From: Elusimicrobiaceae bacterium
Lineage (GTDB): Bacteria; Elusimicrobiota; Elusimicrobia; Elusimicrobiales; Elusimicrobiaceae
Direction: 5' to 3'
Length of the DNA stretch: 64,000 nucleotides
Assembly: GCA_017546175.1 (NCBI GenBank)
Contig: JAFYXM010000003.1
Location: 51,370-115,369 of the forward strand
Part shown: one piece after another, positions 1 to 64,000 of the stretch
Layout: each line of letters starts with the position of its first letter
Position numbering within the stretch: position 1 is the stretch's first letter
Position numbers and translations under genes: made by a program
The notes under the pieces: generated by a model
The model's database searches: none
What the model was told of the DNA's origin: nothing
What the model saw: the letters and a program-made list of their open reading frames with translations, nothing else

Positions 1-2138
1 TAGGCACCGAAGAATAAGGTAAGATTTGGAACTCTTTGCCGGAGTTTATGACGTATGTGTTCCTATTAGGCACCGAAGAATAAGGTAAGATTTGTTATCT
101 TTTAAAGCTTTTATTTCAGTTTCTGTTCCTATTAGGCACCGAAGAATAAGGTAAGATTTGCGCACGTTCCACGGTTACGCTGATGGTGTAGTTCCTATTA
201 GGCACCGAAGAATAAGGTAAGATTTGTTTTTCATTATGATTCTGATAGCTGGGTGGGTTCCTATTAGGCACCGAAGAATAAGGTAAGATTTGTTACCGGT
301 TCATAATCTCCGGCTACAAGTTGTTCCTATTAGGCACCGAAGAATAAGGTAAGATTTGTTTTTTAAATTTTTGTGAGAAAGATTTTGAGTTCCTATTAGG
401 CACCGAAGAATAAGGTAAGATTTGAACCATTTTCCCGTCGTTATTAAATTTTGGGTTCCTATTAGGCACCGAAGAATAAGGTAAGATTTGGGATCAGAGA
501 AGCGGGAGCAATCCAAATCAGTTCCTATTAGGCACCGAAGAATAAGGTAAGATTTGCAAAAGCACCTGCGGTTTTGGTAGAATGTGTTCCTATTAGGCAC
601 CGAAGAATAAGGTAAGATTTGAATAAATATATTATTAGAAAGAGAAAAAAGGTTCCTATTAGGCACCGAAGAATAAGGTAAGATTTGGATACGTCAAAAA
701 GAGGCGTTGTGGCTGTTGTTCCTATTAGGCACCGAAGAATAAGGTAAGATTTGCTATTTTTTTTATTATACTATTAGTATAGAGTTCCTATTAGGCACCG
801 AAGAATAAGGTAAGATTTGTTTTTACGGTTAATGTTCGGGTTTATTTAGTTCCTATTAGGCACCGAAGAATAAGGTAAGATTTGCATAAAACTTGCCCAC
901 TAAAGGAGTGTGAAGTTCCTATTAGGCACCGAAGAATAAGGTAAGATTTGTTTGAGATTTTGACAGGAAAGCATAAAGGTGTTCCTATTAGGCACCGAAG
1001 AATAAGGTAAGATTTGTTAATAAGTGAAACAATGAACAAACAGAAAGTTCCTATTAGGCACCGAAGAATAAGGTAAGATTTGGATATTAAACAACGTATG
1101 GCAGCTACCGTAGTTCCTATTAGGCACCGAAGAATAAGGTAAGATTTGGCTTTAGGTTCGGGCGTTTTACGCGGTGAAGTTCCTATTAGGCACCGAAGAA
1201 TAAGGTAAGATTTGCTAAACGCTTTTTGTTTAATTCTGTGCCGAGTTCCTATTAGGCACCGAAGAATAAGGTAAGATTTGGCTTTCTCCGAAAGTCTATT
1301 TCTTAGTTAAGTTCCTATTAGGCACCGAAGAATAAGGTAAGATTTGGCTTTCTCCGAAAGTCTATTTCTTAGTTAAGTTCCTATTAGGCACCGAAGAATA
1401 AGGTAAGATTTGGGAAGACTTCGAAGACTATATGAGCCTGCAGTTCCTATTAGGCACCGAAGAATAAGGTAAGATTTGACTACCAAAAAATAGAAGTCTA
1501 TGCAAAGCGTTCCTATTAGGCACCGAAGAATAAGGTAAGATTTGCTAACAAAAGCACTTTGTCTTTTGCACCTAGTTCCTATTAGGCACCGAAGAATAAG
1601 GTAAGATTTGAAGAAATACGACCACACAGCTGTGCAGACGGTTCCTATTAGGCACCGAAGAATAAGGTAAGATTTGTAATTTTAAAATGATATGAAGATT
1701 TTCTTGGTTCCTATTAGGCACCGAAGAATAAGGTAAGATTTGCATTTTTTGCAAGTTACGCGCACTGCGGCCGTTCCTATTAGGCACCGAAGAATAAGGT
1801 AAGATTTGTTTAAAAAAATATCAAGTATTATTTTTGATGTTCCTATTAGGCACCGAAGAATAAGGTAAGATTTGACCGGAGAAGAAACTGACAATGAAGT
1901 TTTTGTTCCTATTAGGCACCGAAGAATAAGGTAAGATTTGCAACGAGCGTCTCCAAAGCTTCTTTTTGATGTTCCTATTAGGCACCGAAGAATAAGGTAA
2001 GATTTGTCGTCTTTATATAGTGTTGCCGGGGCGATTGTTCCTATTAGGCACCGAAGAATAAGGTAAGATTTGGACTACACCGTCTAAAGCATATGCGGTA
2101 CGGTTCCTATTAGGCACCGAAGAATAAGGTAAGATTTG
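1..2138 (+). CRISPR. CRISPR array: 32 full copies plus 1 edge-truncated copy of the 36-nt repeat GTTCCTATTAGGCACCGAAGAATAAGGTAAGATTTG; 32 spacers of 29-30 nt; array continues beyond window start
   Basis: Exact repeat found at 59,125,191,...,2037,2103 with 65-66 nt period; partial repeat at 1-28. All copies in the window are identical. The strand is inferred from the GTT... repeat start and from complementarity to the plus-strand tracrRNA anti-repeat. Confidence 0.98.
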
Positions 2139-2153
2139 TATAACTAAAAAATA

Positions 2154-2183
2154 TTGCGAAAATTTATACATTTTTACTATAAT
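2154..2183 (+). promoter_or_regulatory. sigma70-like promoter for tracrRNA (TTGCGA - 18 nt - TATAAT)
   Basis: TTGCGA at 2154-2159 and TATAAT at 2178-2183, placing a start site about 7 nt downstream, just before the anti-repeat. Confidence 0.6.
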
Positions 2184-2189
2184 ATTTAC

Positions 2190-2276
2190 AGAAACCTTAT
2201 TCTTATTTGTGCCTCAACTTAGGTAACAAGGGCATTAAAGCCCGCAAAGGGGTTAGTCCCCACTTAAATTCGTTTT
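2190..2276 (+). ncRNA. tracrRNA: tracrRNA (anti-repeat followed by two GC hairpins and a U-tail)
   Basis: 2194-2228 ACCTTATTCTTATTTGTGCCTCAACTTAGGTAAC is imperfectly complementary to the repeat: 11 bp with GAAGAATAAGGT, 6 bp with AGGCAC, and 7 bp with GTTCCTA plus a bulge. Downstream hairpins are GGGC-ATTAAA-GCCC (2230-2243) and GGGG-TTAG-TCCCC (2249-2261), then CGTTTT. The position between cas2 and the array fits type II loci. The ends are approximate. Confidence 0.8.
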
Positions 2277-2619
2277 AAAAATCCTCAAAGAGTATGAGTT
2301 GATCATACTTTTTGGGGATTTTTTCTTGTCGTAAGGCAGGACCATAGAAGTTTTTTGTAAGACCATATTGTTTATCGGTCATCATCATAAATGCACTTTT
2401 TCCTTGAGGAGGAGTTTGCGGACCTAACTGCTTGATGAGGGCTTGTGCTTGATGCATGGTAGGTAAATTGCGCACATACACGGAATATTGAAGCATAGTA
2501 AACCCATGATGAAGCAATAATTTTCTAAATCCTGCGTACCGCTTTCGCTGGACTTTGGTGTGCGTTGGTAAGTCAAAAACAGCTACTACCCACATAATAC
2601 GCCAACTATTGGGTTTCAT
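2275..2619 (-). CDS. cas2: CRISPR-associated endoribonuclease Cas2
   Basis: 114 aa with a Cas2-like ferredoxin-fold sequence (WVVAVFDLPT...YAGFRKLL...LQYSVYVR). Overlaps the cas1 stop by 14 nt. Confidence 0.9.
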   Translation of the reverse strand: MKPNSWRIMWVVAVFDLPTHTKVQRKRYAGFRKLLLHHGFTMLQYSVYVRNLPTMHQAQALIKQLGPQTPPQGKSAFMMMTDKQYGLTKNFYGPALRQEKIPKKYDQLILFEDF

Positions 2620-3589
2620 CTATAAATTGTCGTGTTTGCCACGATGTAACCGTAGAAGATTTTCCCGGACGAGAAGGAATATTAGGAAGTAGAAGTTTGC
2701 GACGGGGATCTTCCAAGCTGATACAATAACTGTTAATTGCCCAATCAATGCCATGAAATAAGCGGTATTCTTTTCCGGCAATTGAAACTGTACTAGACAA
2801 AAGAGAAGATAATATTTTCTTTTTTATATCTCTATCAAACGCGGAAATATTTTTTTGATAGAAGATATTCCAAACAATTTTATCTACTAAAAATCTAAAA
2901 GGCTCTATAAAATCATCAGCTAAATTAAAAGGATTGTCCTTACGGTGATGTCCGACCCCAAAATTTAAGCAAAGGCCCGCCCCCACCAAACCGCGTGCTA
3001 TAATAGCCCGAAGAACAGCATATCCGTAATTTAAAGATACATTAACGGGGTCCGTGGCGCCCTGTTTATCTCTAAAATCTACATTGGCATTTAAACTCTT
3101 AAAAAATGCTGGCCAATATATATGCGCGGCCTGTGCTTCTCTGCCGCTTTTATCGCCTAATTCAACATGACCAGCAATGATTTTTAAACGAGAGGACAAA
3201 TCGTCATCAAAAAAAGCCGCTGAGCAAGATTGACCATAAATTTTGGACTCTATTAGCTGTGACCACCATTTTTCAAATGTTTCTGTACTCAAGTACTTAG
3301 ACTGTAAAAAAGGTCGTTTAGCGCCGTCTATATTGGCTGCAACGGGCAAAGAAATGGCACAAGGCATATATTTCTCCCCCGCTGATACAATAACAGCACC
3401 GTTTTTGGATAACTCCTGATAAACAGCCAGTGACATAGTGATGCATGGATGAGATAAAATCAGCACAGCGATATCACAAGCGGCAATTAAATGCGTTTCC
3501 CCTGCTTGGGTAAATGTTATTTTAAGCCGCCCCGTATCAATAGAAATTTTAGCTTCTCTGTCTATACTGATTAAATGCTGTATGCTCAT
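2606..3589 (-). CDS. cas1: CRISPR-associated endonuclease Cas1 (type II)
   Basis: 327 aa with Cas1 motifs (LNYGYAVLRAIIARGLV, HHRKDNPFNLADDFIEPFR). 4-nt overlap with cas9. Confidence 0.93.
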   Translation of the reverse strand: MSIQHLISIDREAKISIDTGRLKITFTQAGETHLIAACDIAVLILSHPCITMSLAVYQELSKNGAVIVSAGEKYMPCAISLPVAANIDGAKRPFLQSKYLSTETFEKWWSQLIESKIYGQSCSAAFFDDDLSSRLKIIAGHVELGDKSGREAQAAHIYWPAFFKSLNANVDFRDKQGATDPVNVSLNYGYAVLRAIIARGLVGAGLCLNFGVGHHRKDNPFNLADDFIEPFRFLVDKIVWNIFYQKNISAFDRDIKKKILSSLLSSTVSIAGKEYRLFHGIDWAINSYCISLEDPRRKLLLPNIPSRPGKSSTVTSWQTRQFIDETQ

Positions 3590-6500
3590 CCGTTTTTAAG
3601 TTTTGCAATATCTTCACGAGAAGAAACCAAAGAGTAATTTTTGAGATTTGAAATATATGCCACGTTTCCAGTCGTTTCAGTAACCAGTCTTATTCCAACA
3701 CCGAATAAGGCAGCAAATTTCTGTACTTTATAGAACTGCTTATTTTCTTTATCAAACAAAATATCTCCTGCAAAGATTCTTACTATCCCTTCCGGAATTT
3801 GTTTTTGTTGTTGATATTTCCATAAGGGAATTAAGGCTACGCGTTTACCCGTTTTGGCATCAAAATCCATACAGGCATATCCATAATTCTGATAGCCTTT
3901 GCAATGTTGATTTCCTGATTTATCTTTGGAAATAACTTTTTTATCAGAATTTTCATCAAATTCACGTACACCGCGCCCCACCAAATACATATATTTCACT
4001 TTTTTTACTTTGTTTCCACGATAATAAATACCATCTAACGGATCATCTTTCTTTCCGCATAAAGCCTCTTCCTGCGTCATTCCTTTGGCTATACGCTCTT
4101 TAAATTGACGTAGAATTTCTTCTTTAATCGTATCTGTGAAAAGAAGTTTTTCTAAATTTTCAATTGTTTTCTTCTCATTGGCTTTCAAAAAACTACTCAG
4201 TTCTGCTCTTTTTACAAAACGTTCCACCCCCGTTTTATCTTTCACGACATTATAAGCCGTTTCATCAAAGAAAGCTCCGCTGGGATAGTGATCCGGTTTG
4301 TGCCATACCACATAATTTGTCAGGCGTTTTTGTACTTCTTGGCAAATTTTGGCATACTGAGGGATATTATCCAACATAAAGCCGGCAATATCCTTTTCGT
4401 GAATATGATTTCCGTTATCGTCTATGTATTCTATTTTGTGCAAAGTACCAAAATCCCGATGATGTTTTTCGGCACGTTGTAATAAAGACAAGTTGCACAA
4501 CCCAATGACCGCCGCATCTACGGCATGATGCCTATGATCACATCTCTTATTAAACTTTAATAACGTTTTTTGCTCAGCGCAGAATTTAGCAAAAGCTTTT
4601 TTCTTATCCTTTTCCGTTACAGGTTCTTCCTCTAAAGAAGATGAAAATACCTCAAAATCTTCTTTCAGTTCTTTCAAGTTGTGATAAGACAAACTTTCAT
4701 TAGAAAAAAGTTCCTTCCATTTTTTAGAATCAATTGATTTATTATCTTTATCTAAAAGTTCTTTTCCCTCCTCCAAACGGATATTGGGCAAAACTTTGTC
4801 AAACTGCAAATGACTGCGCAAATAGGCGGTCAGTTCTCCAAAGGTCGGCGTCACTTTCGGACAAACATCTTTACTCCAAGCTAAAACTATATCGCTGATC
4901 CATGCCGTCTGTTGTTTTTGACGATTGTTAAAATCATCTTTTAATTCGGAAGGAATCATTAATAAATTCTTAATCTTACGCAAAATACGCGCCCCTTTTT
5001 GGGAAGGTTTCCATTTTCGTTCTCTTTGGCAAAAATAACCTTTTTTCTCTTTAGAGTATAAAAGCCATAAATGTTGGACAAAGTTAATCAGCGGACTGTG
5101 TTTTCCAAAGGAAAAATCTTGAGTTTCCCCCTTTTTCTTTTTTTCTTTTATTTCCTTGCTAAATTCTCTATAATCATCTATATCTTCTTTAAATATCCAC
5201 TCGTAAGGAAGGCGATTAGATTTATCTTTATTTTTATCCGTAAAAGCCAAAACTTTGTTTTCAAACACATTCGGACCGGAAATATCTCCACGTTGCGGGA
5301 TAATGTGGTCCACTTGGGTCTGATGTTCGTCAAATGCCTGCTCAAAACTTATTGGATTACCGCTATAAGGGCAAGTTTTCTCCTGTTCCAACCACAACAA
5401 ATATTTTTCAATATTACGCGGTGTTACCAGTTTTTTATTCTCTTTTAATTCTTTAATAGCTTTTTGGCGTTCTTCGGCTTGTATTTTATTTTGACTTTCT
5501 AAAAACCGACGGCGGCTGAGTGAATTTTTCATTTCACGGGTCAGTTCCACCACCATTTCACTCGGCTGTCCGTATCTGTTAATAAGATAAGTCAAACTCT
5601 TGCGAAATTCTGTCAAAGCACGCAACATAACAGGGTCATTGATAGCCTCTTGGGCCTTAATAGCTTCTACACTGCGTAATTTACCCGAAGGACGTGGGTT
5701 GTGGTCAGCAAATTCTTGGATGATATCCGCCTCTTCTTCCCCTTGCAAAATTCTTTCCGTAAGCATTGTTAAAGCTTTCACACCATAGGCAGCACGGCCA
5801 GAAGTAAATTCTAAATTTTCTAAGCAATCTTTTTCCTTTAAGCATAAAACAAAATCTGTTCCTTGCTTTCTTTCTTCTGGACTGGAAAAAATATTTTTAG
5901 TTAAGGCATTAAATCTCTCTGTGATATAACTATTTGTATTATCAGAAATATCAGTTAAAGTAGTGATGTTGGCAAAAAACTCTATTACTAACTCTTGTAC
6001 CTTGTCCGTTAAATTGGACCATTCATTTAAAAAACCGATCTTTTCAAAAGCATAAGTGGTAGTATTTCCTTTTATTCCTTCTTTAGCCCCGTTTCGGCGA
6101 TCTGCTGTAAATCTAGCCGTCTGCGGTAAATTTAGCAAAGAATAAATCTTTTTAAAAGGAAAGCATAAAGTTTCGCTGGAATAATCGCTAGTAGCAGTGC
6201 GGATATGTTCAAAAAGATTGGCTTTTTGTGCCAAAGTCAAAGGGTGGGTTTCGCTCTCTCCTTTTTCTGCCCAACGCAAGTTGGCAATTTCTTTTACCAT
6301 GCGGTAAAGTTGATAGGCATTTTGGGCACAAGAAGCACGTTTTTCTTGAGGGAAGATAGAACAATTACCCACCGTTTCCAACTCCCATTTAATGGGACGT
6401 TGATAAAACATAGCCGAATAAAAAGCATCATGCAAAGCAATTTCTTTTTGATTAGGGAAATCGGGAAACATATTCTCACCCCAAACCTTATATGAAGTAT

Positions 6501-7143
6501 TTAATTGAGGATGATGCTTGCTCTGCTGCGCCCAAATTTTTTCAAATTCTTTTTCAATGGCTGTTCGGTATACAAAAGTACCGTCTTCTTCAATTTTACG
6601 CCAAGGCTGCCCTTTATCTGCCTTTTGTTTTTGCTCCCACAAAAGCTGCCCCAATGTCTTATCTTCACCTAAAAGAGTGTTGGTTTGCTTAATTTTTTTA
6701 CCAATTTTCCCCTGCTCCTCTTTTGATAAAAAACCTTTGTATCCTCTATTTTTAACAATATGAGAAAATACTTTCATCAGTTGCGGCAAGGAAATCTTTT
6801 CCTGCACCGCTTTTGCCCGAAGAAAAATAACATCTTCTTTATCCTGCTCTAAATCTTGCTTGGTAATGCCTAGTTGTTCAGCCATGTAGGTTAACTTTCG
6901 TAAACGAGCGGCTTTACGTTCAATTTGTCTACGAATTAACCGAGCAGAACGGCGAGAGGTATTTAAGGTTTCCATCTTTTTGGGCTCCACCGGTTCCCCA
7001 AAAATATAACTGTCCAAATGTTCTAAAGAAAGTATATTTCCCTTCTCATCTGTCTTATATACGGCAACACCTAAAGAGGAGGTCCCTAAATCAAACCCAA
7101 AACGATAAAAATTATCATAAGAAGTTAAAATTTCCTGTTTCAT
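3586..7143 (-). CDS. cas9: Cas9 endonuclease, type II-C architecture (1185 aa)
   Basis: RuvC-I FDLGTSSLGVAV (Asp18), Arg-rich bridge helix RRSARLIRRQIERKAARLRKL, HNH motif QVDHIIPQ...N..L, and RuvC-III HHAVDAAVIG. AAGGAG RBS at 7150-7155. No csn2 or cas4 in the locus. Confidence 0.95.
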   Translation of the reverse strand: MKQEILTSYDNFYRFGFDLGTSSLGVAVYKTDEKGNILSLEHLDSYIFGEPVEPKKMETLNTSRRSARLIRRQIERKAARLRKLTYMAEQLGITKQDLEQDKEDVIFLRAKAVQEKISLPQLMKVFSHIVKNRGYKGFLSKEEQGKIGKKIKQTNTLLGEDKTLGQLLWEQKQKADKGQPWRKIEEDGTFVYRTAIEKEFEKIWAQQSKHHPQLNTSYKVWGENMFPDFPNQKEIALHDAFYSAMFYQRPIKWELETVGNCSIFPQEKRASCAQNAYQLYRMVKEIANLRWAEKGESETHPLTLAQKANLFEHIRTATSDYSSETLCFPFKKIYSLLNLPQTARFTADRRNGAKEGIKGNTTTYAFEKIGFLNEWSNLTDKVQELVIEFFANITTLTDISDNTNSYITERFNALTKNIFSSPEERKQGTDFVLCLKEKDCLENLEFTSGRAAYGVKALTMLTERILQGEEEADIIQEFADHNPRPSGKLRSVEAIKAQEAINDPVMLRALTEFRKSLTYLINRYGQPSEMVVELTREMKNSLSRRRFLESQNKIQAEERQKAIKELKENKKLVTPRNIEKYLLWLEQEKTCPYSGNPISFEQAFDEHQTQVDHIIPQRGDISGPNVFENKVLAFTDKNKDKSNRLPYEWIFKEDIDDYREFSKEIKEKKKKGETQDFSFGKHSPLINFVQHLWLLYSKEKKGYFCQRERKWKPSQKGARILRKIKNLLMIPSELKDDFNNRQKQQTAWISDIVLAWSKDVCPKVTPTFGELTAYLRSHLQFDKVLPNIRLEEGKELLDKDNKSIDSKKWKELFSNESLSYHNLKELKEDFEVFSSSLEEEPVTEKDKKKAFAKFCAEQKTLLKFNKRCDHRHHAVDAAVIGLCNLSLLQRAEKHHRDFGTLHKIEYIDDNGNHIHEKDIAGFMLDNIPQYAKICQEVQKRLTNYVVWHKPDHYPSGAFFDETAYNVVKDKTGVERFVKRAELSSFLKANEKKTIENLEKLLFTDTIKEEILRQFKERIAKGMTQEEALCGKKDDPLDGIYYRGNKVKKVKYMYLVGRGVREFDENSDKKVISKDKSGNQHCKGYQNYGYACMDFDAKTGKRVALIPLWKYQQQKQIPEGIVRIFAGDILFDKENKQFYKVQKFAALFGVGIRLVTETTGNVAYISNLKNYSLVSSREDIAKLKNG

Positions 7144-7177
7144 AATCCGCTCCTTAAAGAAAAAATCTATTAACTGT

Positions 7178-7183
7178 ATTATA
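7178..7183 (-). promoter_or_regulatory. candidate -10 box (TATAAT) of a cas9 promoter
   Basis: TATAAT on the minus strand about 35 nt upstream of the cas9 ATG, downstream of the terminator that ends the preceding operon. The -35 element is unclear. Confidence 0.35.
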
Positions 7184-7248
7184 CTTTTTTATCAAAAAAA
7201 TAATATAAATTATTTATCTTCCTGCCAAAATTTAAAAAAAGACTTTAT

Positions 7249-7294
7249 CAAAAAATATTTAGAGATGGATTTTATTTTTTCAATCCATCTCTAA
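7249..7294 (-). terminator. Rho-independent terminator after the HTH-WYL gene
   Basis: Perfect 13-bp inverted repeat TTAGAGATGGATT / AATCCATCTCTAA (7259-7271 / 7282-7294), followed on the minus strand by ATATTTTTT. Confidence 0.75.
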
Positions 7295-7308
7295 AACAAA
7301 CAAATTTT

Positions 7309-8235
7309 TTATATCTTTTTTTTCTTAGCTTGATAACTGGCCAATATTGTTTCTATTTGCTTGGATAGTTCCGTCGGTTCTTGCACCATAATATGCGGCA
7401 GCCACGCCAAAATGGTGGGCAAAATCTCTTCGTACTTACCTGTAAAACACTCCAAAACAAGACCGTCTTTGGCTGATTTTTTGACTACTTTTTGTTTTGG
7501 GAAGTACTCCTTCTTTTCAAAATAAGGGGCAACTTCGGGGTCTACAAGCAGTTCCACTCGTTTATCGCGCTTATCCTCAAACCATACGGAGGCACTTTCT
7601 TCCAAAATCTTTTCTATCTTTTTGGGCCGTTTGAAGGAAACACCCGTGGGCTTGAGTTCTTTAATTTTATCCAAGCGGAGTTTTAAAATCACATCATCTT
7701 TACCAAGGGCAAGCAAATACCAAAAACCGTCAAACCAAGCGATTTTAAGCGGAGAAATATCTCTGCCCGACAATTTGGACTTATCATACACAATCGTCAA
7801 TTTTTCCTGCTTTTTAATAGCTTTTTCTATCAGTTTACTGTGGGTATCGTCTAAAAAAGCCTGTCCTTTAGGGAGTTTAATGTAAAAGGGGTTTTCTTTA
7901 TCGTTCTGCAAAATGCGGTCCCTCAGGCTGACATAGGTTTCTTGGAAACTTCCCCCCAAAGTACCTGCAATACTGGACAAAAGGGCCAACATGGCGGCTT
8001 CTTTGGCGCTGAGTTGCAGTTTCTGCAAGGAATACCCTTCCACAAAAGCGTACTCCCCTTTACTGGGGTTAGCGATAGGGAAACCCGCACTTTCCAAAAT
8101 CTTTATATCGCGCTGAATGGTGCGCACATTTACCATGAGTTCATCGGCAATATCTGCCAAATACACTTCGCCTTTATCAAACTCGCCTAAAATATACATC
8201 AGACGACTGATTTTATTTAATGTATCCCCTAGCAT
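7309..8235 (-). CDS. HTH-WYL (YafY/PafC-like) transcriptional regulator
   Basis: N-terminal wHTH (ADIADELMVNVRTIQRDIKILESAGFPI), central WYL domain (LTIVYDKS...RDISPLKIAWFDGFWYLLALGKDD...LRLDKIKEL), and a C-terminal WCX-like extension. Confidence 0.85.
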   Translation of the reverse strand: MLGDTLNKISRLMYILGEFDKGEVYLADIADELMVNVRTIQRDIKILESAGFPIANPSKGEYAFVEGYSLQKLQLSAKEAAMLALLSSIAGTLGGSFQETYVSLRDRILQNDKENPFYIKLPKGQAFLDDTHSKLIEKAIKKQEKLTIVYDKSKLSGRDISPLKIAWFDGFWYLLALGKDDVILKLRLDKIKELKPTGVSFKRPKKIEKILEESASVWFEDKRDKRVELLVDPEVAPYFEKKEYFPKQKVVKKSAKDGLVLECFTGKYEEILPTILAWLPHIMVQEPTELSKQIETILASYQAKKKKI

Positions 8236-8269
8236 AAAGCCCCCTTGATATGTTTTGTATATTAAAGCA

Positions 8270-9469
8270 TTATTTCTCTTTCTTTGCTTTCTTTTGCCAA
8301 GGTTTGGGCTCGTTGGAGGCTTTTACAACACCTAACGGAGTCAGTTTGACCAAGATTTTCACCAAGTCTTTTTGGTTTTCCATTACCTCGTCAATATTCT
8401 TATACGCGCTGGGGGCTTCGTCTAACAGGCCTTGCTCGTTCATGCGGTGCACAATGCCTTGGCTGTTTAAGATTTCCTGCTCGTGGGCCAAATCTAAATC
8501 TTTCATGGCTCTGCTGCGCGACATGCACCGCCCTGCCCCATGGGAACAAGATTGCAAAGAACTCTCGTTTCCTAAGCCCTGCACAATGTAGGAGCTCGTT
8601 CCCTGAGAACCGGGGATAATGCCCGTCGTATTTTCGCGTGCCAAAGTGGCCCCTTTGCGGTGCACCCATACTTTGCGGTTGTAATGCTCTTCCGCCGCGG
8701 CGTAGTTGTGGTGGATATTAATTTCCTGTACAAACTCCGCTTGCGGAAATTCTTCCAAAAACACCTTTTTGATAGACGTGGCAATCATTTTGCGGTTTTC
8801 AAAGGCAAAATCCAAGCAGAGTTTCATTTCATTAATATAATCGCCTGCTTCTCGTGTACCGATAGGAAGAAAAGCCAAATCTTGCTTGGCGATTTCTTCT
8901 TGCTTAAACATAGTGCAGAGTTTAACGGCTTTGTCGTTGTAATACTCGGCTACCTGTTTGCCCAAGTTGCGGCTGCCGCTGTGAATCATAAACCAAATGT
9001 GCCCGTCACTGCCGCGCTGAATTTCTATAAAGTGGTTTCCCCCACCCAACGTGCCGATTTGCTTTTGGGCGGAGAAAAATTCCCTTTTACATACTTCCGT
9101 CTTATTCCAACGGGTCAAATCCTGAAAAAGCGGGTTTTCCTGCGCTTCTTTATGGTGAGTAAACCCTACCGGCACGCGGTCGTAGATTTTATCTACAATG
9201 GCCTGCACTTTATCGCGCGTAATATCCGTAAGGCTCGTCTGTACGGCCAACATACCGCACCCGATATCCACCCCTACCATGTTGGGAGAAATGGCATTAT
9301 CTAAGGCCACTACCCCGCCAATAGGCATACCATAACCGCAATGGGCATCGGGCATCAAGCACACATTTCCCACCAAACAAGGGTGCTTAGATAAGTTTTG
9401 CACCTGTTGCATAGCCGCAGGCTCTAAATTTTTACACCAAGATAAAATGTTTTCTGCTAATTGTTCCAT
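8270..9469 (-). CDS. rtcB: RNA-splicing ligase RtcB (3'-phosphate/5'-hydroxyl RNA ligase)
   Basis: 399 aa with all metal/GMP-His motifs present: MPDAHCGYG, GGGNHFIE, IHSGSRNLG, NIHHNYA, SCSHGAGR. Confidence 0.95.
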   Translation of the reverse strand: MEQLAENILSWCKNLEPAAMQQVQNLSKHPCLVGNVCLMPDAHCGYGMPIGGVVALDNAISPNMVGVDIGCGMLAVQTSLTDITRDKVQAIVDKIYDRVPVGFTHHKEAQENPLFQDLTRWNKTEVCKREFFSAQKQIGTLGGGNHFIEIQRGSDGHIWFMIHSGSRNLGKQVAEYYNDKAVKLCTMFKQEEIAKQDLAFLPIGTREAGDYINEMKLCLDFAFENRKMIATSIKKVFLEEFPQAEFVQEINIHHNYAAAEEHYNRKVWVHRKGATLARENTTGIIPGSQGTSSYIVQGLGNESSLQSCSHGAGRCMSRSRAMKDLDLAHEQEILNSQGIVHRMNEQGLLDEAPSAYKNIDEVMENQKDLVKILVKLTPLGVVKASNEPKPWQKKAKKEK

Positions 9470-9479
9470 AATTCATTCC

Positions 9480-9944
9480 TTATACACCTAGTATTTCTAT
9501 TTGGTCTCCATCTTTCATGACAAATTCTGTCCAAGCAAATATATCATCAAGCATACTATCTATTTCTTTATGATCGCTCCATACAGCATCAGGGTAATTG
9601 GTTAAACTATATGTATAATCATAATCGATTTCTTGCTTTACCTGTTGGACATAATCATACATATCCTTAAACGAATTAAAACGAACGAGTTTTCGCGCCT
9701 CATTGAGTAGTTTTAGCCAATCTTGTTTTTTTAATGCATAGCATTCATATATATCTAATCCGCTAAGATCTATTACTATTCCATAAGCAACTGCCAAAAA
9801 TAAGAAATCATCTAGATTGATATAAAGTTGATTTAATCTTCTATCATCCGAAGGGTAACAGTACAATACAATATAGTCGGTAGTATTTCTTTCTTGATTC
9901 AGCTTTTTACTTTTTGGTTTAAAAACTAGATTATTGTTCGTCAT
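9480..9944 (-). CDS. hypothetical protein (154 aa), first gene of the rtcB operon
   Basis: The ORF-track frame was trimmed to the ATG at 9944, which is preceded by AGGAAG. It lies 10 nt upstream of rtcB. I recognise no motif. Confidence 0.6.
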   Translation of the reverse strand: MTNNNLVFKPKSKKLNQERNTTDYIVLYCYPSDDRRLNQLYINLDDFLFLAVAYGIVIDLSGLDIYECYALKKQDWLKLLNEARKLVRFNSFKDMYDYVQQVKQEIDYDYTYSLTNYPDAVWSDHKEIDSMLDDIFAWTEFVMKDGDQIEILGV

Positions 9945-9970
9945 AAGACTTTTTCTTCCTAATCTATAGT

Positions 9971-9994
9971 AAAAACCAAGGGAAAGACTCCCTT
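9971..9994 (-). terminator. terminator-like hairpin immediately upstream of the hyp154 RBS (possible attenuator)
   Basis: On the minus strand: AAGGGA-GTCTT-TCCCTT followed by GGTTTTT. Sits in the leader of the rtcB operon. Confidence 0.35.
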
Positions 9995-10097
9995 TCCACC
10001 CTAGCACGCACTTAAGCGCTTCCTAGGCAGTGGAAAGGTGCATACTTAGAATCCTCTCCTAGGCAGGACTTCCACAATAGTCTTTCCATTGGCACAT

Positions 10098-10134
10098 CAA
10101 AAAGGATAGCCGATCTCTAGGAATCGGACCTTTT
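10098..10134. terminator. bidirectional terminator-like hairpin flanked by an A-tract and a T-tract
   Basis: AAAAAGG-ATAG-CCGAT-CTCTAGGA-ATCGG-A-CCTTTTT. A second ATCGG copy at 10137-10141 offers an alternative pairing partner. Confidence 0.4.
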
Positions 10135-10199
10135 TGTATCGGAGCAGAGACCAGGTGTATGCAACCCTGTGCTAACCCCGACACTTATATCGTAGCATA

Positions 10200-10271
10200 C
10201 GTACGCGACAGCGTATGGTCGTATTAAAAAATATTTTTAAAAAATTTATCACGACCTACTGTTGTCGCGTA
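10200..10271. promoter_or_regulatory. 22-nt-arm imperfect inverted repeat around an AT-rich core; candidate operator with back-to-back divergent promoters
   Basis: GTACGCGACA (10200-10209) pairs perfectly with TGTCGCGTAC (10262-10271), and GGTCGT (10216-10221) with ACGACC (10250-10255). The core is ATTAAAAAATATTTTTAAAAAATTTATC. Candidate plus-strand promoter: TTATCA (10245-10250) - 18 nt - TACTAA (10269-10274). Candidate minus-strand promoter: GTGATA (10251-10246) - 18 nt - TTTAAT (10227-10222). Confidence 0.5.
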
Positions 10272-10280
10272 CTAATGTTA

Positions 10281-10628
10281 TGATAGATATATGAGTAGCA
10301 AAGCGTGGAGATAAAACCTACAGACCGAAGCGCTTGCTACCCAAAAAGATAGGTTTTATAGTAACTCTGTGCAAGTAGAGATGGAGATCTTCTATATTCC
10401 CTATTTAAAAGGCAAAAGGCGGGCTAGACTTGCCAACAGACACGGCTTGCGTAAGCGTGTGAGGCATTTTTAGTTCACCTTTAACCTAAGGGGTGTTAGG
10501 TATTGGCAGTTCTGCTTAACAGTATTTCGGGCACCCGCCCGATCCAGAGCCATGGGGAACAGCACTCCTATAAGCGCTCGGGTTTTACTTAGAGCAGTCT
10601 GAGATACTGCCTAGCACCCTTTTTATTT
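10281..10628 (+). ncRNA. candidate structured RNA or long leader upstream of the NTase operon, ending in a U-tract
   Basis: No ORF of 60 aa or more on either strand. Multiple complementary segments: 10294-10304/10330-10339, 10310-10319/10349-10358, 10439-10447/10452-10459, 10491-10497/10611-10617, 10504-10509/10605-10610, 10511-10518/10588-10596, and the hairpin CGGGC-ACCC-GCCCG at 10527-10540. CTTTTTATTTT at 10618-10628. The 5' end is a guess from the candidate promoter. Confidence 0.4.
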
Positions 10629-10663
10629 TAGAGCTTTATCGCACAAAAACTTATCATACAATT

Positions 10664-11425
10664 ATGAAAGAGAAGATCATTAAAAAATTAGAAGAACTGG
10701 AAAAAGAGCACCATATCAAAATCTTTCACGCGGTGGAATCGGGAAGCCGTGCGTGGGGGTTCGCATCGCAAGACAGCGATTATGATGTCCGCTTTTTGTA
10801 TTATCACCGCCCCGAGTGGTATTTTTCGGTTTCAAAGCAAGCAGATAACCTTGTGCAAATGCAAGAAAACAATTTACTGGATTTTGCCGGCTGGGAACTG
10901 AAAAAAACTTTGCTTTTGCTTATCAAGGGGAATATGTCCTTATATGAGTGGATACATAGCCCTATTGTCTATAAACAAAGCAAAGAATTTGATGCTTTCC
11001 AAGCACTTGCCCAAGAGTTCTACAATCCCAAAGCATTAATGTTTTCATATGTAGGGCTAGCAGAAAACAACTGCAAAGCCTATGCCGACAGAGAAAAGCC
11101 AAAACTTAAAAAGTATTTGTACATTTTGCGCACTTTAGCGGCTTGCCACTGGATAGAACAACGGAAAACTCCTCCCCCCATAGAAATGGATAAACTGAAG
11201 GAAGTTTTCCGCCACGAACCGCTTATATGGGACTTCTTAAACAACTTGATTGAGGAGAAAAAGAAAGGGACAGAGCTGGGCGTTATAGATTCCCCTGTGC
11301 TTATTAACCGGTGGATAGAAGAACAACTATCCTATTATAAGAAGTTAGCCGACAGGTTGCCCGACTCGGTAAAAGATACGACTCTTTTATCAAACTTCTT
11401 TTATAAGACAGTCATGGAGAGATAA
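10664..11425 (+). CDS. Pol-beta superfamily nucleotidyltransferase, RlaP-like (RNA-ligase-associated NTase, COG3541-like)
   Basis: 253 aa with NTase motif ESGSRAWGFASQDSDYDVRFLY (GS...DxD) and a helical C-terminal region. Neighbours rtcB. No clear SD before the ATG. Confidence 0.7.
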   Translation: MKEKIIKKLEELEKEHHIKIFHAVESGSRAWGFASQDSDYDVRFLYYHRPEWYFSVSKQADNLVQMQENNLLDFAGWELKKTLLLLIKGNMSLYEWIHSPIVYKQSKEFDAFQALAQEFYNPKALMFSYVGLAENNCKAYADREKPKLKKYLYILRTLAACHWIEQRKTPPPIEMDKLKEVFRHEPLIWDFLNNLIEEKKKGTELGVIDSPVLINRWIEEQLSYYKKLADRLPDSVKDTTLLSNFFYKTVMER

Positions 11426-11426
11426 A

Positions 11427-11729
11427 ATGAAAACGATTTTATTTGATATAGACGGTACATTGGCAGACTGAAACGGACGGGAAAAGTTCTTAAAACAAGA
11501 AAAACCTGATTGGAAGAACTTTAACGCTAAAGAGGTAAAACAAGATATACTAAACTCCCTCAGAACCCAAGGAAAGGATATTCTTTTTACCATAGATGAC
11601 CGCCAAAGTGTAGTGGATATGTGGCGTGCTAATGGTATTACTTGTTTACAATGTAAAAAAGGAATTATTAGCTTTTATTTTTCGGTAAAATATACAATAA
11701 GCATAATAAAAACATCTATGAGGGTATAG
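11427..11729 (+). pseudogene. decayed HAD-family (T4 Pnk-type) polynucleotide 3'-phosphatase: in-frame TGA at codon 15 and apparent internal deletion
   Basis: MKTILFDIDGTLAD-TGA-NGREKFLKQEKPDWKNF...GKDILFTIDDRQSVVDMWRANGITCLQCKKG. HAD motif I (DxDGT) and motif IV (DD) plus the VVDMW..G..C.Q tail are recognisable. The roughly 60 aa that normally carry motifs II/III are missing. Confidence 0.6.
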
Positions 11730-11731
11730 TA

Positions 11732-12703
11732 ATGTCTTTATTCTTTCTTTTGGCTTTAATCGGAGGATGGTGTCTTATTTTTTGGATAGCCACCCTAATG
11801 GGCAGAAAAGATTTTGCAGTCAATCTTTTTCCGATATTTTTTTTCGTGGTAATAGCCTATTTGTGGGTAAATGCCAACAAGGATACTTATTGGTTCCGAG
11901 GTATTTTCGCAAAACCTGCCGGTAAGCCAAAAGATTTTGTACTACCCCCCAAAAAAACTATCTCTGACGAAACTACCTCCTATTACAGAAAAATAAAAGA
12001 GGCATTAAAATCAAAAAGCGATATTTGCTTTGAATACACCAATATGCAAGGCCAAACTGCCACAAGGCATGTAAGGCCCACGGAAATTTATTTTGCCGGA
12101 TACGGAAAAGTTTACATAAAGGGATTTGATTTAGATAAACAAGAGGAGCGTAATTTTAAGGTGGAAAAAATGAAAAATTTACAAATCCTTTCAAGTAGCC
12201 AAACAAAGAGTACGGATAAAAACTCCGAGTTTCTTTTAACATTAAAAACTTACTCAAAAACCATTTTTATCTTAATCGGCATACAGGCAAGCGGCAAGAG
12301 TTCTTTTGCCAATAGATTTCTGGGAAATTGCACCCACATCAGCCTAGACCAGTTAAACACAAGACGAAACGAAGAAACGGCCTTAAAAGTGGCTCTTCTG
12401 ATAATGAAAGAAAACTGTGTAATAGATAACACCAACCCCACTCGCCAAGAACGCCAAAAATACATTGATTTGGGGAAAAAAGCCGGTTATAAAATAGTGG
12501 GGCTCTATTTTAGCTCCGCAATTAACGAATGTATTAAACGCAACGACAAACGCTTCGGCAAGGCAAAAATACCGCTCAAAGGCCTGCTTGCCACCGCCAA
12601 ACGCTTGCAACAACCGTCTTTGCAGGAAGGGTTTGATGAACTATACTATGTAAAAATAGAAAACAAAGAATTTGTTATTTCCAAATGGGACGAAACACTA
12701 TGA
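11732..12703 (+). CDS. membrane-anchored WYL domain fused to a P-loop polynucleotide-kinase-like (AAA_33) domain
   Basis: Two N-terminal hydrophobic helices (LFFLLALIGGWCLIFWIATL, LFPIFFFVVIAYLWV). WYL-like module ICFEYTNMQGQTATRHVRPTEIYFAGYGKVYIKGFDLDKQEERNFKVEKMKNL. Kinase features: Walker A ILIGIQASGKSSF, then SLDQL, IDNTN and R-rich lid motifs. RBS GAGGG. Confidence 0.75.
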   Translation: MSLFFLLALIGGWCLIFWIATLMGRKDFAVNLFPIFFFVVIAYLWVNANKDTYWFRGIFAKPAGKPKDFVLPPKKTISDETTSYYRKIKEALKSKSDICFEYTNMQGQTATRHVRPTEIYFAGYGKVYIKGFDLDKQEERNFKVEKMKNLQILSSSQTKSTDKNSEFLLTLKTYSKTIFILIGIQASGKSSFANRFLGNCTHISLDQLNTRRNEETALKVALLIMKENCVIDNTNPTRQERQKYIDLGKKAGYKIVGLYFSSAINECIKRNDKRFGKAKIPLKGLLATAKRLQQPSLQEGFDELYYVKIENKEFVISKWDETL

Positions 12704-13455
12704 AATTTGATGAATTTGATAAAAAAATGAGAAAGTTTGAGGAATCGTTGGATCAGGTTATCCCTTCCACTTCCTTTATGGTGGCCCGCCTTGACGGTAA
12801 GGGTTTTACCAAATTAACCAAGAAAGATATGGTTTTGGAAAAACCCTTTGATATCCGATTCAGGGACGCCGTCATCAATACGATTAAATATCTCATGAAC
12901 GGATATTTCCAAATTGCATATGCATACAATGAAAGTGATGAAATTTCTCTTTTATTCAAATCCAATGCAGATAAATTCGGCCGAAAAGTACGCAAATATA
13001 ATTCTATTCTGGCAGCCGAAACCAGTGTGCATTTTTCCCAACAAATCGCACAAAACGCCATTTTTGATTGCCGCATGATTGCCTTGCCCGATATAGAAGC
13101 CGTACAAGATTATTTTGCGTGGCGGCAGACTGATTCCAACCGAAATTCCGTTCTGGCGCATTGTTATTATAAACTGGTAGCCGATGGAAAAACCCCGCAG
13201 GAGGCCGCCGCTTACTTACGCAATTTGCCTTTTCGCGATAAAGTACAGCTTTTGGCTCATTTTGGCATGGAATTAAACGATATTCCCAAGTGGCAACTAT
13301 ACGGAAGTGCCGTCTATTGGCAAGAAAATATCAAACAAGGGCTTAACCCTGCCACCCACACTTCCCAACAGACACTGCGCCATACGCTGACGGTAAATTA
13401 TGACTTACCCGTCGGGGAAGAGTATCGCCGTTTTATTACCCGACAAATTACTTAA
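12700..13455 (+). CDS. Thg1-like protein (TLP), tRNA 3'-5' nucleotidyltransferase
   Basis: MKFDEFDKKMRKFE..., ARLDGKGFTKLTK, EKPFDIRFRD, YNESDEISLLF, FGRKVRKYNSILAAETS. The start was chosen at the ATGA overlap with the upstream stop (12700-12703). Confidence 0.85.
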   Translation: MKFDEFDKKMRKFEESLDQVIPSTSFMVARLDGKGFTKLTKKDMVLEKPFDIRFRDAVINTIKYLMNGYFQIAYAYNESDEISLLFKSNADKFGRKVRKYNSILAAETSVHFSQQIAQNAIFDCRMIALPDIEAVQDYFAWRQTDSNRNSVLAHCYYKLVADGKTPQEAAAYLRNLPFRDKVQLLAHFGMELNDIPKWQLYGSAVYWQENIKQGLNPATHTSQQTLRHTLTVNYDLPVGEEYRRFITRQIT

Positions 13456-13465
13456 CAGGATAATT

Positions 13466-14371
13466 ATGACAAAAAAGAATGTAGAAAAAGAATCTTCCTT
13501 TGAAGGAAAAAAAGATGAGGCTTTAGGAGATCTTTGGGATTGGTTAAATATCAGACGAGAGGATTTGCCTCATTATATCAACTATATTGCAGAAAATGCT
13601 TTTTCTCTGACTTCTGCCAAAAAACCTTTGTTTCAAAATCCCTATAAGCTTTCACAAGTATATCCCCGTTGGCCGGTAGATATGCGCTTTTTATTAACCA
13701 CTACTCATGATCCTAAAAAAGAAACGCGCAATTTGAACTCTTTTTGTATTTTAATGAGAGGTTATCCTAATATTTTAAAAATTACTGAAGTTTTCCCATG
13801 GAAAAGCGGGGTAGAGGGATATGTTAGCGGATCGTTAAATGATGGGCCGTCGGTTGATTTTCTCGCCCCGTTATTTTATCGGGAAGAAGACAAATATCAT
13901 ATAAATATTTGGGTTACGGTCTATCTGAGTGCCATAGCCCTAAAAATGCAGCCAGCTTCGGAAGAAATATTCAATTTTTCCGATGGAGAGCTATATGAAA
14001 TAATGCTAAAAGATTTTTTGAAAGAAAATCCAAGCAAAACAAAAAAAGATTTTCCTCATATTAGGGTATCTACCAAAAATATGACTGCTTTTCTGCCTAC
14101 TGAAACAACCTCTCTCTACCAATACAGAGCAAAAATCTTGAGAGTATTACAGATGGATCCTTTTGAGGATATAGAAATGCACAGCCTATTAGTATTGCTG
14201 ACAGGAAAGTCTCCTAAAAACTCATTAACAATCAATTTGTATGTTAAGAAAAGTGACCTTAATGGATATACCCCCCAAAAAGGTGATTTTATAGAGGGAA
14301 TTTTATGGATGTTTGGCACAACCCACTTTATGACGGGTGCAGTTCCAACAAGCAATGATGTTGTAGAGTAA
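13466..14371 (+). CDS. hypothetical protein (301 aa), last gene of the plus-strand repair operon
   Basis: The ORF-track frame was trimmed to the ATG at 13466 (AGGATAA upstream), 10 nt after the TLP stop. No recognisable motif. Confidence 0.6.
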   Translation: MTKKNVEKESSFEGKKDEALGDLWDWLNIRREDLPHYINYIAENAFSLTSAKKPLFQNPYKLSQVYPRWPVDMRFLLTTTHDPKKETRNLNSFCILMRGYPNILKITEVFPWKSGVEGYVSGSLNDGPSVDFLAPLFYREEDKYHINIWVTVYLSAIALKMQPASEEIFNFSDGELYEIMLKDFLKENPSKTKKDFPHIRVSTKNMTAFLPTETTSLYQYRAKILRVLQMDPFEDIEMHSLLVLLTGKSPKNSLTINLYVKKSDLNGYTPQKGDFIEGILWMFGTTHFMTGAVPTSNDVVE

Positions 14372-14419
14372 ACATATCAAGGTCACAAGTTTATATTATC
14401 CGTACAACCATTTAAAAAG

Positions 14420-14444
14420 GCACTTCATCTGAAGTGCTTTTTTG
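14420..14444 (+). terminator. Rho-independent terminator closing the island
   Basis: GCACTTCA-TC-TGAAGTGC (inner pair probably open) followed by TTTTTTG. Confidence 0.75.
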
Positions 14445-14550
14445 TTGACTAATACCCCCGCACCGACGATATAAATTTGCCCACCTACTCTTAAAAGAGA
14501 TAAAATATATATATCCTTATTTGAAGACTTACTTAAATTCCGGTAAAAAA

Positions 14551-16215
14551 ATGAAATTAAAACCTAAATTGTTAAGCCTTCTCCAACACAGGAAGAAGGA
14601 GTTTCCGCGTGAGAGAATTATCGCGGACCTAACGGCCGGACTGGTGGTAGCATGTATTGCTTTGCCGCTTTCCATCGCTTTGGCCATCGCTTCGGGCGTA
14701 ACGCCCGATAAAGGCCTTATCACGGCCGTTGTGGCGGGATTTACCATATCTCTGCTTGGCGGAAGCCGCGTGCAAATTGCCGGCCCGACGGGGGCGTTTG
14801 TCGTCATTGTGTACGGCATTATCCAGCAGTACGGCATGCAGGGGCTGTTGGTTTCTACCTTATTGGCAGGCATTATTCTAATCATCATGGGGTGTTTGAA
14901 ATTCGGGGCATTTTTAAAGTTTATCCCCTACCCCGTCACTACAGGCTTTACCAGCGGTATTGCAGTGGTCCTTTTCTCTACGCAAATTAATGACTTTTTG
15001 GGATTGGGACTGAGCGAAATTCCATCTGCCTTTTTTGCCAAATGGCAGTTTTATTTTAACAATCTTTCCCATACGTCCATGCCTACATTACTTATGGGAC
15101 TACTGGCATTGGTGCTGATTGTTTTTTGGCCGAAAAGATTTAAACTTTTCCCCGGTTCTTTAGCTGCCTTAGTCATTACGACGGTCATTGTAAAAGTTTG
15201 GGATCTTCCCGTAGCTACGATAGGAAGTACTTTCGGAACTATCAAAACGGGTCTCATTACGCCGCATTTCCCTGATATTAACTTTGACATTATCCTCAAG
15301 TTATTAAGACCCGCTTTTACCATAGCCTTTTTGGCCGGTATAGAAAGCTTGCTTTCTGCCGTAGTGGCTGACGGTATGATCGGCAAAAAACACCGCTCCA
15401 ATATGGAACTGGTGGCCACCGGCTGCGGAAATATCGTTTCCGCGCTTTTTGGAGGTTTGCCCGCTACGGGAGCTATCGCTCGTACGGCAGCCAACATTGA
15501 TAACGGCGGCAGAACCCCTCTTGCAGGCATAGCACACAGCGTATTTTTGCTCATCATGATGCTGTGCCTGATGAACTATATCAGTCTGATTCCAATGACG
15601 GCACTGGCTGCCATTTTGTTTAACGTTTCTTACAGAATGAGCGATTGGAGAAGCTTTGTTTCTTTATTCAAAGCCCCTGCCAGCGATATCTTGGTACTGC
15701 TGGTTACTTTTGCGCTTACGGTAGTGATAGACTTGGTGGCTGCGATAGAGTTTGGCCTTGTTTTGGCGGCCATACTTTTTATGAAACGTATGGCTGATGT
15801 GTACAATGTAACCAATACTGATGATGATATTATGGACGAAGTACACCACAAAGACGATATAGATGCCAAACAAATAGCCAAGCACGTCACCGTGTATGAA
15901 ATTAACGGACCGTTCTTCTTTGGGGCGGCCAATCTTTTTATAGATACGTTAAGCAATATGAAAGATTGCAAAGTATTGGTTTTGAGAATGCGCAGCGTGC
16001 CCGCCATGGACGCCACCGGCTACCACGCCTTGTATAAAATATACAAGCGTTGTCATGCAAGCGGAGTAAAAGTGATCCTTTCTCACTTACAACGCCAACC
16101 GCATAAAATGCTGAACAAATACGGCTTTTTGGATATTATCGGCAAAGCCAATATCTGCAAAAACATAGACGAATCGCTGATGAGAGCGGAAAAAATTATC
16201 TCTGATGCTGATTGA
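14551..16215 (+). CDS. SulP-family anion transporter with C-terminal STAS domain
   Basis: Motifs DLTAGLVVACIALPLSIALAIASG, many TM segments, and a STAS-like tail (VYEINGPFFFGAA...VLRMRSVPAMDATG). ATG at 14551 is preferred over the TTG at 14521. Confidence 0.88.
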   Translation: MKLKPKLLSLLQHRKKEFPRERIIADLTAGLVVACIALPLSIALAIASGVTPDKGLITAVVAGFTISLLGGSRVQIAGPTGAFVVIVYGIIQQYGMQGLLVSTLLAGIILIIMGCLKFGAFLKFIPYPVTTGFTSGIAVVLFSTQINDFLGLGLSEIPSAFFAKWQFYFNNLSHTSMPTLLMGLLALVLIVFWPKRFKLFPGSLAALVITTVIVKVWDLPVATIGSTFGTIKTGLITPHFPDINFDIILKLLRPAFTIAFLAGIESLLSAVVADGMIGKKHRSNMELVATGCGNIVSALFGGLPATGAIARTAANIDNGGRTPLAGIAHSVFLLIMMLCLMNYISLIPMTALAAILFNVSYRMSDWRSFVSLFKAPASDILVLLVTFALTVVIDLVAAIEFGLVLAAILFMKRMADVYNVTNTDDDIMDEVHHKDDIDAKQIAKHVTVYEINGPFFFGAANLFIDTLSNMKDCKVLVLRMRSVPAMDATGYHALYKIYKRCHASGVKVILSHLQRQPHKMLNKYGFLDIIGKANICKNIDESLMRAEKIISDAD

Positions 16216-16221
16216 TTTTAA

Positions 16222-16247
16222 AGCCCTCTCAAAAGGAGGGCTTTTTT
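16222..16247 (+). terminator. Rho-independent terminator after sulP
   Basis: AGCCCTC-TCAAAAG-GAGGGCT followed by TTTTT. Confidence 0.75.
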
Positions 16248-16377
16248 ATGCCCATACCCAAAAGGCCCACCTCGTAAATAGGTCTAGAAACAGGATTGAA
16301 AATACCGTTAATTTTAGTATACTACTGTAGAGCCCTAAGCTATTCAAGCGGGCCTATTACATTTCAAGGAGCTTTGC

Positions 16378-17064
16378 ATGAAAAAATTCTTTGCGTTCGT
16401 AGCGGCATTGTGTGCAGTGTTGCCTTTATCGGGTTGCTTTATTGAAGATGTGCTGGAAGAAGCTATCCCCGGTTTTTCACCTGAGAACTCTCCTATTACC
16501 GATGAGATGAAAGAATTTTATTTTGAATCTCTTTCCGGTGAAGATCCTTTTGTGGTTATCAGAGAACCCAACAGCTTGGGCATTAAGACACCGGGCTACA
16601 ATAATAAATATATCGCTGTAGCCGTATATGAAAGAGATTGTGAAGTATGTCAGGCACAGGCTCCTTATCTTGATAAAATCGCAAAAGAATTTACTCAGCA
16701 AGGAATAGATGTGATTATTATCTTTTCCGACATCATGAATGATTCAGAAAATAAGGAAGTAGAGTGGATTAAAGATTTATCTTACGTCAAAGCTTATACC
16801 AACTTAACTTCTGCTTGTTCTGAAAACGGCGCCTGCCAAGAAGTATTTTTTCCGTTTGGTGAAGGCATGGTAGGTAATGTTTATTACATCAACAAAGTAA
16901 ATGTTTTAAACAAACTGAAATTCTTTGCTTGGAATACCGCTGGAGATCCGGAAAAGGAATATCAGAATATGCGTCAGTCTATCGCGAACCATTTAGGTCT
17001 TAAGGAGATTCAATTTGATCCTCCTACCGTTGGCGGTTGGAATGACCAAAATATAGAAAAATAA
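16378..17064 (+). CDS. lipoprotein with thioredoxin-fold (redoxin/TlpA-like) domain
   Basis: Lipobox LPLSGC. CxxC motif CEVC in the context AVAVYERDCEVCQAQAPYLDKIAKEF. Confidence 0.6.
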   Translation: MKKFFAFVAALCAVLPLSGCFIEDVLEEAIPGFSPENSPITDEMKEFYFESLSGEDPFVVIREPNSLGIKTPGYNNKYIAVAVYERDCEVCQAQAPYLDKIAKEFTQQGIDVIIIFSDIMNDSENKEVEWIKDLSYVKAYTNLTSACSENGACQEVFFPFGEGMVGNVYYINKVNVLNKLKFFAWNTAGDPEKEYQNMRQSIANHLGLKEIQFDPPTVGGWNDQNIEK

Positions 17065-17186
17065 AAAATGTAATAAAGTTGGCAGAATATCTCAAATCAA
17101 AAAAAGGCGGTTTCAATATCATAGTAGACGATAGTTGGAACGTAATAGAAGACGAGATTGTGTTTTAATTAACCTATATTTCAAAA

Positions 17187-17216
17187 CTCCCTATGAGCTA
17201 CACATAGGGAGTTTTT
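17187..17216. terminator. bidirectional terminator between the convergent lipoprotein and rsmF-like genes
   Basis: CTCCCTATG-AGCTACA-CATAGGGAG with AAAA upstream and TTTTT downstream. Confidence 0.7.
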
Positions 17217-17227
17217 CATTTAAAAAC

Positions 17228-18472
17228 TTATAAACTGCGGATACTCCAGTTCTTGGGGTAGAGATTATTGGCACGGCTACCTACATTTTTCATAAAACCG
17301 AGCGGGACTTGGCGGTAGGTAACCAGTACAAACCCATGCGGAATATCTGGTGGCAAAGCAAAAGACTCACGGTGTAAATAGCGGCGTGCCTGCTCTAAAG
17401 AAAGCTCCACCGCGGGAAATTGACTTTTAGTAGTGGCTAAAGAAAGAGCTTGCGCAACAGACGGGATAGATTCTTTACCTTTCACTTCCGGTTGCGCAAT
17501 ACCGTCTGAAAGAAGATGAATAAAAGGATATTTTTTGGTTTGTACTCGCAAAGAAGACGGCAATGTAGCGAAATCTTTTTCTCCTTCTTTTTTACGCAAA
17601 ACCGCCATAAAAAGACCCTCACTCTGCGTAGTTCCGGGGATAAAACGATATACGGGCTGCTGCCAACCGGAAAGCAAACTACCTGTAATATGCCAATCTT
17701 CTTGAATGGGAACTGATAAAATTTCCGCACCCAACTCTTCGGCTATCCAGCGCACGTTTTCTTCATTTTCAAGCAGGTTAAACGTACAGGTACTGTAAAT
17801 CAACAGCCCACCCTCTCTCAGGCAAGGCCAAATATCACGTAAAATTTCGCGTTGACGTTCTTGACAAAAGGCCACATTTTGCAGGCTCCACTCTTCGGTA
17901 GCGGCCGCATCGCGTCTAAAAAGGCCTTCCCCCGAGCAAGGTACATCTGCCAAAATCACATCAAAAACTAAATTTGTTTTGGCAAAATCTTTGGGAGGAT
18001 TATGCGTTACTAATATATCGGGGTGCCCTTGTTTCAGGATATTTTCCAATAAAATATTGGCGCGGCGACGGTCTATTTCGTTACTAATCAACACCGATCC
18101 TTGAGGTAAGGCCGCCCGCATTAAAGTAGATTTTCCGCCGGGGGCGGCACATAAATCTAAGGCACTTACCGGCTCTTTGACCCAATGACGAAGCACATGA
18201 TCTAAAAACATAGACCCTGCCTCCTGCACGTAATAAACCCCTGCATGAAATAAAGGGTCCAACGTAAAATTAGGCCTCTCTTTAAGCCAAAAACCATCTT
18301 TACACCACGGTACGGATACCGCGCCGTCAAAAAGGTTTTCTCCTGTATATTTCCACGGATTAAAACGTACGCTCACGGGTACTTCTTGCTCAAAAGAACG
18401 CAAAAAAGCCTGCCAACGCTGTGGCCCCAGCAAAGCGGAAGTATATCGGGTAAATTCTTGCGGTAAATTCAT
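17228..18472 (-). CDS. rRNA cytosine-C5 methyltransferase, RsmB/RsmF (NOL1/NOP2/Sun) family
   Basis: Motifs DLCAAPGGKST, DVPCSGEGLFRRD, YSTCTF. Start chosen at MNLPQEF. Confidence 0.85.
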   Translation of the reverse strand: MNLPQEFTRYTSALLGPQRWQAFLRSFEQEVPVSVRFNPWKYTGENLFDGAVSVPWCKDGFWLKERPNFTLDPLFHAGVYYVQEAGSMFLDHVLRHWVKEPVSALDLCAAPGGKSTLMRAALPQGSVLISNEIDRRRANILLENILKQGHPDILVTHNPPKDFAKTNLVFDVILADVPCSGEGLFRRDAAATEEWSLQNVAFCQERQREILRDIWPCLREGGLLIYSTCTFNLLENEENVRWIAEELGAEILSVPIQEDWHITGSLLSGWQQPVYRFIPGTTQSEGLFMAVLRKKEGEKDFATLPSSLRVQTKKYPFIHLLSDGIAQPEVKGKESIPSVAQALSLATTKSQFPAVELSLEQARRYLHRESFALPPDIPHGFVLVTYRQVPLGFMKNVGSRANNLYPKNWSIRSL

Positions 18473-18512
18473 TCTCGTCCCTTTGCACGTCAAAATTACG
18501 TTATTATTATAC

Positions 18513-18540
18513 AAAAAGCCCCGACTATCGTGTCGGGGCT
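18513..18540 (-). terminator. Rho-independent terminator after thioredoxin
   Basis: On the minus strand: AGCCCCGAC-ACGATA-GTCGGGGCT followed by TTTTT. Confidence 0.75.
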
Positions 18541-18562
18541 GGCCGAGAAAACCTCTTTCATT

Positions 18563-18883
18563 TTAAATAATACCCTTTATTTTTTCTTCAATGACTTTTA
18601 TCGGCTCTTCTCCCACTAATTGGGAGCTATGTTTTGCATCTTTAAAAAACAGCATGGTCGGCACCCCCCGCACCGCATATTTGGCCGCGGCTTTGGGTGC
18701 ATGGGAAACATTGACCACGCATACTTTTACTTTGCCTTCGTAGCGCTTGGCCACTTCTTCCACCACAGGCACCATACGGTGACAATGCGGGCACCATTCG
18801 GCGTAAAAAACCACCATTTTCGGTTTTTGAAAATTGGATACTTCCTGCTCAAAATTTTTATCATCTACATAAACAATTGCCAT
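18563..18883 (-). CDS. trx: thioredoxin (active site WCPHC)
   Basis: 106 aa with FYAEWCPHCHRMVP...RGVPTMLFF. GGGGGAG RBS before the ATG at 18883. Confidence 0.88.
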   Translation of the reverse strand: MAIVYVDDKNFEQEVSNFQKPKMVVFYAEWCPHCHRMVPVVEEVAKRYEGKVKVCVVNVSHAPKAAAKYAVRGVPTMLFFKDAKHSSQLVGEEPIKVIEEKIKGII

Positions 18884-19015
18884 AACTCCCCCCATTTTTA
18901 AAACTTCCCTGCTAGTCAAAATATAATTGTTTTTCCCTCCTTTTTCTCTCTTTTTTATAGATTAGAAAAGCCCGGCCTTTTTTGTAGGTCGGGCTTTAAA
19001 AGAGCAAGATGAGAA

Positions 19016-21697
19016 CTAACGTCCGCTTTTTTCTATCATATCACGCAAGCGCGTATTAAAAGCGTCGTTCTTTATCAGGTCTTCCACCGTTACATGCATG
19101 CGGTAGCGCCAATAGTGGCGCGGATTGGCTGGCACATTGATTCTTTCTCCCTCAAAGTCTGGATTGCGTAAATCTTCGTCCATAGATGTCCAATCTTGAA
19201 AACCGAGCAGACATAACAAAGAGGGACTTTCTAAATGTTGGCGAACCACTTGTTCACAAACATCCGCCGGTGCTTCTTTGGGCGCCTCACCGCCGCGTCC
19301 TAATACATCATTGTAAAATTGCTGTGTCAAAGCGCGGTCTTCCGTCCACCACAAACGTAGCGGGCTCATGTCGTGCGTAGCAATACAGCAAACGCTCATC
19401 CACGGATATTGGCGCGGAGAAGCAAACGTAACGCCTACTTGCTTCGGCATGCGCTGAATTTCCAAGGTCAGCATTTTTAAATTATCCAACACTGCAGGCA
19501 CACAGGCAGGAATCATACCCAAATCTTCGGCACAAGGCAACATACGGGTAGACTGCGTAACGGCAGGTAATTTAGCCGCTGCTTGTTCGGCCCAAAAATC
19601 ATTGTGGCGTTCATAGAAATAGTGGTTGTACAAACGGGAGAACGCCGCCTGATCTTCCCGAGATAAAGCATTAAACACCCAGTCGCCCAACACGGCAATA
19701 CGCGGGTGAAATTTGCCTTCTTGATTATGGTCCGGCACAAACAAGACTTGATTAATTAAGGTATATAAACCTTCACAAATTTTGTGGGTTTTTTCGTCTT
19801 TTTTATTACCGAGATAGGCCTCTACTTTGCGTTGCGTATCATACTCGGGTAACAGCGCATATCCGTTTTCTTGTGCGGTTAAATAAGCTTCTTTTACTTC
19901 AGCAGCATATTCTCCGAACACAGCCTGCAGCATTTCTTCGCTGATGTAAGGAGTTAAATAAGCATCTTTCCATTCCAATCCGAAGAAACGTTTTATTTCT
20001 TCTTTCGTAAATCCTAGAGCCGGGGCAAATTGCCCCAAAAGCCCTTGCACGCTGTGTAAAGGAATTTCCCAAATGCGGAAGAAACCCAAAATGTGATCCA
20101 CGCGGTAGGCATCAAAATATTCAGCCATTTTTTCAAAACGGCGCAACCACCAACTATAGCCGTCTTTGGCCATTTCAGACCAGTTATACGTCGGGAACCC
20201 CCAGTTTTGCCCCGTAGCAGAGAAAGGATCCGGCGGAGCACCGGCCTGCGCATTTAAATTGTAGAGTTTTGGCTCAGCCCAAGCATCAGCACTTTGGCGA
20301 GATACACCTATAGGGATATCCCCTTTGAGCAAAATACCTTTAGAGCGGGCATAATCGGCTGCGGCCAATAACTGCTTGTGCAAGGTATATTGCACATAAT
20401 AATGAAAAGAAATTTCCTTAAAAGCGGCACTGGTTGGAGCGCACAAAGCAAAAATTTGATCTCTATTGTACACACTAAAACGCGGCCATTTGGAAAAATC
20501 AGGCGTGCCGAATTGATCGCGCAAATAACTAAATGCCGCATACGGCACCAACCAGCGGCGGTTTTTATCAAAAAATTCTTGGTAACCGCGCGTGGTAAAG
20601 GTTTTCCCCTCGTCTTCTTTAAAAGCCGCCTGCAAATAGGCTCTTTTGAGTTTATTTACTTCTTCATAATCTACTTGCGGCAAAGCATTGAGTTTTTTAC
20701 GTTCTTGTTCAAATTGTTCCGCTTGTTTTTTATCTTTCAAGGCAGGCAACTGGTTTAAATCTACATACATCGGGTGCAAGGCATACACCGATACGGCATT
20801 GTACGGGTAAGAATCTGTCCACGTACCTGTCAGGGTGGTATCATTGATAGGCAAAAGCTGAATTACTTTTTGCCCCGATATTGCCGCCCAATCAGCCAAC
20901 GTTTTTAAATCACCGAAATCACCCACGCCAAAGCTTTTTTCCGTACGAATAGAAAACACCGGCAGCACTACGCCGGCCGCTCTCCACGGGGCACGGCCGA
21001 AAAGCGGACATTGATCGGAAAGAACAATGGCCTCTTCATCTTTAATCACGAGAAAAGGAAGTACCCTGTCGGCCCCCTGTTCCCACTCCACAGAGCCGTC
21101 TGTTTTGCGGACTACAAATTTATACAAAGAGCCGCTCTTTATTTTTTCGGCATCTAAAGAAACACTCCACTCATGCAAAGAAGTCTTTTGCATAGTAACG
21201 GCATTTAAAGTATTCCACGCACCCAAGGCTTCTTCCTCACCGCACAAACACAACACTTCTCCTTCTTTGAGTTGAGGAGCAAAAGCACGTAAAATAATGG
21301 TCTTGTTAAAAACAACATCCGCTCCTTTATAATATAAGTGTTCATCTTGCGTGTTGGTATAGGCGGTACTGTAAAGCGCAGACAAGGCAGGAGCGTCACG
21401 CCAAGCATCTCTAAGTTCATAACGTTTGGCAGGATGTTTGCCGGTCACTACCTTGCGCGGTACGGCGCGCCATTCGCGGCGTTTGACGGACCCGTTTTCA
21501 TACACGGCATAGTAGTAAATCAGTTCGGCTCCTTCCGGAAGGGTAATTTCAATAGTAGCTTTCCACGTCTCTCCGTCAGTGGTATGCAATGGCAATACGC
21601 GCTCTCTTCCCGGCATTCCAAAGCCCGATAAACGAAGTACGGCTTTGATTTGTTCTCCCCAACGGGTACGGTACGGCAGCGTAAAATGCAAATGCAT
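19016..21697 (-). CDS. malQ: 4-alpha-glucanotransferase (GH77 amylomaltase) with N-terminal CBM20-like starch-binding modules
   Basis: 893 aa. Two N-terminal beta-rich modules (W..G..I...G, LCGEEEALGAWN). GH77 motifs: SYPYNAVSVYALHP, LKGDIPIGV, YRVDHILGFFRIWEIP, AEDLGMIP. Confidence 0.85.
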   Translation of the reverse strand: MHLHFTLPYRTRWGEQIKAVLRLSGFGMPGRERVLPLHTTDGETWKATIEITLPEGAELIYYYAVYENGSVKRREWRAVPRKVVTGKHPAKRYELRDAWRDAPALSALYSTAYTNTQDEHLYYKGADVVFNKTIILRAFAPQLKEGEVLCLCGEEEALGAWNTLNAVTMQKTSLHEWSVSLDAEKIKSGSLYKFVVRKTDGSVEWEQGADRVLPFLVIKDEEAIVLSDQCPLFGRAPWRAAGVVLPVFSIRTEKSFGVGDFGDLKTLADWAAISGQKVIQLLPINDTTLTGTWTDSYPYNAVSVYALHPMYVDLNQLPALKDKKQAEQFEQERKKLNALPQVDYEEVNKLKRAYLQAAFKEDEGKTFTTRGYQEFFDKNRRWLVPYAAFSYLRDQFGTPDFSKWPRFSVYNRDQIFALCAPTSAAFKEISFHYYVQYTLHKQLLAAADYARSKGILLKGDIPIGVSRQSADAWAEPKLYNLNAQAGAPPDPFSATGQNWGFPTYNWSEMAKDGYSWWLRRFEKMAEYFDAYRVDHILGFFRIWEIPLHSVQGLLGQFAPALGFTKEEIKRFFGLEWKDAYLTPYISEEMLQAVFGEYAAEVKEAYLTAQENGYALLPEYDTQRKVEAYLGNKKDEKTHKICEGLYTLINQVLFVPDHNQEGKFHPRIAVLGDWVFNALSREDQAAFSRLYNHYFYERHNDFWAEQAAAKLPAVTQSTRMLPCAEDLGMIPACVPAVLDNLKMLTLEIQRMPKQVGVTFASPRQYPWMSVCCIATHDMSPLRLWWTEDRALTQQFYNDVLGRGGEAPKEAPADVCEQVVRQHLESPSLLCLLGFQDWTSMDEDLRNPDFEGERINVPANPRHYWRYRMHVTVEDLIKNDAFNTRLRDMIEKSGR

Positions 21698-21828
21698 ATA
21701 ACTTCCTCCAAGAATTAATAAAGTTAAAAGGCGGGACCTGCTTCTTTCATTATAACATTAAGAATAGAAATTGGCACAACGGATTTTTCTCTTCGCTTAC
21801 TTTTCTGCTGATTTGATAAAATATAGAT

Positions 21829-22791
21829 ATGACTAAATTAAAAACAATTTTCTTCGGAACACCCGAAATTTCCGTCCCTTATTTGGAACTATTGCATGAA
21901 CTGACCGACGTGCAAATGGTGGTTACACAGGCAGACAAGCCCCGCGGCCGCGGTATGGTGATTACCCCCTGCCCCGTCAAAGCCCGCGCATTGGAACTGG
22001 GCCTGACGGTGCGTTCCCCCGAAAAAATGAAAGACATTTTTGAAGAAGTGCAAAATACTCCTTTTGAGTTGGGCGTAGCGGTGGCCTTTGGCAAAATTTT
22101 CCGCCCCGACTTTTTGGCACTTCCCAAATTGGGCATTATTAACGTGCATTTTTCCTTACTTCCGCTTTTGCGTGGCGCGGCACCGGTGCAACACAGTTTG
22201 TTTCAAGATTTTAAAACCACGGGTATCAGTGTATTTTGGATTGCCCCCGGCATGGACGACGGGCCGATTCTCCTGCAAAAAGAAATTCCTGTAGATCCGT
22301 CAGACAATGCCGAAACACTTTTTGGCAAACTGATCCCCTTGGGGCTGGCCGGTTTACGGGAAGCCGTAACGCAAATTGAAAACGGTCAAATTACCAAAAC
22401 CGAACAAACAGGCGAGCCTACCTTTGCCCCCATGATCAGCAAAGAAGAAGCTTTTTTAAATTTTCAAACCATGACAGCAGCGCAAATTCATCACAAAGTA
22501 CGCGGCTTGGCCTGTGGCCCTAAACCCCGCACTACAATTTGCTTAAACGGTAAGCAAGAACTCCTGCAAATTTTGCGTACAGAATTAGACACGCAAAATC
22601 TTTCCGCTCAAAGCGGGGCAGGTGCGCTTTTATCCGTTGAAAGCAGCAAGGGATTTTTAGTAAAATGTAAAGAAGGAAATATTTGGATTACCGAGGTGCA
22701 CCCTGCCGGTAAAAAACCCATGTCCGCAGCGGCCTTTGCCAACGGACGGGGACTTAAGCCTGCAGAAAGGGTGTTCGTGAGTAATGACTAA
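21829..22791 (+). CDS. fmt: methionyl-tRNA formyltransferase
   Basis: Motifs IFFGTPEISVPYLE, QADKPRGRG, INVHFSLLPLLRGAAPVQ. Confidence 0.92.
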   Translation: MTKLKTIFFGTPEISVPYLELLHELTDVQMVVTQADKPRGRGMVITPCPVKARALELGLTVRSPEKMKDIFEEVQNTPFELGVAVAFGKIFRPDFLALPKLGIINVHFSLLPLLRGAAPVQHSLFQDFKTTGISVFWIAPGMDDGPILLQKEIPVDPSDNAETLFGKLIPLGLAGLREAVTQIENGQITKTEQTGEPTFAPMISKEEAFLNFQTMTAAQIHHKVRGLACGPKPRTTICLNGKQELLQILRTELDTQNLSAQSGAGALLSVESSKGFLVKCKEGNIWITEVHPAGKKPMSAAAFANGRGLKPAERVFVSND

Positions 22792-23785
22792 TAACACTGA
22801 ACCTAATTTTGAAGAGTTTATCGGAAAGACGAGAAAAACGTCCCGCATCAGATGGTTTGCGGCGGCGGTAATTTTCGTCTTTTTTGCTTTACTGATTTTT
22901 GTTTCTATTGATTGGGTATTGGGTGCTTTGGTGCATACGCGCCAAGAAGTGCAAGTGCCGGACATTACCAAAAAACCCGTCACGACAGCCTTAGACTCTT
23001 TGGCTACCGTTAATTTGGCTTTAAAACAAGCAGGCGTGGAATTTGCCGAAGGCGTCCCCCCCGGCTCTGTTTTGCGCCAAATTCCTTCTGCCGGCAGCAC
23101 CGTGCGTGAAGGACGTGTGATACGCGTATGGATCAGCCAAGGCGACGAAATGGTATTTGTACCGTCTGTGGAAGGGCTTGATTTGCGCGCGGCACAACTG
23201 GCCATTCGTCAAGCGGGTTTGCAAGTAGAAAAAGTGGAAAATGCCTTTTCTTTAACCGTAGAAAAAGGGCTTATCATTTCCCAAAAACCCAAAGCCGACA
23301 GTATGCTTACCCGTGGGGATAAAGTGGTGCTTACTTTATCTAACGGTCAGCCTCCTGCCAGCGTTATTTTGGTACCTGATTTCCGCAATAAAAAACTGGC
23401 CGAAGCTACCCTGTGGGCCAGCACGCAAAATATGAATTTAACCGTGAAAGAAGACCCGAAATCTCCTTTCCCTTATGGCACGATTGCTACGCAATACCCG
23501 TCTGCCGACAGCCAAGTGGCCCCGGGCTCTGCCTTGGAAATCACCGTCAGCCGCCGTGAAGCTTCTGATGATGAAAAGACCTATCACTTACACTATGAGT
23601 TACCGCAAGGTAAAAAACAAATGCGCATCCGTATCGTCATGACCGACGATAACGGCGAAAGAGAAGTGATTAATGAGTCCAAATTACCCGGTAGCAAAAT
23701 AGATTTAGAAATTCCTTATAGCGGTAAAGCGACGTTCCGTATTTTGTCTGATGGTATCTTGGTCAGAGAGAGAGAAATACAATGA
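22784..23785 (+). CDS. membrane-anchored PASTA-repeat protein without kinase domain
   Basis: Short cytoplasmic N-terminus, one TM (WFAAAVIFVFFALLIFVSI), three PASTA-like units (VPDITKK..., VPSVEGL..., VPDFRNK...), and a C-terminal beta-rich domain. Confidence 0.75.
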   Translation: MTNNTEPNFEEFIGKTRKTSRIRWFAAAVIFVFFALLIFVSIDWVLGALVHTRQEVQVPDITKKPVTTALDSLATVNLALKQAGVEFAEGVPPGSVLRQIPSAGSTVREGRVIRVWISQGDEMVFVPSVEGLDLRAAQLAIRQAGLQVEKVENAFSLTVEKGLIISQKPKADSMLTRGDKVVLTLSNGQPPASVILVPDFRNKKLAEATLWASTQNMNLTVKEDPKSPFPYGTIATQYPSADSQVAPGSALEITVSRREASDDEKTYHLHYELPQGKKQMRIRIVMTDDNGEREVINESKLPGSKIDLEIPYSGKATFRILSDGILVREREIQ

Positions 23786-24468
23786 TTACCCAAAACGGCT
23801 CAAGAAATGGTAAAATAATAATAGCGCCTTCCATTTTGTCGGCCGATTTGTGGAACTTGGGACAAGATGTAGAAGCTGTAAGAGTAGCCGGCGCAGATTG
23901 GTTGCACGTGGACGTAATGGACGGACATTTTGTGCCGAATTTAAGCTTTGGTCCGGCAACGGTAAAAAGTTTAAACGGGCGCGCGCAACTGCCCTTGGAC
24001 GTGCATTTAATGGTGCAACGTCCGTTGAAATTTGTAGAGTCTTTTGCCAAAGCCGGAGCTGATTTTTTAACCGTGCACATTGAAGCAGAGGACGACGTAA
24101 AAGAAGCTCTTTTAACCATTAAAAAGGTAGGCGTAAAAGCAGGTCTTTCCATTAAGCCCGATACAGACCCTGCACGCATTCAACCGTTTTTAGATATTTT
24201 AGATTTGGTCTTAGTGATGACCGTACAGCCGGGGTTCGGCGGGCAAAGTTTCTTACCTTCCAGCCCTGCACAAATTAAAGCCGTACGTGAGCTGATTGAC
24301 CAAAGCGGCCGTTCCATTTTCTTAGAGGTGGACGGCGGCATTAATGCCCAAACCGCGCGTGAGGCGGCCCTAGCAGGAGCAAATGCTTTTGTAGCGGGTA
24401 ATGCCATTTTTGCCGCGCAGGACAAAGCACAGGCCTTGCATGAAATTCGCAAGTCCGCCACGATTTAA
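23782..24468 (+). CDS. rpe: ribulose-phosphate 3-epimerase
   Basis: Motifs IAPSILSAD, LHVDVMDGHFVPN, DVHLMV, MTVQPGFGGQSF, EVDGGI. Confidence 0.93.
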   Translation: MITQNGSRNGKIIIAPSILSADLWNLGQDVEAVRVAGADWLHVDVMDGHFVPNLSFGPATVKSLNGRAQLPLDVHLMVQRPLKFVESFAKAGADFLTVHIEAEDDVKEALLTIKKVGVKAGLSIKPDTDPARIQPFLDILDLVLVMTVQPGFGGQSFLPSSPAQIKAVRELIDQSGRSIFLEVDGGINAQTAREAALAGANAFVAGNAIFAAQDKAQALHEIRKSATI

Positions 24469-24512
24469 TTACACCGCCTTGCAAAAGGCGAATAATAAGG
24501 AGAAGTTAACAC

Positions 24513-24767
24513 ATGGCAGTCGTCATTAGATTACAAAGAGTGGGTAAAAAATCCCATCCGCAATACAGAGTCGTAGCGATTGAAAAGAAAACCGCCGTCG
24601 GTTCTGAAGCTAAAGAAGTATTGGGTATCTATCACCCGTGCAACAAAGAAACCGCTGAACAGGTCAAATTGGACATGGCTCGCGTAAACCATTGGATTAA
24701 AAATGGTGCCAAACCGTCTGAAACGGTAGCCAGCTTGATCAAAAAAGCCGAAGCCGCCGCTAAATAA
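24513..24767 (+). CDS. rpsP: 30S ribosomal protein S16
   Basis: MAVVIRLQRVGKKSHPQYRVVA... Confidence 0.93.
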   Translation: MAVVIRLQRVGKKSHPQYRVVAIEKKTAVGSEAKEVLGIYHPCNKETAEQVKLDMARVNHWIKNGAKPSETVASLIKKAEAAAK

Positions 24768-24772
24768 GTTTT

Positions 24773-25003
24773 ATGAAAGAGTTAGCCACTATCCTTCTCA
24801 AATCGCTCTCCGCTAATCCGGACAATGTGGTGGTAGAAGAAAAAGTTGAGAATACGAAAGTTTACCTGACTACCAAAGTATCTGCAGAAGATAAAGGGAA
24901 AGTCATTGGTAAAGACGGCTGTATCATTAAAGCTGTACGCACGGTGCTCAGCGCTGCGGCAGCAAAAAAGAACGTGAAAGTCACGCTCAAATTGGAAGAC
25001 TAA
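24773..25003 (+). CDS. KH-domain RNA-binding protein (YlqC/UPF0109 family)
   Basis: 76 aa with VIGKDGCIIKAVRTVL. Conserved position between rpsP and trmD. Confidence 0.8.
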   Translation: MKELATILLKSLSANPDNVVVEEKVENTKVYLTTKVSAEDKGKVIGKDGCIIKAVRTVLSAAAAKKNVKVTLKLED

Positions 25004-25740
25004 TGCTAAAGGTAGATGTCGTTACCGCTTTTGCCGATATGATAGACGGCCCTTTGGGCCAGAGCATTGTAGGCAGAGCACGCAAGGCCGGTATTATAGA
25101 GCTTGGGTTCACCAACCCGCGCGATTTTACTGACGATAAACACAAAACCTTGGACGACAGACCCTACGGGGGCGGCCCCGGAATGCTGATGAAAGCAGAG
25201 CCGCTCTACCAAGCTATTAAGAAACTTCGCAAAAAAAACTCGGTGGTTATTTTGACAAGTCCGCGCGGACAAAAGTTCACGCAGACCTTGGCTAAAGAAC
25301 TGGCCAAAAAGAAACACCTGATTTTCGTTTGCGGACATTATGAGGGGATAGACGAGCGCGTGTATCCCGAAATGGACATGGAAGTATCGCTGGGAGATTT
25401 TATTCTCACCGGCGGCGAACTGGCAGCGGCTGTGATGATAGATGCAATCACGCGGCTCGTGCCGGGGACTTTCAAAAAACAAGATGTAACTGTTTCCGAA
25501 TCGTTTGAAGAAGGGCTTTTGGAAGCCCCGCAATACACCCGGCCCGAGGTGTGGCGCGGTAAAAAAGTGCCCGAGATCCTTTTAAGCGGTCACCACGCAG
25601 AAATGGAAAAGTGGAAAAGGGAACAAGCGCTGGAATTAACCAAAAAATATAGACCCGATTTGCTAACAACCTCTCAGGCAAAAAAGGCCACAACGAAAAA
25701 GGGTGTCAAAAAGACCCCCAAGAAAAAAACAACGAAATGA
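25003..25740 (+). CDS. trmD: tRNA (guanine37-N1)-methyltransferase TrmD with a Lys-rich C-terminal tail
   Basis: Motifs DDRPYGGGPGMLMK, CGHYEGIDERV, SLGDFILTGGE. The tail is KKATTKKGVKKTPKKKTTK. Confidence 0.92.
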   Translation: MLKVDVVTAFADMIDGPLGQSIVGRARKAGIIELGFTNPRDFTDDKHKTLDDRPYGGGPGMLMKAEPLYQAIKKLRKKNSVVILTSPRGQKFTQTLAKELAKKKHLIFVCGHYEGIDERVYPEMDMEVSLGDFILTGGELAAAVMIDAITRLVPGTFKKQDVTVSESFEEGLLEAPQYTRPEVWRGKKVPEILLSGHHAEMEKWKREQALELTKKYRPDLLTTSQAKKATTKKGVKKTPKKKTTK

Positions 25741-25763
25741 ATTTTCGGAGGAAGTAAAAAGTT

Positions 25764-26153
25764 ATGAACATCAACGAAATTAAACACAATCTTAAAACCG
25801 ATATTCCGTCCTTCAAATCCGGTGATACGGTGCGCGTAAAAGTAAAAGTAGTAGAAGGCGACAATGAAAGAGTGCAAGCTTTTGACGGCGTAGTTATCGC
25901 CCGCAAAGGCAGCGGCATCAGCGAAACTTTCACCGTACGCAAAACCTCTTTCGGTATCGGTGTGGAAAGAATTTTCCCCTTGCATTCCCCCCGCGTGGAA
26001 AGCATTGAAGTATTAAAACACGGCAAAGTAAGAAGAGCCAAACTCAACTTCTTGAAGAAGCTCTCCGGTAAAGCCGCCCGCTTGCAGGAAATCAAAAAGC
26101 CGGTAGCCAAAGCTACGGAAGAAGCTGCCGCTCCTGCCGAAGAGGCCAAATAA
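25764..26153 (+). CDS. rplS: 50S ribosomal protein L19
   Basis: Motifs [36 protein letters not shown]. Confidence 0.93.
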
Positions 26154-26185
26154 CTAGCCTTCGGGCCAATTATTTCCTCCAATTT

Positions 26186-26215
26186 AAAACCCCGCTCTTA
26201 GGAGCGGGGTTTATT
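26186..26215. terminator. bidirectional terminator (rplS / pilin-like gene)
   Basis: ACCCCGCTC-TTAG-GAGCGGGGT flanked by an A-run and a T-rich run. Confidence 0.75.
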
Positions 26216-26223
26216 ATTTTTAA

Positions 26224-26700
26224 CTAGACTTCTTCCCAACCTTGAGCCCACAAACTACGACAAATTTTTTCAGCATATGGGAACTCTTCATAAGCTCCAC
26301 AAAAACGATCCCATTTCCCACTTGATACATTTTGATTAAATTGGAGTTCATACACTAATGAAGAATTTTCTTTTCTTTCTATAAATATTATAAAGCCATC
26401 TTCACTCCATCCAATGGTATATTTAAAATAATTACTGCTACATTTATTATTTTCTTCACAATCGATAATGTGACTGAAATCCATTGATAGCAAATTGGGA
26501 TCAAAATTATTAGTATTTACCCCTCCATTTTCCATTACATAAATATCCAGTGCATGTTGTAGAGCAGAGGCGTTTTGTAGAGCCTCACTTAATCTAGCTT
26601 TTTCCACCGCGGTGGTATATTGTGGCAGAGCTACTGCCGATAAGATACCGATAATCAGTACCACTACTAAGAGTTCTATTAATGTAAAACCTCTTTTCAT
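26224..26700 (-). CDS. type IV pilin-like / pseudopilin protein (prepilin N-terminal methylation motif)
   Basis: MKRGFTLIELLVVVLIIGILSAVALPQY... Confidence 0.85.
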   Translation of the reverse strand: MKRGFTLIELLVVVLIIGILSAVALPQYTTAVEKARLSEALQNASALQHALDIYVMENGGVNTNNFDPNLLSMDFSHIIDCEENNKCSSNYFKYTIGWSEDGFIIFIERKENSSLVYELQFNQNVSSGKWDRFCGAYEEFPYAEKICRSLWAQGWEEV

Positions 26701-26721
26701 TTCTTTTCTCCTTTTTTAGTC

Positions 26722-26768
26722 CAATTTTTCCTACGAAAAAATTGTACAAAAAAAAAAAACCGAGTCAA
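26722..26768 (-). promoter_or_regulatory. conserved pilin promoter cassette: TTGACT - 16 nt (T-run) - TACAAT, with a palindrome overlapping the -10
   Basis: -35 at 26763-26768 and -10 at 26741-26746 (minus-strand sense). Palindrome CAATTTTT / AAAAATTG at 26722-26744. Leader CTAAAAAAGGAG. Confidence 0.6.
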
Positions 26769-26802
26769 GCCCCGCTACACTTTCCCGTCGGATAACAACC
26801 AA

Positions 26803-26865
26803 AAAGCCCTTGTTTTCAACAAGGGCTTTTTATCAAAAAAGAGCACCTTAAAAGGTGCTCTTAAA
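26803..26865 (-). terminator. two tandem terminators after the upstream pilin-like gene
   Basis: AAGCCCTTGTT-TTCA-ACAAGGGCTT and AGAGCACCTT-AA-AAGGTGCTCT, each flanked by A/T runs. Confidence 0.7.
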
Positions 26866-26892
26866 GTTTTTTATATAAAATATCTTATGCAA

Positions 26893-27372
26893 TTACGGCA
26901 TGATATATCCGCCGTTCACTCCATCATGCACACCGCCAAGTTCTTTACAATAATCTTTGGACAAATCGCTATTTAAACAGCGGATAGAATCCAAATTCTG
27001 AGGTAGGACCAAGTAATATATCTCTTTTCCTCCCTTGAAACGATTCGCAAAGATACTTCCAGAATTTTGAAATAGATATTCCCAATTTTTCGTTTTTACA
27101 CAATAACCATTTGAAGAACAGCCCGTTTTTGTAATTTCACCGGGCAAGTCGATATCCAAAGCCGTTTCATCAGTAATAACACAGTCATACCATGCATTCC
27201 CGGCTAATTCACACAGCTCTCTATTTTTATGTAAAGCATTTAAAATAATACGAGCCTCTACAAGGTGGGATTTTTCTACCGCTTTCTCATAACGAGGCAA
27301 AGCAATAGCTGACAAAATGCCGATAATAAGTACAACAACCAACAATTCTATCAAGGTAAAACCTCTTTTCAT
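26893..27372 (-). CDS. type IV pilin-like / pseudopilin protein
   Basis: MKRGFTLIELLVVVLIIGILSAIALPRY... Confidence 0.85.
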   Translation of the reverse strand: MKRGFTLIELLVVVLIIGILSAIALPRYEKAVEKSHLVEARIILNALHKNRELCELAGNAWYDCVITDETALDIDLPGEITKTGCSSNGYCVKTKNWEYLFQNSGSIFANRFKGGKEIYYLVLPQNLDSIRCLNSDLSKDYCKELGGVHDGVNGGYIMP

Positions 27373-27395
27373 TTTTTTCTCCTTTTTTAGTTTTT

Positions 27396-27425
27396 GCTAT
27401 AATTTTATTTCAAAAAAATTATAGC
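27396..27425 (-). promoter_or_regulatory. pilin promoter cassette variant: extended -10 TGCTATAAT inside an 11-bp-arm palindrome
   Basis: GCTATAATTTT / AAAATTATAGC at 27396-27406 / 27415-27425. TATAAT at 27418-27423 (minus-strand sense). Confidence 0.5.
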
Positions 27426-27476
27426 AAAAAAACGGCAAAGATTTTTCTTTTTCCCCGAAGAAAAAACCTCAAACAA

Positions 27477-27505
27477 AAAGTCCCTGTCAGAAACAGGGAC
27501 TTTTA
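27477..27505 (-). terminator. Rho-independent terminator after the asmA-like gene
   Basis: On the minus strand: AAGTCCCTGT-TTCTG-ACAGGGACTT followed by TTTT. Confidence 0.7.
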
Positions 27506-27525
27506 AATAAAAAACTTTTTATTTA

Positions 27526-29700
27526 TTATTTTTCCGTTTCCTTTTTCTTACTACTCTTAAACAAACTGCCGATACCGCTAAAAATTTTCTTTACCGAGCG
27601 GCTGACAAAATTGTTCCCCACCCCTTGCGTAACTGTGGAGAACATGGAAGAAGATAAATTCATTTTTCCCTGCGGCGCGGTCATTGTACCGCCGATGTCC
27701 AACGTCAGTGGCATGATTCCCCCTTCGTAGTGGCGGCCGGGAGCGGCATAAACGGTCATATCCAAGGCCTGCGTTTGAAAATTCATTTCCCCCTGCAAAT
27801 TAAACGAAAGCATATCCGATACAAAAGAGCCTTTTTCCACATCCGCAACACCGTCATTAAACGTAATATCCGTGGCAAACTGCTCAAAGGCCCAACGCCC
27901 GTCTATTTTTTCGCTGTCATGGGGTACCATGATTTGAATTTCTTTGCCGTTTTCGTCCAGTACTGTTTGCACAATCATATCCCCATCACGGTTATTTTTA
28001 TCCGCACCGCCGCCAAGGCTGCTGAGTACCCCAAATACATTTAAGCTGTTAATCACATCGCTCACCACTTTTAAAGAGCTAAACATTACTTTCGTCACGG
28101 CATTGGCATTGGTAAGGCGGTTTAAGTCCTTTATTTCCCCCTGCCCCGTACTCAAAGCCAAAGTCCCATGCGCTTTGGAAAGGGCCGCCGTGATATGGCG
28201 CATATCGGCGGCAAAGTGAATGTCTTTTCCGTAGATAAACGGTGCATCTAAAGAAGCGATATCCACATTCACTTTGGCATGAATGGGCGGAAAAGGCCAT
28301 GCATTTTCTTTCGTTTCTGCTTTCTGAGCAGGAGTTTGCTGCTGTTGTTTGGGCGTAGGTAAAGCAAGACGGTCTGCTTTAAAATCAGCATTCAACGTGA
28401 TATCCTGCTCGGTGCGAGCCAAAGCCAAGCTCCCACGGAAAGGTCCGTCGTTTAAAATTCCTTCCAATTTCTCTATTTTAAGCTGATTCAAGCTTTCCAG
28501 CAGGACCTGTGTGTTAAATTCTTTCAGAGTTCCCACAATGGGCATATACGCGGCAACAGATTGCAAAATAATATCAGCCTGCAGCTGTTGCTCGCTGGCT
28601 TGCGCCGTCGCTTTCACGATACCGCCTAATTGATACGGCTGCAACATAGGTACCGCCTGAGAAATACCGGTCAAATTTAGCTGCGCATCTCCGTTTACGC
28701 TAAAGGAAAGAGGCTCGGCCCAAGATAAATTACCTCGTAGAGAAACCGCAGAATCCATAGCGGAAAAGTTAAATTTAGAAATATCCAAGCGCTGTTTTTG
28801 CAAATCAGCCAAGGCGGATAAATCCAAAGTAAATTTTTTAATAAAAAACTCAGGGATATCAGAAACCAAAAAATCGGCCAGTTTTTGATTGATATTTTTC
28901 CCCTTCACGGAAAGGCTTATATCGGGAGTTTGAAAATTTTTAACCTTTCCCTCGGCCACAAACACACCCCCCTCATGCTTGATAACCCCATGTTTAAGCA
29001 ACACTTCGGCCAAGGTCAAATCCATTTTTTGCAAGTTAATAAAAGTGGCAATCCCCATTTCTATTTTTTGAGCGGGCCAAACGGAGTTTTGATATAAAAG
29101 ATCGGCATTGATGTTAAGCGGAAAGCTTTTATCAAAAGAAAAATTTTGCACGGAAAGATAAACGTCGTTCAGTTCTATACTTTCGGCTTTTTGTTCGTCT
29201 GAGAAAGAAAAACGGCTGTTGCGCAAAGTAAAATTTTTTAAAGATAAATCAGGAAAAGAAACTTCTTTTTTTTCTTGAGCAGTTGTATCTTTTACGCCAG
29301 AGGACAGACCAAACAAACCGTCAAAATTAAAACGGCCTCCCTCGTGACGGACAATTTGGGCCGATAATTGCTCCAATAAAACAGCATCTATTTTAATATG
29401 CCCTTTCAATAAATACCACGGATTCCAGCGAAAGAAAATTTCTTTAGCGGAAAACAATTCTTGCGCCTCTTGCGGCGTAGCGGAAAAAGCAATTTTCACG
29501 TTTTTTATGGCAAAACCCGAAAAGCGCAAAACCACCTGCTGCATTTCCACAGGGCGGCCCGCAAAATCTGTTACTTTTTGCTGCAGGAAATTTTGCACAG
29601 GGCGCAAAGGGACAATCCCTTTGAAAATAATTTCCATATTTAGCCACATTCCCCCGATAATGGCTAAAATGATGTAAAGCCCGTTAAGACACTTTTTCAT
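27526..29700 (-). CDS. AsmA-family outer-membrane biogenesis protein
   Basis: 724 aa with an N-terminal anchor, then a long beta-rich repetitive region and an AsmA-like C-terminus. The call rests on architecture rather than on a strict motif. Confidence 0.6.
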   Translation of the reverse strand: MKKCLNGLYIILAIIGGMWLNMEIIFKGIVPLRPVQNFLQQKVTDFAGRPVEMQQVVLRFSGFAIKNVKIAFSATPQEAQELFSAKEIFFRWNPWYLLKGHIKIDAVLLEQLSAQIVRHEGGRFNFDGLFGLSSGVKDTTAQEKKEVSFPDLSLKNFTLRNSRFSFSDEQKAESIELNDVYLSVQNFSFDKSFPLNINADLLYQNSVWPAQKIEMGIATFINLQKMDLTLAEVLLKHGVIKHEGGVFVAEGKVKNFQTPDISLSVKGKNINQKLADFLVSDIPEFFIKKFTLDLSALADLQKQRLDISKFNFSAMDSAVSLRGNLSWAEPLSFSVNGDAQLNLTGISQAVPMLQPYQLGGIVKATAQASEQQLQADIILQSVAAYMPIVGTLKEFNTQVLLESLNQLKIEKLEGILNDGPFRGSLALARTEQDITLNADFKADRLALPTPKQQQQTPAQKAETKENAWPFPPIHAKVNVDIASLDAPFIYGKDIHFAADMRHITAALSKAHGTLALSTGQGEIKDLNRLTNANAVTKVMFSSLKVVSDVINSLNVFGVLSSLGGGADKNNRDGDMIVQTVLDENGKEIQIMVPHDSEKIDGRWAFEQFATDITFNDGVADVEKGSFVSDMLSFNLQGEMNFQTQALDMTVYAAPGRHYEGGIMPLTLDIGGTMTAPQGKMNLSSSMFSTVTQGVGNNFVSRSVKKIFSGIGSLFKSSKKKETEK

Positions 29701-30244
29701 TTCTCCCCCTCCGGCTATATATACAACCGCAATACGTTTGATTGTATAACTGCATTTCTTTGTTTAATGCGCGGCGCAACTCCTCCAGTCCCCCTTTGCG
29801 CCAGTTCGTTTCATCATAGGGTATTCCCACTTTTTCTGCCGCTTTGCGTCCTTGTTCGTTTACTTGCGCCAAATCTTTGTGGCGGGATATGCCTAAAACG
29901 GACGAAAATGCCGCAAAACCATTTTCTTTAGCATATTGGGCCGTACGCAGCAAGCGCAAATAAAAACACGCGCTGCACCGCTTTCCGCGCTCCGGTTCGC
30001 ATTCTAAACCTTTGACCGCTTCTTGCCAAACCTCCGGCTCATAGGGAAGTTCTACAAAAGGTACCCCCAATTTTTCACACACCCTTTTATTTTCCAATAA
30101 ACGCTTTTGGTATTCTTGCGCTTGGTCAATGTTCGGGTTATAAAATAATACGCTAAATGAGCGCTCTTGCAAGGCCAATTTTTTAATTACACCGCAAGAA
30201 CAGGGCGCGCAACAAGATAATAAGAGGAGTTTTTCTTCGGACAT
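29684..30244 (-). CDS. queH: epoxyqueuosine reductase QueH (DUF208)
   Basis: Motifs LLLSCCAPCS, FYNPNI, RCSACFYLRL, YNQTYCGCIYS. Confidence 0.85.
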   Translation of the reverse strand: MSEEKLLLLSCCAPCSCGVIKKLALQERSFSVLFYNPNIDQAQEYQKRLLENKRVCEKLGVPFVELPYEPEVWQEAVKGLECEPERGKRCSACFYLRLLRTAQYAKENGFAAFSSVLGISRHKDLAQVNEQGRKAAEKVGIPYDETNWRKGGLEELRRALNKEMQLYNQTYCGCIYSRRGRNEKVS

Positions 30245-30275
30245 AACTTAATTATAGCAGTTTACTCAGCACGCA

Positions 30276-30302
30276 AAAAAGCCGCCCCGAAAGGCGGCTT
30301 TT
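30276..30302 (-). terminator. terminator after rpsA
   Basis: AAAAGCCGCC-CCGAA-AGGCGGCTTTT, with TTTTTT following on the minus strand. Confidence 0.75.
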
Positions 30303-30319
30303 CAATTACACGTCTAAAC

Positions 30320-31510
30320 TTAGTTTTCTTCGGTCTCGGTTTCTTCGGTTTTGAAAGAATCTTCCAAGAGTTGACCCAAAGTCGGGCGCGGGGCTTGTTT
30401 TAAGTATTGAGCCACCACTTTGCGGTTTTGGGCTTGGTCGTATTTCTTAACGGAGAGGTTGACCGTGAAGGTTTCCGGATTGACACCGACTACCAAAGCG
30501 GTAATCACATCACCCACATTGGCCGTAAATTCGCGGCCCATTTCAAAGGGGCTGATGAAAGCTTTGGTATTGTTTTTACCGATGGTGCATTCCACGCCTT
30601 CTTCTTCAGAAATCTTTTCAATTTTGGCTTTGACGGAGCTCTTGTACGGATAGCGGCGTTTCAAAGCGTCGGCCGGATTTAAGAAAAGTTGTTTCAAACC
30701 AAATTCGAGTCTCGGGGTTTCTTTGTCCAATTTTAATAATTTGGCTTTCAAGCGTTGACCGCGGCGGAAATTGGCAATAGCGGTTTCGGGTTCTTTCCAA
30801 GCAATATTTTCCAAGGTTACAATGCCTTCAATACCGTGGAAGCGCAAGAACAAGCGTTCTTTATCTACTTTGGCTACCACTACGCGCAAAATTTCGCCTT
30901 CTTTAATTTGGCCTAATACTTCGGTGCGGCGCACGGCTTCATCTTCTTCCAACACTTGTTTGCGCGAAACAATGAGTTTTTGTTTTTCTTTAGAAAATTC
31001 TACGATAACGGCTTTAATTTTAGCACCGACGGGCAAATAATGTTTGTAAGCAGTGTGAAGCTCAGACAAAGAAAGAGGCATAAAGCCGCTAACGCCCAAT
31101 ACTTCCACAATATAACCGCCTTTTACCGTTTGCAAAATTACGCCTTTGACGCGTTCTTTGCTGTCATAAGCAGCTTTACACAAGTCCCAACCTTTCATTT
31201 CCAAGGCTTTTTTATGAGACAAGATAGAGTGTCTTTCGTCGCTACCGCGTTTAACGAGCACAGCAGAAACTTTTTCCCCCACGGCGGGCAAGGTTTTGCC
31301 GTCAAATTCGGAAACCAAGATGGCTCCTTCTTTTTTGGCGCCGGTATCAACCAAAATATAATCTCCGGAAATTTGTACAACCGTTACTTCCACAATCTCA
31401 CGTTTATTCAACTGTTCAGATAAAGACTCTTGTTGAGCGATCAACTGGTCCATAGTCATTTCAGCTTCGTTGATCTCTTCCGTGGTTTTGATTTCTTCGT
31501 TCATTGTCAT
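30320..31510 (-). CDS. rpsA: 30S ribosomal protein S1 (short form with multiple S1 domains)
   Basis: 396 aa with repeated S1/OB units (e.g. GVILQTVKGGYIVEVLGVSGFMPLS). The cmk-rpsA neighbourhood is typical. Confidence 0.8.
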   Translation of the reverse strand: MTMNEEIKTTEEINEAEMTMDQLIAQQESLSEQLNKREIVEVTVVQISGDYILVDTGAKKEGAILVSEFDGKTLPAVGEKVSAVLVKRGSDERHSILSHKKALEMKGWDLCKAAYDSKERVKGVILQTVKGGYIVEVLGVSGFMPLSLSELHTAYKHYLPVGAKIKAVIVEFSKEKQKLIVSRKQVLEEDEAVRRTEVLGQIKEGEILRVVVAKVDKERLFLRFHGIEGIVTLENIAWKEPETAIANFRRGQRLKAKLLKLDKETPRLEFGLKQLFLNPADALKRRYPYKSSVKAKIEKISEEEGVECTIGKNNTKAFISPFEMGREFTANVGDVITALVVGVNPETFTVNLSVKKYDQAQNRKVVAQYLKQAPRPTLGQLLEDSFKTEETETEEN

Positions 31511-31558
31511 AAGTCCTTATTTACGCCACGCTCTTACGAGTTAGGCGCGTTCCTCCGT

Positions 31559-32152
31559 TTAGATAGTAATTGAATTTATTTTGTCCATTATTTCATTGGC
31601 AAATTGTTTATATTGCGCCTTAGGTTCTAAGGCGGGGTCCTTCTGCAAGGTAATCGGTGTGCCGAATTTTAGGCGGATTTTACGCACCCACGGCCAACCA
31701 AACGTACCTTCTATTTTTACGGGTAACACGGGCGCACCCGTTTTATATACTAAAAATCCGATTCCGCTTTTGGGCTTTTGCGGTTTTCCCGTTTTGGAGC
31801 GAGTCCCCTCTGGAAACATCACCACACTTTCGCCTTTATTCAAAGCATGAATGGCCCCTTCCAAAGCACCGAAATCGCCAATTGTGCGTTTGCGATCTAC
31901 GGAAATATAACCGCAACGGCGGAAAAACCAACCAAGCACAGGGATTTCAAACAGTTCCTTTTTGGCCATGAAGCGAGAATCGCGCACTAAACCCGCAAAA
32001 CCGCCGATGGCCGGAGGATCGGCATTGGATAAATGATTGCCGGCAATAATCAGCGCACCGGTTTTGGGAATATTTTCCAAACCTTCTACGCGGAAATCAT
32101 AAAAAACTTTAAAGAACACCCTTGCACTAAATTTTACCAAATTAAGAAGCAT
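31559..32152 (-). CDS. plsC: 1-acyl-sn-glycerol-3-phosphate acyltransferase
   Basis: Motifs AGNHLSNADP, FPEGTRS. Confidence 0.85.
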   Translation of the reverse strand: MLLNLVKFSARVFFKVFYDFRVEGLENIPKTGALIIAGNHLSNADPPAIGGFAGLVRDSRFMAKKELFEIPVLGWFFRRCGYISVDRKRTIGDFGALEGAIHALNKGESVVMFPEGTRSKTGKPQKPKSGIGFLVYKTGAPVLPVKIEGTFGWPWVRKIRLKFGTPITLQKDPALEPKAQYKQFANEIMDKINSITI

Positions 32153-32825
32153 ACTTGTTAATTTCCTTTAAAACAGCCTCAATAACCTCAGACATATTCA
32201 GGTTTGAAGTGTCAATTTTCACGGCATCTTCGGCCGGTTTTAACGGAGAAGCCGCACGGGTACTGTCGCGCAAGTCCCGCTCTTTAATGGAGGCTAAAAT
32301 TTGCTCGTAATCGGCAGGATTTCCTTTAGAAACCAATTGTTTTACACGACGGTTGGCCCTTTCCTCGGCGGTAGCGTCCAAATAAATTTTCACTTCCGCA
32401 TCGGGAAAAACCACCGTGCCGATATCGCGCCCCTCCATGATAATTCCGCCGTCACGGCCTGCCTGACGCATTTTTTCGGTCAGTACCGCACGTGCCGCCG
32501 CATGGGTGGACACTTTACTTGCCGTTTGGGCAACTTCATCCAAGTGAAGCTTACCTCCCAAATATTCTCCGTCCACAAACATTTTCAAAGTTGCGTCCGG
32601 TTGTCGCTCAAAAGTAAATTGCATTTTTTGGGCCGTTTCCAATACAGCTTTTTCATCGGCCGGGTCCACTTGTTTGGCAAATACCTGATACGCCAAAGCC
32701 CGATACAGCCCGCCGGTACTCAAAAAGCCATAACCCAATTTTTCAGCCACGGCACGCCCGACGGAGGACTTCCCCGTTCCCGCCGTACCGTCTATGGCAA
32801 TCACCAAACCTTTTGCTCTAGCCAT
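32142..32825 (-). CDS. cmk: cytidylate kinase
   Basis: Motifs IAIDGTAGTGKSSVGR, GRDIGTVVFPDA, RRVKQL. Confidence 0.92.
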   Translation of the reverse strand: MARAKGLVIAIDGTAGTGKSSVGRAVAEKLGYGFLSTGGLYRALAYQVFAKQVDPADEKAVLETAQKMQFTFERQPDATLKMFVDGEYLGGKLHLDEVAQTASKVSTHAAARAVLTEKMRQAGRDGGIIMEGRDIGTVVFPDAEVKIYLDATAEERANRRVKQLVSKGNPADYEQILASIKERDLRDSTRAASPLKPAEDAVKIDTSNLNMSEVIEAVLKEINKYAS

Positions 32826-33910
32826 TAAGCGGCCTCCAAGCTGCTGGTTACCCCGCGGATAGCCATCATCAAAGCATCGGGGCTGCTGGCGGCTGCCAAG
32901 ACCTGTTCCATGTCCACTCTATTGGTTTTATAAAGAGCGGCTAAAGATTGGTCGAAAGTATTCATTCCGTAGAATTCGCCATTTTGCATGGCTTTTGTCA
33001 AATCGCCCACGCGGTTTTCCAAAATCAACTTACGCGTTTGCGGAGTGGAAACCATGATCTCCAAAGCGGGCGTCATGCCCGGTTTGATCGTCGGCAAAAG
33101 ACGCTGACAAATAATACCGCGAATTAATTCGGAAAGTTGCAAACGCACTTGTGCTTGTTGTTCCACAGGGAAAGCATCCGTCAAGCGAGAAAGGGTTTGC
33201 GGCACGTTAACCGTATGCATGGTAGATACTACCAGCTGGCCTGTTTCGGCTGCGCTGATAGCGGCGCGCATCACTTCCGTATCGCGCAATTCGCCGATCA
33301 TAATCACATCCGGATCCTGACGCATGGCTGCGCGCAAAGCACCCGTGTAAGAAGGAGTATCTACCCCCAGCTCCATTTGGCTGACGATACATTTATTTTC
33401 CGTATGCACAAACTCAATAGGATCTTCAATGGTCAAAATATGTCCGTTGCGGGTACGATTGATATAATCAATCATTGCCGCCAAAGTAGAGGTTTTACCG
33501 GAACCGGTCATACCCGTTACGATAATGAGTCCACGGCGGTTATCGGCAATTTTTTTAATCACATCTTCCGGTAAACTTAATTCTTTGAATGTAGGAATTT
33601 TCAAGGGAATATGACGAATAGCCATAGCTACCTTGGTAGATTGACGAAATACGTTAAAACGGAAACGGCCGTAAGATTTGGCATCTAAAGAAAAGTCCAC
33701 CGTGCTGTATTGCTCAAAAATTCTGCGTTCACGTTCCCCCATACAGGCATAGGCCATTTTTTTAGCTTCTTCGTTAGAAACAAAAGAATCATCAATGGGT
33801 TTAATCTGACCGTGTAAACGCACATATGCGTTAGAGTTACCGCGAATATGCAAACCGCTGGCTTTATTATCAACCACTGTTCTAAGTAAACTTTGTAATC
33901 CTACGGGCAT
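32825..33910 (-). CDS. pilT: type IV pilus retraction ATPase PilT
   Basis: Motifs ASGLHI, VTGMTGSGKTST, TIEDPIEF, IMIGELRD, STMHT. Confidence 0.9.
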   Translation of the reverse strand: MPVGLQSLLRTVVDNKASGLHIRGNSNAYVRLHGQIKPIDDSFVSNEEAKKMAYACMGERERRIFEQYSTVDFSLDAKSYGRFRFNVFRQSTKVAMAIRHIPLKIPTFKELSLPEDVIKKIADNRRGLIIVTGMTGSGKTSTLAAMIDYINRTRNGHILTIEDPIEFVHTENKCIVSQMELGVDTPSYTGALRAAMRQDPDVIMIGELRDTEVMRAAISAAETGQLVVSTMHTVNVPQTLSRLTDAFPVEQQAQVRLQLSELIRGIICQRLLPTIKPGMTPALEIMVSTPQTRKLILENRVGDLTKAMQNGEFYGMNTFDQSLAALYKTNRVDMEQVLAAASSPDALMMAIRGVTSSLEAA

Positions 33911-33921
33911 GGGTTTCTCCT

Positions 33922-35070
33922 CTAATAAGTTTTGGTATTCTTTTTCCGACGTAAAAAGGCAGGAATCAACATACTATCTTCTGATTCGGGCTGCACTTTT
34001 GGCTCATCAAACGTGGCAAAAACATTCTTTTTTAAATCGTAGTCCGTTCTTTCCGGAGCAATCGGACGACGGGAAATAAACACATTTGCTTTTTCTTCGC
34101 TAAATCCGGTAGCGATAACCGTTACTTTAAAAACTCCTTTTAAAGCAGAGTCATAGGAATGGCCGAACATGACGATAGAATCATTGCTGGCATATTGGCG
34201 AATTAAATTCATCACCTCGCCTTGCTCCATCAGAGTCAAGTCTTCATCGGCTAAAAAGTGAACGATAAATCCTTTCGCTCCGCGAATATCGGCATTTTCC
34301 AACAACGGAGAAGAAATAGCCTGCTTCACAGCCGCCAAATGGCGCCCGGGGCCGCTGGCCTCCCCGATACCGATTAAAGATTTATGAGAATGGCACATGA
34401 CCTTGCGTATATCGTTAAAGTCAATATTCACTTCCCCCGGTTTGGTAATTACTTCCGCAATACCCTTAACCGCTTGCAAAAGCACTTCATCTACCATGTG
34501 GAAAGCATCGCGGGAAGAAGTTTCGGGGTCAATATTGGCGAATAATTTTTCATTCGGCACGATAATCATAGAATCTACGTGCTTTTGCATTTCTTTAATA
34601 CCCTCATCAGCTTGTTTTTCACGCACGTATCCTTCAAAATTAAAAGGTCGAGTCACTACCCCGATAACTAATAAATCATCGCCATAAATTTCTTTAGCCA
34701 GTTTGGCTAAATACGGGGCCACACCCGTTCCGGTACCACCGCCCATACCGGCCGTGATAAACAATAAATCTGTTTGCCCGATAATAAGTTTTAGCTTTTC
34801 TTTAGATTCTTCCGCCGCACGGCGCCCTTTTTCAGGGTCTCCGCCGACTCCTAAACCCTTCGTAATTTTTTCCCCTACCTGTACCAAATAAGGGGCTTGG
34901 TTACGGCGTAAATCTTGCGCGTCCGTATTGACGGCAATAAAATCAATATCGCGCAAACCGGCATTCACCATGTGATTAATGGCATTTCCGCCGCCGCCGC
35001 CTACACCTATTACTTTAATTTTGGCTTTCTTCGTTTCAAACGAATCTGCCGCCATAAATAAATCGTTCAT
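33922..35070 (-). CDS. ftsZ: cell division GTPase FtsZ
   Basis: Motifs GVGGGGGNAINHM, NTDAQDL, GMGGGTGTGVAP. Start chosen at MNDLF, which is preceded by GGGAGAGGA; the alternative upstream ATG at 35097 is not excluded. Confidence 0.93.
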   Translation of the reverse strand: MNDLFMAADSFETKKAKIKVIGVGGGGGNAINHMVNAGLRDIDFIAVNTDAQDLRRNQAPYLVQVGEKITKGLGVGGDPEKGRRAAEESKEKLKLIIGQTDLLFITAGMGGGTGTGVAPYLAKLAKEIYGDDLLVIGVVTRPFNFEGYVREKQADEGIKEMQKHVDSMIIVPNEKLFANIDPETSSRDAFHMVDEVLLQAVKGIAEVITKPGEVNIDFNDIRKVMCHSHKSLIGIGEASGPGRHLAAVKQAISSPLLENADIRGAKGFIVHFLADEDLTLMEQGEVMNLIRQYASNDSIVMFGHSYDSALKGVFKVTVIATGFSEEKANVFISRRPIAPERTDYDLKKNVFATFDEPKVQPESEDSMLIPAFLRRKKNTKTY

Positions 35071-35089
35071 AATCCTCTCCCGTGGTTTA

Positions 35090-36340
35090 TCAACCACCGA
35101 ACAAGTCTAACCCTTTAAAGAAACGGCCTATTTTCCCAAAAGCAGAACCGCCTTTGTCATAGCGCTCCCGAGTATAATCGTCATAAGAGGAATTATCGGA
35201 AGCAGAAATAGCCAAGGCCAAAGCCGTGCTATATACGGGATCAAGAAATTCTTCGTCACAGGTGACCAAATCGCGCTGTACTGCGCCGCGGCGCACTTCT
35301 TTGAGGCCCAAAATATTGACCGCTTGATCGGTCATACCGGGCATCAAGCTACCGCCTCCGGTCAGTACCCCTACGATAGCCAAGTTTTTATAACCCGACG
35401 TAGCAATACAATGCTGAATTTGCTCAAACAGCTCTTCCACGCGGGGTTGAATGATATCTAAAATATAGCTCTTTTTAATATTGTGAGTGCTGCGTCCGTC
35501 CAAAGAAGGAACGGGGATTTCCCCTTCTTCGTCTAAGAAAGTAGGGAAAGCCACGCCATATTTTTCTTTAATTTCTTTGGCATTAAAACGAGAAGTATGA
35601 AGCAGGCGGGATAAGTCGCTCGTAATCAAATCACAACCATAGGGAATATCTCTGGAAAATTTCAAAATACCTTCAATATAAAGACCTACAGACATCGTTT
35701 CACCGCCGAGGTCAATAATCATAGCACCGATTTCTTTTTCTTCTTGCGTAAGTACGCAATCGCCCAAGGGAACCAGTCCGTAAAAAGTGCCGTCTATTTT
35801 ATAACCGGGGCGCTGAATGGCTTTGGCTAAATTGTTAATATGCGTGGAAGAACCGGTGGTAATATGTACGTCCACTTCCAGTAAAGAGCCTTCCATACCT
35901 TCGGGGTTGGAAATACCGCGCAATTTATCAATGGCAAACCCTTGCGGAATGACATTGATAATCTCATTGTCATTTTTAATGGGCATAGCTTTGGCATTTT
36001 CAATAGCCAACTCCATATCTGCTTGGGTAATTTCTTTATCAATACGGGAAATATTGTATGTACCGTGATTGGAAAAAGATTCCAAATGAGCACCGCGCAC
36101 GCCGACAAACAAATTGCTGATGTCTTTATTGAGTTCGTGTTCTATACCGCCCAACAGCTGCGTAACGGCAGTAGAAGTTTGGCGAATGTCAGATACCACC
36201 CCTCCACGAACTCCTTTACAAGGAATGCTTCGTCCGGTTAAAACTTGCAAAGTATTGGTTTGAGCATCATGCGCAGCGGCGATAGCCGTTAGTTTTCCGC
36301 TGCCGATATCAAGTCCTGCAATAATATTTGGTTTAGCCAT
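35090..36340 (-). CDS. ftsA: cell division protein FtsA
   Basis: Motifs AGLDIGSGK, IDLGGETMS, actin-like fold. ATG at 36340 preceded by AGGTG. Confidence 0.92.
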   Translation of the reverse strand: MAKPNIIAGLDIGSGKLTAIAAAHDAQTNTLQVLTGRSIPCKGVRGGVVSDIRQTSTAVTQLLGGIEHELNKDISNLFVGVRGAHLESFSNHGTYNISRIDKEITQADMELAIENAKAMPIKNDNEIINVIPQGFAIDKLRGISNPEGMEGSLLEVDVHITTGSSTHINNLAKAIQRPGYKIDGTFYGLVPLGDCVLTQEEKEIGAMIIDLGGETMSVGLYIEGILKFSRDIPYGCDLITSDLSRLLHTSRFNAKEIKEKYGVAFPTFLDEEGEIPVPSLDGRSTHNIKKSYILDIIQPRVEELFEQIQHCIATSGYKNLAIVGVLTGGGSLMPGMTDQAVNILGLKEVRRGAVQRDLVTCDEEFLDPVYSTALALAISASDNSSYDDYTRERYDKGGSAFGKIGRFFKGLDLFGG

Positions 36341-36384
36341 AAAATTCACCTGCTTAAAAAATCTCTTACTGTATATTATAAAAA

Positions 36385-37203
36385 TTAATGGGCCGTCTGT
36401 CTTAAAAAAACTTTCCCGTCGTCAAAATACGTAAAATCTAACTCATGCGGATGAGGATAACCCTCTTTAGCAATTTTTTCTATTTGGGCGGCACGGCGGG
36501 CTTTTTGACGTAATTTTTTAGCTTGCCCGAAATTAATCACACACCCGTCCGGCATGTGCATGCGTACCGTATCGGCAGACGGATCAAAATGCAAAAAAGC
36601 AAAATCCAGCTGGTCTTTGAGCTTTAAGGAGCTTTCCACCAAGTCCACAAATTCTTTGCCCAGTTTTTCCGGTATTTTCCCCTCCAATTCTACGTAAGGA
36701 ACCGTGGAAAGCGGGTCCGGATTGGAATCGGCATAGATAGTACTGTCTTGGTCAATAAAACGTACGCTTTGATCCGGCAAAATAAATTTGGCAATCGGTT
36801 GGCGGCGTTGAATCGCAATTTTTAATTTACCGCTCATAAGACCTCTTTTTACCGATACGTGGCGAAGTTGGGGATATTTTTTGATAAGGCGAGTTTGTAA
36901 AGAAACGGCATTTTTAACGGAAAAATCTTTATTTACCAAAGATTCGGTTTCTTTTTGGATTTGTTTGGCCAATACCCCATCCACCCCTGTAATAAACAGT
37001 GCGGTCGGTTTCCAGTTGCCCAAACGAGAGGCAGAAAAGGCCCGATAGGCTTTGGTAATGCCTAAATACGAGGCAAAGCAAAGAGCGATAAACACCAAAA
37101 AGAAAACAATAGATTTAAAAAAAGAAAGAGAAGGTTGCTTACGGACTTTTTTCTTTCTGCCTAGAGAAGTAGCAGCCGGACGATAATAGTCATATTTTTT
37201 CAT
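36385..37203 (-). CDS. ftsQ: cell division protein FtsQ (POTRA domain)
   Basis: N-terminal TM, POTRA-like region, and position upstream of ftsA-ftsZ. Confidence 0.75.
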   Translation of the reverse strand: MKKYDYYRPAATSLGRKKKVRKQPSLSFFKSIVFFLVFIALCFASYLGITKAYRAFSASRLGNWKPTALFITGVDGVLAKQIQKETESLVNKDFSVKNAVSLQTRLIKKYPQLRHVSVKRGLMSGKLKIAIQRRQPIAKFILPDQSVRFIDQDSTIYADSNPDPLSTVPYVELEGKIPEKLGKEFVDLVESSLKLKDQLDFAFLHFDPSADTVRMHMPDGCVINFGQAKKLRQKARRAAQIEKIAKEGYPHPHELDFTYFDDGKVFLRQTAH

Positions 37204-37227
37204 GCGTCAAATCCGTAAAAAAAGAAA

Positions 37228-37310
37228 TGGGCGGAAAGGGAGTTGAACCCTTAAGGACTTTCGTCCACACGGTCCTGAGCCGTGCGCGTCTGCCATTCCG
37301 CCACCCGCCC
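37228..37310 (-). tRNA. tRNA-Leu (anticodon CAG), long variable arm, no encoded CCA
   Basis: The reverse complement reads GGGCGGGTGGCGGAATGGCAGACGCGCACGGCTCAGGACCGTGTGGACGAAAGTCCTTAAGGGTTCAACTCCCTTTCCGCCCA. The acceptor stem pairs, with one G-U at the seventh pair. The anticodon loop is CT-CAG-GA and the T-loop is GGTTCAACTCC. Confidence 0.9.
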
Positions 37311-37365
37311 ATCACATACTATATTTTAGAATATTGCGTCCCCTTTTGCAAGGGAACTTGATTTT

Positions 37366-37397
37366 ACCGACGGGATAGTTTCCCGTCGGTAAAACAA
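37366..37397. repeat. perfect palindromic hairpin between pyrR and tRNA-Leu
   Basis: TTTTACCGACGGGA-TAGT-TTCCCGTCGGTAAAA. The A/T tracts are part of the stem, so there is no free U-tail on either strand. Confidence 0.5.
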
Positions 37398-37404
37398 ATC
37401 TGTT

Positions 37405-37956
37405 TTATTTCACTTCGTGTTGACCGCCTATGTTATGCACAATGCAGTCATCACCGTCTTTTTCTTTTAAGTGTACGTGGATAATATCGTCCGCTTCCGT
37501 ATGCACATGACGGCCCGTAAATTCGGAATAAATGGGCAATTTGTGATGTCCGCGGTCCACCATGACCAAAAGCTCCACCTTACCGGCACGGCCAAACTGA
37601 GCCAAGGCCTCCAAGGCACACAAAACCGTACGACCGGAATAGAGTACATCATCGGCTAAAATGACGGTTTTTCCTTCAATTTCCGTACCCAAAGAGGTAC
37701 TTTTCATTTGAGGGTCTTGAGCTACTAATGTCAAATCATCACGGTAAAAGGTAATATCCAACTCTCCTAAAGCAGGAGCGGTACCCGTTATTTTTTCAAT
37801 CCGTTCTTGCAAACGCTTGGCTAAATAAGCACCACGGGTTTTGATACCCACTAAACAATAGTCGTTAAGATTGGGATATCTTTCCACTATTTCACAGGCT
37901 AACCGGTCTAACATCGCTTTTACGTCATTTTCACTGGCAATTATTTTTTTCATCAC
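37405..37956 (-). CDS. pyrR: bifunctional pyrimidine regulatory protein PyrR / uracil phosphoribosyltransferase
   Basis: Motifs LVGIKTRGAYLA, ILADDVLYSGRT. Confidence 0.9.
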   Translation of the reverse strand: MMKKIIASENDVKAMLDRLACEIVERYPNLNDYCLVGIKTRGAYLAKRLQERIEKITGTAPALGELDITFYRDDLTLVAQDPQMKSTSLGTEIEGKTVILADDVLYSGRTVLCALEALAQFGRAGKVELLVMVDRGHHKLPIYSEFTGRHVHTEADDIIHVHLKEKDGDDCIVHNIGGQHEVK

Positions 37957-37993
37957 TTCCTCCCGTAAAATTAAAAGTGGAATTGGGAAAGAA

Positions 37994-38464
37994 TTAAAAG
38001 CGTATGGAATTTTTAAATCCCTTTTCCATTTCGCGGTTTAAGTCTTTCTTCTTTAAACTTTCCCGTTTATCGTAATTGTGCTTACCTTTGGCAAGGGCCA
38101 ATTTTACCTTCGCCCAACCGTTCTTAAAATAAATCTCCAAAGGCACTAACGTTTGACCTTTGATTTCTGCTCCGGCATAAAGTTTGCGGATTTCTTTTTT
38201 GTTTAACAACAATTGGCGCGTACGCACCGGATCAGGCTCTGATAAAGAATTAAACTTGTACGGCTTAACATACATATTTAAAAGGGTGGCTTGGCCGTTT
38301 TCTACCCGCACAAAAGCTCCGTCCAGACTTACTTCCTTCTGACGGATAGACTTTACTTCTGCTCCTAACAAAGACAAACCCGCCTCAAACGTTTCCAAGA
38401 TAAAATAATCGTGAAACGCTTTGCGGTTGGTGCAGACCACTAAAATGCCAGATTTTTTATTCAT
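37994..38464 (-). CDS. smpB: SsrA-binding protein SmpB
   Basis: Motifs NRKAFHDYFILETFEAG..L.G.EVKS, RTRQLLLNKKEI, KGKHNYDKRE. Start at MNKKSG. Confidence 0.92.
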   Translation of the reverse strand: MNKKSGILVVCTNRKAFHDYFILETFEAGLSLLGAEVKSIRQKEVSLDGAFVRVENGQATLLNMYVKPYKFNSLSEPDPVRTRQLLLNKKEIRKLYAGAEIKGQTLVPLEIYFKNGWAKVKLALAKGKHNYDKRESLKKKDLNREMEKGFKNSIRF

Positions 38465-38600
38465 CGCTATATGATAGCAAATTTCCAATTTCACTAAAAA
38501 TCGGATATTTAAAAAATACTTACTTTTTTCCTCTCCCCAAAAATTTTCTTTTTAGCTATAATAGGGAATAGGAAGTTTTTACGATGGTCAGGAGGGGTTT

Positions 38601-39584
38601 ATGGATATCACAACGCTTAACAAGCAAGTACAAACCGAAAGCTTGTTTTTACAAGATTTGAAAAGAGAAGTAAGCAAAGTAATCGTCGGACAAGAAGAAC
38701 TGGTGGAAAAAATGCTGGTGGCCTTGCTGGCAGACGGACATATTTTGATTGAAGGTGTGCCGGGACTGGCTAAAACCTTGGCCGTTAAAACGTTGGCCAG
38801 CGCTATCCATGCCCAATTCCAACGCATTCAGTTTACGCCGGACTTATTGCCTGCCGATATCACGGGTACGCTGATTTTCAACCCCAAAGACGGCCTTTTT
38901 TATCCTAAAAGAGGACCTATTTTTTCCAATTTTGTATTGGCTGATGAAATCAACCGCTCTCCTGCCAAAGTGCAAAGTGCCCTTTTAGAATCAATGCAAG
39001 AACGCCAAGTAACCATCGGGGAACAAACCTATAAACTCCCCTCTCCCTTTATGGTGTTGGCCACCCAAAACCCGGTAGAGCAAGAAGGAACGTATCCCCT
39101 GCCGGAAGCACAAGTGGACCGTTTTATGCTCAAAGTGTTAATCAGCTATCCCACTAAAGAAGAAGAAAAGCTGATATTGGAAAGAATGTCTTCTCATCAA
39201 AAAATCACACTAAACAGCTCCGTCACGCCGGAAATGATTTTAAAAGCACGTAGCGTAGTAGATGGTATCTATGTAGATGAAAAAATCAAAAACTACATTG
39301 TGGATCTTGTTTTTGCCACTCGTGACCCCAAAGCTTATAAGTTGGAAGATTTAGCTTCCTTTATCAATTATGGGGCCAGCCCGCGTGCCACCATTTTCTT
39401 AACACAAGCAGCCAAAGCCTATGCTTTCTTAAACGGACGCGGATACGTCACACCGGAAGACATCAAGGCCATCGGGGCCGACGTTTTGCGTCATCGTGTA
39501 CTGCTTACGTATGAGGCAGAAGCCGAAAACGTAACTTCGGATCAAATCGTTAAACGTATTTTTGAAGCGGTAGACGTACCTTAA
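38601..39584 (+). CDS. MoxR-family AAA+ ATPase
   Basis: Motifs GHILIEGVPGLAKT, FVLADEINRSPAKVQSALLE, ATQNPVEQEGTYPLPEAQVDRF. Confidence 0.92.
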   Translation: MDITTLNKQVQTESLFLQDLKREVSKVIVGQEELVEKMLVALLADGHILIEGVPGLAKTLAVKTLASAIHAQFQRIQFTPDLLPADITGTLIFNPKDGLFYPKRGPIFSNFVLADEINRSPAKVQSALLESMQERQVTIGEQTYKLPSPFMVLATQNPVEQEGTYPLPEAQVDRFMLKVLISYPTKEEEKLILERMSSHQKITLNSSVTPEMILKARSVVDGIYVDEKIKNYIVDLVFATRDPKAYKLEDLASFINYGASPRATIFLTQAAKAYAFLNGRGYVTPEDIKAIGADVLRHRVLLTYEAEAENVTSDQIVKRIFEAVDVP

Positions 39585-39606
39585 TTCAAACCTTGGGGGG
39601 AAGTAA

Positions 39607-40503
39607 ATGCGCATGGATACTGCCGACATTTTGAAAAAAGTACGGCAAATTGAAATACAAACCGGAAAGTTGGTGGAAGAGACTTTTGCCGGCGAGTATT
39701 TGAGTGCGTTTAAAGGGCAAGGTATAGAATTTGCCGAAGTGCGCGAATATACCCCCGGAGATGATATTCGCTCCATTGATTGGAATGTTACGGCCCGCAG
39801 CGGCACGCCTTACGTCAAAAAATTTAATGAAGAACGTGAGCTGACCCTCATGATTGCTTGTGATGTGTCTGCCTCTCTTCGTTTTGGCTCTTTTGACAAA
39901 TTTAAACAAGATGCCGCCGCGGAATTGGCGGCCTTGTTTGCTTTTTCCGCTCTTAAAAACAGCGACAAAGTGGGCCTTTTGCTTTTCTCGGACAAAATAG
40001 AGCTTTTTGTCCCCCCCAAAAAAGGGAAAAAACACATTCTGCGCTTAATTCGGGAATTGGTAGCCTTTGAACCTACCGGCACGGGTACGGACCTTGCTTT
40101 AGCCTTAACCACTTTGAGTAAAGTAATCAAACGGCAGGGTATTTTGATTTTGATTTCAGACTTTTTAGCCGAAGCTTCCTCCTTTGAAAAACAACTTCGT
40201 TTAGCTTCCAAAAAGTTTGATCTGATCCCTGTTATTTTACAGGACCGCTTGGAGCAAACTTTGCCGCGGCTTCCTATTTGCTTGGACATACAAGACCCCG
40301 AGACGGGTCAAGAGAAATTTTTGTCATTAGGAAGTCCTCATTTAAACGCGATGTTACAACTGTATAAAGATACTTGGCAAAGTGAACTTTCTGCCTTATT
40401 TAACCCTTTAAAGATAGAGGCCATTACCGTATCTACGGATCAGCCTACGGCAGACCCCGTGATTCGGTTTTTTAAGCAACGCGCCAAGAAGGTAAGAGTA
40501 TGA
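39607..40503 (+). CDS. DUF58 (vWA-like) protein, MoxR partner
   Basis: Motifs EFAEVREYTPGDDIRSIDWNVTAR, DVSASL. Confidence 0.85.
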   Translation: MRMDTADILKKVRQIEIQTGKLVEETFAGEYLSAFKGQGIEFAEVREYTPGDDIRSIDWNVTARSGTPYVKKFNEERELTLMIACDVSASLRFGSFDKFKQDAAAELAALFAFSALKNSDKVGLLLFSDKIELFVPPKKGKKHILRLIRELVAFEPTGTGTDLALALTTLSKVIKRQGILILISDFLAEASSFEKQLRLASKKFDLIPVILQDRLEQTLPRLPICLDIQDPETGQEKFLSLGSPHLNAMLQLYKDTWQSELSALFNPLKIEAITVSTDQPTADPVIRFFKQRAKKVRV

Positions 40504-41420
40504 GAAAATATTTAATTTTGGCTCTTTTGTTTTCTTGTTTTTCTACGATTGCTTGGGCGCAGGAAATCAATATTCTGTCCGAACAAATACCGCAGCAAAC
40601 CCCTTTTGCCAAGCCTTTTGATGTACGCTTTGAGGTGGGGCATACCACCGGATATGTAGTAGAAGTGGATAAAGAATCTTTACCTGCAAATTTTGAATTA
40701 ATCCAAGAGAAGACGAATACTCTTTCCCCCGCTACCCAAGCATACAACTTTACCTTTATACCTTTCACCTTAGGCGTTTCCACCTTTACGGCGGTGACTT
40801 TTCAATTAAAAGAATCGACCGGCGGAAAAGTGCTGGCCGAGGCTCAAACAGAAGTAAAAAATATTACCGTTCAACCGGTAAAATTTTACGATGAAAAAAC
40901 GTTGCGTGATATCCGTCCGCCATATATTCCGGCCAGTCTGTTTATTTGGCTCTTATGTGCTCTGGCGGCTGTTATATTGTTCTTGACGATTAAACACTTT
41001 TACAGAACGGTAAAGCAAGATCACATGGCCTTAAAAGCCCAGCAGGATAACCGCCCTGCTGATGTAATTGCTTTGTCTAAAATACAACTGCTCTTGCAAA
41101 GCGGTTTGTGGGAGAAAAAACAATACAAACTTTTTTATATAGAACTGGGCGAAATTTTGAAAGAATATTTCTGGCGCAGATTTTCTTTAGATGTTTCGTC
41201 GGACACATCAACCGAGCTTTTGCGCCGCGCAAAAACCGTACCGGAGCTGACACGCATGTTAATGCCTTTGCGGGAATATTTAAGTTCTTCCGATTTGGTT
41301 AAATTTGCCCAAGTGGCCCCCTCTGCCGATGCCATGCAAAAAGACGTACAGGCCGTGCAAGATTTAGTGCGGGAAACAACCCCTAAACCCATCATCACCA
41401 AGGAGGAGACCCATGTTTAG
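40500..41420 (+). CDS. membrane protein, third gene of the MoxR-DUF58-Bat operon (DUF4381-like)
   Basis: Signal peptide and a central TM (LFIWLLCALAAVILFLTI). The call is positional, by analogy to the Bacteroides aerotolerance operon. 4-nt overlap with the upstream gene. Confidence 0.5.
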   Translation: MRKYLILALLFSCFSTIAWAQEINILSEQIPQQTPFAKPFDVRFEVGHTTGYVVEVDKESLPANFELIQEKTNTLSPATQAYNFTFIPFTLGVSTFTAVTFQLKESTGGKVLAEAQTEVKNITVQPVKFYDEKTLRDIRPPYIPASLFIWLLCALAAVILFLTIKHFYRTVKQDHMALKAQQDNRPADVIALSKIQLLLQSGLWEKKQYKLFYIELGEILKEYFWRRFSLDVSSDTSTELLRRAKTVPELTRMLMPLREYLSSSDLVKFAQVAPSADAMQKDVQAVQDLVRETTPKPIITKEETHV

Positions 41421-42543
41421 TATTTTCTTTTTCTGCTCTTTGGCAGGGCTGTTTGTCAGCTTGTTATTGTCCGTTTTTTTGCGGAAATTTCCCCGTATTT
41501 CCAGTGCGGCTATACTAATTTTTACCTGCACCACCTTACTGCTGCTTGCTGCAATGATTGTGGAAAGAATGAGTGCAGGGCATTTTAGTTTCTTGCAACC
41601 GGCCTTTCTTTTTCTTTTGCTTTTACCTATTTGCGCGTTGGCTTTGCGTTTATTTTTTGGCAGGCTTTTCACAAGACCTATTGCCTATCCTTTGGCAGGT
41701 GTTTTACCTAGCACTGTTTCTCTTTCCGCCTTGGCTAACCGATATTTACCTTTATTACTAAAATTATCGGCCCTGTCTTTATTTATCATTGCATTGGCTC
41801 GCCCCGTGGCAGTCAACACTACCAAGCTTCCCCCCACGCAAGGTATTGATATTATGATGATTATAGACGGCTCTGCCAGTATGGCCAATCAAGACTTTTT
41901 TCCCAATCGTTTTGTAGCGGCCCAAAAAACCGCCAATAATTTTATCAGCAAACGTTTTAATGACCGAATCGGTTTAGTTGTGTTTGCGCGCGACGTCACC
42001 TTATCGGCTCCTTTGACTTTAGATCATGATGCCGTGCAAGAATTGGTAGCCTCTTTGTTTATAGGCATTGTTAATCCGCAACTGACAGCTATCGGTGATG
42101 CCTTGGGGGTAGCTGCCAAACATCTTAAAGACAGTTCCGCCAAGAGCAAAATTATTTTACTGTTGACAGACGGTTCCAACAATGCCGGCACCATAGACCC
42201 CGTTTTAGCGGCCAAATCTGCCGCCGCTTATGGCATTAAGGTGTACACCATTGCCACGGCCAGCCCCCCCGGCACAAGTGTATTTTCCAGCACGGAAGAT
42301 GAAATAGACGAAGGGCTACTGATCAACATTGCCAAAGAAACCGGCGGTGAGTTTTACCGCGCCAAAAATGAACTGGAATTGCAAAACATTTATGACAAAA
42401 TTAATGAATTGGAAAAGACCGATTTTACCCAAACCGATATCGTCAGCCGCACCGATATTTACCGTCCGTTTCTGCTCATAGGTCTGGCTTTATTGCTTTT
42501 GGCATTTGCACTGCGCAAACTAATACTTATTAAGGTGCCTTAA
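41413..42543 (+). CDS. batA: BatA-like vWA-domain membrane protein
   Basis: N-terminal TMs, vWA MIDAS motif IDGSASM, LLTDGSNNAG, and a C-terminal TM. Confidence 0.8.
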   Translation: MFSIFFFCSLAGLFVSLLLSVFLRKFPRISSAAILIFTCTTLLLLAAMIVERMSAGHFSFLQPAFLFLLLLPICALALRLFFGRLFTRPIAYPLAGVLPSTVSLSALANRYLPLLLKLSALSLFIIALARPVAVNTTKLPPTQGIDIMMIIDGSASMANQDFFPNRFVAAQKTANNFISKRFNDRIGLVVFARDVTLSAPLTLDHDAVQELVASLFIGIVNPQLTAIGDALGVAAKHLKDSSAKSKIILLLTDGSNNAGTIDPVLAAKSAAAYGIKVYTIATASPPGTSVFSSTEDEIDEGLLINIAKETGGEFYRAKNELELQNIYDKINELEKTDFTQTDIVSRTDIYRPFLLIGLALLLLAFALRKLILIKVP

Positions 42544-42544
42544 T

Positions 42545-43564
42545 ATGGAATTATTTGAACAACCCATCTATTTCTTGTATTTTATCGGCGCCTTGGCTGC
42601 CGTAGGGATTATTTTTTGGTCGGGACGTAAGCTCAAAGCGCGTGTTTTGTCCGCGTTGTTTGGTCCGTTAGCTTACAGACGTTTATTAGGTGGAGAAGAT
42701 GCGTTTAAAAAGTTAAAAACCGTTTTATTTCTTCTCGGATTGTTTTTTCTCTTTACCGCTTTGGCAAAACCTCAATGGGGGTTGGAAATTGTAAAGGCGG
42801 AAGGAAACTTTGTGCAAGCGGTAATCGCTATAGACGTATCCGCCTCCATGCGCGCCAGAGATGTGCAGCCGGACCGGTTAACCAGTGCCAAAAACATGCT
42901 GCGTATGCTTATTTCCCATTTAAAAAACGAACGTATCGGATTAATCGCTTTTACTTCTGAAGCTTTTGTGCAATGTCCTATTACCACGGATGAAGAAGCA
43001 TTAAAATATTTTATTTCTTCTCTCAATACGGACATGATTCCCTCGGCCGGTACCTCTTTGGCAGCCCCGGTCAAATTGGCCGCGCACATGCTATCTAAAT
43101 ACCCCGGTAAAAAGGCCTTAATTTTACTTACTGACGGTGAAGACCACGAGCCGCAAGAATTAAAAGAAGCTCAAACCATAGCCCAAAAAGAAGGCATTAA
43201 AATTATTGCCATAGGTATCGGCACGACGCAAGGGGAATTAATTCCGCAAAGAACAGATGTATCGGGCAGAATTTTAGAGTATAAAAAAGACCGCGAAGGA
43301 AAAACGGTTGTTACCAAATTAGATGAAAAAAGTTTAGCCGCTTTAGCCGCCGCTACCGAAGGAGTATATATAAAATATACCACCCCTGCACAAGTAGCGG
43401 AAAAAGTGGAACAAGCCATGCGCAATTTGGACCGCAGTCGTTCCGCCGCCTCTGCCAGAGCCGGATATAAAAACCGTTATCAAATACCGCTTTTCTTGGC
43501 TATCTTGTGTTTGGCAGGGTGGATATTATTGCCTTACAGACCGAAGGCGGTTCAAAAAAAGTAA
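42545..43564 (+). CDS. batB: BatB-like vWA-domain membrane protein
   Basis: Motifs IDVSASM, LLTDGEDHE; terminal TM. Confidence 0.8.
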   Translation: MELFEQPIYFLYFIGALAAVGIIFWSGRKLKARVLSALFGPLAYRRLLGGEDAFKKLKTVLFLLGLFFLFTALAKPQWGLEIVKAEGNFVQAVIAIDVSASMRARDVQPDRLTSAKNMLRMLISHLKNERIGLIAFTSEAFVQCPITTDEEALKYFISSLNTDMIPSAGTSLAAPVKLAAHMLSKYPGKKALILLTDGEDHEPQELKEAQTIAQKEGIKIIAIGIGTTQGELIPQRTDVSGRILEYKKDREGKTVVTKLDEKSLAALAAATEGVYIKYTTPAQVAEKVEQAMRNLDRSRSAASARAGYKNRYQIPLFLAILCLAGWILLPYRPKAVQKK

Positions 43565-43578
43565 AATAGAGGCTATAT

Positions 43579-44235
43579 ATGAAAAAATTATTTTTTCTTT
43601 TCCTTTTTCTTTTTTTCACACAGGCCCTTTTTGCAGGTGTGCGGGGGCAATTGCGCCAAGGCGGTAAGTTTTACAATGATCAAAAATACGGTTCTGCGTT
43701 AAATCATTACAACGAAGTATTAAAGAAAAATCCCAATAATCAACAAGCCCTTTTTAATGCAGGCAATGCTTATTACCGCTTAAACGAATATACCCAAGCG
43801 GAAGAAGCTTTCAAAAAAGCGGCCGAACTCTCCGGAGATTACGGGCAACATGCTTTATTTAATTTAGGAAATACCTATTATAAAGCCGGCAAAAAAGAAG
43901 AAGCCAAAAAAGCTTTCCAAGAGGCTATCCTGAAAGACGGCTCCGATAAAGAGGCCATGCACAATTTGCAGTTGATTTTGCAAGAAGAACAACAACAAAA
44001 GCAAAACAATCAAAATAATAATCAAAATCAAAACAATAACTCTGATAATCAAGATCAGCAAGATGATAACAATCAGGCTCAAGCGCCCGACCAACAAAAT
44101 GACAATCAAAAGCAACAAGGCCAACTTAGCAAAAGTGATGCAGACCGTATTATGTCTATGGCGCGGGAAAATGAGCAAAAATCTCCTTCCGGCAGCCGTG
44201 GGAGGCCTGAAAAAATAGTAGATAAGGATTGGTAA
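43579..44235 (+). CDS. batC: BatC-like TPR protein with a Q/N/D-rich low-complexity tail
   Basis: TPR units (ALFNAGNAYYRLNEYTQAEEAFKKA...). The tail is QEEQQQKQNNQNNNQNQNNNSDNQDQQDDNNQ... Confidence 0.7.
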   Translation: MKKLFFLFLFLFFTQALFAGVRGQLRQGGKFYNDQKYGSALNHYNEVLKKNPNNQQALFNAGNAYYRLNEYTQAEEAFKKAAELSGDYGQHALFNLGNTYYKAGKKEEAKKAFQEAILKDGSDKEAMHNLQLILQEEQQQKQNNQNNNQNQNNNSDNQDQQDDNNQAQAPDQQNDNQKQQGQLSKSDADRIMSMARENEQKSPSGSRGRPEKIVDKDW

Positions 44236-44237
44236 AT

Positions 44238-46055
44238 ATGTGGAAACTCTTTTTATTATCTTTTTGTTTTTGGATTTTTCCGTTTCCGGCTCAAGCGGCA
44301 TTAGATTTAAACGGAGTGTCCATTACGGCTTCTGTCAACAAAACTTCCATTACGTTGGAAGATGAACTTTCCTTAACGGTCACCATAGAAGGTGCAGCCG
44401 GAGAAATTGTACCTCAGTTGCCCAGTATGCCAGCGTTTAATGTATATCAGCGCTCTTTTGTACAACAAACCAATAATTTTCATATTACCACCACTTACCA
44501 ATATGTTTTATTGCCTCGTTTTCCGGGAAAAACGACGATTGGCCCTATTACGCTAGATTACGGAAATAAAACTTATAAAACAGATCCTATCTCCGTAACG
44601 GTATATCGTTCCCCCCGTCAACCGGCCCAAACAAAAACACGAAATACAACATCAACGGCCACACAGAAAAAAGCCAAACAGTATGCCCAAGCTCCGGCCG
44701 ATATGCCTGCTCTGGAAAAAGACCTTTATAATAGAGCGGCACGTTTAGGCAATAAAGACTATTTTATGGTGGCAGCCGTTAGTGACAAAACCCCTTATGC
44801 CAATCAAACCATTACATTGGCCGTTAGATTTTATTATGCCCGCCCTTTTATGGGTACTGCCCCCTATACTGCCCCCGCCATTAATAATTTATTTATGGAA
44901 GAAATCGGACGCTCCGAAGGACGTCAAATTATTGACGGAAAAACATATATTTATACAGAAATTCGCTACTCTTTATCCGGGGTTACCGCTACGGAAGCCA
45001 GCATCGGGCCGGCTTCCATTAAGTACGTACCGGAAACGCGCTTAAATTTGTCCATGTTTGACAAAATGTTTGCCACTATGGGGCAAGAGCCGCAAACCGT
45101 ACAATCTAATTCCATTTCTTTGCAAATTCGCCCTGTACCTACTTTTGCCCAACCCAAAAGCTTTTACGGAGCAGTAGGAAGCGGATATACTGTTTCCGCC
45201 ACCGTTGACCGCGAAGAAGTGGAAGCCGGAGATGCCATTAATCTAACCGTAAAAGTAAATGGTCCCGGCAACCTAAAGCCTACGTCAGACTTAAAATTGC
45301 CTACGATTGCCGGATTCAAGACCTATGATGTGGTGTCCACTTCCGGTATGGTACCAACCAACGGAGAACTCAGAAGTTACAAAATTTTCAAAACGGTTTT
45401 GGTGCCGGCCGCTTCAGGCACCTACAGCATACCGTCTTTGCCGTGGTCTTTCTTTGACCCCGATACCCATGATTACCGCACTATTTATACCGAGCCTATC
45501 TCCGTAAAAGTAACCCCCAGCACCCAAGCCGATGCCGGATTTGATTTTTCAAATCAGCAAGACTTGGGGAACGGGTTTAGGCAATTAGGGCGCGATATTT
45601 TGTATTTAAAATCAAACTTAAATACCGATACAGACAGCTTTTTGTCCAAAATCGGGAAAATGAATTGGCTCATATATATAGCCTTAATTGCTTTAGGCTT
45701 ATGCGGCCTCTTTGCTTTTGCAGATAAAAAGACATTGGCCCAAAAACATGCTTTAGCCAAAGCCAAAGCACAACTTAAGAACGCTTATCACGAAGAGGTC
45801 ATATCCGATACATTAAGCACTTACTTGCAGGTGCGTTATCAGGTAAATACGGGCAGTCTGCCGCTGAGAGAGATTTCAGCCGCGTTAAAGCAGAAATCTT
45901 GCCCCTCTGCCTTGATAGAGAGATTTGAAGTTTTATGGCAAAAGTTAGATGCAGCGCGTTTTGCTCCGGTAGATATGCAAGGCGAAGGAACGCACGAACT
46001 GGCCGCGCAGGCATTAGAGCTGATTAAAGACATGGATAAGGAGAGTAAAAAATGA
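44238..46055 (+). CDS. batD: BatD-like (oxygen tolerance family) protein
   Basis: Signal peptide, repeated beta-sandwich-like regions, a C-terminal TM, and operon position. ATG at 44238 preferred over the TTG at 44229. Confidence 0.7.
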   Translation: MWKLFLLSFCFWIFPFPAQAALDLNGVSITASVNKTSITLEDELSLTVTIEGAAGEIVPQLPSMPAFNVYQRSFVQQTNNFHITTTYQYVLLPRFPGKTTIGPITLDYGNKTYKTDPISVTVYRSPRQPAQTKTRNTTSTATQKKAKQYAQAPADMPALEKDLYNRAARLGNKDYFMVAAVSDKTPYANQTITLAVRFYYARPFMGTAPYTAPAINNLFMEEIGRSEGRQIIDGKTYIYTEIRYSLSGVTATEASIGPASIKYVPETRLNLSMFDKMFATMGQEPQTVQSNSISLQIRPVPTFAQPKSFYGAVGSGYTVSATVDREEVEAGDAINLTVKVNGPGNLKPTSDLKLPTIAGFKTYDVVSTSGMVPTNGELRSYKIFKTVLVPAASGTYSIPSLPWSFFDPDTHDYRTIYTEPISVKVTPSTQADAGFDFSNQQDLGNGFRQLGRDILYLKSNLNTDTDSFLSKIGKMNWLIYIALIALGLCGLFAFADKKTLAQKHALAKAKAQLKNAYHEEVISDTLSTYLQVRYQVNTGSLPLREISAALKQKSCPSALIERFEVLWQKLDAARFAPVDMQGEGTHELAAQALELIKDMDKESKK

Positions 46056-46771
46056 AAAGATATCTTTTAGCTTTCTTATTGGCTTGCTGTTGTGCTTTTT
46101 CTCTCCATGCCGGTGATTTGCAAGAAGCTGAGCAATATTATCGGGAGGGACGCTTTGCCGCGGCTTTGGGAGCTTATGAAAATTTGCTCAAAAACTACCC
46201 AAACGACCCTCATCTTTACTACAATATAGGAAACTGCTATTTCAAAATGGGTAGCCGAGGGTTAGCCATAGCCAATTATTACCGCGCTTTCCGTTTGGCC
46301 CCCAGAGATACAGATATTCGGCATAATCTGACCCTGTCTTTAGAAGCGGCAGGAGAGCGGTTTGTGCCGGCGGGAATGCCCGTTATTTTACACAAAGCAT
46401 TCTTTAGTTTGACAATTTTGGAATTAAAGGGCCTAACGATCCTTTCTTTATTGTTGTTTTGTGTTTTAGCAGGGTTTTGGCTCTGTAAACGCAAAGCAGG
46501 GTGGTTGGTTTGTATTTCTTTGGCCGTTCTGTTGTTGATGAGCGGTTGGTATTTTTGCAGAGATCATGCCGACGCAGTTTCTTTAGCGGTAGTGGCTGCT
46601 CCCACAGCCGAGCTTAGAAGCGGCCCGGGAAACAACTTCCCCGCCAGTGCCAACGTGGCCCAAGGCCATTTGTTGGTCGTGCTGGACTCTAAAGACCATT
46701 GGGACGAAGTGATTATCAAATCCCAAGCAATCAAAGGCTGGATAGCCGCCAATGATTTAGAAAAAATATAG
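46052..46771 (+). CDS. batE: BatE-like TPR plus SH3-like protein
   Basis: TPR units (YYNIGNCYFKMG...), TMs, and a C-terminal SH3-like segment (LRSGPG...GHLLVVLDSKDHWDEV...GWI). Confidence 0.7.
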   Translation: MKRYLLAFLLACCCAFSLHAGDLQEAEQYYREGRFAAALGAYENLLKNYPNDPHLYYNIGNCYFKMGSRGLAIANYYRAFRLAPRDTDIRHNLTLSLEAAGERFVPAGMPVILHKAFFSLTILELKGLTILSLLLFCVLAGFWLCKRKAGWLVCISLAVLLLMSGWYFCRDHADAVSLAVVAAPTAELRSGPGNNFPASANVAQGHLLVVLDSKDHWDEVIIKSQAIKGWIAANDLEKI

Positions 46772-46783
46772 AGGAATTTATAT

Positions 46784-47341
46784 ATGTTTTTACACAAAGA
46801 AGCCGATGAACTAATTGCAGCCGTTACGTACGTCAAAGAGAATTTGGCAGAAAAAGTGGAAGAGTTAGCCAATCAAATCATTGTTGCTTTTAACAATGGT
46901 AAAAAAGTGATTTTAATGGGAAACGGCGGCAGCGCCGGTGATGCACAACATATTGCGGCAGAGTTTGTGGGACGTTTTAAAAAAGAGCGCAAATCTTTCC
47001 CTGCTATTGCTTTAAATACCAACACCTCTACTTTGACGGCCGTTGGCAATGATTACGGGTATGATGTTGTTTTTTCCCGTCAAATAGACGGCTTTGCTCA
47101 GCAAGGGGATGTGGTTATCGGTATCTCTACTTCCGGAAACAGTAAAAATGTAGAACTGGCCTTAGAACTGGCCAAAAAACGTGGTTGTTATACGGCCGCT
47201 CTTTTGGGTAAAGACGGCGGAACAATCAAAGACAAGGTAGATTTGCCTATTATCGTAAAATGGCCCAATACGCCCCGCGTACAAGAGTGTCATATTTTTA
47301 TCGGTCACAGTGTGTGTGACTTGGTGGATCAAGCTTTTTAG
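46784..47341 (+). CDS. gmhA: phosphoheptose isomerase (SIS domain)
   Basis: Motifs GNGGSAGDAQHIAAEFVGRF, GISTSGNSKNV, VQECHIFIGH. Confidence 0.85.
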   Translation: MFLHKEADELIAAVTYVKENLAEKVEELANQIIVAFNNGKKVILMGNGGSAGDAQHIAAEFVGRFKKERKSFPAIALNTNTSTLTAVGNDYGYDVVFSRQIDGFAQQGDVVIGISTSGNSKNVELALELAKKRGCYTAALLGKDGGTIKDKVDLPIIVKWPNTPRVQECHIFIGHSVCDLVDQAF

Positions 47342-47349
47342 GAGAATCT

Positions 47350-47796
47350 ATGAAAGTAGCCGTTGCCTGTGATCATGCCGGATTTCCTTTGAAAGAAACC
47401 GTCGTCAATAAAATCAAATCTTTAGGCCATGAGGTCATTAACTGCGGTACAGATGATACCCAACGGGTAGATTTTCCCGATCATGCTGCCAAAGCGGGCC
47501 ACCTGCTGCAAGCCCAAGAAGCGGACCGTGCCGTACTCATTTGCGGAAGCGGTATCGGTATGTGTATTGCGGCCAATAAAATGCACGGTGTATATGCCTG
47601 TGTGTGTCACGACAGTTACTCTGCCCGCCAAGGTGTGGAGCATGATGCCATGAACGCTCTTTGCTTAGGTGCTATGGTCATCGGGCAAAACTTGGCTGAA
47701 GTATTGGTAGAAGAATTTTTAAAAGCCGAATATTTTAATACCGGCAATTACAAAAAACGCGTAAATAAAATTTTAGCGTTAGAAGAAAAATTTTAA
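47350..47796 (+). CDS. rpiB: ribose-5-phosphate isomerase B
   Basis: Motifs VACDHAGFPLKE, LICGSGIGMCIAANK. Confidence 0.9.
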   Translation: MKVAVACDHAGFPLKETVVNKIKSLGHEVINCGTDDTQRVDFPDHAAKAGHLLQAQEADRAVLICGSGIGMCIAANKMHGVYACVCHDSYSARQGVEHDAMNALCLGAMVIGQNLAEVLVEEFLKAEYFNTGNYKKRVNKILALEEKF

Positions 47797-47814
47797 AACT
47801 TGAAATAAGGATGT

Positions 47815-49488
47815 ATGACCCCTATGAAAATGAACGCAAACCCCATGGCGGAAGGGATTATCCGCGAAGGTATTATTAAATTGGAAAACTTGGACTTTAA
47901 CGGTAAATTTTGGTCTAAAGATCCTACTTTGTGGAAAAAAGATCCCGAACACCAAGAGCTTATTAAAAACTTTTTGGGCTGGCAAAAAGTCTATGACTGG
48001 ACATTAGAACACATTGAAGATGTACTCAATTTTGCCCAAGAAGCCAAAAAAGATTATAAATATTGCGTGGTTATGGGAATGGGCGGCAGCAGCTTAGCGC
48101 CCGAAGTATTTCGCACTTTGTTCGGCAAGCAATCCGGCTATCCGGAACTTTTTGTATTAGACAGCACCAACCCCGATTGGGTGGCTGATGTCCGCAGCAA
48201 AATTAATCCGGCCGAAACCCTTTTTATCTTTGCCAGCAAATCTGGCGGTACGGTGGAGCCGTCTTCTCAGTTTGCTTATTTCTTTGAGGAAGTCAAAAAA
48301 GCCGGCGTCAAAAATGCGGGTCATCATTTTATCGCCATTACTGATGCCAACACCGGCTTACAGGAATTGGCTAAGAAAAATAAATTCCGCAAAATTTTTA
48401 CCAACCCTTCCGATATTGGCGGTCGTTTTTCCGCTTTGTCTTTCTTTGGTATCGTGCCTGCCGCCATCATGGGCGTGGACGTAGTAAAAATTTTAACCAA
48501 AGCCAAAGAAGCAGCCCTGACATATGCCGCCGATGCTCCGGTAAAAGACAATTTAGCCGTCAAATTGGGTGCTTATATGGGGGCTTGCTACTCCAATCAC
48601 AGCAAAGACAAAATGACGGTTTTAGCCCCGCAAGAAATAGCCACCTTCGGTTTGTGGGCTGAGCAATTGGTTGCAGAATCTACCGGTAAAGAAGGCAAAG
48701 GGATTGTACCTGTGGTGGGTGAAGCTTTGCACCGCAACTTTGACTACCGCGAAGACCGCTTTTTTGTATATTTAGCCGCAGACACGGACGATAACAAACG
48801 CGTGGCCGAAATTGCCAAAGATTTGGCCGAAAGAGGCTTCCCTATCGTCACGATTTGCATGGAAGACAATTATCAATTAGGCGCCATGTATCTCTTGTGG
48901 GAAATTGCCACCGCCGCTGCCGGTGCTATTTTAGCCATTGATCCTTTTGATCAACCCAATGTGCAAGAAGCTAAAACCTTGACCAAAAACGTCCTGTCCA
49001 AACTTTCTGCCGGAGATATCCCTGCCGAAGTAACGGCTCCGTTAATTGTCTCTAAAGATTTGGCTGATGAAGTAAAGCTAAATACCTTAGCTCAAGATTT
49101 CTATTCCATATTAGAAAGCAATGATTATGTGGCTATTCTGCCCTATTTATGGCCTTCTAAAGAAATTGACGAAGCCTTGAACCAGTTGCGCGATAAAATC
49201 TTGTGCCGCACCAAACGCTCCGTCGTATTTGGTTACGGTCCGCGCTACCTGCACTCCAGCGGTCAGCTGCACAAAGGCGACGGCAACAACGGTGTCTTCC
49301 TCTTGATCTCTGCTGATCCGCAAGAAGACGTCAAGATCCCGGGTCAAAGCTATACGTTCGGTCAGCTTTGTAACGCGCAAGCCTTGGGTGATTTCCAAGC
49401 CTTGGAAAACAAAGGCCGCCGCGTAGTGAAGTTGCACTTGCAACAACCCGTAGCTCAAGCTATCAAAAAACTGAGCGACTTATTCTAG
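47815..49488 (+). CDS. pgi: glucose-6-phosphate isomerase (the PGI type also seen in transaldolase-PGI fusions)
   Basis: Motifs MGMGGSSLAPEV, FIFASKSGGTVEP, DIGGRFSALS, ESTGKEGKGI. Confidence 0.8.
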   Translation: MTPMKMNANPMAEGIIREGIIKLENLDFNGKFWSKDPTLWKKDPEHQELIKNFLGWQKVYDWTLEHIEDVLNFAQEAKKDYKYCVVMGMGGSSLAPEVFRTLFGKQSGYPELFVLDSTNPDWVADVRSKINPAETLFIFASKSGGTVEPSSQFAYFFEEVKKAGVKNAGHHFIAITDANTGLQELAKKNKFRKIFTNPSDIGGRFSALSFFGIVPAAIMGVDVVKILTKAKEAALTYAADAPVKDNLAVKLGAYMGACYSNHSKDKMTVLAPQEIATFGLWAEQLVAESTGKEGKGIVPVVGEALHRNFDYREDRFFVYLAADTDDNKRVAEIAKDLAERGFPIVTICMEDNYQLGAMYLLWEIATAAAGAILAIDPFDQPNVQEAKTLTKNVLSKLSAGDIPAEVTAPLIVSKDLADEVKLNTLAQDFYSILESNDYVAILPYLWPSKEIDEALNQLRDKILCRTKRSVVFGYGPRYLHSSGQLHKGDGNNGVFLLISADPQEDVKIPGQSYTFGQLCNAQALGDFQALENKGRRVVKLHLQQPVAQAIKKLSDLF

Positions 49489-49497
49489 TTTTACCTC

Positions 49498-49527
49498 AAG
49501 GCGGCGCCTGTAACGCCGCCTTTTTTA
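49498..49527 (+). terminator. Rho-independent terminator after pgi
   Basis: AAGGCGGCG-CCTGTAA-CGCCGCCTT followed by TTTT. Confidence 0.8.
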
Positions 49528-49534
49528 TGTATTT

Positions 49535-50764
49535 ATGAAAAAACTTTTTATCCAAACTTACGGCTGTCAAATGAATATTGCCGACTCTGAGGAAATGGCC
49601 GCTCACCTCTTAGCGCGCGGTTATATGCCGACGGAAAACTTAGATGAGGCAGATTTAGCTCTTATCAATACCTGCACCGTGCGCGACCATGCCGAGCACC
49701 GCGCCCTTTCCTTTTTGGGTCGCTTGCGCAAGTGGAAACGGGAAAACCCCAAACGCATCATCATTTTTGCAGGGTGCGCCGCGCAACGTCTGGGTGAAAA
49801 GCTTAAAAAAACGTTTCCTTATTTAGATTTAGTTTCAGGGGCCAAAGAAATAGACCGTTTTGCCGAGCTATTAGACAATAGTGCCCTTTTTATCCCTTCC
49901 GGCACTCAAGAAAACAAACCTCAAAGCTCTATTACAGGATATGTCACCATTATGCGCGGGTGCGATTTTGAATGCAGCTACTGCATTGTGCCGTCCGTAC
50001 GCGGCCCGGTGCAATGTTTACCCTCCGCTGAAATTTTGAAAAATGCCGCTCAAAAGGCCGCCCAAGGATATAAAGAAATCGTACTTTTAGGCCAAACGGT
50101 CAATGCATGGAAAGAAGAAGGCAAAACTTTTGCAGATTTACTCAACGAAGTTTCTTCCATTGAAGGAGTGGAGCGAGTGCGTTTTGTCAGTCCGCACCCT
50201 ATTTTCATCACAAACGATTTTTTAAAAGCAGTGGAAAACAACCCCAAAATTGCCCGTCACATTCATTTGCCGGTACAAAGCGGATCCACTAAAGTTTTAC
50301 AAGAAATGAAGCGCGGCTACAGCCGTGAAATTCTATTGGAAAAATTGGACGCTTTAAAAAAGCGCGGCTTTGCCATCAGCACTGATATTATTGTGGGTTT
50401 CCCGACAGAGACGGAAGCAGATTTCCAAGAAACGCTCTCTTTGGTGGAGCGGGTGCATTTCTCGGCGGCGTATTGCTTTAAATACTCCCCCCGCCAAGGC
50501 ACCCCTGCTGCGGAAATGACACTATTTCCTGAAAAAATACTGGAAGAAAGACTGGATATTTTGTTAAATAAAGTGAAGGGTTTGGCAGAAAGCGCCTACC
50601 GCGCCCAACTGGGCAAACCCGTACAGATTTTAATGGAAACGCCGAATAAGGGCCGCACGTCGGACAATTTTTGGGCACAAACTCAAAAAGAATATCCCAT
50701 AGGCTCTGTGGTAAACACGGAAGTTGTGTCCGTGGAAGATACTTTACTTTTGACGAGGGACTAA
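49535..50764 (+). CDS. miaB: radical-SAM methylthiotransferase MiaB family
   Basis: UPF0004 N-domain (QTYGCQMN), radical-SAM motif CDFECSYC, and a TRAM-like C-terminus. Confidence 0.85.
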   Translation: MKKLFIQTYGCQMNIADSEEMAAHLLARGYMPTENLDEADLALINTCTVRDHAEHRALSFLGRLRKWKRENPKRIIIFAGCAAQRLGEKLKKTFPYLDLVSGAKEIDRFAELLDNSALFIPSGTQENKPQSSITGYVTIMRGCDFECSYCIVPSVRGPVQCLPSAEILKNAAQKAAQGYKEIVLLGQTVNAWKEEGKTFADLLNEVSSIEGVERVRFVSPHPIFITNDFLKAVENNPKIARHIHLPVQSGSTKVLQEMKRGYSREILLEKLDALKKRGFAISTDIIVGFPTETEADFQETLSLVERVHFSAAYCFKYSPRQGTPAAEMTLFPEKILEERLDILLNKVKGLAESAYRAQLGKPVQILMETPNKGRTSDNFWAQTQKEYPIGSVVNTEVVSVEDTLLLTRD

Positions 50765-50766
50765 TT

Positions 50767-51231
50767 ATGACTAAACAAACTTTTTCCGAAAAACGTAAAC
50801 ACCGCCGCATGCCGGTAATCAGCAATTTAATTGAGCCGGTCAATTTGTATTACAAAACCCAAGACGGAAAAGAAACTTCTCTCGTGGCTATTTTGGCTGA
50901 TCTCTCTGCCTCCGGTATGCGCATGATCAGCTTTTTGGGAGCCCCGCTGGCCGATCACTTTTCTATCAGCTTGCAGTTACCTGCCATGGAAAAAATGGAA
51001 ATCAAAGCCCGCACAGCATGGCTGAAACAAAAAGAAAATGTTTTTACCGTGGGTATTGAGTTTACGGACATGAAGCCCGAAAATGCCGCCATTATCAGTG
51101 CCATGGCTGATGATTTTAATGATTGTGATACGCGCATTCTCTTGCGCTTGCCCGAAGTGTGTGTAGGCACCTGTAAAGCCTGCCGCATCTGCAACAAAAT
51201 TCAAAAAGACGAAACTTTATTTGAAGATTAA
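50767..51231 (+). CDS. PilZ-domain protein with a Cys-rich C-terminal tail
   Basis: RxxxR-like KHRRMPV and D.S..G motif ADLSASGMRM. The tail is CDTRILLRLPEVCVGTCKACRICNK. ATG at 50767, just after the miaB stop. Confidence 0.7.
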   Translation: MTKQTFSEKRKHRRMPVISNLIEPVNLYYKTQDGKETSLVAILADLSASGMRMISFLGAPLADHFSISLQLPAMEKMEIKARTAWLKQKENVFTVGIEFTDMKPENAAIISAMADDFNDCDTRILLRLPEVCVGTCKACRICNKIQKDETLFED

Positions 51232-51258
51232 AAATCATACTACTGCTAAAAAACCGCT

Positions 51259-51289
51259 CCAAAAGGGGCGGTTTTTTATTGCAAGCTAA
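51259..51289 (+). terminator. Rho-independent terminator after the PilZ gene
   Basis: AAAAAACCGC-TCCAAAAGGG-GCGGTTTTTT. Confidence 0.75.
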
Positions 51290-51306
51290 TTTACTAAAAT
51301 ATAGGT

Positions 51307-52242
51307 ATGAAACACATTGTGATAGCAGGCCCCACCGCCAGCGGAAAAACGGAACTGGCCTTAGCCTTGGCGCGCAAGCTCAATACGGAAATTATCTCTG
51401 CCGACTCTCGGCAGGTTTTCCGCGCGCTTACCGTCGGCACCGCTAAGCCGCAAGGCCATTGGCAAGACGGTAAATATCGGGTGGAAGGAGTACCCTATCA
51501 CTTGGTGGACTTTTTAGACCCGACGGAAAGCTTTGACGTTTCTTCTTTCTGCGCTTGCTCCCAAAAGCTGACGGACGGCGCCCCCGACAAACCCTTTATT
51601 TTTGCAGGCGGTACGGGTATGTATATCCATGCACATTTTGTGGGGTTGGACCCTCTTCCCCCCTCAGACCCTGCCTTGCGTGCAGAACTAACAGCTTTTG
51701 CCGAAAAAAACGGCAAAGAAGCCTTGCATGAGCGCCTTGCGCAATTGGACCCTGTTTCTGCCAATCAAATCCCTGTGGGCAATATTCAGCGCGTCATGCG
51801 CGCGGTGGAAATCAGCCTGCTCTCGGGCCAAGCGGCCTCTAGCTTAAAATCGGGCAATTTCTTTGGGCAGTTCCCTGCAGAAAAGGCTTTACTGGTATAT
51901 TTAAATTGGGATAAAGAATTGTTAAATAAGCGCATTGAACAGCGCACCCAAGCCATGCTCACCCCCATGGCAGAAGAAACGCGCGCTTTGCTTAGTAGCG
52001 GAGCAAGTGAAAATTGCAACGGCCTGAAAAGTCTGGGCTACCCACAAATTTTAGAATGGCTAAAAGGCGAAAAAAGTAAAGAAGAAACCTTGGAAAAAAT
52101 CATAACGCTCACCCGCCAATACGCCAAGCGCCAACGCACCTGGTTTAACCGATATAAAAATGCCCTGCGGTTGGACTTTTCTGCACCGCAGGACTTTGAC
52201 GTAGAAAAAATTACGGATAGAATTTTAGAAGAGTATAATTAA
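51307..52242 (+). CDS. miaA: tRNA dimethylallyltransferase
   Basis: Motifs IAGPTASGKT, ISADSRQVFR, TAKP, YAKRQRTWF. Confidence 0.92.
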   Translation: MKHIVIAGPTASGKTELALALARKLNTEIISADSRQVFRALTVGTAKPQGHWQDGKYRVEGVPYHLVDFLDPTESFDVSSFCACSQKLTDGAPDKPFIFAGGTGMYIHAHFVGLDPLPPSDPALRAELTAFAEKNGKEALHERLAQLDPVSANQIPVGNIQRVMRAVEISLLSGQAASSLKSGNFFGQFPAEKALLVYLNWDKELLNKRIEQRTQAMLTPMAEETRALLSSGASENCNGLKSLGYPQILEWLKGEKSKEETLEKIITLTRQYAKRQRTWFNRYKNALRLDFSAPQDFDVEKITDRILEEYN

Positions 52243-52715
52243 TCGTTCAATTCTCTAAGATCGGTTAATTCATATCCTTGGCTTTCTAAAGATTTACAAA
52301 TTTTATAGCCCAGATCCGTATGAGCCTCACAGAATTGTTTGCCGTCTTCAGATAAATACTTTACATATTCTACCCAGCTACTATCTTGATAACCGATATC
52401 ATAATTATCTTTTCTCTCGGTTATTGATATCCCTTGATCAAAAGAATATATATAATGTTTTGTAAGATAATCTCCGTCCCATTCGCCGCCACTTAGCTCC
52501 AAATAATCTTGTACACTTCCTATACAAACATTGTCATTTCCACATTCCAACGCACGCAATTTCACCTGCTCTTGTATGTATTTTAAATTACTCAAAGCTT
52601 CCGTCAAGCGTGCCTTTTCTACCGCCACGGTATATTGCGGTAAGGCCACCGCAGATAATATACCTATAATGAGTACCACTACTAACAGTTCTATCAATGT
52701 AAAACCTTTCTTCAT
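52239..52715 (-). CDS. type IV pilin-like / pseudopilin protein
   Basis: MKKGFTLIELLVVVLIIGILSAVALPQY... Confidence 0.85.
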   Translation of the reverse strand: MKKGFTLIELLVVVLIIGILSAVALPQYTVAVEKARLTEALSNLKYIQEQVKLRALECGNDNVCIGSVQDYLELSGGEWDGDYLTKHYIYSFDQGISITERKDNYDIGYQDSSWVEYVKYLSEDGKQFCEAHTDLGYKICKSLESQGYELTDLRELND

Positions 52716-52743
52716 TTCATTTCTCCTTTTTTAGTTTTTGCTT

Positions 52744-52790
52744 CAATTTTTCTTTCAAAAAAATTGTAGCAAAAAAAAAAAACCAGTCAA
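52744..52790 (-). promoter_or_regulatory. conserved pilin promoter cassette: TTGACT - 16 nt - (TGC)TACAAT, with a palindrome overlapping the -10
   Basis: -35 at 52785-52790 and -10 at 52763-52768 (minus-strand sense). Palindrome CAATTTTT / AAAAATTG at 52744-52766. Near-identical to the 26722-26768 cassette. Confidence 0.6.
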
Positions 52791-52844
52791 GCTTTTTCTT
52801 TTTTCTACCGAAACAACAACCAATAATTTATACAATAAAACTAT

Positions 52845-54089
52845 ATGGAAAAAGTGATTCTTATCGGGGCAAGCTTAAAAACAGATTTTACCCACTCTCA
52901 CGCACTGGAAGAGCTGGCCCGTCTGGCTGAAACCGCCGGCGGAAAAGTGTGCGCCGCCTACCATGTGCGCGTGCAAAGCTTCAATGCCGCCACCTTAATC
53001 GGCACGGGCAAACTGCAGGAAATTGCCGCCGAATGCGAAAGCCAACAAATAGACTCCGTCATTTTTGATGAAGAAATCACCCCTGCCCAACAGAAAAATT
53101 TAGAAGATATTTTACCTGCCAAAGTAATAGACCGCACGCGCCTGATTTTAGACATCTTTGCCCAGCGCGCTCGCACCCAAGAGGGAAAACTGCAAGTGGA
53201 GCTGGCGCAACTAAACTATTTGCTTCCGCGCCTGAGCGGTAAAGGAACGGCCATGATGCAGCAAAAAGGCGGTATCGGCATGCGCGGACCGGGAGAACGC
53301 AAACTGGAGTATGACCGCCGCCGCTTGCGCGCGCGCATCAGCCGCTTGGAACAAGAAATAGAACAAGTAAAAAAAGAACGTTCCCTGCGCCGCGAAAAGC
53401 GCCAACGTGTACCCCTACCGCAGATTGCCCTGATCGGATATACCAATGCCGGCAAAAGCACGTTGCTCAACAGCCTTACCCAAGAGCAGGCCGTCTATGC
53501 CGACGATAAACTCTTTGCCACCTTAGACCCTACCACCCGCCGCGTACCCATGAAAGGTGGCGGACAAATGCTCTTTACCGATACGGTGGGTTTTATTCAA
53601 AAGCTCCCCCACTCCTTGGTATCGGCTTTCCGTGCCACCTTGGAAGAAACGGCTTTTGCCGATGTGCTTTTGCACGTGCATGACAGTGCCAGCGAGGAGC
53701 GCGAAACACAAAGCCAAACGGTACATCAAATTTTGACCGATTTGCAGGCTTCTCGTCTACCGATTATTGACGTGTTTAATAAAACCGATTTACTTTCTGC
53801 GCCGCGTTTGCAAGCACTTAAAAAAGCTTATCCGCAAGCTATCTTTATCAGCGCACAAAACGCAAAAGGGCTAGACAGCCTGCTCAAAGCCGTAGAAAAA
53901 GCGCTCAAAACCAAATGGAAAGTCCGCCCCTTGCAACTCAGTACAAAGCAGGCGGACATGATCGGACAAATCTACACGCGCTCTTTGGTGCTTTCTTCCA
54001 CCGCCACCGCTGACGGCGGACTAAAGCTTAAAATTATGGCTACAGACGGCAACTACTCTGAACTTTTGAAAAAAACTACCTTGCCATAG
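52845..54089 (+). CDS. hflX: GTPase HflX
   Basis: Motifs GKLQVELAQL.Y..PRL, GYTNAGKSTLLN, DTVGFI, NKTD. Confidence 0.92.
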   Translation: MEKVILIGASLKTDFTHSHALEELARLAETAGGKVCAAYHVRVQSFNAATLIGTGKLQEIAAECESQQIDSVIFDEEITPAQQKNLEDILPAKVIDRTRLILDIFAQRARTQEGKLQVELAQLNYLLPRLSGKGTAMMQQKGGIGMRGPGERKLEYDRRRLRARISRLEQEIEQVKKERSLRREKRQRVPLPQIALIGYTNAGKSTLLNSLTQEQAVYADDKLFATLDPTTRRVPMKGGGQMLFTDTVGFIQKLPHSLVSAFRATLEETAFADVLLHVHDSASEERETQSQTVHQILTDLQASRLPIIDVFNKTDLLSAPRLQALKKAYPQAIFISAQNAKGLDSLLKAVEKALKTKWKVRPLQLSTKQADMIGQIYTRSLVLSSTATADGGLKLKIMATDGNYSELLKKTTLP

Positions 54090-55077
54090 ACACATCAGCA
54101 ATATCGTCAGCCGACATATTGCCGAATACTTCTTCGGGCTTGGCTTGCGTCAGCTCCGCTCTTTGCCCCGAAATGCCCACAAAGCGCGGGCTGGAGCCGG
54201 ACTCATGGAAAGAAGCAATCGTTGCGCGAATAAAATTGACATTACTGCGGTTAAACGGCGTGAAAAGAAAATAATCAGACGAATAGGGAATAGAGCCGAT
54301 CGGTTTATCATTATTATCATACAAGGTCAGCTGGGTTTCCCCGCCGATTTTGCCCGACACAATACCCACAATATCTCCCCCCGGCACCACCACACCGCCG
54401 CCGCTCATACCGTGCACAACGCCAAAGTTGCTGCCCATAAAATGGCGCAGCTCCGTGAAATAATAAAAATCATCAGTAAAACTTTCCTGATAATAAATCC
54501 CGTCGGGTTGTATGGTAGGAACGGCCAAAGGGTCCAACATATGACGGGCCGCATTAATGCTCAGCAGTTTGGGACGCGCCGAAGAAAGCACATTCCATTG
54601 GTAGCGCTGTTCGGAATTTTCAGAAAGCTTTAACTTTTGCAAAAATTGTTCCTCATCAATATATTCTTTTTCTTTGGCATCATAAAAAGAATATTGCACC
54701 TCTTTAGGATCAAAGCGAATCAGCGCCACATCATGCCGAACGCTTTTGCTCTTTCTGGGTATATATTCGCGCGGCACAAACACTCTGGCATCAGAAGCCG
54801 TATGTTGCACACGCGCCGAAGCCTGCAAGTTGCCTTGGAGCAAGTCTAAAGTTAAGGTGCATTCTTTGTTGCAGACGGGGCTTACGCAGTGCGCGGCGGT
54901 CAAATACCACTTGGGCAAAATACGCACAGCATGGCACTTGCCGCTTTCTCTGGAGTTTTGTACCCAAAGTAAGCTTTGGGTGGCAAAGTCTTCAGCCTCA
55001 AAGGCGCTTTGTCTTTCTTCGGCAAAAGCCGGGAAAGAAGAAAGTAAAAGCGCGATAAATAAAAATTTTTTTAGCAT
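54076..55077 (-). CDS. secreted trypsin-like (S1 family) serine protease
   Basis: Signal peptide MLKKFLFIALLLSSFPAFA, catalytic His motif LTAAHCV, and Ser motif GMSGGGV. Its 3' end overlaps the hflX 3' end by 14 nt (convergent). Confidence 0.75.
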   Translation of the reverse strand: MLKKFLFIALLLSSFPAFAEERQSAFEAEDFATQSLLWVQNSRESGKCHAVRILPKWYLTAAHCVSPVCNKECTLTLDLLQGNLQASARVQHTASDARVFVPREYIPRKSKSVRHDVALIRFDPKEVQYSFYDAKEKEYIDEEQFLQKLKLSENSEQRYQWNVLSSARPKLLSINAARHMLDPLAVPTIQPDGIYYQESFTDDFYYFTELRHFMGSNFGVVHGMSGGGVVVPGGDIVGIVSGKIGGETQLTLYDNNDKPIGSIPYSSDYFLFTPFNRSNVNFIRATIASFHESGSSPRFVGISGQRAELTQAKPEEVFGNMSADDIADVSMAR

Positions 55078-55195
55078 ATTTCGCCACACTCCTAAAATGC
55101 CTGTATCTTTTTTAGTCTATATAATAAAAGCCTTTTTGCCAAGATGCTTTAGATTTTTCTCTTGCCCGCGGCTCCAAACTTTATATAATAAATAT

Positions 55196-55822
55196 ATGAT
55201 GATAAAAGTACTCTTACTGGCGTTGTTTAGTTATTTACTCGGTGCCGTACCTACCGGCTACCTGATTGCCCGCAGAGTGATGGGCATTGATATCCGTCAG
55301 CACGGCTCCGGCAACCCCGGCGCAGCCAATGTCTACCGCACGGTAGGCAAATGGGCCGGCATCACTACTTTCTTAATTGACGGTTTGAAAGGCTTTATCC
55401 CCGTCTGCATTGCTTTACATGTTTTCCCCGGAGAATATTGGCAAGCCATTTTGTGTGGTACTATTGCCATTCTGGGCCACATGTGGACCATTTACCTCAA
55501 ATTCCGTGGCGGAAAAGGCGTAGCCACCTCTGCCGGTGTATTTGCCGCTTTACTTCCGATTCCGACCGCCTTGGCCTTTACGGCTTTTGTGATTTGTGTA
55601 GCCTTGTGGGGGCGCATCTCTATCGGATCTATTACGGCTTGTTTGGTACTGCCTATCAGCGGTTACTTTATCGGTCATCATTCCATTACCGTAGATATTA
55701 TGTCCACCGCTATCGGTTTGTTGGTCATTTACAAGCACGTACCCAATATTAAACGTCTTTTGGCTAAAAAAGAATTGGCCTTTGAAGACGGCTCTAAAAA
55801 AAGAAAAAATGAACATAAATAA
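55196..55822 (+). CDS. plsY: glycerol-3-phosphate acyltransferase PlsY
   Basis: Motifs YLLGAVPTGYLIAR, GSGNPGAANVYR, FRGGKGVAT. The long track ORF from 54746 is an antisense read-in and was trimmed to the ATG at 55196. Confidence 0.9.
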   Translation: MMIKVLLLALFSYLLGAVPTGYLIARRVMGIDIRQHGSGNPGAANVYRTVGKWAGITTFLIDGLKGFIPVCIALHVFPGEYWQAILCGTIAILGHMWTIYLKFRGGKGVATSAGVFAALLPIPTALAFTAFVICVALWGRISIGSITACLVLPISGYFIGHHSITVDIMSTAIGLLVIYKHVPNIKRLLAKKELAFEDGSKKRKNEHK

Positions 55823-56813
55823 AATTACAGTTTTCGGTGCCGGCATTTGGGGCAGTGTGATTGCCCAACACTTAGCTAAAAACGGCTATAAAGTGAGCTT
55901 GTGGGAGTACAACCAGCAGCTCTTGGGTGTACTTAAAACCATCGGCCGCCACCCGAATATTCCTAATTTTAAAATTCATGACAATATCGCTCTTACGGGT
56001 GATGTGGCGGAAGCTGTGCAAGACACGGATATGATTGTCTTTGTCATTTCTTCCAAAGCCATTCGTGCTTTCTGCCGCGAACAATTAAAACCTTTGCTCA
56101 ACGGCAAAGTATTGCCCGTAGTCAGTGCTTCTAAAGGCATTGAGGACAAGAGCTTTAAAACCATTTGTGAAATCATTGAGGAAGAACTCCCTCAGCTCAA
56201 AGATAAAGTGTTGGCTTTTACCGGCCCGAGCTTTGCCTTGGAAGTGGCGCAAAACGTACCCACCAAGATTATGCTCGCCGGCAAAGATGCCGTACTGGTG
56301 GACGAAATCCGCCAAGTGTTTGATTCAGACCCTATTATTATCGTACCCAGCTCCGACCGCCGCGGTGCCGAATATGGCGGCGCTATTAAAAACGTGCTCG
56401 CTATCGGTTGCGGTGTGATTGACGGTATCAGAGACGGGGCCAATTCCAAAGCGGCCTTGATTACGCAGGCTTTGGAAGAAATGAACGATATCATTGTCAG
56501 CCAAGGCGGTCAAAACAGTACGGTGTACAGTTTGGCCGGTTTTGGTGATGCGATTTTGACGGGTATGTCCGCCATTTCCCGCAACCGCCGCTTGGGCGAA
56601 AAACTGGGTGCGGGGCTTTCTTTAGAGGAAGCGCAAAAAGAAGTAGGCACCATTGCAGAAGGGGTCAACTCCGTACAAAGTGTGTATGATATCTCTTGCA
56701 AAAATAATTTAAATACGCCGATTATTCATGCCATTTGGCAAATCGTCTGCCAAGGTGCCCGCCCGCATGCATTGTTGCAAGCGATGGGCTTTGTCAACCG
56801 CGGAGATAAATAA
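55809..56813 (+). CDS. gpsA: NAD(P)H-dependent glycerol-3-phosphate dehydrogenase
   Basis: Motifs ITVFGAGIWGS, GPSFALEVA, KNVLAIGCG, AEGV. Confidence 0.92.
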   Translation: MNINKITVFGAGIWGSVIAQHLAKNGYKVSLWEYNQQLLGVLKTIGRHPNIPNFKIHDNIALTGDVAEAVQDTDMIVFVISSKAIRAFCREQLKPLLNGKVLPVVSASKGIEDKSFKTICEIIEEELPQLKDKVLAFTGPSFALEVAQNVPTKIMLAGKDAVLVDEIRQVFDSDPIIIVPSSDRRGAEYGGAIKNVLAIGCGVIDGIRDGANSKAALITQALEEMNDIIVSQGGQNSTVYSLAGFGDAILTGMSAISRNRRLGEKLGAGLSLEEAQKEVGTIAEGVNSVQSVYDISCKNNLNTPIIHAIWQIVCQGARPHALLQAMGFVNRGDK

Positions 56814-56824
56814 GGATTGATTTT

Positions 56825-57088
56825 ATGAATAAAGATGATGTGGTGCGCCATTTAACCCGCCACGTGTTGGATAAAAAACAGGCCAAAGTGTCCGTAGATA
56901 AAGTGTTTGAAATTATCAAACACGGTCTTAAGCGTGACGGGAAAGTGGTAATCAGCAATTTCGGGACCTTTCATTTAAAGACGGCCCGCCCCGTTCAGCG
57001 CCACAACCCCAAAACAGGCGAAAAAGTGCAAGTACCCGCCAAACAAAAGGTACGTTTTAAGCCGTCGGCTAATTTACTCAACAAATAA
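56825..57088 (+). CDS. hup: HU/IHF-family DNA-binding protein
   Basis: 87 aa with motifs FGTFHLKTARPVQRHNPKTGEKVQVPAKQKVRFKPS. Confidence 0.9.
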   Translation: MNKDDVVRHLTRHVLDKKQAKVSVDKVFEIIKHGLKRDGKVVISNFGTFHLKTARPVQRHNPKTGEKVQVPAKQKVRFKPSANLLNK

Positions 57089-57090
57089 AG

Positions 57091-57117
57091 AACCCCGAGT
57101 TAAACTCGGGGTTTTTT
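57091..57117. terminator. bidirectional terminator after hup
   Basis: AACCCCGAG-TTAAA-CTCGGGGTT followed by TTTT. Confidence 0.8.
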
Positions 57118-57132
57118 ACTGAAAAATCTTTA

Positions 57133-57930
57133 TTACAACACCTGCTTTAGCTCTATCGGCAGTTCCGTCTTCTCCACCGCCAACACCGTATGGGTATTGG
57201 TCTTCTTATCCAAGCCAAACACATTTACTCGGTAGGCAACCACCAACTGTCCGTCTTTTACTTCGGCAGATACGATTTCAAAAATATTATCAGGCAAGTT
57301 GCTGTCCGACTCCAAAACTACCAGCATTTTTTTGCCAAAGTCCACTTCGGGGTATCCCCCTCTGGCACGGGTTTTGAAAAGTTTATATTCGTCCGTATTT
57401 TTAATCAAAAACGTTTTGACAGGAGCAGCAATTAAGCTGATTTTGCTTTCTTCATCTTCCTTGGCTTCTACGTTTTGTTGAGGTCCGATAGATACCACTT
57501 CTTCACCGGTTAAATTAAGCGCAAGCGGTTCCTCTTTTTGCGCAGAACGAACCGTATTATTTTTACCCACATAGTCTTCGGCGGCATAGGTGGCTTTTTG
57601 AGGGTCTTTCGGCAAAATTTCCGCAATTTCAGAAAAGTCCACCGTTGCCACTTGGTTGGCACTTTCTTGCGGTTGTGTTTCTTCTTCCACTTCTTCCAAA
57701 GGTGGCACGTCCATGCCCAAAGCTTCCGCCGCCACTGCCTCGGCCGCAGCCATATCTTCGGCAGGGATATTATCAAAGATGCCAAAAGCTTCCCCGTCAG
57801 CTTGATAAAGCTCCTCCACTTCTCCTTTGGGTGCATTTAAATTGGGAAGTTGTCTAAAAAACCACCCCCCTGCCAAAAATGCCGCCACCAAGAGCAAAAC
57901 CCAAGCAATCGGTTTTAACTTATTTGCCAT
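57133..57930 (-). CDS. hypothetical membrane-anchored protein with an acidic linker
   Basis: N-terminal TM (IAWVLLLVAAFLAGGWFF), an E/A-rich region, and a C-terminal beta-rich domain. The start is uncertain (57930 or 57945). Confidence 0.5.
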   Translation of the reverse strand: MANKLKPIAWVLLLVAAFLAGGWFFRQLPNLNAPKGEVEELYQADGEAFGIFDNIPAEDMAAAEAVAAEALGMDVPPLEEVEEETQPQESANQVATVDFSEIAEILPKDPQKATYAAEDYVGKNNTVRSAQKEEPLALNLTGEEVVSIGPQQNVEAKEDEESKISLIAAPVKTFLIKNTDEYKLFKTRARGGYPEVDFGKKMLVVLESDSNLPDNIFEIVSAEVKDGQLVVAYRVNVFGLDKKTNTHTVLAVEKTELPIELKQVL

Positions 57931-58339
57931 ATCCTTCCTTTTCATCGTAAGAAGCCGTGATGATAGAGCGCAAACCGCCGCGCGGCGTAAATTCGCCTTT
58001 AATAGTAGCGCGTTTGGGCTTGCAGGCTTTGACCACGTCATCTAAAATTTTATTGGCAATATTCTCCATAAAAATACCCATATCGCGGTATTCCAAGAGA
58101 TAAAACTTTAAACTTTTCAGTTCCAAACACAAATCATTGGGTACATAATCAATGGTGATAATGCCAAAGTCCGGCAAACCCGTTTTGGGGCAGACGGAAG
58201 TAAATTCCGGTAGTTCAATTCGGATATTGTAATCGCGTTTATACTGGTTGGGCCAGCATTGAATCTCCGGCAAGACCGCATCCGCATTTTTGCGGGCGTG
58301 GTCAGAAGTGTATCCAAAATCAATATCTTTCGTCGTCAT
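57920..58339 (-). CDS. queF: NADPH-dependent 7-cyano-7-deazaguanine reductase QueF (type I)
   Basis: Motifs EFTSVCPKTGLPDF, LKFYL..YR, FME. The ATG overlaps the ATPase stop (ATGA). Confidence 0.88.
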   Translation of the reverse strand: MTTKDIDFGYTSDHARKNADAVLPEIQCWPNQYKRDYNIRIELPEFTSVCPKTGLPDFGIITIDYVPNDLCLELKSLKFYLLEYRDMGIFMENIANKILDDVVKACKPKRATIKGEFTPRGGLRSIITASYDEKEGYGK

Positions 58340-60288
58340 TTTATGTTTAATAACCTCGCTGAATTTATAAAAATTACGGCTACTGCCAGCACCATGCCCA
58401 CCGGTACCACACACCACATATACGTCTGAGGCACCGGAACAAACAAAAGCACTGCTATTAGCGCTAAATTACACAATACAGACAATACTACATTGCCGCG
58501 TATGCGGCTAGCCAAAGAATTATTCATGCGGAACAAATCTGTAATGGCGGCTAAATCTGTACGTTTTAAAATAATATCTACCCAATTATTATATACATTT
58601 TTACCCGATGAAAATACTACCCCCGCATCGGCCCTTAACAACGCAGTAATATCATTAAATCCGTCCCCCACCATTACTGCTTTTTTACCCAGCGCACTAA
58701 AATTACCCAAAATTTCTGCCTTGGTTTGCGGTAGTACGCCAAAATTGTAATTAGTAATGCCAATTTCTTGGGCAATACCGGCAACAGATGCTTCATTATC
58801 ACCGGACATCAAAATTACTTCTTTTCCCATATCTTTAAGTGTTTGCACCATTTTGGCAGCTTCGGGGCGAAGCTTATCATCTAAAGACACATATCCTAAA
58901 TATTTCCCGTTCTTGGCACCGCAAATCACTGCTTGACCACCGCTTGGGCGCTGCGGAATATGTACTCCTTTCTCTTTTAACCACTCAGGACGCCCCGCCA
59001 AGAAGATATTTTTACCCGAGGTAGCATTAACCCCCAACCCCGGTAAAACATCAAAGCAAAGCAGTTTATGCGCCTCTACACCTTGTTCTTTAGCATAGAT
59101 GTTGACCGCATTGGCAAAGGGACCATCCACCATTTGCTCGGCCGTAGCCAAACACACCAATAAATCTCTTTTCGTTTTTTCATCTGCGGCATATACTTCA
59201 TGCACGCGCAGCTCGCCATACGTCAAAGTCCCCGTCTTGTCAAAAAACACCGCATCAGCCTTTTTTAATACGTCCAAAGCTCCCAACGCTTGCAAAATAA
59301 TTTTCTTTCGTCTGGCACCCAATTTCACAAACCAAGAGGGAAAGGCCGAACAAAAGAAAAAAGAGATAGGACACGCAAGCCCCATCACTAGCAGCAAAAG
59401 CCCTAGCGTATGCAACGGACGACGGTAATCTCCCGCCCAGTAGAAATAAGTATATGCAGCAAAGGCCGCTATTACGGCAATTATCAATAAATAGGGGGCA
59501 TAACCGTCCAAGTCATCTTTACGCACGCAACGGCGACGTTCGCTATTTTTAATGGCAGAAATAATGCCGGAAATCACACTTTGATTTAACCCCTTCGTTA
59601 CGCGGACCATGATGTCGGCCCCTTTATTTAAAGTACCCGCATACACGCGGCTTCCGACCGCTTTGGCCGTAGGAAGCATATTACCGGTAATCAAGCTCTC
59701 ATCAATAGCCGTTTCCCCTTTGGCAATTTCTCCCTCACAAGGGATGCGTTCCCCTGCTTTTACGCGGATAATATCTCCTTCTTTAAGTTCGCGCGCAAAA
59801 ACCATCAGCTCCCGCTGCTGCCCATTCACTATTCTGCCCGACTTAGGTAAAAAATCATCTAATTTTTTGATAAAGACTTTGGTTCTTTCTTTGCGGCGGG
59901 AAATACGGGAGCAGGTCCACAAATAAACCATCACCGTGCAGGACAGGCAAACATATAAATCTGGCGCACTGCCGGCCAAAGGACTGACAAAAAAAGTTTT
60001 GGATAAGCCGTAACAAAAACAAGACAATACCGCCAACGCCGCAAGGGTAGACAAAGAAAAACGGAAAGATTCTAAATCTCGCCATGCACTTTTAAAAAGC
60101 ACATCGCCACAGCAAAGCAAGTTAAGCAAAACCAGTACAAAAATACCCGTAGCCGAAGCCCCAATCATTAGTGAATAAATCACCAAGACCAAAAAACACA
60201 CAGATAAAAAGAATCTGTAGGAATATTTTTTAGCGGGGACAGACAAAGCGGCACTTTCCGATGCCGTATGCTTACGGGAGGACTTCAT
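58336..60288 (-). CDS. P-type ATPase, P1B-like but with atypical signature motifs; no N-terminal metal-binding domain
   Basis: Motifs DKTGTLT, MSGDN, GDGFND. Where P1B pumps normally have CPC, TGE and HP, this protein has ACPIS, TGN and DGP. Confidence 0.75.
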   Translation of the reverse strand: MKSSRKHTASESAALSVPAKKYSYRFFLSVCFLVLVIYSLMIGASATGIFVLVLLNLLCCGDVLFKSAWRDLESFRFSLSTLAALAVLSCFCYGLSKTFFVSPLAGSAPDLYVCLSCTVMVYLWTCSRISRRKERTKVFIKKLDDFLPKSGRIVNGQQRELMVFARELKEGDIIRVKAGERIPCEGEIAKGETAIDESLITGNMLPTAKAVGSRVYAGTLNKGADIMVRVTKGLNQSVISGIISAIKNSERRRCVRKDDLDGYAPYLLIIAVIAAFAAYTYFYWAGDYRRPLHTLGLLLLVMGLACPISFFFCSAFPSWFVKLGARRKKIILQALGALDVLKKADAVFFDKTGTLTYGELRVHEVYAADEKTKRDLLVCLATAEQMVDGPFANAVNIYAKEQGVEAHKLLCFDVLPGLGVNATSGKNIFLAGRPEWLKEKGVHIPQRPSGGQAVICGAKNGKYLGYVSLDDKLRPEAAKMVQTLKDMGKEVILMSGDNEASVAGIAQEIGITNYNFGVLPQTKAEILGNFSALGKKAVMVGDGFNDITALLRADAGVVFSSGKNVYNNWVDIILKRTDLAAITDLFRMNNSLASRIRGNVVLSVLCNLALIAVLLFVPVPQTYMWCVVPVGMVLAVAVIFINSARLLNIK

Positions 60289-60295
60289 AAAAACC

Positions 60296-61288
60296 CTATT
60301 TTCCGACGTTTAAGAAACGGTTGGCTACGACATGTTTGCGGCCGTTTTCCGTAGTCATCATGCGGATTTTGCCTTGATAACGGCGGGCATTGGCAGGGTC
60401 TAAACGACGAGCTGCCAAATAATGCTGCGTAGCCTCTACCGGAGATTCCAAAGCCAACATATCGCCTAACATATCATAGATAGGGGCATAATTAGGAGCA
60501 TACATTTTGGCACGTTCTGCATAGGCTACGCCCTGTTCGGTATCGCCTTTGCTGAACAAGAGCTCTGCCGCGTAATAATACGGCATGGCATAATCTTCAC
60601 GCAAAGCGATGGCTTTTTGGAAATCGTCCATTGCATTTTGGAAATGGCCCATTTTTACAAAAGCACGGCCCCTTTCCAAGTAAGCACGCGGATTGTTCGG
60701 CTCCAACTCCATTAAGATAGAATAATCTTCCGCCGCACTGGCATAATATCCTGCAGCAAAGAAAGCCAACCCGCGATTTAAATACAACAAGGCAAATTTA
60801 TCATCTAAAGATTGTACTTCGGAAAAATCAACCAGTGCTTTGCTTAAGCGGCCTTGTTGGCTGTAAGCTACTGCACGATTTAACAAAGCCATCAAGTAAT
60901 TAGGACGCAACAAAAGGGCTTGGTTCAGCTGCAAGACAGCTTCGGAATAGCGGCCTTGATCAATATATAAAGCGGCTAAATTGTTGAAAAGTTCCGGACG
61001 GCGATACTCCAAGGAAATAGCCTTTTCATAGTCTTTTTCAGCCAGTTTTTTATTTTTCTTGGCCTGTTCGGCATCTTTGACTTTTAGTTGTTCGTACAAA
61101 AGCCCGCGACTGACGTAAGAGGCATAATGTTGCGGATTTTTTTTGATAATGGTGGAATAAGTTTGAATGGCTTTTTCCAACTGACCTTTATCGGTTAAAA
61201 TTTGCGCTTTGCGAAACAGCTTATCTTCACTGGAACTGCAAGCGGCAAAAAATACAACAGACAAACAAAGCATTAAAAGTTTTTTCAT
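60296..61288 (-). CDS. TPR-repeat lipoprotein
   Basis: Lipobox FFAACSS and multiple TPR units. Confidence 0.75.
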   Translation of the reverse strand: MKKLLMLCLSVVFFAACSSSEDKLFRKAQILTDKGQLEKAIQTYSTIIKKNPQHYASYVSRGLLYEQLKVKDAEQAKKNKKLAEKDYEKAISLEYRRPELFNNLAALYIDQGRYSEAVLQLNQALLLRPNYLMALLNRAVAYSQQGRLSKALVDFSEVQSLDDKFALLYLNRGLAFFAAGYYASAAEDYSILMELEPNNPRAYLERGRAFVKMGHFQNAMDDFQKAIALREDYAMPYYYAAELLFSKGDTEQGVAYAERAKMYAPNYAPIYDMLGDMLALESPVEATQHYLAARRLDPANARRYQGKIRMMTTENGRKHVVANRFLNVGK

Positions 61289-61812
61289 TTTTCCTCCTGA
61301 ATCGGCGCTTTTTTACTAAACAAAAGCGCAAAGGCGAGCATCACTCCGCCCACGGTAATAAAACTATCGGCCGCATTAAACACCGGCCATACACGTAAAT
61401 CAATAAAATCTACAACAAACCCTAAGGTTATTCTATCATAAAGATTGCCCAATGCACCGCCCAAAATGAGGACCAGCCCCCACTTTACCAACGACCCCAT
61501 GGAGCAAAACTCTTTCCAACTTTTGAGCAAATAAGCAATGATGAGCAGAGAAACGATAATCAAAATCAGGTTTCCCCCCTGCATCATACCGAATGCCGCC
61601 CCCGTATTTTGCACATAACGCAAATGCAAAAACGGCGCTAATAGTATATCCTTATTTTCCAAAAATACAAGCGTCAACCGTTTGGTTATACGGTCCACTC
61701 CCAACAAAACAACAAGGGTAATGAGCACAGCTTTATGACGCCGTGCCCAATCCCAAATTATGCCAAGTCCCTTACGCAACGGTCTGCTCCTCAGGTACGC
61801 TGAGCCCCTCAC
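61285..61812 (-). CDS. lspA: lipoprotein signal peptidase II
   Basis: Motifs NTGAAFG, VVDFIDL, FNAADS. Conserved ileS-lspA synteny. The start is uncertain: the GTG at 61812 would overlap ileS by 41 nt. Confidence 0.8.
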   Translation of the reverse strand: MRGSAYLRSRPLRKGLGIIWDWARRHKAVLITLVVLLGVDRITKRLTLVFLENKDILLAPFLHLRYVQNTGAAFGMMQGGNLILIIVSLLIIAYLLKSWKEFCSMGSLVKWGLVLILGGALGNLYDRITLGFVVDFIDLRVWPVFNAADSFITVGGVMLAFALLFSKKAPIQEEK

Positions 61813-64000
61813 GCTGCAATACTTCTACGCAGCGGTCGCACAAATCACCATGAGCGCGGCCTGCGGCTCCGACTTCCTTTTTCCACTGCCAGCAACGGGC
61901 ACACTTTTGACCTTCGGCATGTTCTACCACAATTTCCAAAGGCAAAGTACCGGCTGATACTTCCACGCAAGAGACGATAAAAATTTCAGACCACAAAGCA
62001 GAATTCTCTTCCAAGAATTTCTTTGTTTTTTCATCATTGGTCTTGAAAATCACTTTTGCTTCCAAGGAAGATCCGATAACACCTTTTTGGCGGGTTTCTT
62101 CCAAAGCTTTCTGCACATCTTCGCGAATTTGGCGAATTTTGTTCCATTTTTCTTCCAAGGCCGCATCAGCAGTTAAAGAGGCATGCTCCGGCATATCGGA
62201 AAGGAAGATGCTCTTGGGCAAATCTTTGCCGGCAGGAATTTTTAACAGTTCTTGCCAAGCTTCTTCACAGGTAAAGCACAATACAGGGGCCGTAAGCTGC
62301 AAGAGTGTGCGCACAATTTCGGCCAAAGCGGTTTGTGCACTTCTGCGCGCAGCAGAAGAGGCTCCCAAGGTGTAAAGTCTGTCTTTAGACGCATCCAACA
62401 AGAAAGAAGACAAATCTAAAATACAGAAGTCCGTAATAGCGCGCATGGCACGGCGGAAGTTAAAATCTTCGTAAGCAGAGCGCACTTCGGCAATCAATTT
62501 ATCCAAGCGGCCCAACATATAGCGGTCCATTTCGGCTAATTTTTCAGCAGGCACACCATGCACAGCAGGGTCAAAGTCGGACAAGTTCCCCAACGCATAG
62601 CGAATGGTATTGCGCAATTTACGATAGGTATCAATCGGGCCGCCCAAAATTTCCTCGGAGATGCGCACATCGCCTTGATAATCAGAGAACGCCACCCACA
62701 AACGCAAAATATCGGCCCCGTATTTATTGATTACATCTTCGGGGTCTACGCTGTTGCCCAAAGATTTGTGCATTTGGCGGCCGTCTTGTGCCAACACCAT
62801 ACCGTGGGTCAAAATAGTCTTAAAAGGAGCTACCCCTTCTAATGTAAAAGAAGGAATATAAGAGCTTTGGAACCAACCGCGGTGCTGGTCAGATCCTTCG
62901 GAATAGACATCGGCAGGGAAACTGAGTCCGCGGTCTTTGACCACCGCTGCCCAAGATACACCGCTATCCAACCAAACGTCTAAAATATCGGTTTCTTTGC
63001 GGAATTCTTGGCAACCGCATTCACAGGTGTAACCCTGCGGCATCAGTTTTTCCACCGGATCAATAAACCAAAAATCAGACCCTTCGTTCATGGCTCTTTC
63101 TTTAATGAAGCTAAAAAGCTCATGATTGATTTGGGCTTTGCCACATTTTTTACAATATAAAATCGTAACGGGGGATCCCCAGAAGCGCTGACGAGACAAA
63201 CACCAGTCGGGGCGTAACCCAATCATAGAGCGCATGCGTTCGTCGCCGCCGGCAGGATAGAATTTTACATTGTCCAAATTCTTCATCAGTTTTTCACGCA
63301 GACCGTCTTTGTCAATGCTCATGAACCATTGTTCGGTAGCGCGGAAAATAATCGGGTTATGGCAGCGCCAACAATGCGGATAGCTGTGCACGATTTCTTG
63401 CTCTTTAATCAAGCTGCCCAATTCGCCTAATTTCTTGACCATGAGCGGATTGGCCTCAAATACGTGCATACCTTCAAACACACCGGCATCTTTGGTATAG
63501 CAGCCTTTTTCATTGACGGGACAGAAAACTTCTAAACCCCATTGTTTGCCGGCACGGAAGTCGTCTTCACCATGACCCGGAGCGATATGCACAATACCTA
63601 CCCCCGCGTCCATGGTTACAAAGTCCGTCCAGATAATCGGGTTTTGCTTTTGCGTAAGCGGATGATAGTATTTCAAACCGACCAAGCTCTCGCCGCGCAC
63701 GGCGCTGACTTTTTTGGCGTCCAGTTCGGTATTTTTCAAAAATTCTTCGGCCAGTTTATCGGCTACCACATAGTATTCGCCGGTTTTATTGTCTTGAAGA
63801 ACGGCATAGTCTTCGTCTTTATTCACGGCAGCTGCCATGTTGGAAGGAATGGTCCACGGGGTGGTGGTCCATACACCTAAAGAGACGGGTTTAGAAAAAT
63901 CTAAATCTCCAAACACTTCAGAGGTGGCATTAACCAGTTTAAACCGCAGGTAAATGGAAGAAGAGCTGACATCATGATATTCCGTCTCCGCATCAGCTAA
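61772..64000 (-). CDS. ileS: isoleucyl-tRNA synthetase, 5'-truncated by the window edge
   Basis: The frame is open to position 64000 (LADAETEYHD...). Motifs KMHKSLGN (KMSKS) and a C-terminal zinc-finger CARCW...CDRC. Confidence 0.93.
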   Translation of the reverse strand, partial: LADAETEYHDVSSSSIYLRFKLVNATSEVFGDLDFSKPVSLGVWTTTPWTIPSNMAAAVNKDEDYAVLQDNKTGEYYVVADKLAEEFLKNTELDAKKVSAVRGESLVGLKYYHPLTQKQNPIIWTDFVTMDAGVGIVHIAPGHGEDDFRAGKQWGLEVFCPVNEKGCYTKDAGVFEGMHVFEANPLMVKKLGELGSLIKEQEIVHSYPHCWRCHNPIIFRATEQWFMSIDKDGLREKLMKNLDNVKFYPAGGDERMRSMIGLRPDWCLSRQRFWGSPVTILYCKKCGKAQINHELFSFIKERAMNEGSDFWFIDPVEKLMPQGYTCECGCQEFRKETDILDVWLDSGVSWAAVVKDRGLSFPADVYSEGSDQHRGWFQSSYIPSFTLEGVAPFKTILTHGMVLAQDGRQMHKSLGNSVDPEDVINKYGADILRLWVAFSDYQGDVRISEEILGGPIDTYRKLRNTIRYALGNLSDFDPAVHGVPAEKLAEMDRYMLGRLDKLIAEVRSAYEDFNFRRAMRAITDFCILDLSSFLLDASKDRLYTLGASSAARRSAQTALAEIVRTLLQLTAPVLCFTCEEAWQELLKIPAGKDLPKSIFLSDMPEHASLTADAALEEKWNKIRQIREDVQKALEETRQKGVIGSSLEAKVIFKTNDEKTKKFLEENSALWSEIFIVSCVEVSAGTLPLEIVVEHAEGQKCARCWQWKKEVGAAGRAHGDLCDRCVEVLQREGLSVPEEQTVA

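Follow-up and report, generated by a model that had tools for sequence, protein, structure and literature searches.

The window, that is, the whole 64-kb stretch of Elusimicrobiaceae DNA that was analysed, contains a gene for a WYL-domain regulator placed between genes of RNA repair and a type II-C CRISPR-Cas system (Table 1). The regulator gene closes a minus-strand operon that begins with orf154 and continues with rtcB, and it ends ahead of cas9 on the same strand; the position given to it by the initial annotation, 165 nt from cas9, was confirmed. The genes orf154 and rtcB are separated by 10 nt, and rtcB and the regulator gene by 34 nt, gaps short enough for the three genes to fit a single operon. 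A 656-nt gap lies between the rtcB operon and a divergent plus-strand operon of four genes. Homologues point to the Elusimicrobiaceae as the source family. The RlaP, WYL-kinase, Thg1-like and orf323 genes beside RtcB form a classic RNA-repair gene set. The orf154 protein is conserved, with 88% and 46% identity in the related loci L081 and L085, respectively, and neither orf154 nor orf323 received an assignment from Pfam, NCBIfam, PADLOC, PHROG or PDB. The WYL domain of the regulator and that of the kinase fusion were not significantly similar to each other (BLASTP E 7.2), and a common ligand for the two domains on grounds of close similarity was rejected.

Table 1. Features of the locus, with their positions in the window
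Feature	Position	Strand	Remarks
CRISPR array	1-2140	plus	36-nt repeats, 30-nt spacers, at least 32 repeats; extends past the window start
Candidate tracrRNA	2190-2330	plus	Convergent with cas2; predicted from anti-repeat, promoter-like site and terminator-like stem
cas operon cas9-cas1-cas2	2275-7143	minus	Matches to TIGR01865, TIGR03639, TIGR01573
cas2	2275-2619	minus	
cas1	2606-3589	minus	
cas9	3586-7143	minus	TIGR01865, E 3e-116
cas9 proximal promoter and 5' UTR block	7144-7228	minus	-10 TATAAT at 7178-7183; no WYL box
Spacer between WYL regulator gene and cas9	7144-7308		165 nt
Intrinsic terminator after WYL regulator gene	7248-7295	minus	14-bp stem, 10-nt loop, U-run
HTH_11-WYL-WCX protein (regulator)	7309-8235	minus	308 aa; final gene of the orf154-rtcB operon
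RtcB RNA ligase	8270-9469	minus	Pfam RtcB, E 4e-111
orf154, conserved protein	9480-9944	minus	Opens the rtcB operon
Structured leader or non-coding RNA	9966-10183	minus	218 nt; from the WYL-box promoter; closing stem and U-run
WYL-box promoter of orf154-rtcB-WYL	10189-10222	minus	Palindrome 10205-10222, N10, -10 TACGAT; PWM 46 bits
WYL-box promoter of the RlaP operon	10251-10284	plus	Palindrome 10251-10268, N10, -10 TATGAT 10279-10284; PWM 36 bits
Structured leader or non-coding RNA ahead of RlaP	10292-10632	plus	341 nt; long closing stem and U-run
Divergent RNA-repair operon	10664-14371	plus	4 genes
RlaP nucleotidyltransferase	10664-11425	plus	Pfam RlaP, E 2e-70
WYL-PNK-like kinase	11732-12703	plus	WYL and AAA_33
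Thg1-like enzyme	12685-13455	plus	Thg1 and Thg1C
orf323	13400-14371	plus	

On the other side of the regulator gene, the presence of cas9, cas1, cas2, an array and a predicted tracrRNA, together with the absence of any csn2 or cas4 ORF in the window, identified the CRISPR-Cas system as type II-C. The candidate tracrRNA is predicted from three plus-strand features: a TTGCGA-18-TATAAT promoter-like site at 2154-2183, a terminator-like stem at 2278-2322 and, between the two, an anti-repeat at 2195-2214. The strong terminator that the initial annotation had described between the regulator gene and cas9 (7249-7294) is real. Its stem (7258-7295), which is followed by UAUUUUUU, had a folding energy of -18.3 kcal/mol (z = -4.8), and none of 200 shuffled sequences folded equally well; a simple terminator scan missed the hairpin because its loop is 10 nt long. 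The terminator is identical in L091. In L002 and L003, no obvious terminator was found between the WYL gene and cas9, so that read-through into cas9 would be possible there. The same hairpin was considered as a tracrRNA and rejected, the sole anti-repeat and tracrRNA-like unit being the one by the array. The TATAAT reported between the regulator gene and cas9 is likewise present on the minus strand, within a block of proximal promoter and 5' UTR that is approximately 84-88% identical to positions 11076-11151 of L092, where it precedes an unrelated cas9. The cas9-cas1-cas2 operon is a separate transcription unit with its own promoter.

The regulator was found to match HTH_11, WYL and WCX in Pfam with 34.5, 36.4 and 27.8 bits, respectively, all above the gathering cut-offs, which bears out its earlier description as an HTH-WYL regulator. 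The domains follow the order wHTH, WYL and C-terminal WCX, and the secondary structure of the AlphaFold model (pLDDT 78.6) comes in the matching order. In a PDB profile search built from 19 regulator homologues, the nearest solved sequences were PafBC (6sj9, E 5e-10) and DriD (8tp8, E 8e-10), and BrxR and CapW were not matched. When the AlphaFold model was searched with Foldseek, DriD (E 5e-12) and PafBC (E 6e-12) were again the best matches, compared to E values of 1e-7 to 1e-5 for CapW and BrxR. An assignment to BrxR/CapW was rejected because the fold matches were weaker than those to DriD and PafBC and there was no sequence match. No match to CARF, AAA+ or Sigma54_activat domains was found in the regulator. 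Homologues of the regulator at 60% identity or less are encoded mostly away from RtcB and cas genes.

Residues R38 and R42 of the HTH recognition helix are invariant and are spaced like R46 and R50 of PafB, which read guanine (PMC8635444). In the WYL domain, R187 is invariant among the 19 homologues; the second basic residue of RxxR is K190 in the regulator, and relatives have R, K or N at this position. The ssDNA-binding RxxR of the WYL domain is formed by R204/R207 in DriD and by R204/R207 in SiwR. Since the second arginine of the motif is a lysine in the regulator (R187, K190), its ligand could differ from that of DriD and SiwR; it may be ssDNA or RNA fragments, both of which are plausible given the regulon.

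The inverted repeat with GTACGCGACA and TGTCGCGTAC at 10188-10285, between the two operons, was confirmed and is the key element of the locus. It resolves into two 18-bp palindromes, one at each divergent promoter, and the half-site GTACGCGACA singled out by the initial annotation turned out to be part of this conserved operator at both of them. The element, here called the WYL box, consists of the palindrome GCGAC-N8-GTCGC followed after exactly 10 nt by TAnnnT. No -35 consensus is present, and the box takes the position usual for a -35 element. In the window, the composite pattern occurs only twice (0.82 matches expected by chance), and the two matches lie back to back. Both boxes were recovered with high scores by a position weight matrix (PWM) trained on related loci only.

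The same arrangement was found in the relatives. A WYL box is present at the rtcB promoter or at the divergent promoter in every related locus examined, and 182 matches to the composite pattern were counted across approximately 90 loci of the family, which come from Elusimicrobiota, Omnitrophota and Scalindua. At offset 10, TAnnnT accompanies 123 of 132 non-redundant palindromes, compared to 2-23 at each other offset. The genes behind boxes in relatives encode RtcB, RlaP, DUF2828/DUF7788, HAD_PNKP and the WYL factor itself, and further tandem AAA ATPases, a PIF1-like helicase, a GIY-YIG nuclease and DUF2779; no cas gene is among them. In L085/L086, a well-formed box (30.8 bits) faces hsdM of a type I restriction-modification system, so that a defence operon, too, can be driven by this family, by way of the box. 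Judged from the conserved operators, control by the regulator very probably covers both the rtcB operon and the divergent one. This is the part of the co-regulation proposed earlier that stands; the extension to cas9, which has no box, is not supported.

Both box promoters are followed by a sequence predicted to fold into a structured RNA. The minus-strand RNA had a folding energy of -86.4 kcal/mol (z = -5.2), is 89% identical to its counterpart in L085 and shows three compensatory pairs in one helix. For the plus-strand RNA, the folding energy was -115.7 kcal/mol (z = -4.3), and the sequence is kept in L091 and L092 (96% and 83% identity, respectively). Nothing relevant was found in Rfam, either over the whole window at gathering thresholds or over 7100-11800 at E values up to 5. 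The two RNAs may be attenuator leaders or Y-RNA-like partners, as in Salmonella rsr-yrlBA-rtcBA.

These findings point to a dedicated WYL activator of an RtcB-centred RNA-repair divergon with cas9 as a neighbour and not a direct target, a reading from sequence to which we give a probability of roughly 0.7. The predicted homodimer would recognise GCGAC-N8-GTCGC, and the box, 10 nt upstream of TAnnnT, would stand in for the -35 element at the target promoters. By analogy with related factors, binding of single-stranded nucleic acid by the WYL domain would activate the protein, enabling it to aid a sigma70-type RNA polymerase at promoters that have no -35. The minus-strand box would then fire the structured RNA followed by orf154-rtcB-WYL, and the plus-strand box would fire its own structured RNA followed by the genes for RlaP, the WYL-kinase, the Thg1-like enzyme and orf323. 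Because the regulator gene sits in an operon fired by its own box, a positive autoregulation loop is expected.

This reading draws on the known WYL activators. The PafBC consensus is tGTCgg(N10)tA(N3)T, with a -26 element and no -35 (PMC8635444), and the SiwR homodimer binds a palindrome at -26 (PMC10693628). [quoted passage not shown] DriD of Caulobacter crescentus, which is activated by ssDNA, shares with the regulator the wHTH, helical linker, WYL and WCX architecture and is its best fold match. It also shares the palindromic CGAC...GTCG site at a fixed distance from the -10 without a recognisable -35, and has a box at its own operon, as does the regulator here. In contrast, the half-site spacer is N7 in DriD and N8 here, sequence identity is only approximately 18%, both RxxR arginines are present in DriD whereas one is a lysine here, and the DriD regulon consists of DNA-damage genes, compared to RtcB, RlaP, Thg1 and a PNK-like kinase in the regulon at this locus. 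PafBC and SiwR of Actinobacteria share the promoter grammar (a GTCG-type element, N10, TAnnnT and no -35) and work by sigma adaptation, and PafBC is the top PDB sequence match; however, both differ from the Elusimicrobiota regulator in phylum and regulon, and PafBC is a heterodimer with a non-palindromic site that requires RNA polymerase for binding. Since promoter grammar and kinship in sequence and fold agree, the regulator was filed as a DriD/PafBC/SiwR-like factor.

The niche of the regulator is that of RtcR, the CARF-AAA+ sigma54 activator of rtcBA, which senses nucleic-acid fragments, whose gene adjoins rtcB and whose operon, rsr-yrlBA-rtcBA, holds embedded RNA genes. However, RtcR is unrelated in sequence and fold, and the promoters of this locus have -10 elements of the sigma70 type. 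The regulator is probably a DriD/PafBC/SiwR-like WYL activator, as predicted from these comparisons, that has been assigned to RNA repair in RtcR's place.

Overlap of the box with the core promoter would also suit a BrxR- or CapW-like repressor, which would sit on the core promoters of the divergon and be released upon binding ssDNA. Repressors of this kind, found in BREX and CBASS systems, share the domain order, the inverted-repeat operators and the defence-island neighbourhood; WYL repressors of defence islands have their binding sites at inverted repeats within their own target promoters (PMC9122601, PMC13622015), and members of the family studied here occur in defence and prophage contexts. 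However, phasing to a single nucleotide combined with the absence of a -35 is to be expected of an integral activator element, whereas a steric block would need neither, and the CapW and BrxR folds are the more distant ones. Moreover, BrxR and CapW are encoded upstream of the defence operon that they repress, whereas the regulator gene is the last of the RNA-repair operon, the defence genes of this locus have no operator ahead of them, and none lies upstream of cas9 in relatives. Strict phasing and homology thus favour activation over repression, and the repressor reading is unlikely.

The adjacency of the WYL gene and cas9 is not peculiar to this genome: it recurs in L091, L092, L002/L093-95 and L003, and the two are near each other in L005 and L010. 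The slot beside the module was found to hold varied cargo, including three unrelated CRISPR-Cas cassettes. The same II-C lineage is present in L091, L002/L093-95, L003 and L005, in the last of which an opposite-strand gene lies between the module and the cas operon, and also in L010, where it is placed upstream of the rtcB promoter and adjoins a tRNA. An unrelated II-C system occupies the slot in L092 (Cas9 of 1043 aa, approximately 28% identical in patches; Cas1 29% identical), and a type III-A system with Card1 does so in L096-98. Other loci carry a type I restriction-modification system (L085/L086), an orphan MTase (L099/L100), a serine recombinase/Fic/TrwB element (L081-84) or a DUF192 protein (L101/L102), and defence genes are absent from L001 and L004. 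In 7 of approximately 14 lineages, a CRISPR-Cas system is located no more than 3 kb from the module, which exceeds random placement, the lineages compared being few and not phylogenetically independent. Because the last approximately 85 nt ahead of the L092 cas9 stay approximately 84-88% identical to the window, the cas cassette has been exchanged there while the promoter was retained. A slot acting as a defence-island or integration hotspot explains adjacency without shared regulation.

The coupling could instead lie at the level of the signal, with fragments from CRISPR or restriction interference serving as the WYL ligand and the RNA-repair module being kept as a recovery arm. [quoted passage not shown] However, clustering in defence islands accounts for the same pattern without a functional link, the close relatives L001, L004 and L101 have no defence gene there, and the pattern comes from few lineages that are not independent; moreover, RNA damage is not among the known effects of Cas9. 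Signal-level coupling is accordingly quite improbable. A broader version, in which the RtcB-WYL module is a conserved defence-island anchor in Elusimicrobiaceae with varied CRISPR-Cas cassettes swapped behind it, the WYL sensor answers nucleic-acid fragments made by defence, RNA repair is the signal-level recovery arm and the two RNAs are Y-RNA-like cofactors, is hardly more probable.

The initial annotation had proposed that the regulator might also control cas9. WYL domains are likewise encoded beside cas genes in the case of Sll7009 (type I-D) and WYL1 (type VI-D); however, WYL1 has an RHH domain, acts on the Cas13d protein and RNA, and was only a weak fold match to the regulator (6oaw, rank 27), and no evidence for an action of the regulator on Cas9 was found in this analysis. 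In the spacer at 7144-7308, the best operator-only PWM score was -13.6 bits, a value that 99.7% of stretches of the same size equal or exceed. Over positions 1-7308, the best scores were 5.8 bits for the composite pattern and 1.75 bits for the operator alone, compared to 36-46 bits at the two boxes of the window. The search for a half-site upstream of cas9 was negative, as neither GTACGCGACA nor a palindrome was found within 2 mismatches, and no WYL box was present ahead of cas9, the tracrRNA or the array in the window. In the relatives, no box above 12 bits was found ahead of the cas operon in L091, L092, L002/L093-95, L003, L005, L010 or L096-98. A GCGAC-N17-GTCGG pair in the HAD_PNKP/cas6 interval of L096 was taken as a chance occurrence, having the wrong spacing, no phased -10 and a score below 12 bits.

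Joint control of the type II-C system and RNA repair, whether by a non-canonical site ahead of cas9 or by read-through from rtcB, is therefore very unlikely: the shared strand, the 165-nt distance, the recurrent adjacency, the want of an obvious terminator in L002 and L003 and the box promoter facing hsdM in L085/L086 speak for it, but they are set against the lack of a box or half-site upstream of cas9 in all genomes examined, the strong terminator in the window, a promoter block kept regardless of cas9 type, the variable cargo of the slot, the placement of the cas operons in L010 and L005, and two close regulator orthologues (86% and 81% identity) that have no cas9. Most likely, on the sequence evidence, cas9 is transcribed independently and is a neighbour of the module within a defence island, and its status as a direct target is unsupported. 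The tempting claim that this would be the first WYL regulator of Cas9 finds no evidence in this analysis.

The locus is a clean case of the exchange of a cas operon behind a fixed promoter, and it yields two unclassified structured RNA candidates under WYL-box control. In bacteria that have no RtcR, RNA repair appears to be run by a WYL activator of the DriD/PafBC type. The grammar GCGAC-N8-GTCGC, N10 and TAnnnT has been conserved in three or more phyla, which suggests that activation at promoters without a -35, as in sigma adaptation with its -26 element, is far commoner than the few actinobacterial and Caulobacter cases imply, and it permits regulons to be predicted in silico for hundreds of WYL factors that are still uncharacterised.

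The predicted operator of the HTH-WYL-WCX regulator (the WYL box), with the composite form GCGAC-N8-GTCGC, N10, TAnnnT, was found to be kept across Elusimicrobiota, Omnitrophota and Scalindua among approximately 90 loci carrying members of this regulator family (L001-L102), as exemplified by L048, L064, L068 and L079. The gene most frequently found 3' of the composite element encoded a tandem AAA ATPase of approximately 650 aa (19 cases), and genes for DUF2779, PAD_porph, PIF1 helicase and GIY-YIG nuclease were also present behind it. In L085 (10205-10299), and likewise in L086, two divergently oriented WYL-box promoters were found between the orf175-HAD_PNKP operon and the type I restriction-modification gene hsdM. 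In that genome, the regulon of this WYL regulator family seems, from the placement of the predicted operators, to include a defence operon.

In the window, each of the two WYL-box promoters was followed by a predicted structured RNA (table below). Both RNAs ended in a closing stem and U-run ahead of the first gene, and both were kept in relatives, with compensatory pairs present in the minus-strand RNA. No Rfam family was found for either. They may be attenuator leaders or Y-RNA-like cofactors.

Predicted RNA features of the window
Feature	Position	Strand	Characteristics
Candidate tracrRNA	2154-2330	+	Convergent with cas2; promoter-like TTGCGA-18-TATAAT, anti-repeat ACCTTATTCTTATTTGTGCC, terminator
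Predicted structured RNA	9966-10183	-	From minus-strand WYL-box promoter; fold z = -5.2
Predicted structured RNA	10292-10632	+	From plus-strand WYL-box promoter; fold z = -4.3

The terminator of the candidate tracrRNA overlapped the 3' end of cas2. This arrangement would imply that reading of the CRISPR array, unlike that of the cas genes, proceeds on the plus strand.

The stretch of the window just before cas9 (7144-7228), which comprises its proximal promoter and 5' UTR, was approximately 84-88% identical to the corresponding stretch of the related locus L092 (11076-11151). In contrast, Cas9 (1185 aa in the window and 1043 aa in L092) showed approximately 28% identity, in patches only, and Cas1 showed 29%. 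By these alignments, a cas cassette was swapped behind a putative promoter that was kept. The WYL-cas9 spacer of L092 was longer than that of the window and contained a GC-rich segment (10922-11060) ending in CCTTCCACTTTTTTT; within this segment, GTTCCTATT matched the initial 9 nt of the CRISPR repeat found in the window. The segment may be a repeat remnant or a small RNA. In L010, the 3' end of a tRNA gene (1-85) lay directly upstream of the cas9 operon, which fits an integration hotspot.

Added genes separated rtcB from the WYL gene in L091 (5596-7631), a near-identical strain (WYL 98%), and in L092 (9066-9941), an 87% relative, and were missing from the window (8236-8269). These inserts encoded a protein of 362 aa, an ankyrin-repeat protein, or both; in further relatives, the gene found in this place encoded either a TPR protein or one of 433-439 aa. 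Some of the inserts in these further relatives were accompanied by an additional WYL box immediately 5' of the WYL gene (L010 9821, L085 7946).

From its predicted start, the WYL-PNK-like kinase of the divergent operon (11732-12703, plus strand) began with two hydrophobic segments resembling transmembrane helices, followed by the WYL domain and the P-loop kinase. An RNA-end kinase anchored in the membrane would be unusual.

Follow-up and report, generated by a model that had tools for sequence, protein, structure and literature searches.

A divergent pair of operons with a predicted role in RNA repair

The locus described here lies in a 64,000-nucleotide stretch of DNA (the window) from an uncultured gut bacterium of the family Elusimicrobiaceae (phylum Elusimicrobiota). 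It is a cluster of RNA-mending enzymes made up of known parts, arranged as two divergent operons around one common control region:

7249-7294, minus strand: intrinsic terminator of the hyp154-rtcB-WYL operon, a hairpin (AGAGATGGAT...ATCCATCTCT) then a T-run, read directly from the sequence
7309-8235, minus strand: HTH-WYL regulator gene (ORF)
8270-9469, minus strand: rtcB (ORF)
9480-9944, minus strand: hyp154 (ORF; a GTG-extended reading reaches 10007)
9968-10185, minus strand: leader RNA A, structured and conserved, which precedes hyp154-rtcB and has a long closing helix and then a U-run
10205-10221, plus strand: operator site 1, predicted for the HTH-WYL regulator, GCGACAGCGTATGGTCG, identical to the 17-mer consensus
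10252-10268, minus strand: predicted operator site 2, inverted, GCGACAACAGTAGGTCG, with 3 mismatches to the consensus
10405-10650, plus strand: candidate leader RNA B upstream of RlaP, from conservation and a consensus fold, with a closing helix GGTGYTAGG...CCTAGCACC and then a T-run
10664-11425, plus strand: RlaP gene (ORF)
11427-11729, plus strand: HAD relic (ORF)
11732-12703, plus strand: kinase gene (ORF)
12700-13455, plus strand: gene for the Thg1-like 3'-5' polymerase, TLP (ORF)
13466-14371, plus strand: hyp301 gene (ORF)
14414-14443, no strand assigned: bidirectional intrinsic terminator closing the island, which reads AAAAAGGCACTTCATCTGAAGTGCTTTTTT

Intergenic gaps are 10 and 34 nt in the minus-strand operon (hyp154-rtcB-WYL) and 1, 2, -4 and 10 nt in the plus-strand operon (RlaP-HAD-kinase-TLP-hyp301). 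These gaps and the gene coordinates had been given in a preliminary description of the sequence and all hold on re-reading the ORFs, and both terminators that it placed at the island's borders are visible. The 0.7 kb spacer that it called ORF-free is, however, not empty, as conserved operator sites and structured RNA lie inside it. G+C content is 36-42% in the island and 43-47% in most of the remaining window, and the loci of relatives adjoin integrases, resolvases, restriction systems and CRISPR loci. The proposed family assignments (RtcB, RlaP, WYL-AAA_33 kinase, Thg1/Thg1C and HTH-WYL-WCX) were all upheld by Pfam profile search, every call being above curated cut-offs. The catalytic motifs described as intact in RtcB, RlaP, the kinase and the TLP can be read in the translations, and two WYL modules are indeed present, one in the regulator and one in the kinase fusion.

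The minus-strand operon

RtcB joins 3'-phosphate or 2',3'-cyclic phosphate ends to 5'-OH ends. The enzyme of the island (399 aa; Pfam PF01139, 4e-111) has the motifs DIGCG, HSGSR and HGAGR, and is 84-99% identical across related Elusimicrobiota loci and 53% identical in Endomicrobium proavitum. Its neighbor is a 308-aa regulator with HTH_11, WYL and WCX domains by Pfam, which also matches the PADLOC model for CRISPR-associated WYL proteins (5e-31). Orthologues of this regulator (49-98% identity) adjoin RtcB in 8 of the 10 Elusimicrobiota contexts sampled, with differing flanks, and 7 of these 8 also have a HAD_PNKP phosphatase. Two further homologues (58% and 39% identity) adjoin restriction-type genes without RtcB, so the regulator family is not dedicated to RtcB. 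The gene directly upstream of rtcB encodes hyp154, an uncharacterized protein without a match in Pfam, NCBIfam, PADLOC or PHROGs. Orthologues occupy the same position in loci L100 (90%) and L103 (45%), only 7 clusters of homologues were found, and the AlphaFold2 model is unreliable (pLDDT 53.6).

The plus-strand operon

The RlaP-family nucleotidyltransferase (253 aa) is matched by Pfam PF10127 at 237.9 bits (E = 2e-70) and by PHROG 14344 (nucleotidyltransferase) at 4e-62, contains the GS..DxD motif in its translation, and has orthologues in loci L001, L100 and L226. Biochemically, RlaP extends 3'-OH ends by one or two nucleotides (PMC12776372). The suspected phosphatase relic that follows proved to be a dead HAD_PNKP gene: it reads MKTILFDIDGTLAD*, with a TGA in frame, has an internal deletion of ~195 nt relative to locus L001, and lacks ~65 residues of the intact orthologues. 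The latter, of 146-152 aa (PF25109), are found in loci L001, L020, L100, L103, L226 and L230.

The kinase fusion (323 aa) combines two hydrophobic helices, a WYL domain (residues 85-152, 4e-9) and a Pnk-type polynucleotide kinase (AAA_33, residues 179-277, 1e-11). Among solved structures, the mammalian PNKP kinase domain is the nearest (1.8e-7), and the match of the fusion to TIGR01663 falls below threshold. The motifs GIQASGKS, LD and DNTNP are read in the translation; the P-loop, the catalytic Asp, DNTNP and the arginines of the lid show no variation, and both hydrophobic segments are retained in 5/5 orthologues. In its full length, the 2TM-WYL-kinase fusion is limited to 9 protein clusters and is missing from all of 80 TLP loci from other phyla. 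The last 4 nt of the kinase gene are also the first 4 nt of the TLP gene. The TLP itself (251 aa) matches Pfam Thg1 (8e-29) and Thg1C (4e-12) and contains RLDGKGF and SDEISL, of which RLDG and SDEISL are invariant. The last gene of the operon encodes hyp301, an uncharacterized, mostly beta-strand protein without a match in Pfam, NCBIfam, PADLOC or PHROG. Its homologues form the 274 clusters found, some of them fused to DUF192 or Leu/Phe-tRNA protein transferase; its AlphaFold2 model is confident (pLDDT 89), and the fold has no significant match in PDB or BFVD.

Operator sites and leader RNAs in the control region

Operator sites 1 and 2 flank an AT-rich core between the divergent operons, and are instances of a predicted palindromic 18-bp operator, GCGAC-N8-GTCGY, found only in promoters of these operons. 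We predict that the HTH-WYL-WCX protein binds both sites. In the window, the operator is present between the two operons only, and the variant at site 2 is also found in L001 (twice) and L100. The exact 17-mer occurs in 12 of 231 fetched loci, where it is confined to the promoter zones of WYL/RtcB operons. Across all loci, 14 of 17 occurrences of the 8-mer core fall in promoter zones, which make up 1.6% of the sequence (p = 5e-23), and the same is true of 5 of 6 occurrences in loci without detectable DNA homology (p = 1e-9). In L020 and L230, the operator separates RtcB from kinase-TLP. L001 has it duplicated, ahead of the Thg1 unit and of the RlaP unit, and the plus-strand genes therefore also carry the regulator's predicted site. 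The earlier proposal that the island is under WYL control thus gains support for both operons from the conserved predicted operator between them.

Leader RNA A is 88-90% identical to its counterpart in L103, whereas the neighboring proteins are just 45-61% identical. Of the 47 pairs in its consensus structure, 13 show compensatory changes, and the share of paired cells is 92.9%; these values were reached by 0 of 500 shuffles, slid controls gave 1-4 compensatory pairs, and the covariation is based on three sequences plus one divergent match, with the structure taken from the same alignment. That match is a fourth, divergent copy in L111, detected by the covariance model at 51 bits. The fold z-score is -4.2, and no Rfam family was matched, Y RNAs included. 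Leader RNA B is conserved in L013 (91%) and L001 (78-93%) and has a consensus fold of 70 pairs in which most of the variation keeps pairing and only one pair is compensatory; it is a candidate structured leader, with weaker support than leader A. The entire inter-operon spacer folds with z = -6.8.

Conservation by modules

The grouping of these genes is not a chance juxtaposition, and its co-conservation goes by modules rather than as a single block. RtcB, HTH-WYL-WCX and HAD recur together across Elusimicrobiota and kinase-TLP across phyla, but the full set is found in one narrow clade only. In 72 of the 80 TLP loci from other phyla, the Thg1-like gene has a Pnk-type kinase gene as its direct neighbor, in agreement with PMC2904730. 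The gene set is also eroding. Close relatives have lost RlaP, hyp154, hyp301 or the entire RtcB arm: the L013 lineage (96% identical) has RlaP deleted and keeps just the two ends of hyp301, the L002 lineage retains kinase-TLP alone, and hyp154 and hyp301 are missing from several relatives.

Relation to known systems

Like the Rtc system of E. coli and Salmonella (RtcR-RtcA-RtcB, in Salmonella also rsr and the yrlBA Y RNAs), the island has an RtcB core and a dedicated ligand-sensing transcription factor gene adjoining rtcB, and as in Salmonella non-coding RNA is encoded just upstream of rtcB. It differs in that RtcR (a CARF plus sigma-54 activator) and RtcA are absent by Pfam, that its regulator is an HTH-WYL-WCX protein with a predicted sigma-70-style palindromic operator, and that its upstream RNA has no match among the Rfam families, the Y RNAs among them. 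The regulator shares its architecture with the WYL defense regulators BrxR, CapW, PafBC and DriD, as well as the placement of its gene inside the unit that it probably controls, in a defense island, and a (here predicted) palindromic operator at its own promoter; those proteins, however, control BREX, CBASS or DNA-damage genes rather than RNA repair enzymes.

PNK-Thg1 (TLP) operons were predicted by Anantharaman, Iyer and Aravind in 2010 (PMC2904730), with, as in the island, a P-loop polynucleotide kinase gene directly upstream of a bacterial Thg1-like gene and translational coupling, and sometimes an RNA ligase nearby. The pair in the island differs from them in the N-terminal helices and WYL domain of its kinase, with their narrow distribution, and in its predicted HTH-WYL operator. 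With T4 Pnk, bacterial Pnkp and mammalian PNKP, the kinase shares the PNKP-type P-loop, catalytic Asp and DNTNP, and the partner HAD phosphatase of relatives is likewise of the PNKP type; here, in contrast, kinase and phosphatase are separate genes, the latter a pseudogene in the window, and an adenylyltransferase domain, a ligase domain and Hen1 are all lacking. An RlaP-family enzyme adjoining RtcB is also known, for example from rtcB-rlaP-rtcA of Pseudomonas, where the role proposed for RlaP is restoring lost 3' nucleotides (PMC12776372). The island's RlaP is instead on the opposite strand, in a separate operon with a dead phosphatase, a kinase and a TLP, and lacks both RtcA and RtcR as companions.

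Interpretation of the island

Given the modular conservation, the RtcB-WYL, PNK-TLP and RlaP-HAD cassettes might each act alone in a defense-island hotspot, with the HTH-WYL protein as a generic regulator of the BrxR/CapW type and not a coordinator of RNA repair. Kinase-TLP is indeed found by itself in L002-L005 and in the majority of the 80 TLP loci, L100, L103 and L226 have RtcB-WYL-HAD-RlaP without kinase-TLP, the regulator homologues without RtcB lie near type I restriction or an SNF2-Mrr gene, and the PADLOC match fits such a generic role. We nevertheless regard this as unlikely, because the operator lies between both operons in the window and, for L020 and L230, between RtcB and kinase-TLP, its L001 copies precede the Thg1 and RlaP units, and RtcB is enriched near TLP (within 10 kb in 16/80 loci of unrelated phyla). 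It is less probable still that the island mainly undoes RNA damage caused by its own or neighboring defenses (e.g. collateral RNases of type III CRISPR, or toxin-antitoxin systems) or acts on invader RNA, with a functional link to CRISPR. RtcB-WYL cassettes do adjoin three CRISPR-Cas types, namely II-C (the window, L001, L020), I-C (L105) and III-A with a Card1 nuclease (L226), and WYL regulators, to which the PADLOC match adds this one, are known associates of CRISPR and defense (PMC4012209). However, the adjacency to cas9 that the preliminary description singled out is not specific, as other lineages adjoin type I-C or III-A CRISPR, type I restriction or mobile elements, and L100 and L103 have no CRISPR neighbor. 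The terminator at 7249-7294 lies upstream of a separate promoter-like site for cas9 (7228-7200) and divides it from the island, and scanning the window for the consensus revealed no operator near cas9. Moreover, neither Cas9 (type II-C) nor type I-C systems are known to cleave host RNA.

In eukaryotes and archaea, Thg1 enzymes and RtcB take part in maturation (reviewed in PMC10275265), and the island could in principle serve routine tRNA maturation (e.g. adding G-1 to tRNA-His, or ligating tRNA once an intron has been removed) rather than a response to damage. This is very improbable: close relatives differ in whether they have the genes at the same chromosomal site, the low-G+C island sits beside mobile and defense genes, it includes a pseudogene and carries a dedicated sensor-type regulator, and bacterial TLPs are described (PMC3061083) as favoring repair of 5'-truncated tRNA over G-1 addition.

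We therefore favor the view, with a probability of roughly 65%, that the island is a horizontally mobile RNA-damage response whose two divergent operons are under HTH-WYL-WCX control. The sequence analysis shows which genes are present, their families and co-conservation, the conservation of the operator and the covariation in the RNA; what the enzymes do in vivo, which ligand is bound, whether regulation is by repression or activation, and which RNAs are the natural targets are what we infer here. The regulator would sit on its two operator sites, immediately 5' of the -10-like element in each promoter, and by analogy with other WYL regulators its activity may change upon binding a nucleic-acid ligand. 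The hyp154-rtcB-WYL operon would thus be self-regulated and supply RtcB for sealing 3'-phosphate or 2',3'-cyclic phosphate ends to 5'-OH ends. Its counterpart would be a source of end-healing and end-rebuilding enzymes: the Pnk-type kinase would convert 5'-OH to 5'-phosphate ends, and the translationally coupled TLP, which needs a 5'-phosphate for rebuilding 5'-truncated tRNA in the 3'-5' direction, would depend on the kinase product. RlaP may extend 3'-OH ends by one or two nucleotides, with a 3'-phosphatase as a likely former partner that has decayed in this genome. The two arms are biochemically mismatched, as RtcB needs 3'-phosphate and 5'-OH ends and the kinase, phosphatase and RlaP yield 5'-phosphate and 3'-OH ends; no 5'-phosphate ligase is present in the island, and the RlaP preprint (PMC12776372) raises the same mismatch in end chemistry.

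According to the damage-response model, the WYL domain and membrane anchor of the kinase might localize or gate 5'-phosphorylation, and the structured leader RNAs, with their terminator-like helices, could add a second layer of control at the RNA level. The combination had been thought unfamiliar as a whole, which needs qualification in that the PNK-Thg1 link (PMC2904730) and the RlaP-ligase link (PMC12776372) were already published. What is new is the predicted 18-bp operator, the narrowly spread 2TM-WYL-kinase fusion, the structured rtcB leader RNA without a match in Rfam, and two uncharacterized partner proteins.

Gene content and setting of the island

Reading of the ORFs on both strands bore out the gene positions of the preliminary description, and the two terminators that it placed at the ends of the island are both legible in the sequence.

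Genes of the island, from ORF reading
7309-8235, minus strand, HTH-WYL regulator gene
8270-9469, minus strand, rtcB
9480-9944 (up to 10007 with a GTG start), minus strand, hyp154
10664-11425, plus strand, RlaP gene
11427-11729, plus strand, broken phosphatase frame
11732-12703, plus strand, kinase gene
12700-13455, plus strand, gene for the Thg1-like protein (TLP)
13466-14371, plus strand, hyp301

The minus-strand genes, in the order hyp154, rtcB, HTH-WYL, are spaced by 10 and 34 nt, and those of the plus strand, from RlaP to hyp301, by 1, 2, -4 and 10 nt; between the two operons, 10008-10663 contains no ORF of at least 42 aa. The first 14 kb of the window consists of a CRISPR array, cas2-cas1-cas9 and the island, with a G+C content of 36-42% versus 43-47% for most of the remaining window. 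The array (1-2150) has about 33 repeats of 36 nt and 30-nt spacers, a period of 66, and two adjacent spacers that are identical, units 1253-1351 and 1319-1417 reading alike. On the minus strand, 2606-7143 encodes Cas1 (327 aa) and Cas9 (1185 aa; Cas9_a, HNH_4 and RuvC_III domains). A separate promoter-like site for cas9 is found at 7228-7200, and the arrangement of the locus suggests type II-C.

Family membership of the encoded proteins

The families assigned earlier to RtcB, RlaP, the TLP, the kinase and the regulator were all supported by profile searches, every call passing the curated Pfam threshold. RtcB matches PF01139 over its full length (372.7 bits, cut-off 27, E = 4e-111), and its translation contains DIGCG, HSGSR and SHGAGR, which we take to be the metal-binding Cys/His and nucleophilic His (HGAGR-like) motifs of RtcB. 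RlaP matches PF10127 (237.9 bits, cut-off 23, E = 2e-70) and carries the Pol-beta GS...DxD motif as ESGSRAWG...DSDYDV; in the window, 1.2 kb separates its gene from rtcB, and RlaP is also found beside RtcB in three of the loci fetched from other genomes and metagenomes (L001, L100 and L226). The TLP matches both Thg1 (PF04446, 100.6 bits, 8e-29) and the Thg1C extension (PF14413, 46.8 bits, 4e-12), with catalytic acids D32 (RLDG) and D80/E81 (SDEISL) that are invariant in five TLPs of 47-100% identity. Templated 3'-5' repair of 5'-truncated tRNA is known of other bacterial TLPs (PMC3061083). In the regulator, an N-terminal HTH_11 (34.5 bits), a central WYL (36.4) and a C-terminal WCX domain (27.8) each exceed their cut-off, and its named homologues come from Elusimicrobiaceae, Endomicrobium and Candidatus Avelusimicrobium.

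The HAD_PNKP (PF25109) frame retains the DIDGT motif; it begins MKTILFDIDGTLAD and then meets an in-frame TGA, falling about 65 residues short of its intact orthologues of 146-152 aa. The stop and the loss uphold the earlier description of this frame as a phosphatase relic.

The island differs from the canonical Rtc system (RtcR-RtcA-RtcB) in two respects. The CARF and sigma-54 AAA+ activator RtcR is absent from the island ORFs, the position beside rtcB being taken instead by the HTH_11-WYL-WCX regulator, and none of seven island ORFs matches the 3'-phosphate cyclase RtcA.

A predicted operator of the regulator

An 18-bp dyad, GCGAC-N8-GTCGY (consensus GCGACARCRTAKGGTCG), is present in the promoter zone of the regulator operon in every sampled lineage. 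Its 8-mer core falls in promoter zones, which make up 1.6% of 217 kb, in 14 of 17 occurrences (p = 5e-23), and in five of six among four lineages that have no detectable DNA homology (p = 1e-9). The exact 17-mer occurs in 12 of the 231 fetched loci, always at those promoter zones; when the 17-mer CCTTTTTGAWGTGCCAA was used to scan metagenomes, the matches listed were almost all due to chance, L111 being the one real homologue among them. The window itself contains two predicted operators and no others, one exact (10205-10221) and one with 3 mismatches (10252-10268), mutually inverted and flanking the AT-rich core between the operons. The plus-strand genes of L001 are split into two units, and the predicted operator is duplicated before each.

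A palindromic operator at the regulator's own promoter, a hallmark of HTH-WYL-WCX regulators such as BrxR, CapW, PafBC and DriD, is predicted here from the comparison of lineages. In such regulators the WYL domain binds a nucleic acid or another ligand, as it may do in the island's protein. TGATA-type -10-like elements follow the predicted operators at a distance of about 10-15 nt, so that the bound regulator would overlap the -35 position. Such an overlap fits a repressor such as BrxR or CapW, and a PafBC-like activator is also a possibility. We also considered the adjoining cas9 as a target of the regulator. A terminator lies between the two genes, a scan of the whole window found no predicted operator near cas9, and the regulator stays with RtcB in loci that have no cas9; the idea was not supported.

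Conservation by modules

Orthologues of the regulator with 49-98% identity adjoin RtcB in eight contexts that differ in their flanks.

Contexts of the RtcB-WYL pair (regulator identity; flank or associated genes)
Window; reference; cas9, type II-C
L013 type; 98%; cas9
L001; 87%; cas9, with an ankyrin gene inserted
L020/L230; 76-77%; cas9
L100-102; 86%; RlaP, hypothetical gene, HAD and DUF2828 protein, cas genes absent
L226; 71%; type III-A cas
L103; 61%; type I restriction and mobile-element genes
L105, Endomicrobium proavitum; 49%; type I-C cas

HAD_PNKP phosphatase accompanies the pair in seven of these contexts, and RlaP in four, with a fragment in one more. The form in L020/L230 is compact, with WYL and RtcB on one strand and kinase, TLP and HAD on the other. 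Two further homologues of the regulator (58% and 39% identity) lie beside restriction-type genes without RtcB. A census of 80 Thg1-like loci in species-representative genomes, mostly Clostridia, approached the island from its other side: a Pnk-type kinase adjoins the TLP on the same strand in 72, reproducing the PNK-Thg1 association published in 2010 (PMC2904730), and within 10 kb of the TLP there is RtcB in 16 and RlaP in two. Among close relatives of the window, the L013 lineage carries a 750-bp deletion that takes most of RlaP and the start of HAD and retains the two ends alone of hyp301; in the L002 lineage only kinase and TLP are retained, at the same chromosomal site. By the preliminary description, a gene set co-conserved in no other genome would have meant chance juxtaposition. 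The modules do recur in other genomes, and chance juxtaposition therefore fails as an explanation; what is conserved is each module rather than the island in its entirety.

Several of these loci have features of their own. The RtcB-WYL cassette abuts type III-A CRISPR-Cas with a Card1-like CARF nuclease in L226 (9602-16918) and type I-C CRISPR-Cas in L105 (10665-18924), so that, with type II-C in the window, its neighbours span three CRISPR types. At the counterpart of the island site in L002 (9400-10000), the place that cas9-WYL-RtcB has in the window is occupied by two tRNA-like genes ending in CCA, a terminator resembling that at 14407-14443 of the window, and a MerR gene, which suggests that the site is a hotspot of integration or recombination. 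In L006, from a bioreactor metagenome (1863-6609), kinase-TLP is followed by an RNA 2'-phosphotransferase (Tpt1/KptA, PF01885), with a Macro-domain gene and a Fic gene nearby, making another RNA repair cassette variant. In several Lachnospiraceae-type genomes (the clostridial loci L038, L042, L071 and L097), the gene immediately before kinase-TLP, in the same orientation, encodes a distant RtcB of 31-34% identity and forms with the pair a contiguous three-enzyme unit.

The WYL-kinase fusion

The kinase matches Pfam WYL (4e-9) and AAA_33 (45.7 bits, 1e-11). Its nearest solved structure is the kinase domain of mammalian PNKP (1.8e-7 over residues 176-309), and its more remote relatives in databases are bifunctional polynucleotide phosphatase/kinases. 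Invariant residues make up the P-loop (Walker A), the catalytic Asp, the DNTNP motif and the lid arginines (G183, S187, G188, K189, D206, R211, D232-P236, R270 and R274). Judged by these similarities, the kinase domain is of PNKP type. Only this domain aligns with the models of full-length bifunctional PNK-3'Pase (TIGR01663, 47.4 bits against a cut-off of 502.8) and bacterial Pnkp (TIGR04075, 27.3 bits against 750).

The usual kinase beside a TLP is a stand-alone protein of 150-210 aa. The N-terminal 165 residues of the island's kinase, two hydrophobic helices and the WYL domain, are confined to nine clusters of 73-99% identity and occur in none of the 80 TLP loci; the hydrophobicity of the two segments persists despite sequence divergence. 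As to the origin of the fusion, we rejected a recent duplication of the regulator's WYL domain (BLASTP E = 7.2) and dropped descent from a phage, as viral contigs yielded no relative. Window positions 11983-13557 share 98.7% identity with L002, against about 96% with L013, and the part of the kinase gene that encodes the transmembrane segments differs strongly between the window and L002. This mosaic of identities points to recombination within the kinase gene.

Structured RNA in the spacer

The whole spacer folds more stably than its shuffles on either strand (z = -6.8 for plus, -5.8 for minus). Leader A, on the minus strand, covers the 217 nt from the operator to the ribosome-binding site of hyp154 and is 88-90% identical to its counterpart in L103, with just 45-61% identity in the flanking proteins. 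Of the 47 pairs in its three-sequence consensus, 13 show compensatory double changes, and 92.9% of cells are paired. None of 500 shuffles reached the observed values, and slid controls gave 1-4. Nine of the 13 compensatory pairs fall in one 18-pair hairpin, and a covariance model recovered a fourth, divergent copy with the same architecture in L111 (51 bits). The leader has four parts: a variable hairpin enclosed by an AAAAAGG/CCUUUUU stem, a conserved linker (GAUGU), a GCCAA/UUGG helix that closes a domain of several variable hairpins, and a U-run some 25 nt ahead of the start codon. The plus strand has a second candidate, leader B (10405-10650), which shows conservation in L013 and L001 and is consistent with a long closing helix and a U-run; it has one compensatory pair only.

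Rfam gave no match for either leader in the whole window at gathering thresholds, chance-level miRNA matches only in the spacer at E-values up to 10, and, with permissive E-values, no match in the L103 and L100 counterparts of the spacer. Because these searches returned nothing credible, we dropped the ideas of a Y RNA (YrlA), a T-box or a riboswitch. The leaders could be of the attenuator type, or else separate small RNAs. In L100 (5110-7292), hyp154-rtcB follows, in the same orientation, a gene for a DUF2828/DUF7788 protein of 523 aa and a non-coding stretch of 611 nt, an arrangement that resembles the rsr-Y RNA-rtcBA layout of Salmonella; Rfam and PDB sequence searches of this region found no match, and no test favoured a Y RNA.

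The two uncharacterised proteins

Hyp154 belongs to a narrow family of seven clusters and lies directly upstream of rtcB wherever its context is known. Its AlphaFold2 model is unreliable (pLDDT 53.6), and profile searches returned sub-threshold matches only. Five of the seven members have such a match to the ssRNA-binding matrix protein of Bornaviridae (best E 0.005 for Pfam PF16520, 0.06 for the PDB profile), a similarity that is probably due to chance and is the sole lead on hyp154. Hyp301 comes from a family of 274 clusters, some homologues having an N-terminal DUF192 or Leu/Phe-tRNA protein transferase domain. A confident model (pLDDT 89) shows a protein built mostly of beta-strands. A fold search of PDB and BFVD found no significant match, the best hits being weak ones to OB-fold or beta-barrel proteins (TM < 0.3), and a sequence-profile search likewise gave none. 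Kinship with the DUF192 protein of L105 was rejected on comparison, and in no other fetched locus is hyp301 linked to TLP or RtcB.

Discussion

The best-supported reading of the locus is that of an RNA-damage response island, whose activity, ligand and targets we infer throughout. RtcB would seal cyclic-phosphate or 3'-phosphate ends onto 5'-OH ends, a reaction that depends on GTP and Mn in the RtcB family. The kinase would supply the 5'-phosphate without which the TLP could not rebuild tRNA 5' ends on a template in the 3'-5' direction. RlaP extends 3'-OH ends by 1-2 nucleotides (PMC12776372) and, by analogy, may do the same in the island, where the HAD enzyme, now lost, would have cleared 3'-phosphates before RlaP acted. 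Kinase-TLP and phosphatase-RlaP could treat acceptor-stem ends without any ligase, and their products would be ends that RtcB cannot join, a gap that the authors of the RlaP study also left standing (PMC12776372). Parallel routes under shared control are therefore a better description of the arms than a single pipeline.

A more ambitious proposal, to which we give little credence, is that the island combines a two-layer sensor of RNA damage with its effectors. The structured leaders before rtcB and rlaP would serve as damage sensors or decoys, their terminator-like helices being relieved, for instance, by ribotoxin cleavage or by the binding of an RNA fragment. As an RNA 5'-kinase gated by a ligand, the membrane-anchored WYL-kinase would license the TLP to rebuild tRNA 5' ends solely in the presence of damaged RNA, perhaps at the membrane, where imported tRNase toxins enter. 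If true, this would be the first physiological trigger defined for bacterial Thg1-like polymerases.

Each of the enzyme families, PNK-Thg1 operons, the linkage of RlaP with ligases and the WYL regulators of defence islands are already known. In the searchable literature we found neither an HTH-WYL regulator with a defined operator replacing RtcR nor a 2TM-WYL-PNK fusion, and no description of the leader RNA or of hyp154 as a partner of RtcB; the 2016 survey by Burroughs and Aravind in NAR, which reportedly named RlaP, may list some of these contexts. Since the enzyme families and their main pairwise associations are known and the locus comes from an uncultured organism, the advance would be more than incremental only if the regulatory layer turned out to sense RNA damage. 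The locus bears on what RlaP and the bacterial Thg1-like 3'-5' polymerases do in vivo. It brings TLP, RlaP and RtcB together under one predicted sensor-type regulator with a precise, testable 18-bp operator. A natural fusion of WYL with a polynucleotide kinase and a covarying leader RNA are reagents for the study of how broken RNA is detected, and the position held in enterobacteria by the CARF protein RtcR can be filled by a WYL protein.

What the first reader, a model, noticed from the sequence alone, without database searches (positions are those of the whole stretch)
9945..10663. About 0.7 kb ORF-free, non-AT-rich hub between the divergent repair operons, likely encoding structured RNA(s)
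**Seen**
- No ORF of 60 aa or more in any frame across 719 nt, in a genome where intergenic spacers are otherwise 10-150 nt and visibly AT-rich.
- Outside a central AT-rich core, this stretch looks compositionally like coding or structured-RNA sequence.
- It is dense in complementary segments and hairpins followed by U-tracts on both strands.

**Established**
- RtcB loci in other bacteria carry dedicated non-coding RNAs, such as the Y-RNA-like/tRNA-like YrlA next to rsr-rtcB.
- RtcR-type regulation responds to RNA fragments.

**Inference**
- The hub may encode one or two novel RNAs acting as substrate mimics, sensors, decoys or attenuating leaders for the repair system.
- No Rsr/TROVE gene is present, so a classic Ro-Y RNA pair is unlikely.
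Basis: partly seen in the sequence, partly recalled or inferred. Interest (0 to 1): 0.8.

Follow-up and report, generated by a model that had tools for sequence, protein, structure and literature searches.

The report
RNA-repair control hub with structured RNAs
The 0.7-kb gene-free stretch holds two back-to-back regulated promoters, each followed by a folded non-coding RNA that matches no described RNA family; the left RNA shares modules with RNAs that, in sister genomes, lie between a Ro60-like gene and the RNA ligase gene rtcB.

Summary
Window 9945-10663 has no real ORF, is the longest non-CRISPR spacer in the window, and has near-genomic GC.

It has three parts:
- **Centre (about 10189-10291).** Two inverted copies of a 16-bp operator, CGACC-N6-TGTCG. 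Each lies 8 nt upstream of an extended -10 element (TGnTAYGAT). The same layout precedes RNA-repair genes in nine related Elusimicrobia locus types, eight of which show an HTH-WYL-WCX regulator gene.
- **Left RNA (minus strand, about 10183 to 9971, some 215 nt).** Three hairpin domains (H1-H3) and a U5 tract. H1 keeps its pairing through 8 double-sided changes across three genomes.
- **Right RNA (plus strand, about 10291 to 10629, some 340 nt).** Conserved without an ORF in three genomes. Only the sense strand folds unusually well.

Neither RNA matches any Rfam family or a tRNA, and neither looks like a pseudogene remnant.

In sister genomes the H1 and H2-H3 modules lie in a 420-610 nt structured RNA region between a DUF2828 gene and rtcB. 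The predicted DUF2828 fold matches Ro60. This layout parallels Salmonella rsr-yrlBA-rtcBA, but the window has no Ro60-like gene and the YrlA tests fail.

Best reading: non-coding RNAs embedded at the 5' ends of the two operons. A purely cis-acting attenuator role is not excluded. Covariation for the right RNA is not significant with only three sequences.

The parts
10206..10221 (-). Operator of the leftward promoter; reads CGACCATACGCTGTCG on the minus strand
   Evidence: The motif CGACC-N6-TGTCG occurs only twice in the 64-kb window. It recurs in the same orientation in front of repair genes in L001, L009, L010, L013, L019, L023, L026, L029 and L031.
10189..10197 (-). Extended -10 element of the leftward promoter (TGCTACGAT); predicted start of transcription near 10183
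   Evidence: TGnTAnnnT lies at a fixed distance after the operator in nearly all instances. The transcription start is inferred, not measured.
10222..10251 (.). AT-rich core between the two operators
   Evidence: GC is 0.34-0.38. This core is retained in the 187-nt RtcB-RlaP spacer of L001.
10252..10267 (+). Operator of the rightward promoter (CGACCTACTGTTGTCG)
   Evidence: The two promoter arms align with each other at score 35, against 18.5 +/- 2.4 for shuffles.
10276..10284 (+). Extended -10 element of the rightward promoter (TGTTATGAT); predicted start of transcription near 10291
   Evidence: Identical in L009 and L029.
10137..10183 (-). Left RNA, domain H1. A hairpin with an 8-bp outer stem, a UAG/CUG clamp, a conserved internal loop (NA opposite (U)GUCN) and a 4-bp inner stem.
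   Evidence: Homologous hairpins occur in L009/L019, L031 and the L029 rtcB leader. Over window, L019 and L031, 8 of 15 pairs keep pairing through changes on both sides and none is broken.
10098..10136 (-). Left RNA, domain H2 (CAAAAAGG ... CCUUUUUG closing an inner hairpin)
   Evidence: Present in L009/L019 and in the L013 leader. In the outer stem, 2 pairs change on both sides and 1 on one side with pairing kept, and 1 pair is broken in L013. The inner hairpin differs in sequence but is kept.
9971..10093 (-). Left RNA, domain H3. A branched domain of about 118 nt, closed by a 14-bp stem and capped by a GCGC-UUAAGU-GCGU hairpin, then UUUUU (9975-9971).
   Evidence: MFE fold and terminator-like call. 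The apical hairpin with a UUARRY loop also occurs 3 times in the L019 RNA region and once in L031. The stems differ from L019 but stay paired.
10295..10340 (+). Right RNA, hairpin R1 (weakly supported)
   Evidence: The 5' strand GAGUAGCAAAGCGUG is conserved even in L019, which lacks the rest of the RNA. Changes in the 3' strand in L009 and L029 break pairs.
10347..10406 (+). Right RNA, hairpin R2 (an optional module)
   Evidence: Present in the window and L009, absent from L029. MFE fold.
10410..10487 (+). Right RNA, domain R3-R4 (nested hairpin closed by AAAGG/CCUUU)
   Evidence: Conserved in the window, L009 and L029. Variation is mostly between G-C and G-U pairs, which fits the + strand only.
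10488..10629 (+). Right RNA, domain R5. About 135 nt, multi-branched, closed by a 15-bp stem, then UUUUUAUUUU (10620-10629).
   Evidence: All 5 pairs with a double-sided change lie in this domain.
9480..9944 (-). 154-aa gene of unknown function, the first ORF after the left RNA. It travels together with H2-H3.
   Evidence: Only 7 homologue clusters are known. In the window, L009/L019 and L013 it is preceded by H2-H3. Conservation by codon position shows it is a real gene.
7309..8235 (-). HTH_11-WYL-WCX regulator, the presumed binder of the operator
   Evidence: Pfam hits. A regulator of this family is encoded in eight of the nine related locus types that carry the operator (L009, L013, L019, L023, L026, L029, L031, and the 308-aa form in L005/L006). 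L001 was not checked and none was seen on the 4.1-kb contig L010.

Best explanation
The hub is the control centre of two divergent RNA-repair operons. One operon carries the 154-aa gene, RtcB and the HTH-WYL regulator. The other carries RlaP, a WYL-PNK kinase and a Thg1-like enzyme.

**Shown**
- The middle 100 bp holds two mirror-image promoter units. Each is a 16-bp operator (CGACC-N6-TGTCG) lying 8 nt upstream of an extended -10 element.
- This unit is conserved across the clade, in front of repair genes.
- Each promoter is followed, on the sense strand, by a long structured stretch without an ORF. The left one is about 215 nt (H1-H2-H3, then U5). The right one is about 340 nt (R1-R5, then a U-tract).

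**Inferred**
- The locus-encoded HTH-WYL-WCX protein binds the operators and switches both operons on when it senses RNA damage.
- Every induced transcript therefore starts with these RNAs.
- The closing stems followed by U-tracts let part of the transcripts end or be processed there. That would yield stable non-coding RNAs. Read-through would supply the mRNAs.
- In sister genomes H1 and H2-H3 sit in a 420-610 nt RNA region between a Ro60-like (DUF2828) gene and rtcB. I therefore read the RNAs as partners, scaffolds or decoys of the repair proteins. They would be functional analogues of the Y RNAs of rsr-yrlBA-rtcBA, not sequence relatives.
- In this genome the Ro60-like gene and two thirds of that RNA region are missing. 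H2-H3 arrived together with the 154-aa gene cassette.
For: **Operator and promoter**
- The operator occurs only twice in the 64-kb window.
- It has the same orientation and the same spacing to TGnTAnnnT in 9 related locus types.
- In L001 the RtcB-RlaP spacer is 187 nt and retains only this centre.

**Strand of the RNAs**
- Fold z-scores favour the transcribed strand on both sides.
- Many conserved G-U pairs would be C-A mismatches on the other strand.

**Left RNA**
- H1 keeps pairing through 8 double-sided changes in 15 pairs, with none broken.
- The H2 outer stem covaries with L013.
- H3 keeps its apical hairpin on stems of different sequence.

**The RNA region in relatives**
- L019 and L031 are 79% identical over the RNA region. 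Third codon positions of the flanking genes are only 48-52% identical.
- RNAalifold predicts 119 pairs, 14 of them with double-sided changes.
- Fold z-scores are -8.3 and -6.5.

**Right RNA**
- It is ORF-free and conserved in three genomes.
- Window and L009 are 82% identical over the RNA, against 67-68% at third codon positions.
- It always follows the operator-promoter, although the downstream gene differs: RlaP in the window and L029, a kinase in L009.

**Ro60 link**
- The DUF2828 model has pLDDT 77.
- Its 8 best PDB matches are all Ro60/TROVE structures, with E from 4e-8 to 2e-4 over about 500 aligned columns.
- The order DUF2828, RNA, rtcB, WYL occurs in L009, L019-22 and L031.
- In Enterococcus phage EFDG1 two YrlA-like matches lie just upstream of a DUF2828 gene.
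- The precedent is the rsr-yrlBA-rtcBA operon (PMC7790460, PMC4201824).

**Against coding**
- Six-frame peptides match only the homologous non-coding stretches, and no Pfam family.
Against: - There are no expression data. Transcript starts, ends and stability are all predicted.
- Covariation in the right RNA is not significant with three sequences. It shows 5 double-changed pairs against 3.4 in shuffles, reached by 109 of 500 shuffles.
- The R1 hairpin loses pairs in L009 and L029.
- Window and L029 are so close that 84% RNA identity says little. Third codon positions there are 80-85% identical.
- The window has no Ro60-like gene.
- The RNAs lack the YrlA model match, the GNCGAAN0-1G motif and tRNA-like arms.
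- L001, L026 and the 228-aa side of L019 have the same promoter without long leaders. The RNAs are therefore dispensable for the repair system.
- Their position directly between promoter and first ORF is also what a purely cis-acting leader would show.
- Only a handful of closely related genomes carry them. Two JGI metagenome scans and two IMG/VR scans with right-RNA and RNA-region patterns found nothing. A third IMG/VR scan, for relatives of the 154-aa protein, also found nothing.
Confidence: 0.45

Rival explanations
1. The flanks are purely cis-acting leaders. They would be conditional terminators or attenuators, or 5' UTR stability or translation elements, and would tune read-through into the repair genes in response to a protein, an RNA fragment or a metabolite. 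They would have no role as free RNAs.
For: - Both RNAs lie between the promoter and the first ORF on the sense strand.
- Both end in a stem followed by a U-tract, 25-35 nt before the start codon.
- No separate promoter is visible between the U-tracts and the ORFs, so downstream expression needs read-through.
- H2-H3 always precede the 154-aa gene, also in L013, where they directly follow the promoter.
- Other relatives carry unrelated GC-rich leaders in the same position (L023 and L029 in front of rtcB).
Against: - The 'terminator' stems close branched domains of 100-135 nt. That is atypical for attenuators.
- I saw no conserved alternative (antiterminator) pairing, but I made no systematic search for one.
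- No Rfam cis-regulatory family matches.
- H1 and the UUARRY-capped hairpins also occur inside a long RNA region downstream of a complete gene (DUF2828) in L019 and L031. That is not a leader position.
- The modules are gained and lost independently. R2 is absent in L029, and the 5' two thirds of the RNA region seen in L019 and L031 are absent here.
Confidence: 0.33
2. The flanks are decaying leftovers. They would be scars of deletions and cassette insertions in a locus that is visibly eroding. They would fold by chance and by recent common descent, and have no current function.
For: - The same locus holds a decayed HAD-PNKP gene at 11426-11731.
- Compared with L019 and L031, the window has lost the DUF2828 gene and most of the RNA region.
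- L001 functions with a 187-nt spacer.
- Left RNA identity to L019 is 73%, close to the 67-68% at third codon positions.
- The spacer is 100% identical in all six assemblies of this species, so there is no within-species information.
Against: - Compensatory changes keep H1, H2 and H3 paired, with none broken in H1.
- The right RNA is more conserved than synonymous sites against L009: 0.82 against 0.67.
- The folding excess depends on the strand.
- There is no similarity to any coding sequence of the related loci or to Pfam.
- The RNA region in L019 and L031 is under clear constraint: 79% identity against 48-52%.
Confidence: 0.1
3. The signal is at the DNA level. The whole hub would be an extended array of protein-binding palindromes for the WYL regulator or for nucleoid proteins, and the apparent RNA folds would be a by-product.
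For: - The centre really is a pair of inverted operator sites.
- The H3 apex contains the palindrome CTTAAG, and H2 is symmetric enough to score as a terminator on both strands.
Against: - The operator motif occurs only twice and only in the centre.
- DNA palindromes would fold equally well on both strands. The sense strands instead fold better by 19-20 kcal/mol, and conserved G-U pairs are frequent.
- The compensatory changes preserve pairing, not sequence.
Confidence: 0.04
4. The hub encodes small proteins. One candidate is the mini-ORF at the predicted right-hand transcription start (AUG AGU AGC AAA GCG UGG AGA UAA, giving MSSKAWR). It could act as a leader peptide.
For: The mini-ORF starts at the predicted +1. 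Its first six codons are conserved in L009 (ATG) and L029 (GTG).
Against: - The stop position varies: after 5, 7 or 24 codons in L019, in the window and L029, and in L009.
- There is no ribosome-binding site.
- The conservation is at the nucleotide level and extends equally into non-ORF sequence.
- All other ORFs are 41 aa or shorter, are not conserved as ORFs, and match no Pfam family.
Confidence: 0.03

Closest known systems
Salmonella rsr-yrlB-yrlA-rtcB-rtcA operon and bacterial Y RNAs (YrlA, Rfam RF02553; PMC7790460, PMC4201824)
   Same: - Non-coding RNAs are embedded in an inducible operon that encodes the RtcB ligase.
- In the sister genomes (L009, L019, L031) the order is Ro60-like gene, then structured RNAs, then rtcB, all on one strand under one regulated promoter.
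- Several RNA modules lie in tandem.
- Each module is closed by a long terminal stem.
   Different: - There is no match to the YrlA model, no GNCGAAN0-1G motif and no tRNA-like D or T arms.
- The protein partner in the relatives is DUF2828/DUF7788, not a Pfam TROVE protein.
- The window itself has no Ro60-like gene.
- The regulator is an HTH-WYL-WCX protein with an extended -10 promoter, not the sigma-54 activator RtcR.
- The operons also carry RlaP, a PNK-like kinase and a Thg1-like enzyme in place of RtcA.
WYL-domain transcription factors acting at operator plus -10 promoters (PafBC with its RecA-NDp motif, PMC6789036; DriD, BrxR and CapW from memory)
   Same: - The locus encodes an HTH-WYL-WCX regulator.
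- A conserved, non-palindromic-looking site lies immediately upstream of a -10 element, where a -35 element would normally be.
- The regulated genes deal with nucleic-acid damage.
   Different: - Binding, the ligand, and whether the protein activates or represses are all untested here.
- I noticed a similar spacing between the TGTCG core and the TAnnnT element. That comparison with RecA-NDp rests on my memory only.
- The targets here are RNA-repair genes, not DNA-repair genes.
Leader RNAs with intrinsic terminators (riboswitches, T-boxes, ribosomal-protein leaders)
   Same: - The position is between promoter and first ORF.
- The sequence is structured.
- It ends in a stem followed by a U-tract shortly before the start codon.
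   Different: - No Rfam cis-regulatory family matches.
- The terminal stems enclose large branched domains.
- No antiterminator alternative was identified.
- The modules also occur downstream of a complete gene in relatives.

Membership tests
YrlA / bacterial Y RNA (Rfam RF02553) | Match to the YrlA covariance model | tested here: not met
   No YrlA hit at E up to 10 in the hub or in the RNA regions of L019 and L031. As a positive control, the same search finds two YrlA-like matches (E 4e-7 and 2e-4) next to a DUF2828 gene in phage EFDG1.
YrlA / bacterial Y RNA (Rfam RF02553) | Encoded within 4 kb of a Ro60 orthologue, on the same strand (criterion of PMC4201824) | tested here: not met
   No DUF2828 or TROVE gene in the 64-kb window (tblastn; Pfam on neighbouring genes). 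The criterion is met for the homologous modules H1 and H2-H3 in L009/L019, and for H1 in L031.
YrlA / bacterial Y RNA (Rfam RF02553) | GNCGAAN0-1G motif near the 5' end (the presumed Rsr contact) | tested here: not met
   Absent from both hub RNAs and from the L019 and L031 RNA regions. One GGUCCGA occurs in window H2 but is not conserved in L019.
YrlA / bacterial Y RNA (Rfam RF02553) | tRNA-like domain with D and T arms | tested here: not met
   ARAGORN finds nothing in the hub or in the relatives. A T-loop pattern hits only the non-conserved GGUCCGAUUC in H2.
Y RNA in the broad sense | 80-130 nt RNA with a long stem formed by its 5' and 3' ends, plus internal loops | tested here: inconclusive
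   H3 is about 118 nt, closed by a 14-bp stem and followed by U5. R5 is about 135 nt, closed by a 15-bp stem. The shape fits, but these are predictions and the ends are not mapped.
Y RNA in the broad sense | Bound by a Ro60-family protein | not testable with these tools
   This needs RIP or EMSA with the DUF2828 protein of an L019-type strain.
Terminator-type leader / attenuator | Sense-strand position between promoter and first ORF, ending in a hairpin plus U-tract | tested here: met
   Promoter alignment. Terminator-like calls at 9997-9981 and 10127-10110 on the - strand. The R5 closing stem is followed by UUUUUAUUUU at 10620-10629.
Terminator-type leader / attenuator | Conserved, mutually exclusive antiterminator pairing, or a match to a known cis-regulatory family | tested here: not met
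   No Rfam cis-regulatory hit. I saw no alternative pairing by inspection, but made no systematic search for one.
WYL-regulator-controlled promoter | HTH-WYL(-WCX) regulator encoded in the locus, and a conserved operator that co-occurs with it across genomes | tested here: met
   Pfam HTH_11, WYL and WCX on 7309-8235. The operator lies in front of repair genes in nine related locus types, eight of which show a WYL regulator gene; L001 was not checked and none was seen on the short contig L010.
WYL-regulator-controlled promoter | Direct binding of the regulator, and response to a ligand | not testable with these tools
   This needs EMSA or footprinting and reporter assays.
Pseudogene remnant | Six-frame translation similar to a known protein or to genes of related loci | tested here: not met
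   All translated matches fall on the homologous non-coding stretches. None falls on a gene. The 8 longest peptides match no Pfam family at E up to 1.
tracrRNA of the adjacent type II CRISPR-Cas | Anti-repeat complementary to the CRISPR repeat | tested here: not met
   The hub shares no similarity with the rest of the window. By eye, the anti-repeat lies next to the array at about 2196-2222.

The most novel reading that the evidence does not exclude
The left and right RNAs, together with the longer RNA regions in L009, L019 and L031, form a previously undescribed class of repair-operon RNAs. They would partner with the DUF2828 branch of Ro60-like proteins and with the RtcB, RlaP and Thg1 enzymes. 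They would be switched on by a WYL regulator that senses RNA damage. This would be a second, independently built 'Ro - Y RNA - RtcB' system, with RNAs unrelated to YrlA. That this genome keeps H1-H3 and the right RNA without the Ro60-like gene would mean the RNAs also work independently of Ro, for example as decoys for ribotoxins or as scaffolds for the ligase.
Probability: 0.3. Interest if true: 0.8.

Novelty: new variant of a known kind. Interest (0 to 1): 0.6.

Why it matters
The roles of Y RNAs and Ro60-like proteins in bacterial RtcB repair operons are still open (PMC7790460).

**What this adds**
- A clade of gut Elusimicrobia builds the same layout from different parts.
  - The switch is a WYL regulator, not RtcR.
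  - The protein is a DUF2828 Ro60-like protein, not Rsr.
  - The RNAs are not YrlA.
- The present genome keeps the RNAs but not the Ro60-like gene.

**Why that is useful**
- If the RNAs are real, the comparison gives natural 'with Ro' and 'without Ro' versions of one system. That makes it possible to ask what such RNAs do.
- They would be two new structured RNA candidates, of about 215 and 340 nt.
- The 16-bp operator is well defined and is presumably the binding site of the locus-encoded HTH-WYL-WCX regulator.

**Limits**
- The family is known from only a few metagenome assemblies.
- All transcript features are predicted.

Tried and rejected
- **Known RNA families.** Rfam E-value scans of the hub, twice, and a gathering-score scan of the whole window gave only spurious miRNA hits on the central palindrome and one tRNA elsewhere. 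ARAGORN found no tRNA or tmRNA in the hub or in the relatives.
- **tracrRNA for the neighbouring cas9.** Rejected. The anti-repeat lies next to the array at about 2196-2222.
- **Pseudogene.** Six-frame peptides against all related loci, the rest of the window and Pfam gave nothing.
- **Mobile repeat.** No second copy in the window and no plasmid match.
- **Canonical Ro-binding motif and T-arm.** Only a non-conserved GGUCCGA(UUC) in H2. One such 7-mer is expected by chance about 0.09 times in 719 nt on two strands.
- **Hairpin-ribozyme loop A in H1.** The resemblance is AGNA opposite GUC next to a 4-bp helix. I dropped it because UAG/CUG can pair, which leaves a 2-by-4 loop. There is also no loop-B domain and no Rfam hit. 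It was not tested further.
- **Leader peptide MSSKAWR.** The stop position is not conserved.
- **More homologues.**
  - The genome-contig scan with RlaP gave only L001 and L002.
  - Two JGI metagenome pattern scans gave nothing.
  - Three IMG/VR scans gave nothing.
- **Structure of the 154-aa protein.** pLDDT was 44, so the model is unusable.
- **Sequence-profile search of DUF2828 against the PDB.** No hit. Only the fold search shows the Ro60 relationship.
- **Literature.** Burroughs and Aravind 2016 is not in the paper library.
Full report
**1. Setting**

The window comes from a gut Elusimicrobiaceae-type genome. The nearest named relatives are Elusimicrobiaceae and Avelusimicrobium MAGs. The same 719-nt spacer is 100% identical in six public assemblies.

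Gene order around the finding:
- CRISPR array, 1-2139.
- cas2, cas1 and cas9 on the minus strand, up to 7143.
- HTH_11-WYL-WCX regulator, 7309-8235 (-).
- RtcB, 8270-9469 (-).
- A 154-aa gene with no Pfam hit, 9480-9944 (-).
- The spacer under study, 9945-10663.
- RlaP, 10664-11425 (+).
- A WYL-AAA_33 protein with PNK-like kinase hits, 11732-12703 (+).
- A Thg1-like enzyme, 12685-13455 (+).
- A 323-aa gene of unknown function.

The spacer therefore separates two divergent RNA-repair operons.

**2. The observation**

No ORF of 60 aa or more lies inside the spacer. The longest internal ORFs are 41, 34 and 31 aa. GC is 0.44-0.53 on the flanks and 0.34-0.38 in the middle. The window average is 0.431. 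A typical spacer such as 7144-7308 has GC 0.19.

Apart from the CRISPR array, this is the longest ORF-poor spacer in the window. The median spacer is 28 nt.

Terminator-like hairpins are enriched: 6 found against 1.4 +/- 1.5 expected. Folding is better than for shuffled sequence and depends on the strand.
- Right half, + strand: -115.7 kcal/mol, z -3.4. Its - strand: -97.0, z -1.0.
- Left half, - strand: -87.2 kcal/mol, z -4.5. Its + strand: -67.4, z -3.2.

In both halves the better-folding strand is the one transcribed towards the adjacent operon.

**3. The centre is a double promoter with an operator, not RNA**

The two arms around the AT-rich core resemble each other as an inverted repeat. 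The alignment score is 35, against 18.5 +/- 2.4 for shuffles.

In L001 (Elusimicrobiaceae RGIG5461; RlaP 78% identical) the RtcB-RlaP spacer is only 187 nt. It keeps just this centre.

The core motif CGACC-N6-TGTCG occurs only twice in the 64-kb window, at 10206-10221 and 10252-10267. In L001, L009, L010, L013, L019, L023, L026, L029 and L031 it lies in front of repair genes. It always reads CGACC..TGTCG towards the gene. It is followed after 7 nt by (A/T)TGnTAnnnT, an extended -10 element, with no -35 element.

Eight of these nine locus types show an HTH-WYL-WCX regulator gene. L001 was not checked, and none was seen on the short L010 contig. I infer that this regulator binds the operator. 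PafBC is a precedent: a WYL/WCX activator that works through a non-palindromic promoter motif (PMC6789036). I remember a similar spacing for that motif, but I did not check it.

The predicted transcription starts are near 10183 (-) and 10291 (+). They are inferred from the -10 elements.

**4. Left RNA (minus strand, about 10183 to 9971)**

It folds into three domains.
- **H1**, 10183-10137.
- **H2**, 10136-10098.
- **H3**, 10093-9976, followed by UUUUU.

The Shine-Dalgarno sequence AGGAAG and the ATG of the 154-aa gene follow H3.

*H1.* Homologous hairpins occur in L009/L019, L031 and the L029 rtcB leader. Across window, L019 and L031 the 8-bp outer stem is almost completely replaced (UGUCGGGG/CUCCGAUA against UUUAUCCC/GGGAUAAA). 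The inner stem changes from CAGG/CCUG to CGGA/UCCG. The UAG/CUG clamp and the loop residues NA and (U)GUCN stay constant. In total, 8 of 15 pairs change on both sides with pairing kept, and none is broken.

*H2.* The stem CAAAAAGG/CCUUUUUG is kept in L019. Against L013 it covaries: A-U to C-G, G-C to A-U, and A-U to G-U.

*H3.* It keeps a GC-closed apical hairpin with a UUAAGU loop on stems of different sequence. The same NNN-UUARRY-NNN hairpin occurs three times in the L019 RNA region and once in L031. It does not occur in the right RNA or in unrelated leaders.

*H2-H3 and the 154-aa gene.* The L013 leader, which precedes a 151-aa homologue, is homologous to H2-H3 of the L019 RNA region (z 8.7). 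H2-H3 therefore travel with that gene.

The gene itself looks like a recently exchanged cassette.
- Its GC is 0.31, against 0.41-0.47 for its neighbours.
- Third-codon-position identity between window and L019 is 0.90, against 0.59-0.68 for RlaP, RtcB and the WYL gene.
- Against L013 and L017 it shows the conservation order of a real gene: position 2, then 1, then 3.

**5. Right RNA (plus strand, about 10291 to 10629)**

It is present without an ORF in L009, upstream of a kinase gene, at 83% identity. It is also present in L029, upstream of RlaP, at 82% (blastn alignments). A global alignment of the RNA alone gives 82% and 84%.

In each case it starts directly after the operator-promoter. L029 lacks the R2 hairpin, so the RNA is modular.

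RNAalifold predicts 84 pairs.
- 5 pairs have double-sided changes, all in R5.
- 19 pairs change on one side only, mostly between G-C and G-U.
- 94% of cells are paired.

With three sequences this does not exceed the shuffle control: 109 of 500 shuffles reach it. The R1 hairpin loses pairs in L009 and L029.

Constraint is visible against L009: 0.82 identity against 0.67-0.68 at third codon positions. It is not visible against the very close L029: 0.84 against 0.80-0.85.

The RNA ends in a 135-nt branched domain closed by a 15-bp stem, followed by UUUUUAUUUU. This lies 34 nt before the RlaP ATG.

**6. What the relatives add**

In L009 and L019-22 the operon reads: operator, then a 523-aa DUF2828/DUF7788 gene, then a 610-nt spacer, then the 154-aa gene, then RtcB, then the WYL regulator. 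In L031 it reads: operator, DUF2828, a 421-nt spacer, RtcB, WYL.

These spacers fold with z -8.3 and -6.5. L019 and L031 are 79% identical over them, while third codon positions of the flanking genes are 48-52% identical. RNAalifold finds 14 double-sided compensatory pairs among 119. They are therefore structured RNAs under selection. In L019 the region contains H1 (inside a larger domain) followed by H2 and H3. In L031 it contains H1 only.

Sequence searches of the DUF2828 protein against the PDB find nothing. Pfam gives a weak vWA_Ro60 hit (E 0.0026). An AlphaFold model (pLDDT 77) has Ro60/TROVE structures as its eight best PDB matches. They include phage Ro60, D. radiodurans Rsr and Xenopus Ro60. 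E ranges from 4e-8 to 2e-4, probability is 1.0, and about 500 columns align.

DUF2828 genes occur in 710 phage records. In Enterococcus phage EFDG1 two YrlA-like matches (E 4e-7 and 2e-4, both below the gathering score) lie just upstream of one, on the same strand.

The order 'Ro60-like gene, RNAs, rtcB' parallels Salmonella rsr-yrlBA-rtcBA (PMC7790460, PMC4201824).

The window has no DUF2828 gene. It also lacks the 5' two thirds of the RNA region.

**7. What it is not**

- No Rfam family matches the hub or the RNA regions of the relatives.
- There is no tRNA or tmRNA.
- There is no YrlA motif and no T arm.
- It is not the tracrRNA. The anti-repeat lies at about 2196-2222.
- It has no protein remnants.
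- It has no copy elsewhere in the window or in plasmids.

**8. Mechanism**

*Shown:* a conserved operator-promoter pair, and sense-strand structured, ORF-free RNAs that begin at the predicted starts and end in a stem plus U-tract just before the first ORFs.

*Inferred:*
- The WYL regulator induces both operons.
- Part of the transcripts end or are processed at the U-tracts, which gives free RNAs.
- Read-through gives the mRNAs.
- The RNAs act with the repair proteins as Y-RNA-like partners or decoys.

The main rival is a purely cis-acting attenuator or leader role. The two readings are not exclusive, and only transcript mapping can separate them. I give the embedded-RNA reading 0.45, the cis-only leader 0.33, non-functional relics 0.10, DNA-level sites 0.04 and small proteins 0.03.

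**9. Verdict**

The feature is real and is more than a spacer. The RNAs belong to no described family, but the kind of thing is known: non-coding RNAs inside a Ro/RtcB-type repair operon. I therefore rate it a new variant of a known kind.

The evidence is solid for the operator, for H1 and for the RNA region in the relatives. It is moderate for H2-H3 and weaker for the right RNA. There are no expression data, and the family is known from only a few assemblies.

Noticed in passing
window 11426-11731: The 306-nt 'gap' between RlaP and the WYL-kinase gene is a decayed HAD_PNKP phosphatase gene. Its two ends match the intact 146-aa genes of L019, L001, L023 and L026 and the 152-aa gene of L029, and the middle is deleted.
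   Followed up: partly
window 9480-9944: The 154-aa gene has GC 0.31, against 0.41-0.47 for its neighbours. It is 90% identical to L019 at third codon positions, against 59-68% for RlaP, RtcB and the WYL gene. It looks like a recently exchanged cassette. Its function is unknown, only 7 homologue clusters exist, and in L013 and L014 it lies near an integrase and an Imm_superinfect gene.
   Followed up: partly
window 1-2330: CRISPR array with a 36-nt repeat and about 32 copies. Two consecutive spacers are identical (about 1281-1310 and 1347-1376). A tracrRNA-like anti-repeat lies on the + strand at about 2196-2222, followed by hairpins and a terminator up to about 2330.
   Followed up: no
window 3586-8235; L023, L029, L026: The WYL regulator and RNA-repair locus lies directly next to CRISPR-Cas in several genomes: cas9 in the window, L023 and L029, and a type III-A csm operon in L026. 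I did not examine whether the WYL regulator also controls the cas genes.
   Followed up: no
L009 1819-3390; L019 3110-4681; L031 7001-8563; L032 3459-5530: DUF2828/DUF7788 proteins have a predicted Ro60-like fold and occur in 710 phage records. In Enterococcus phage EFDG1 two YrlA-like Rfam matches lie just upstream of the gene, next to a tRNA and tmRNA cluster.
   Followed up: partly
L023 5508-5700; L029 4665-4875: Other relatives carry leaders of about 170-200 nt between the same operator-promoter and rtcB. The L023 leader is GC-rich and unrelated in sequence to the hub RNAs. The L029 leader contains an H1-like element with a long insertion.
   Followed up: partly
window 24469-25002 and 50765-51306: Two further ORF-poor spacers of 534 and 542 nt have near-genomic GC (0.44 and 0.42). 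No Rfam family reaches its gathering score there.
   Followed up: no
L010 108-123, 2623-2638, 3391-3406; L013 2656-2671; L031 14153-14168: Further copies of the operator lie in front of unrelated small genes. This suggests a regulon wider than the repair operons.
   Followed up: no
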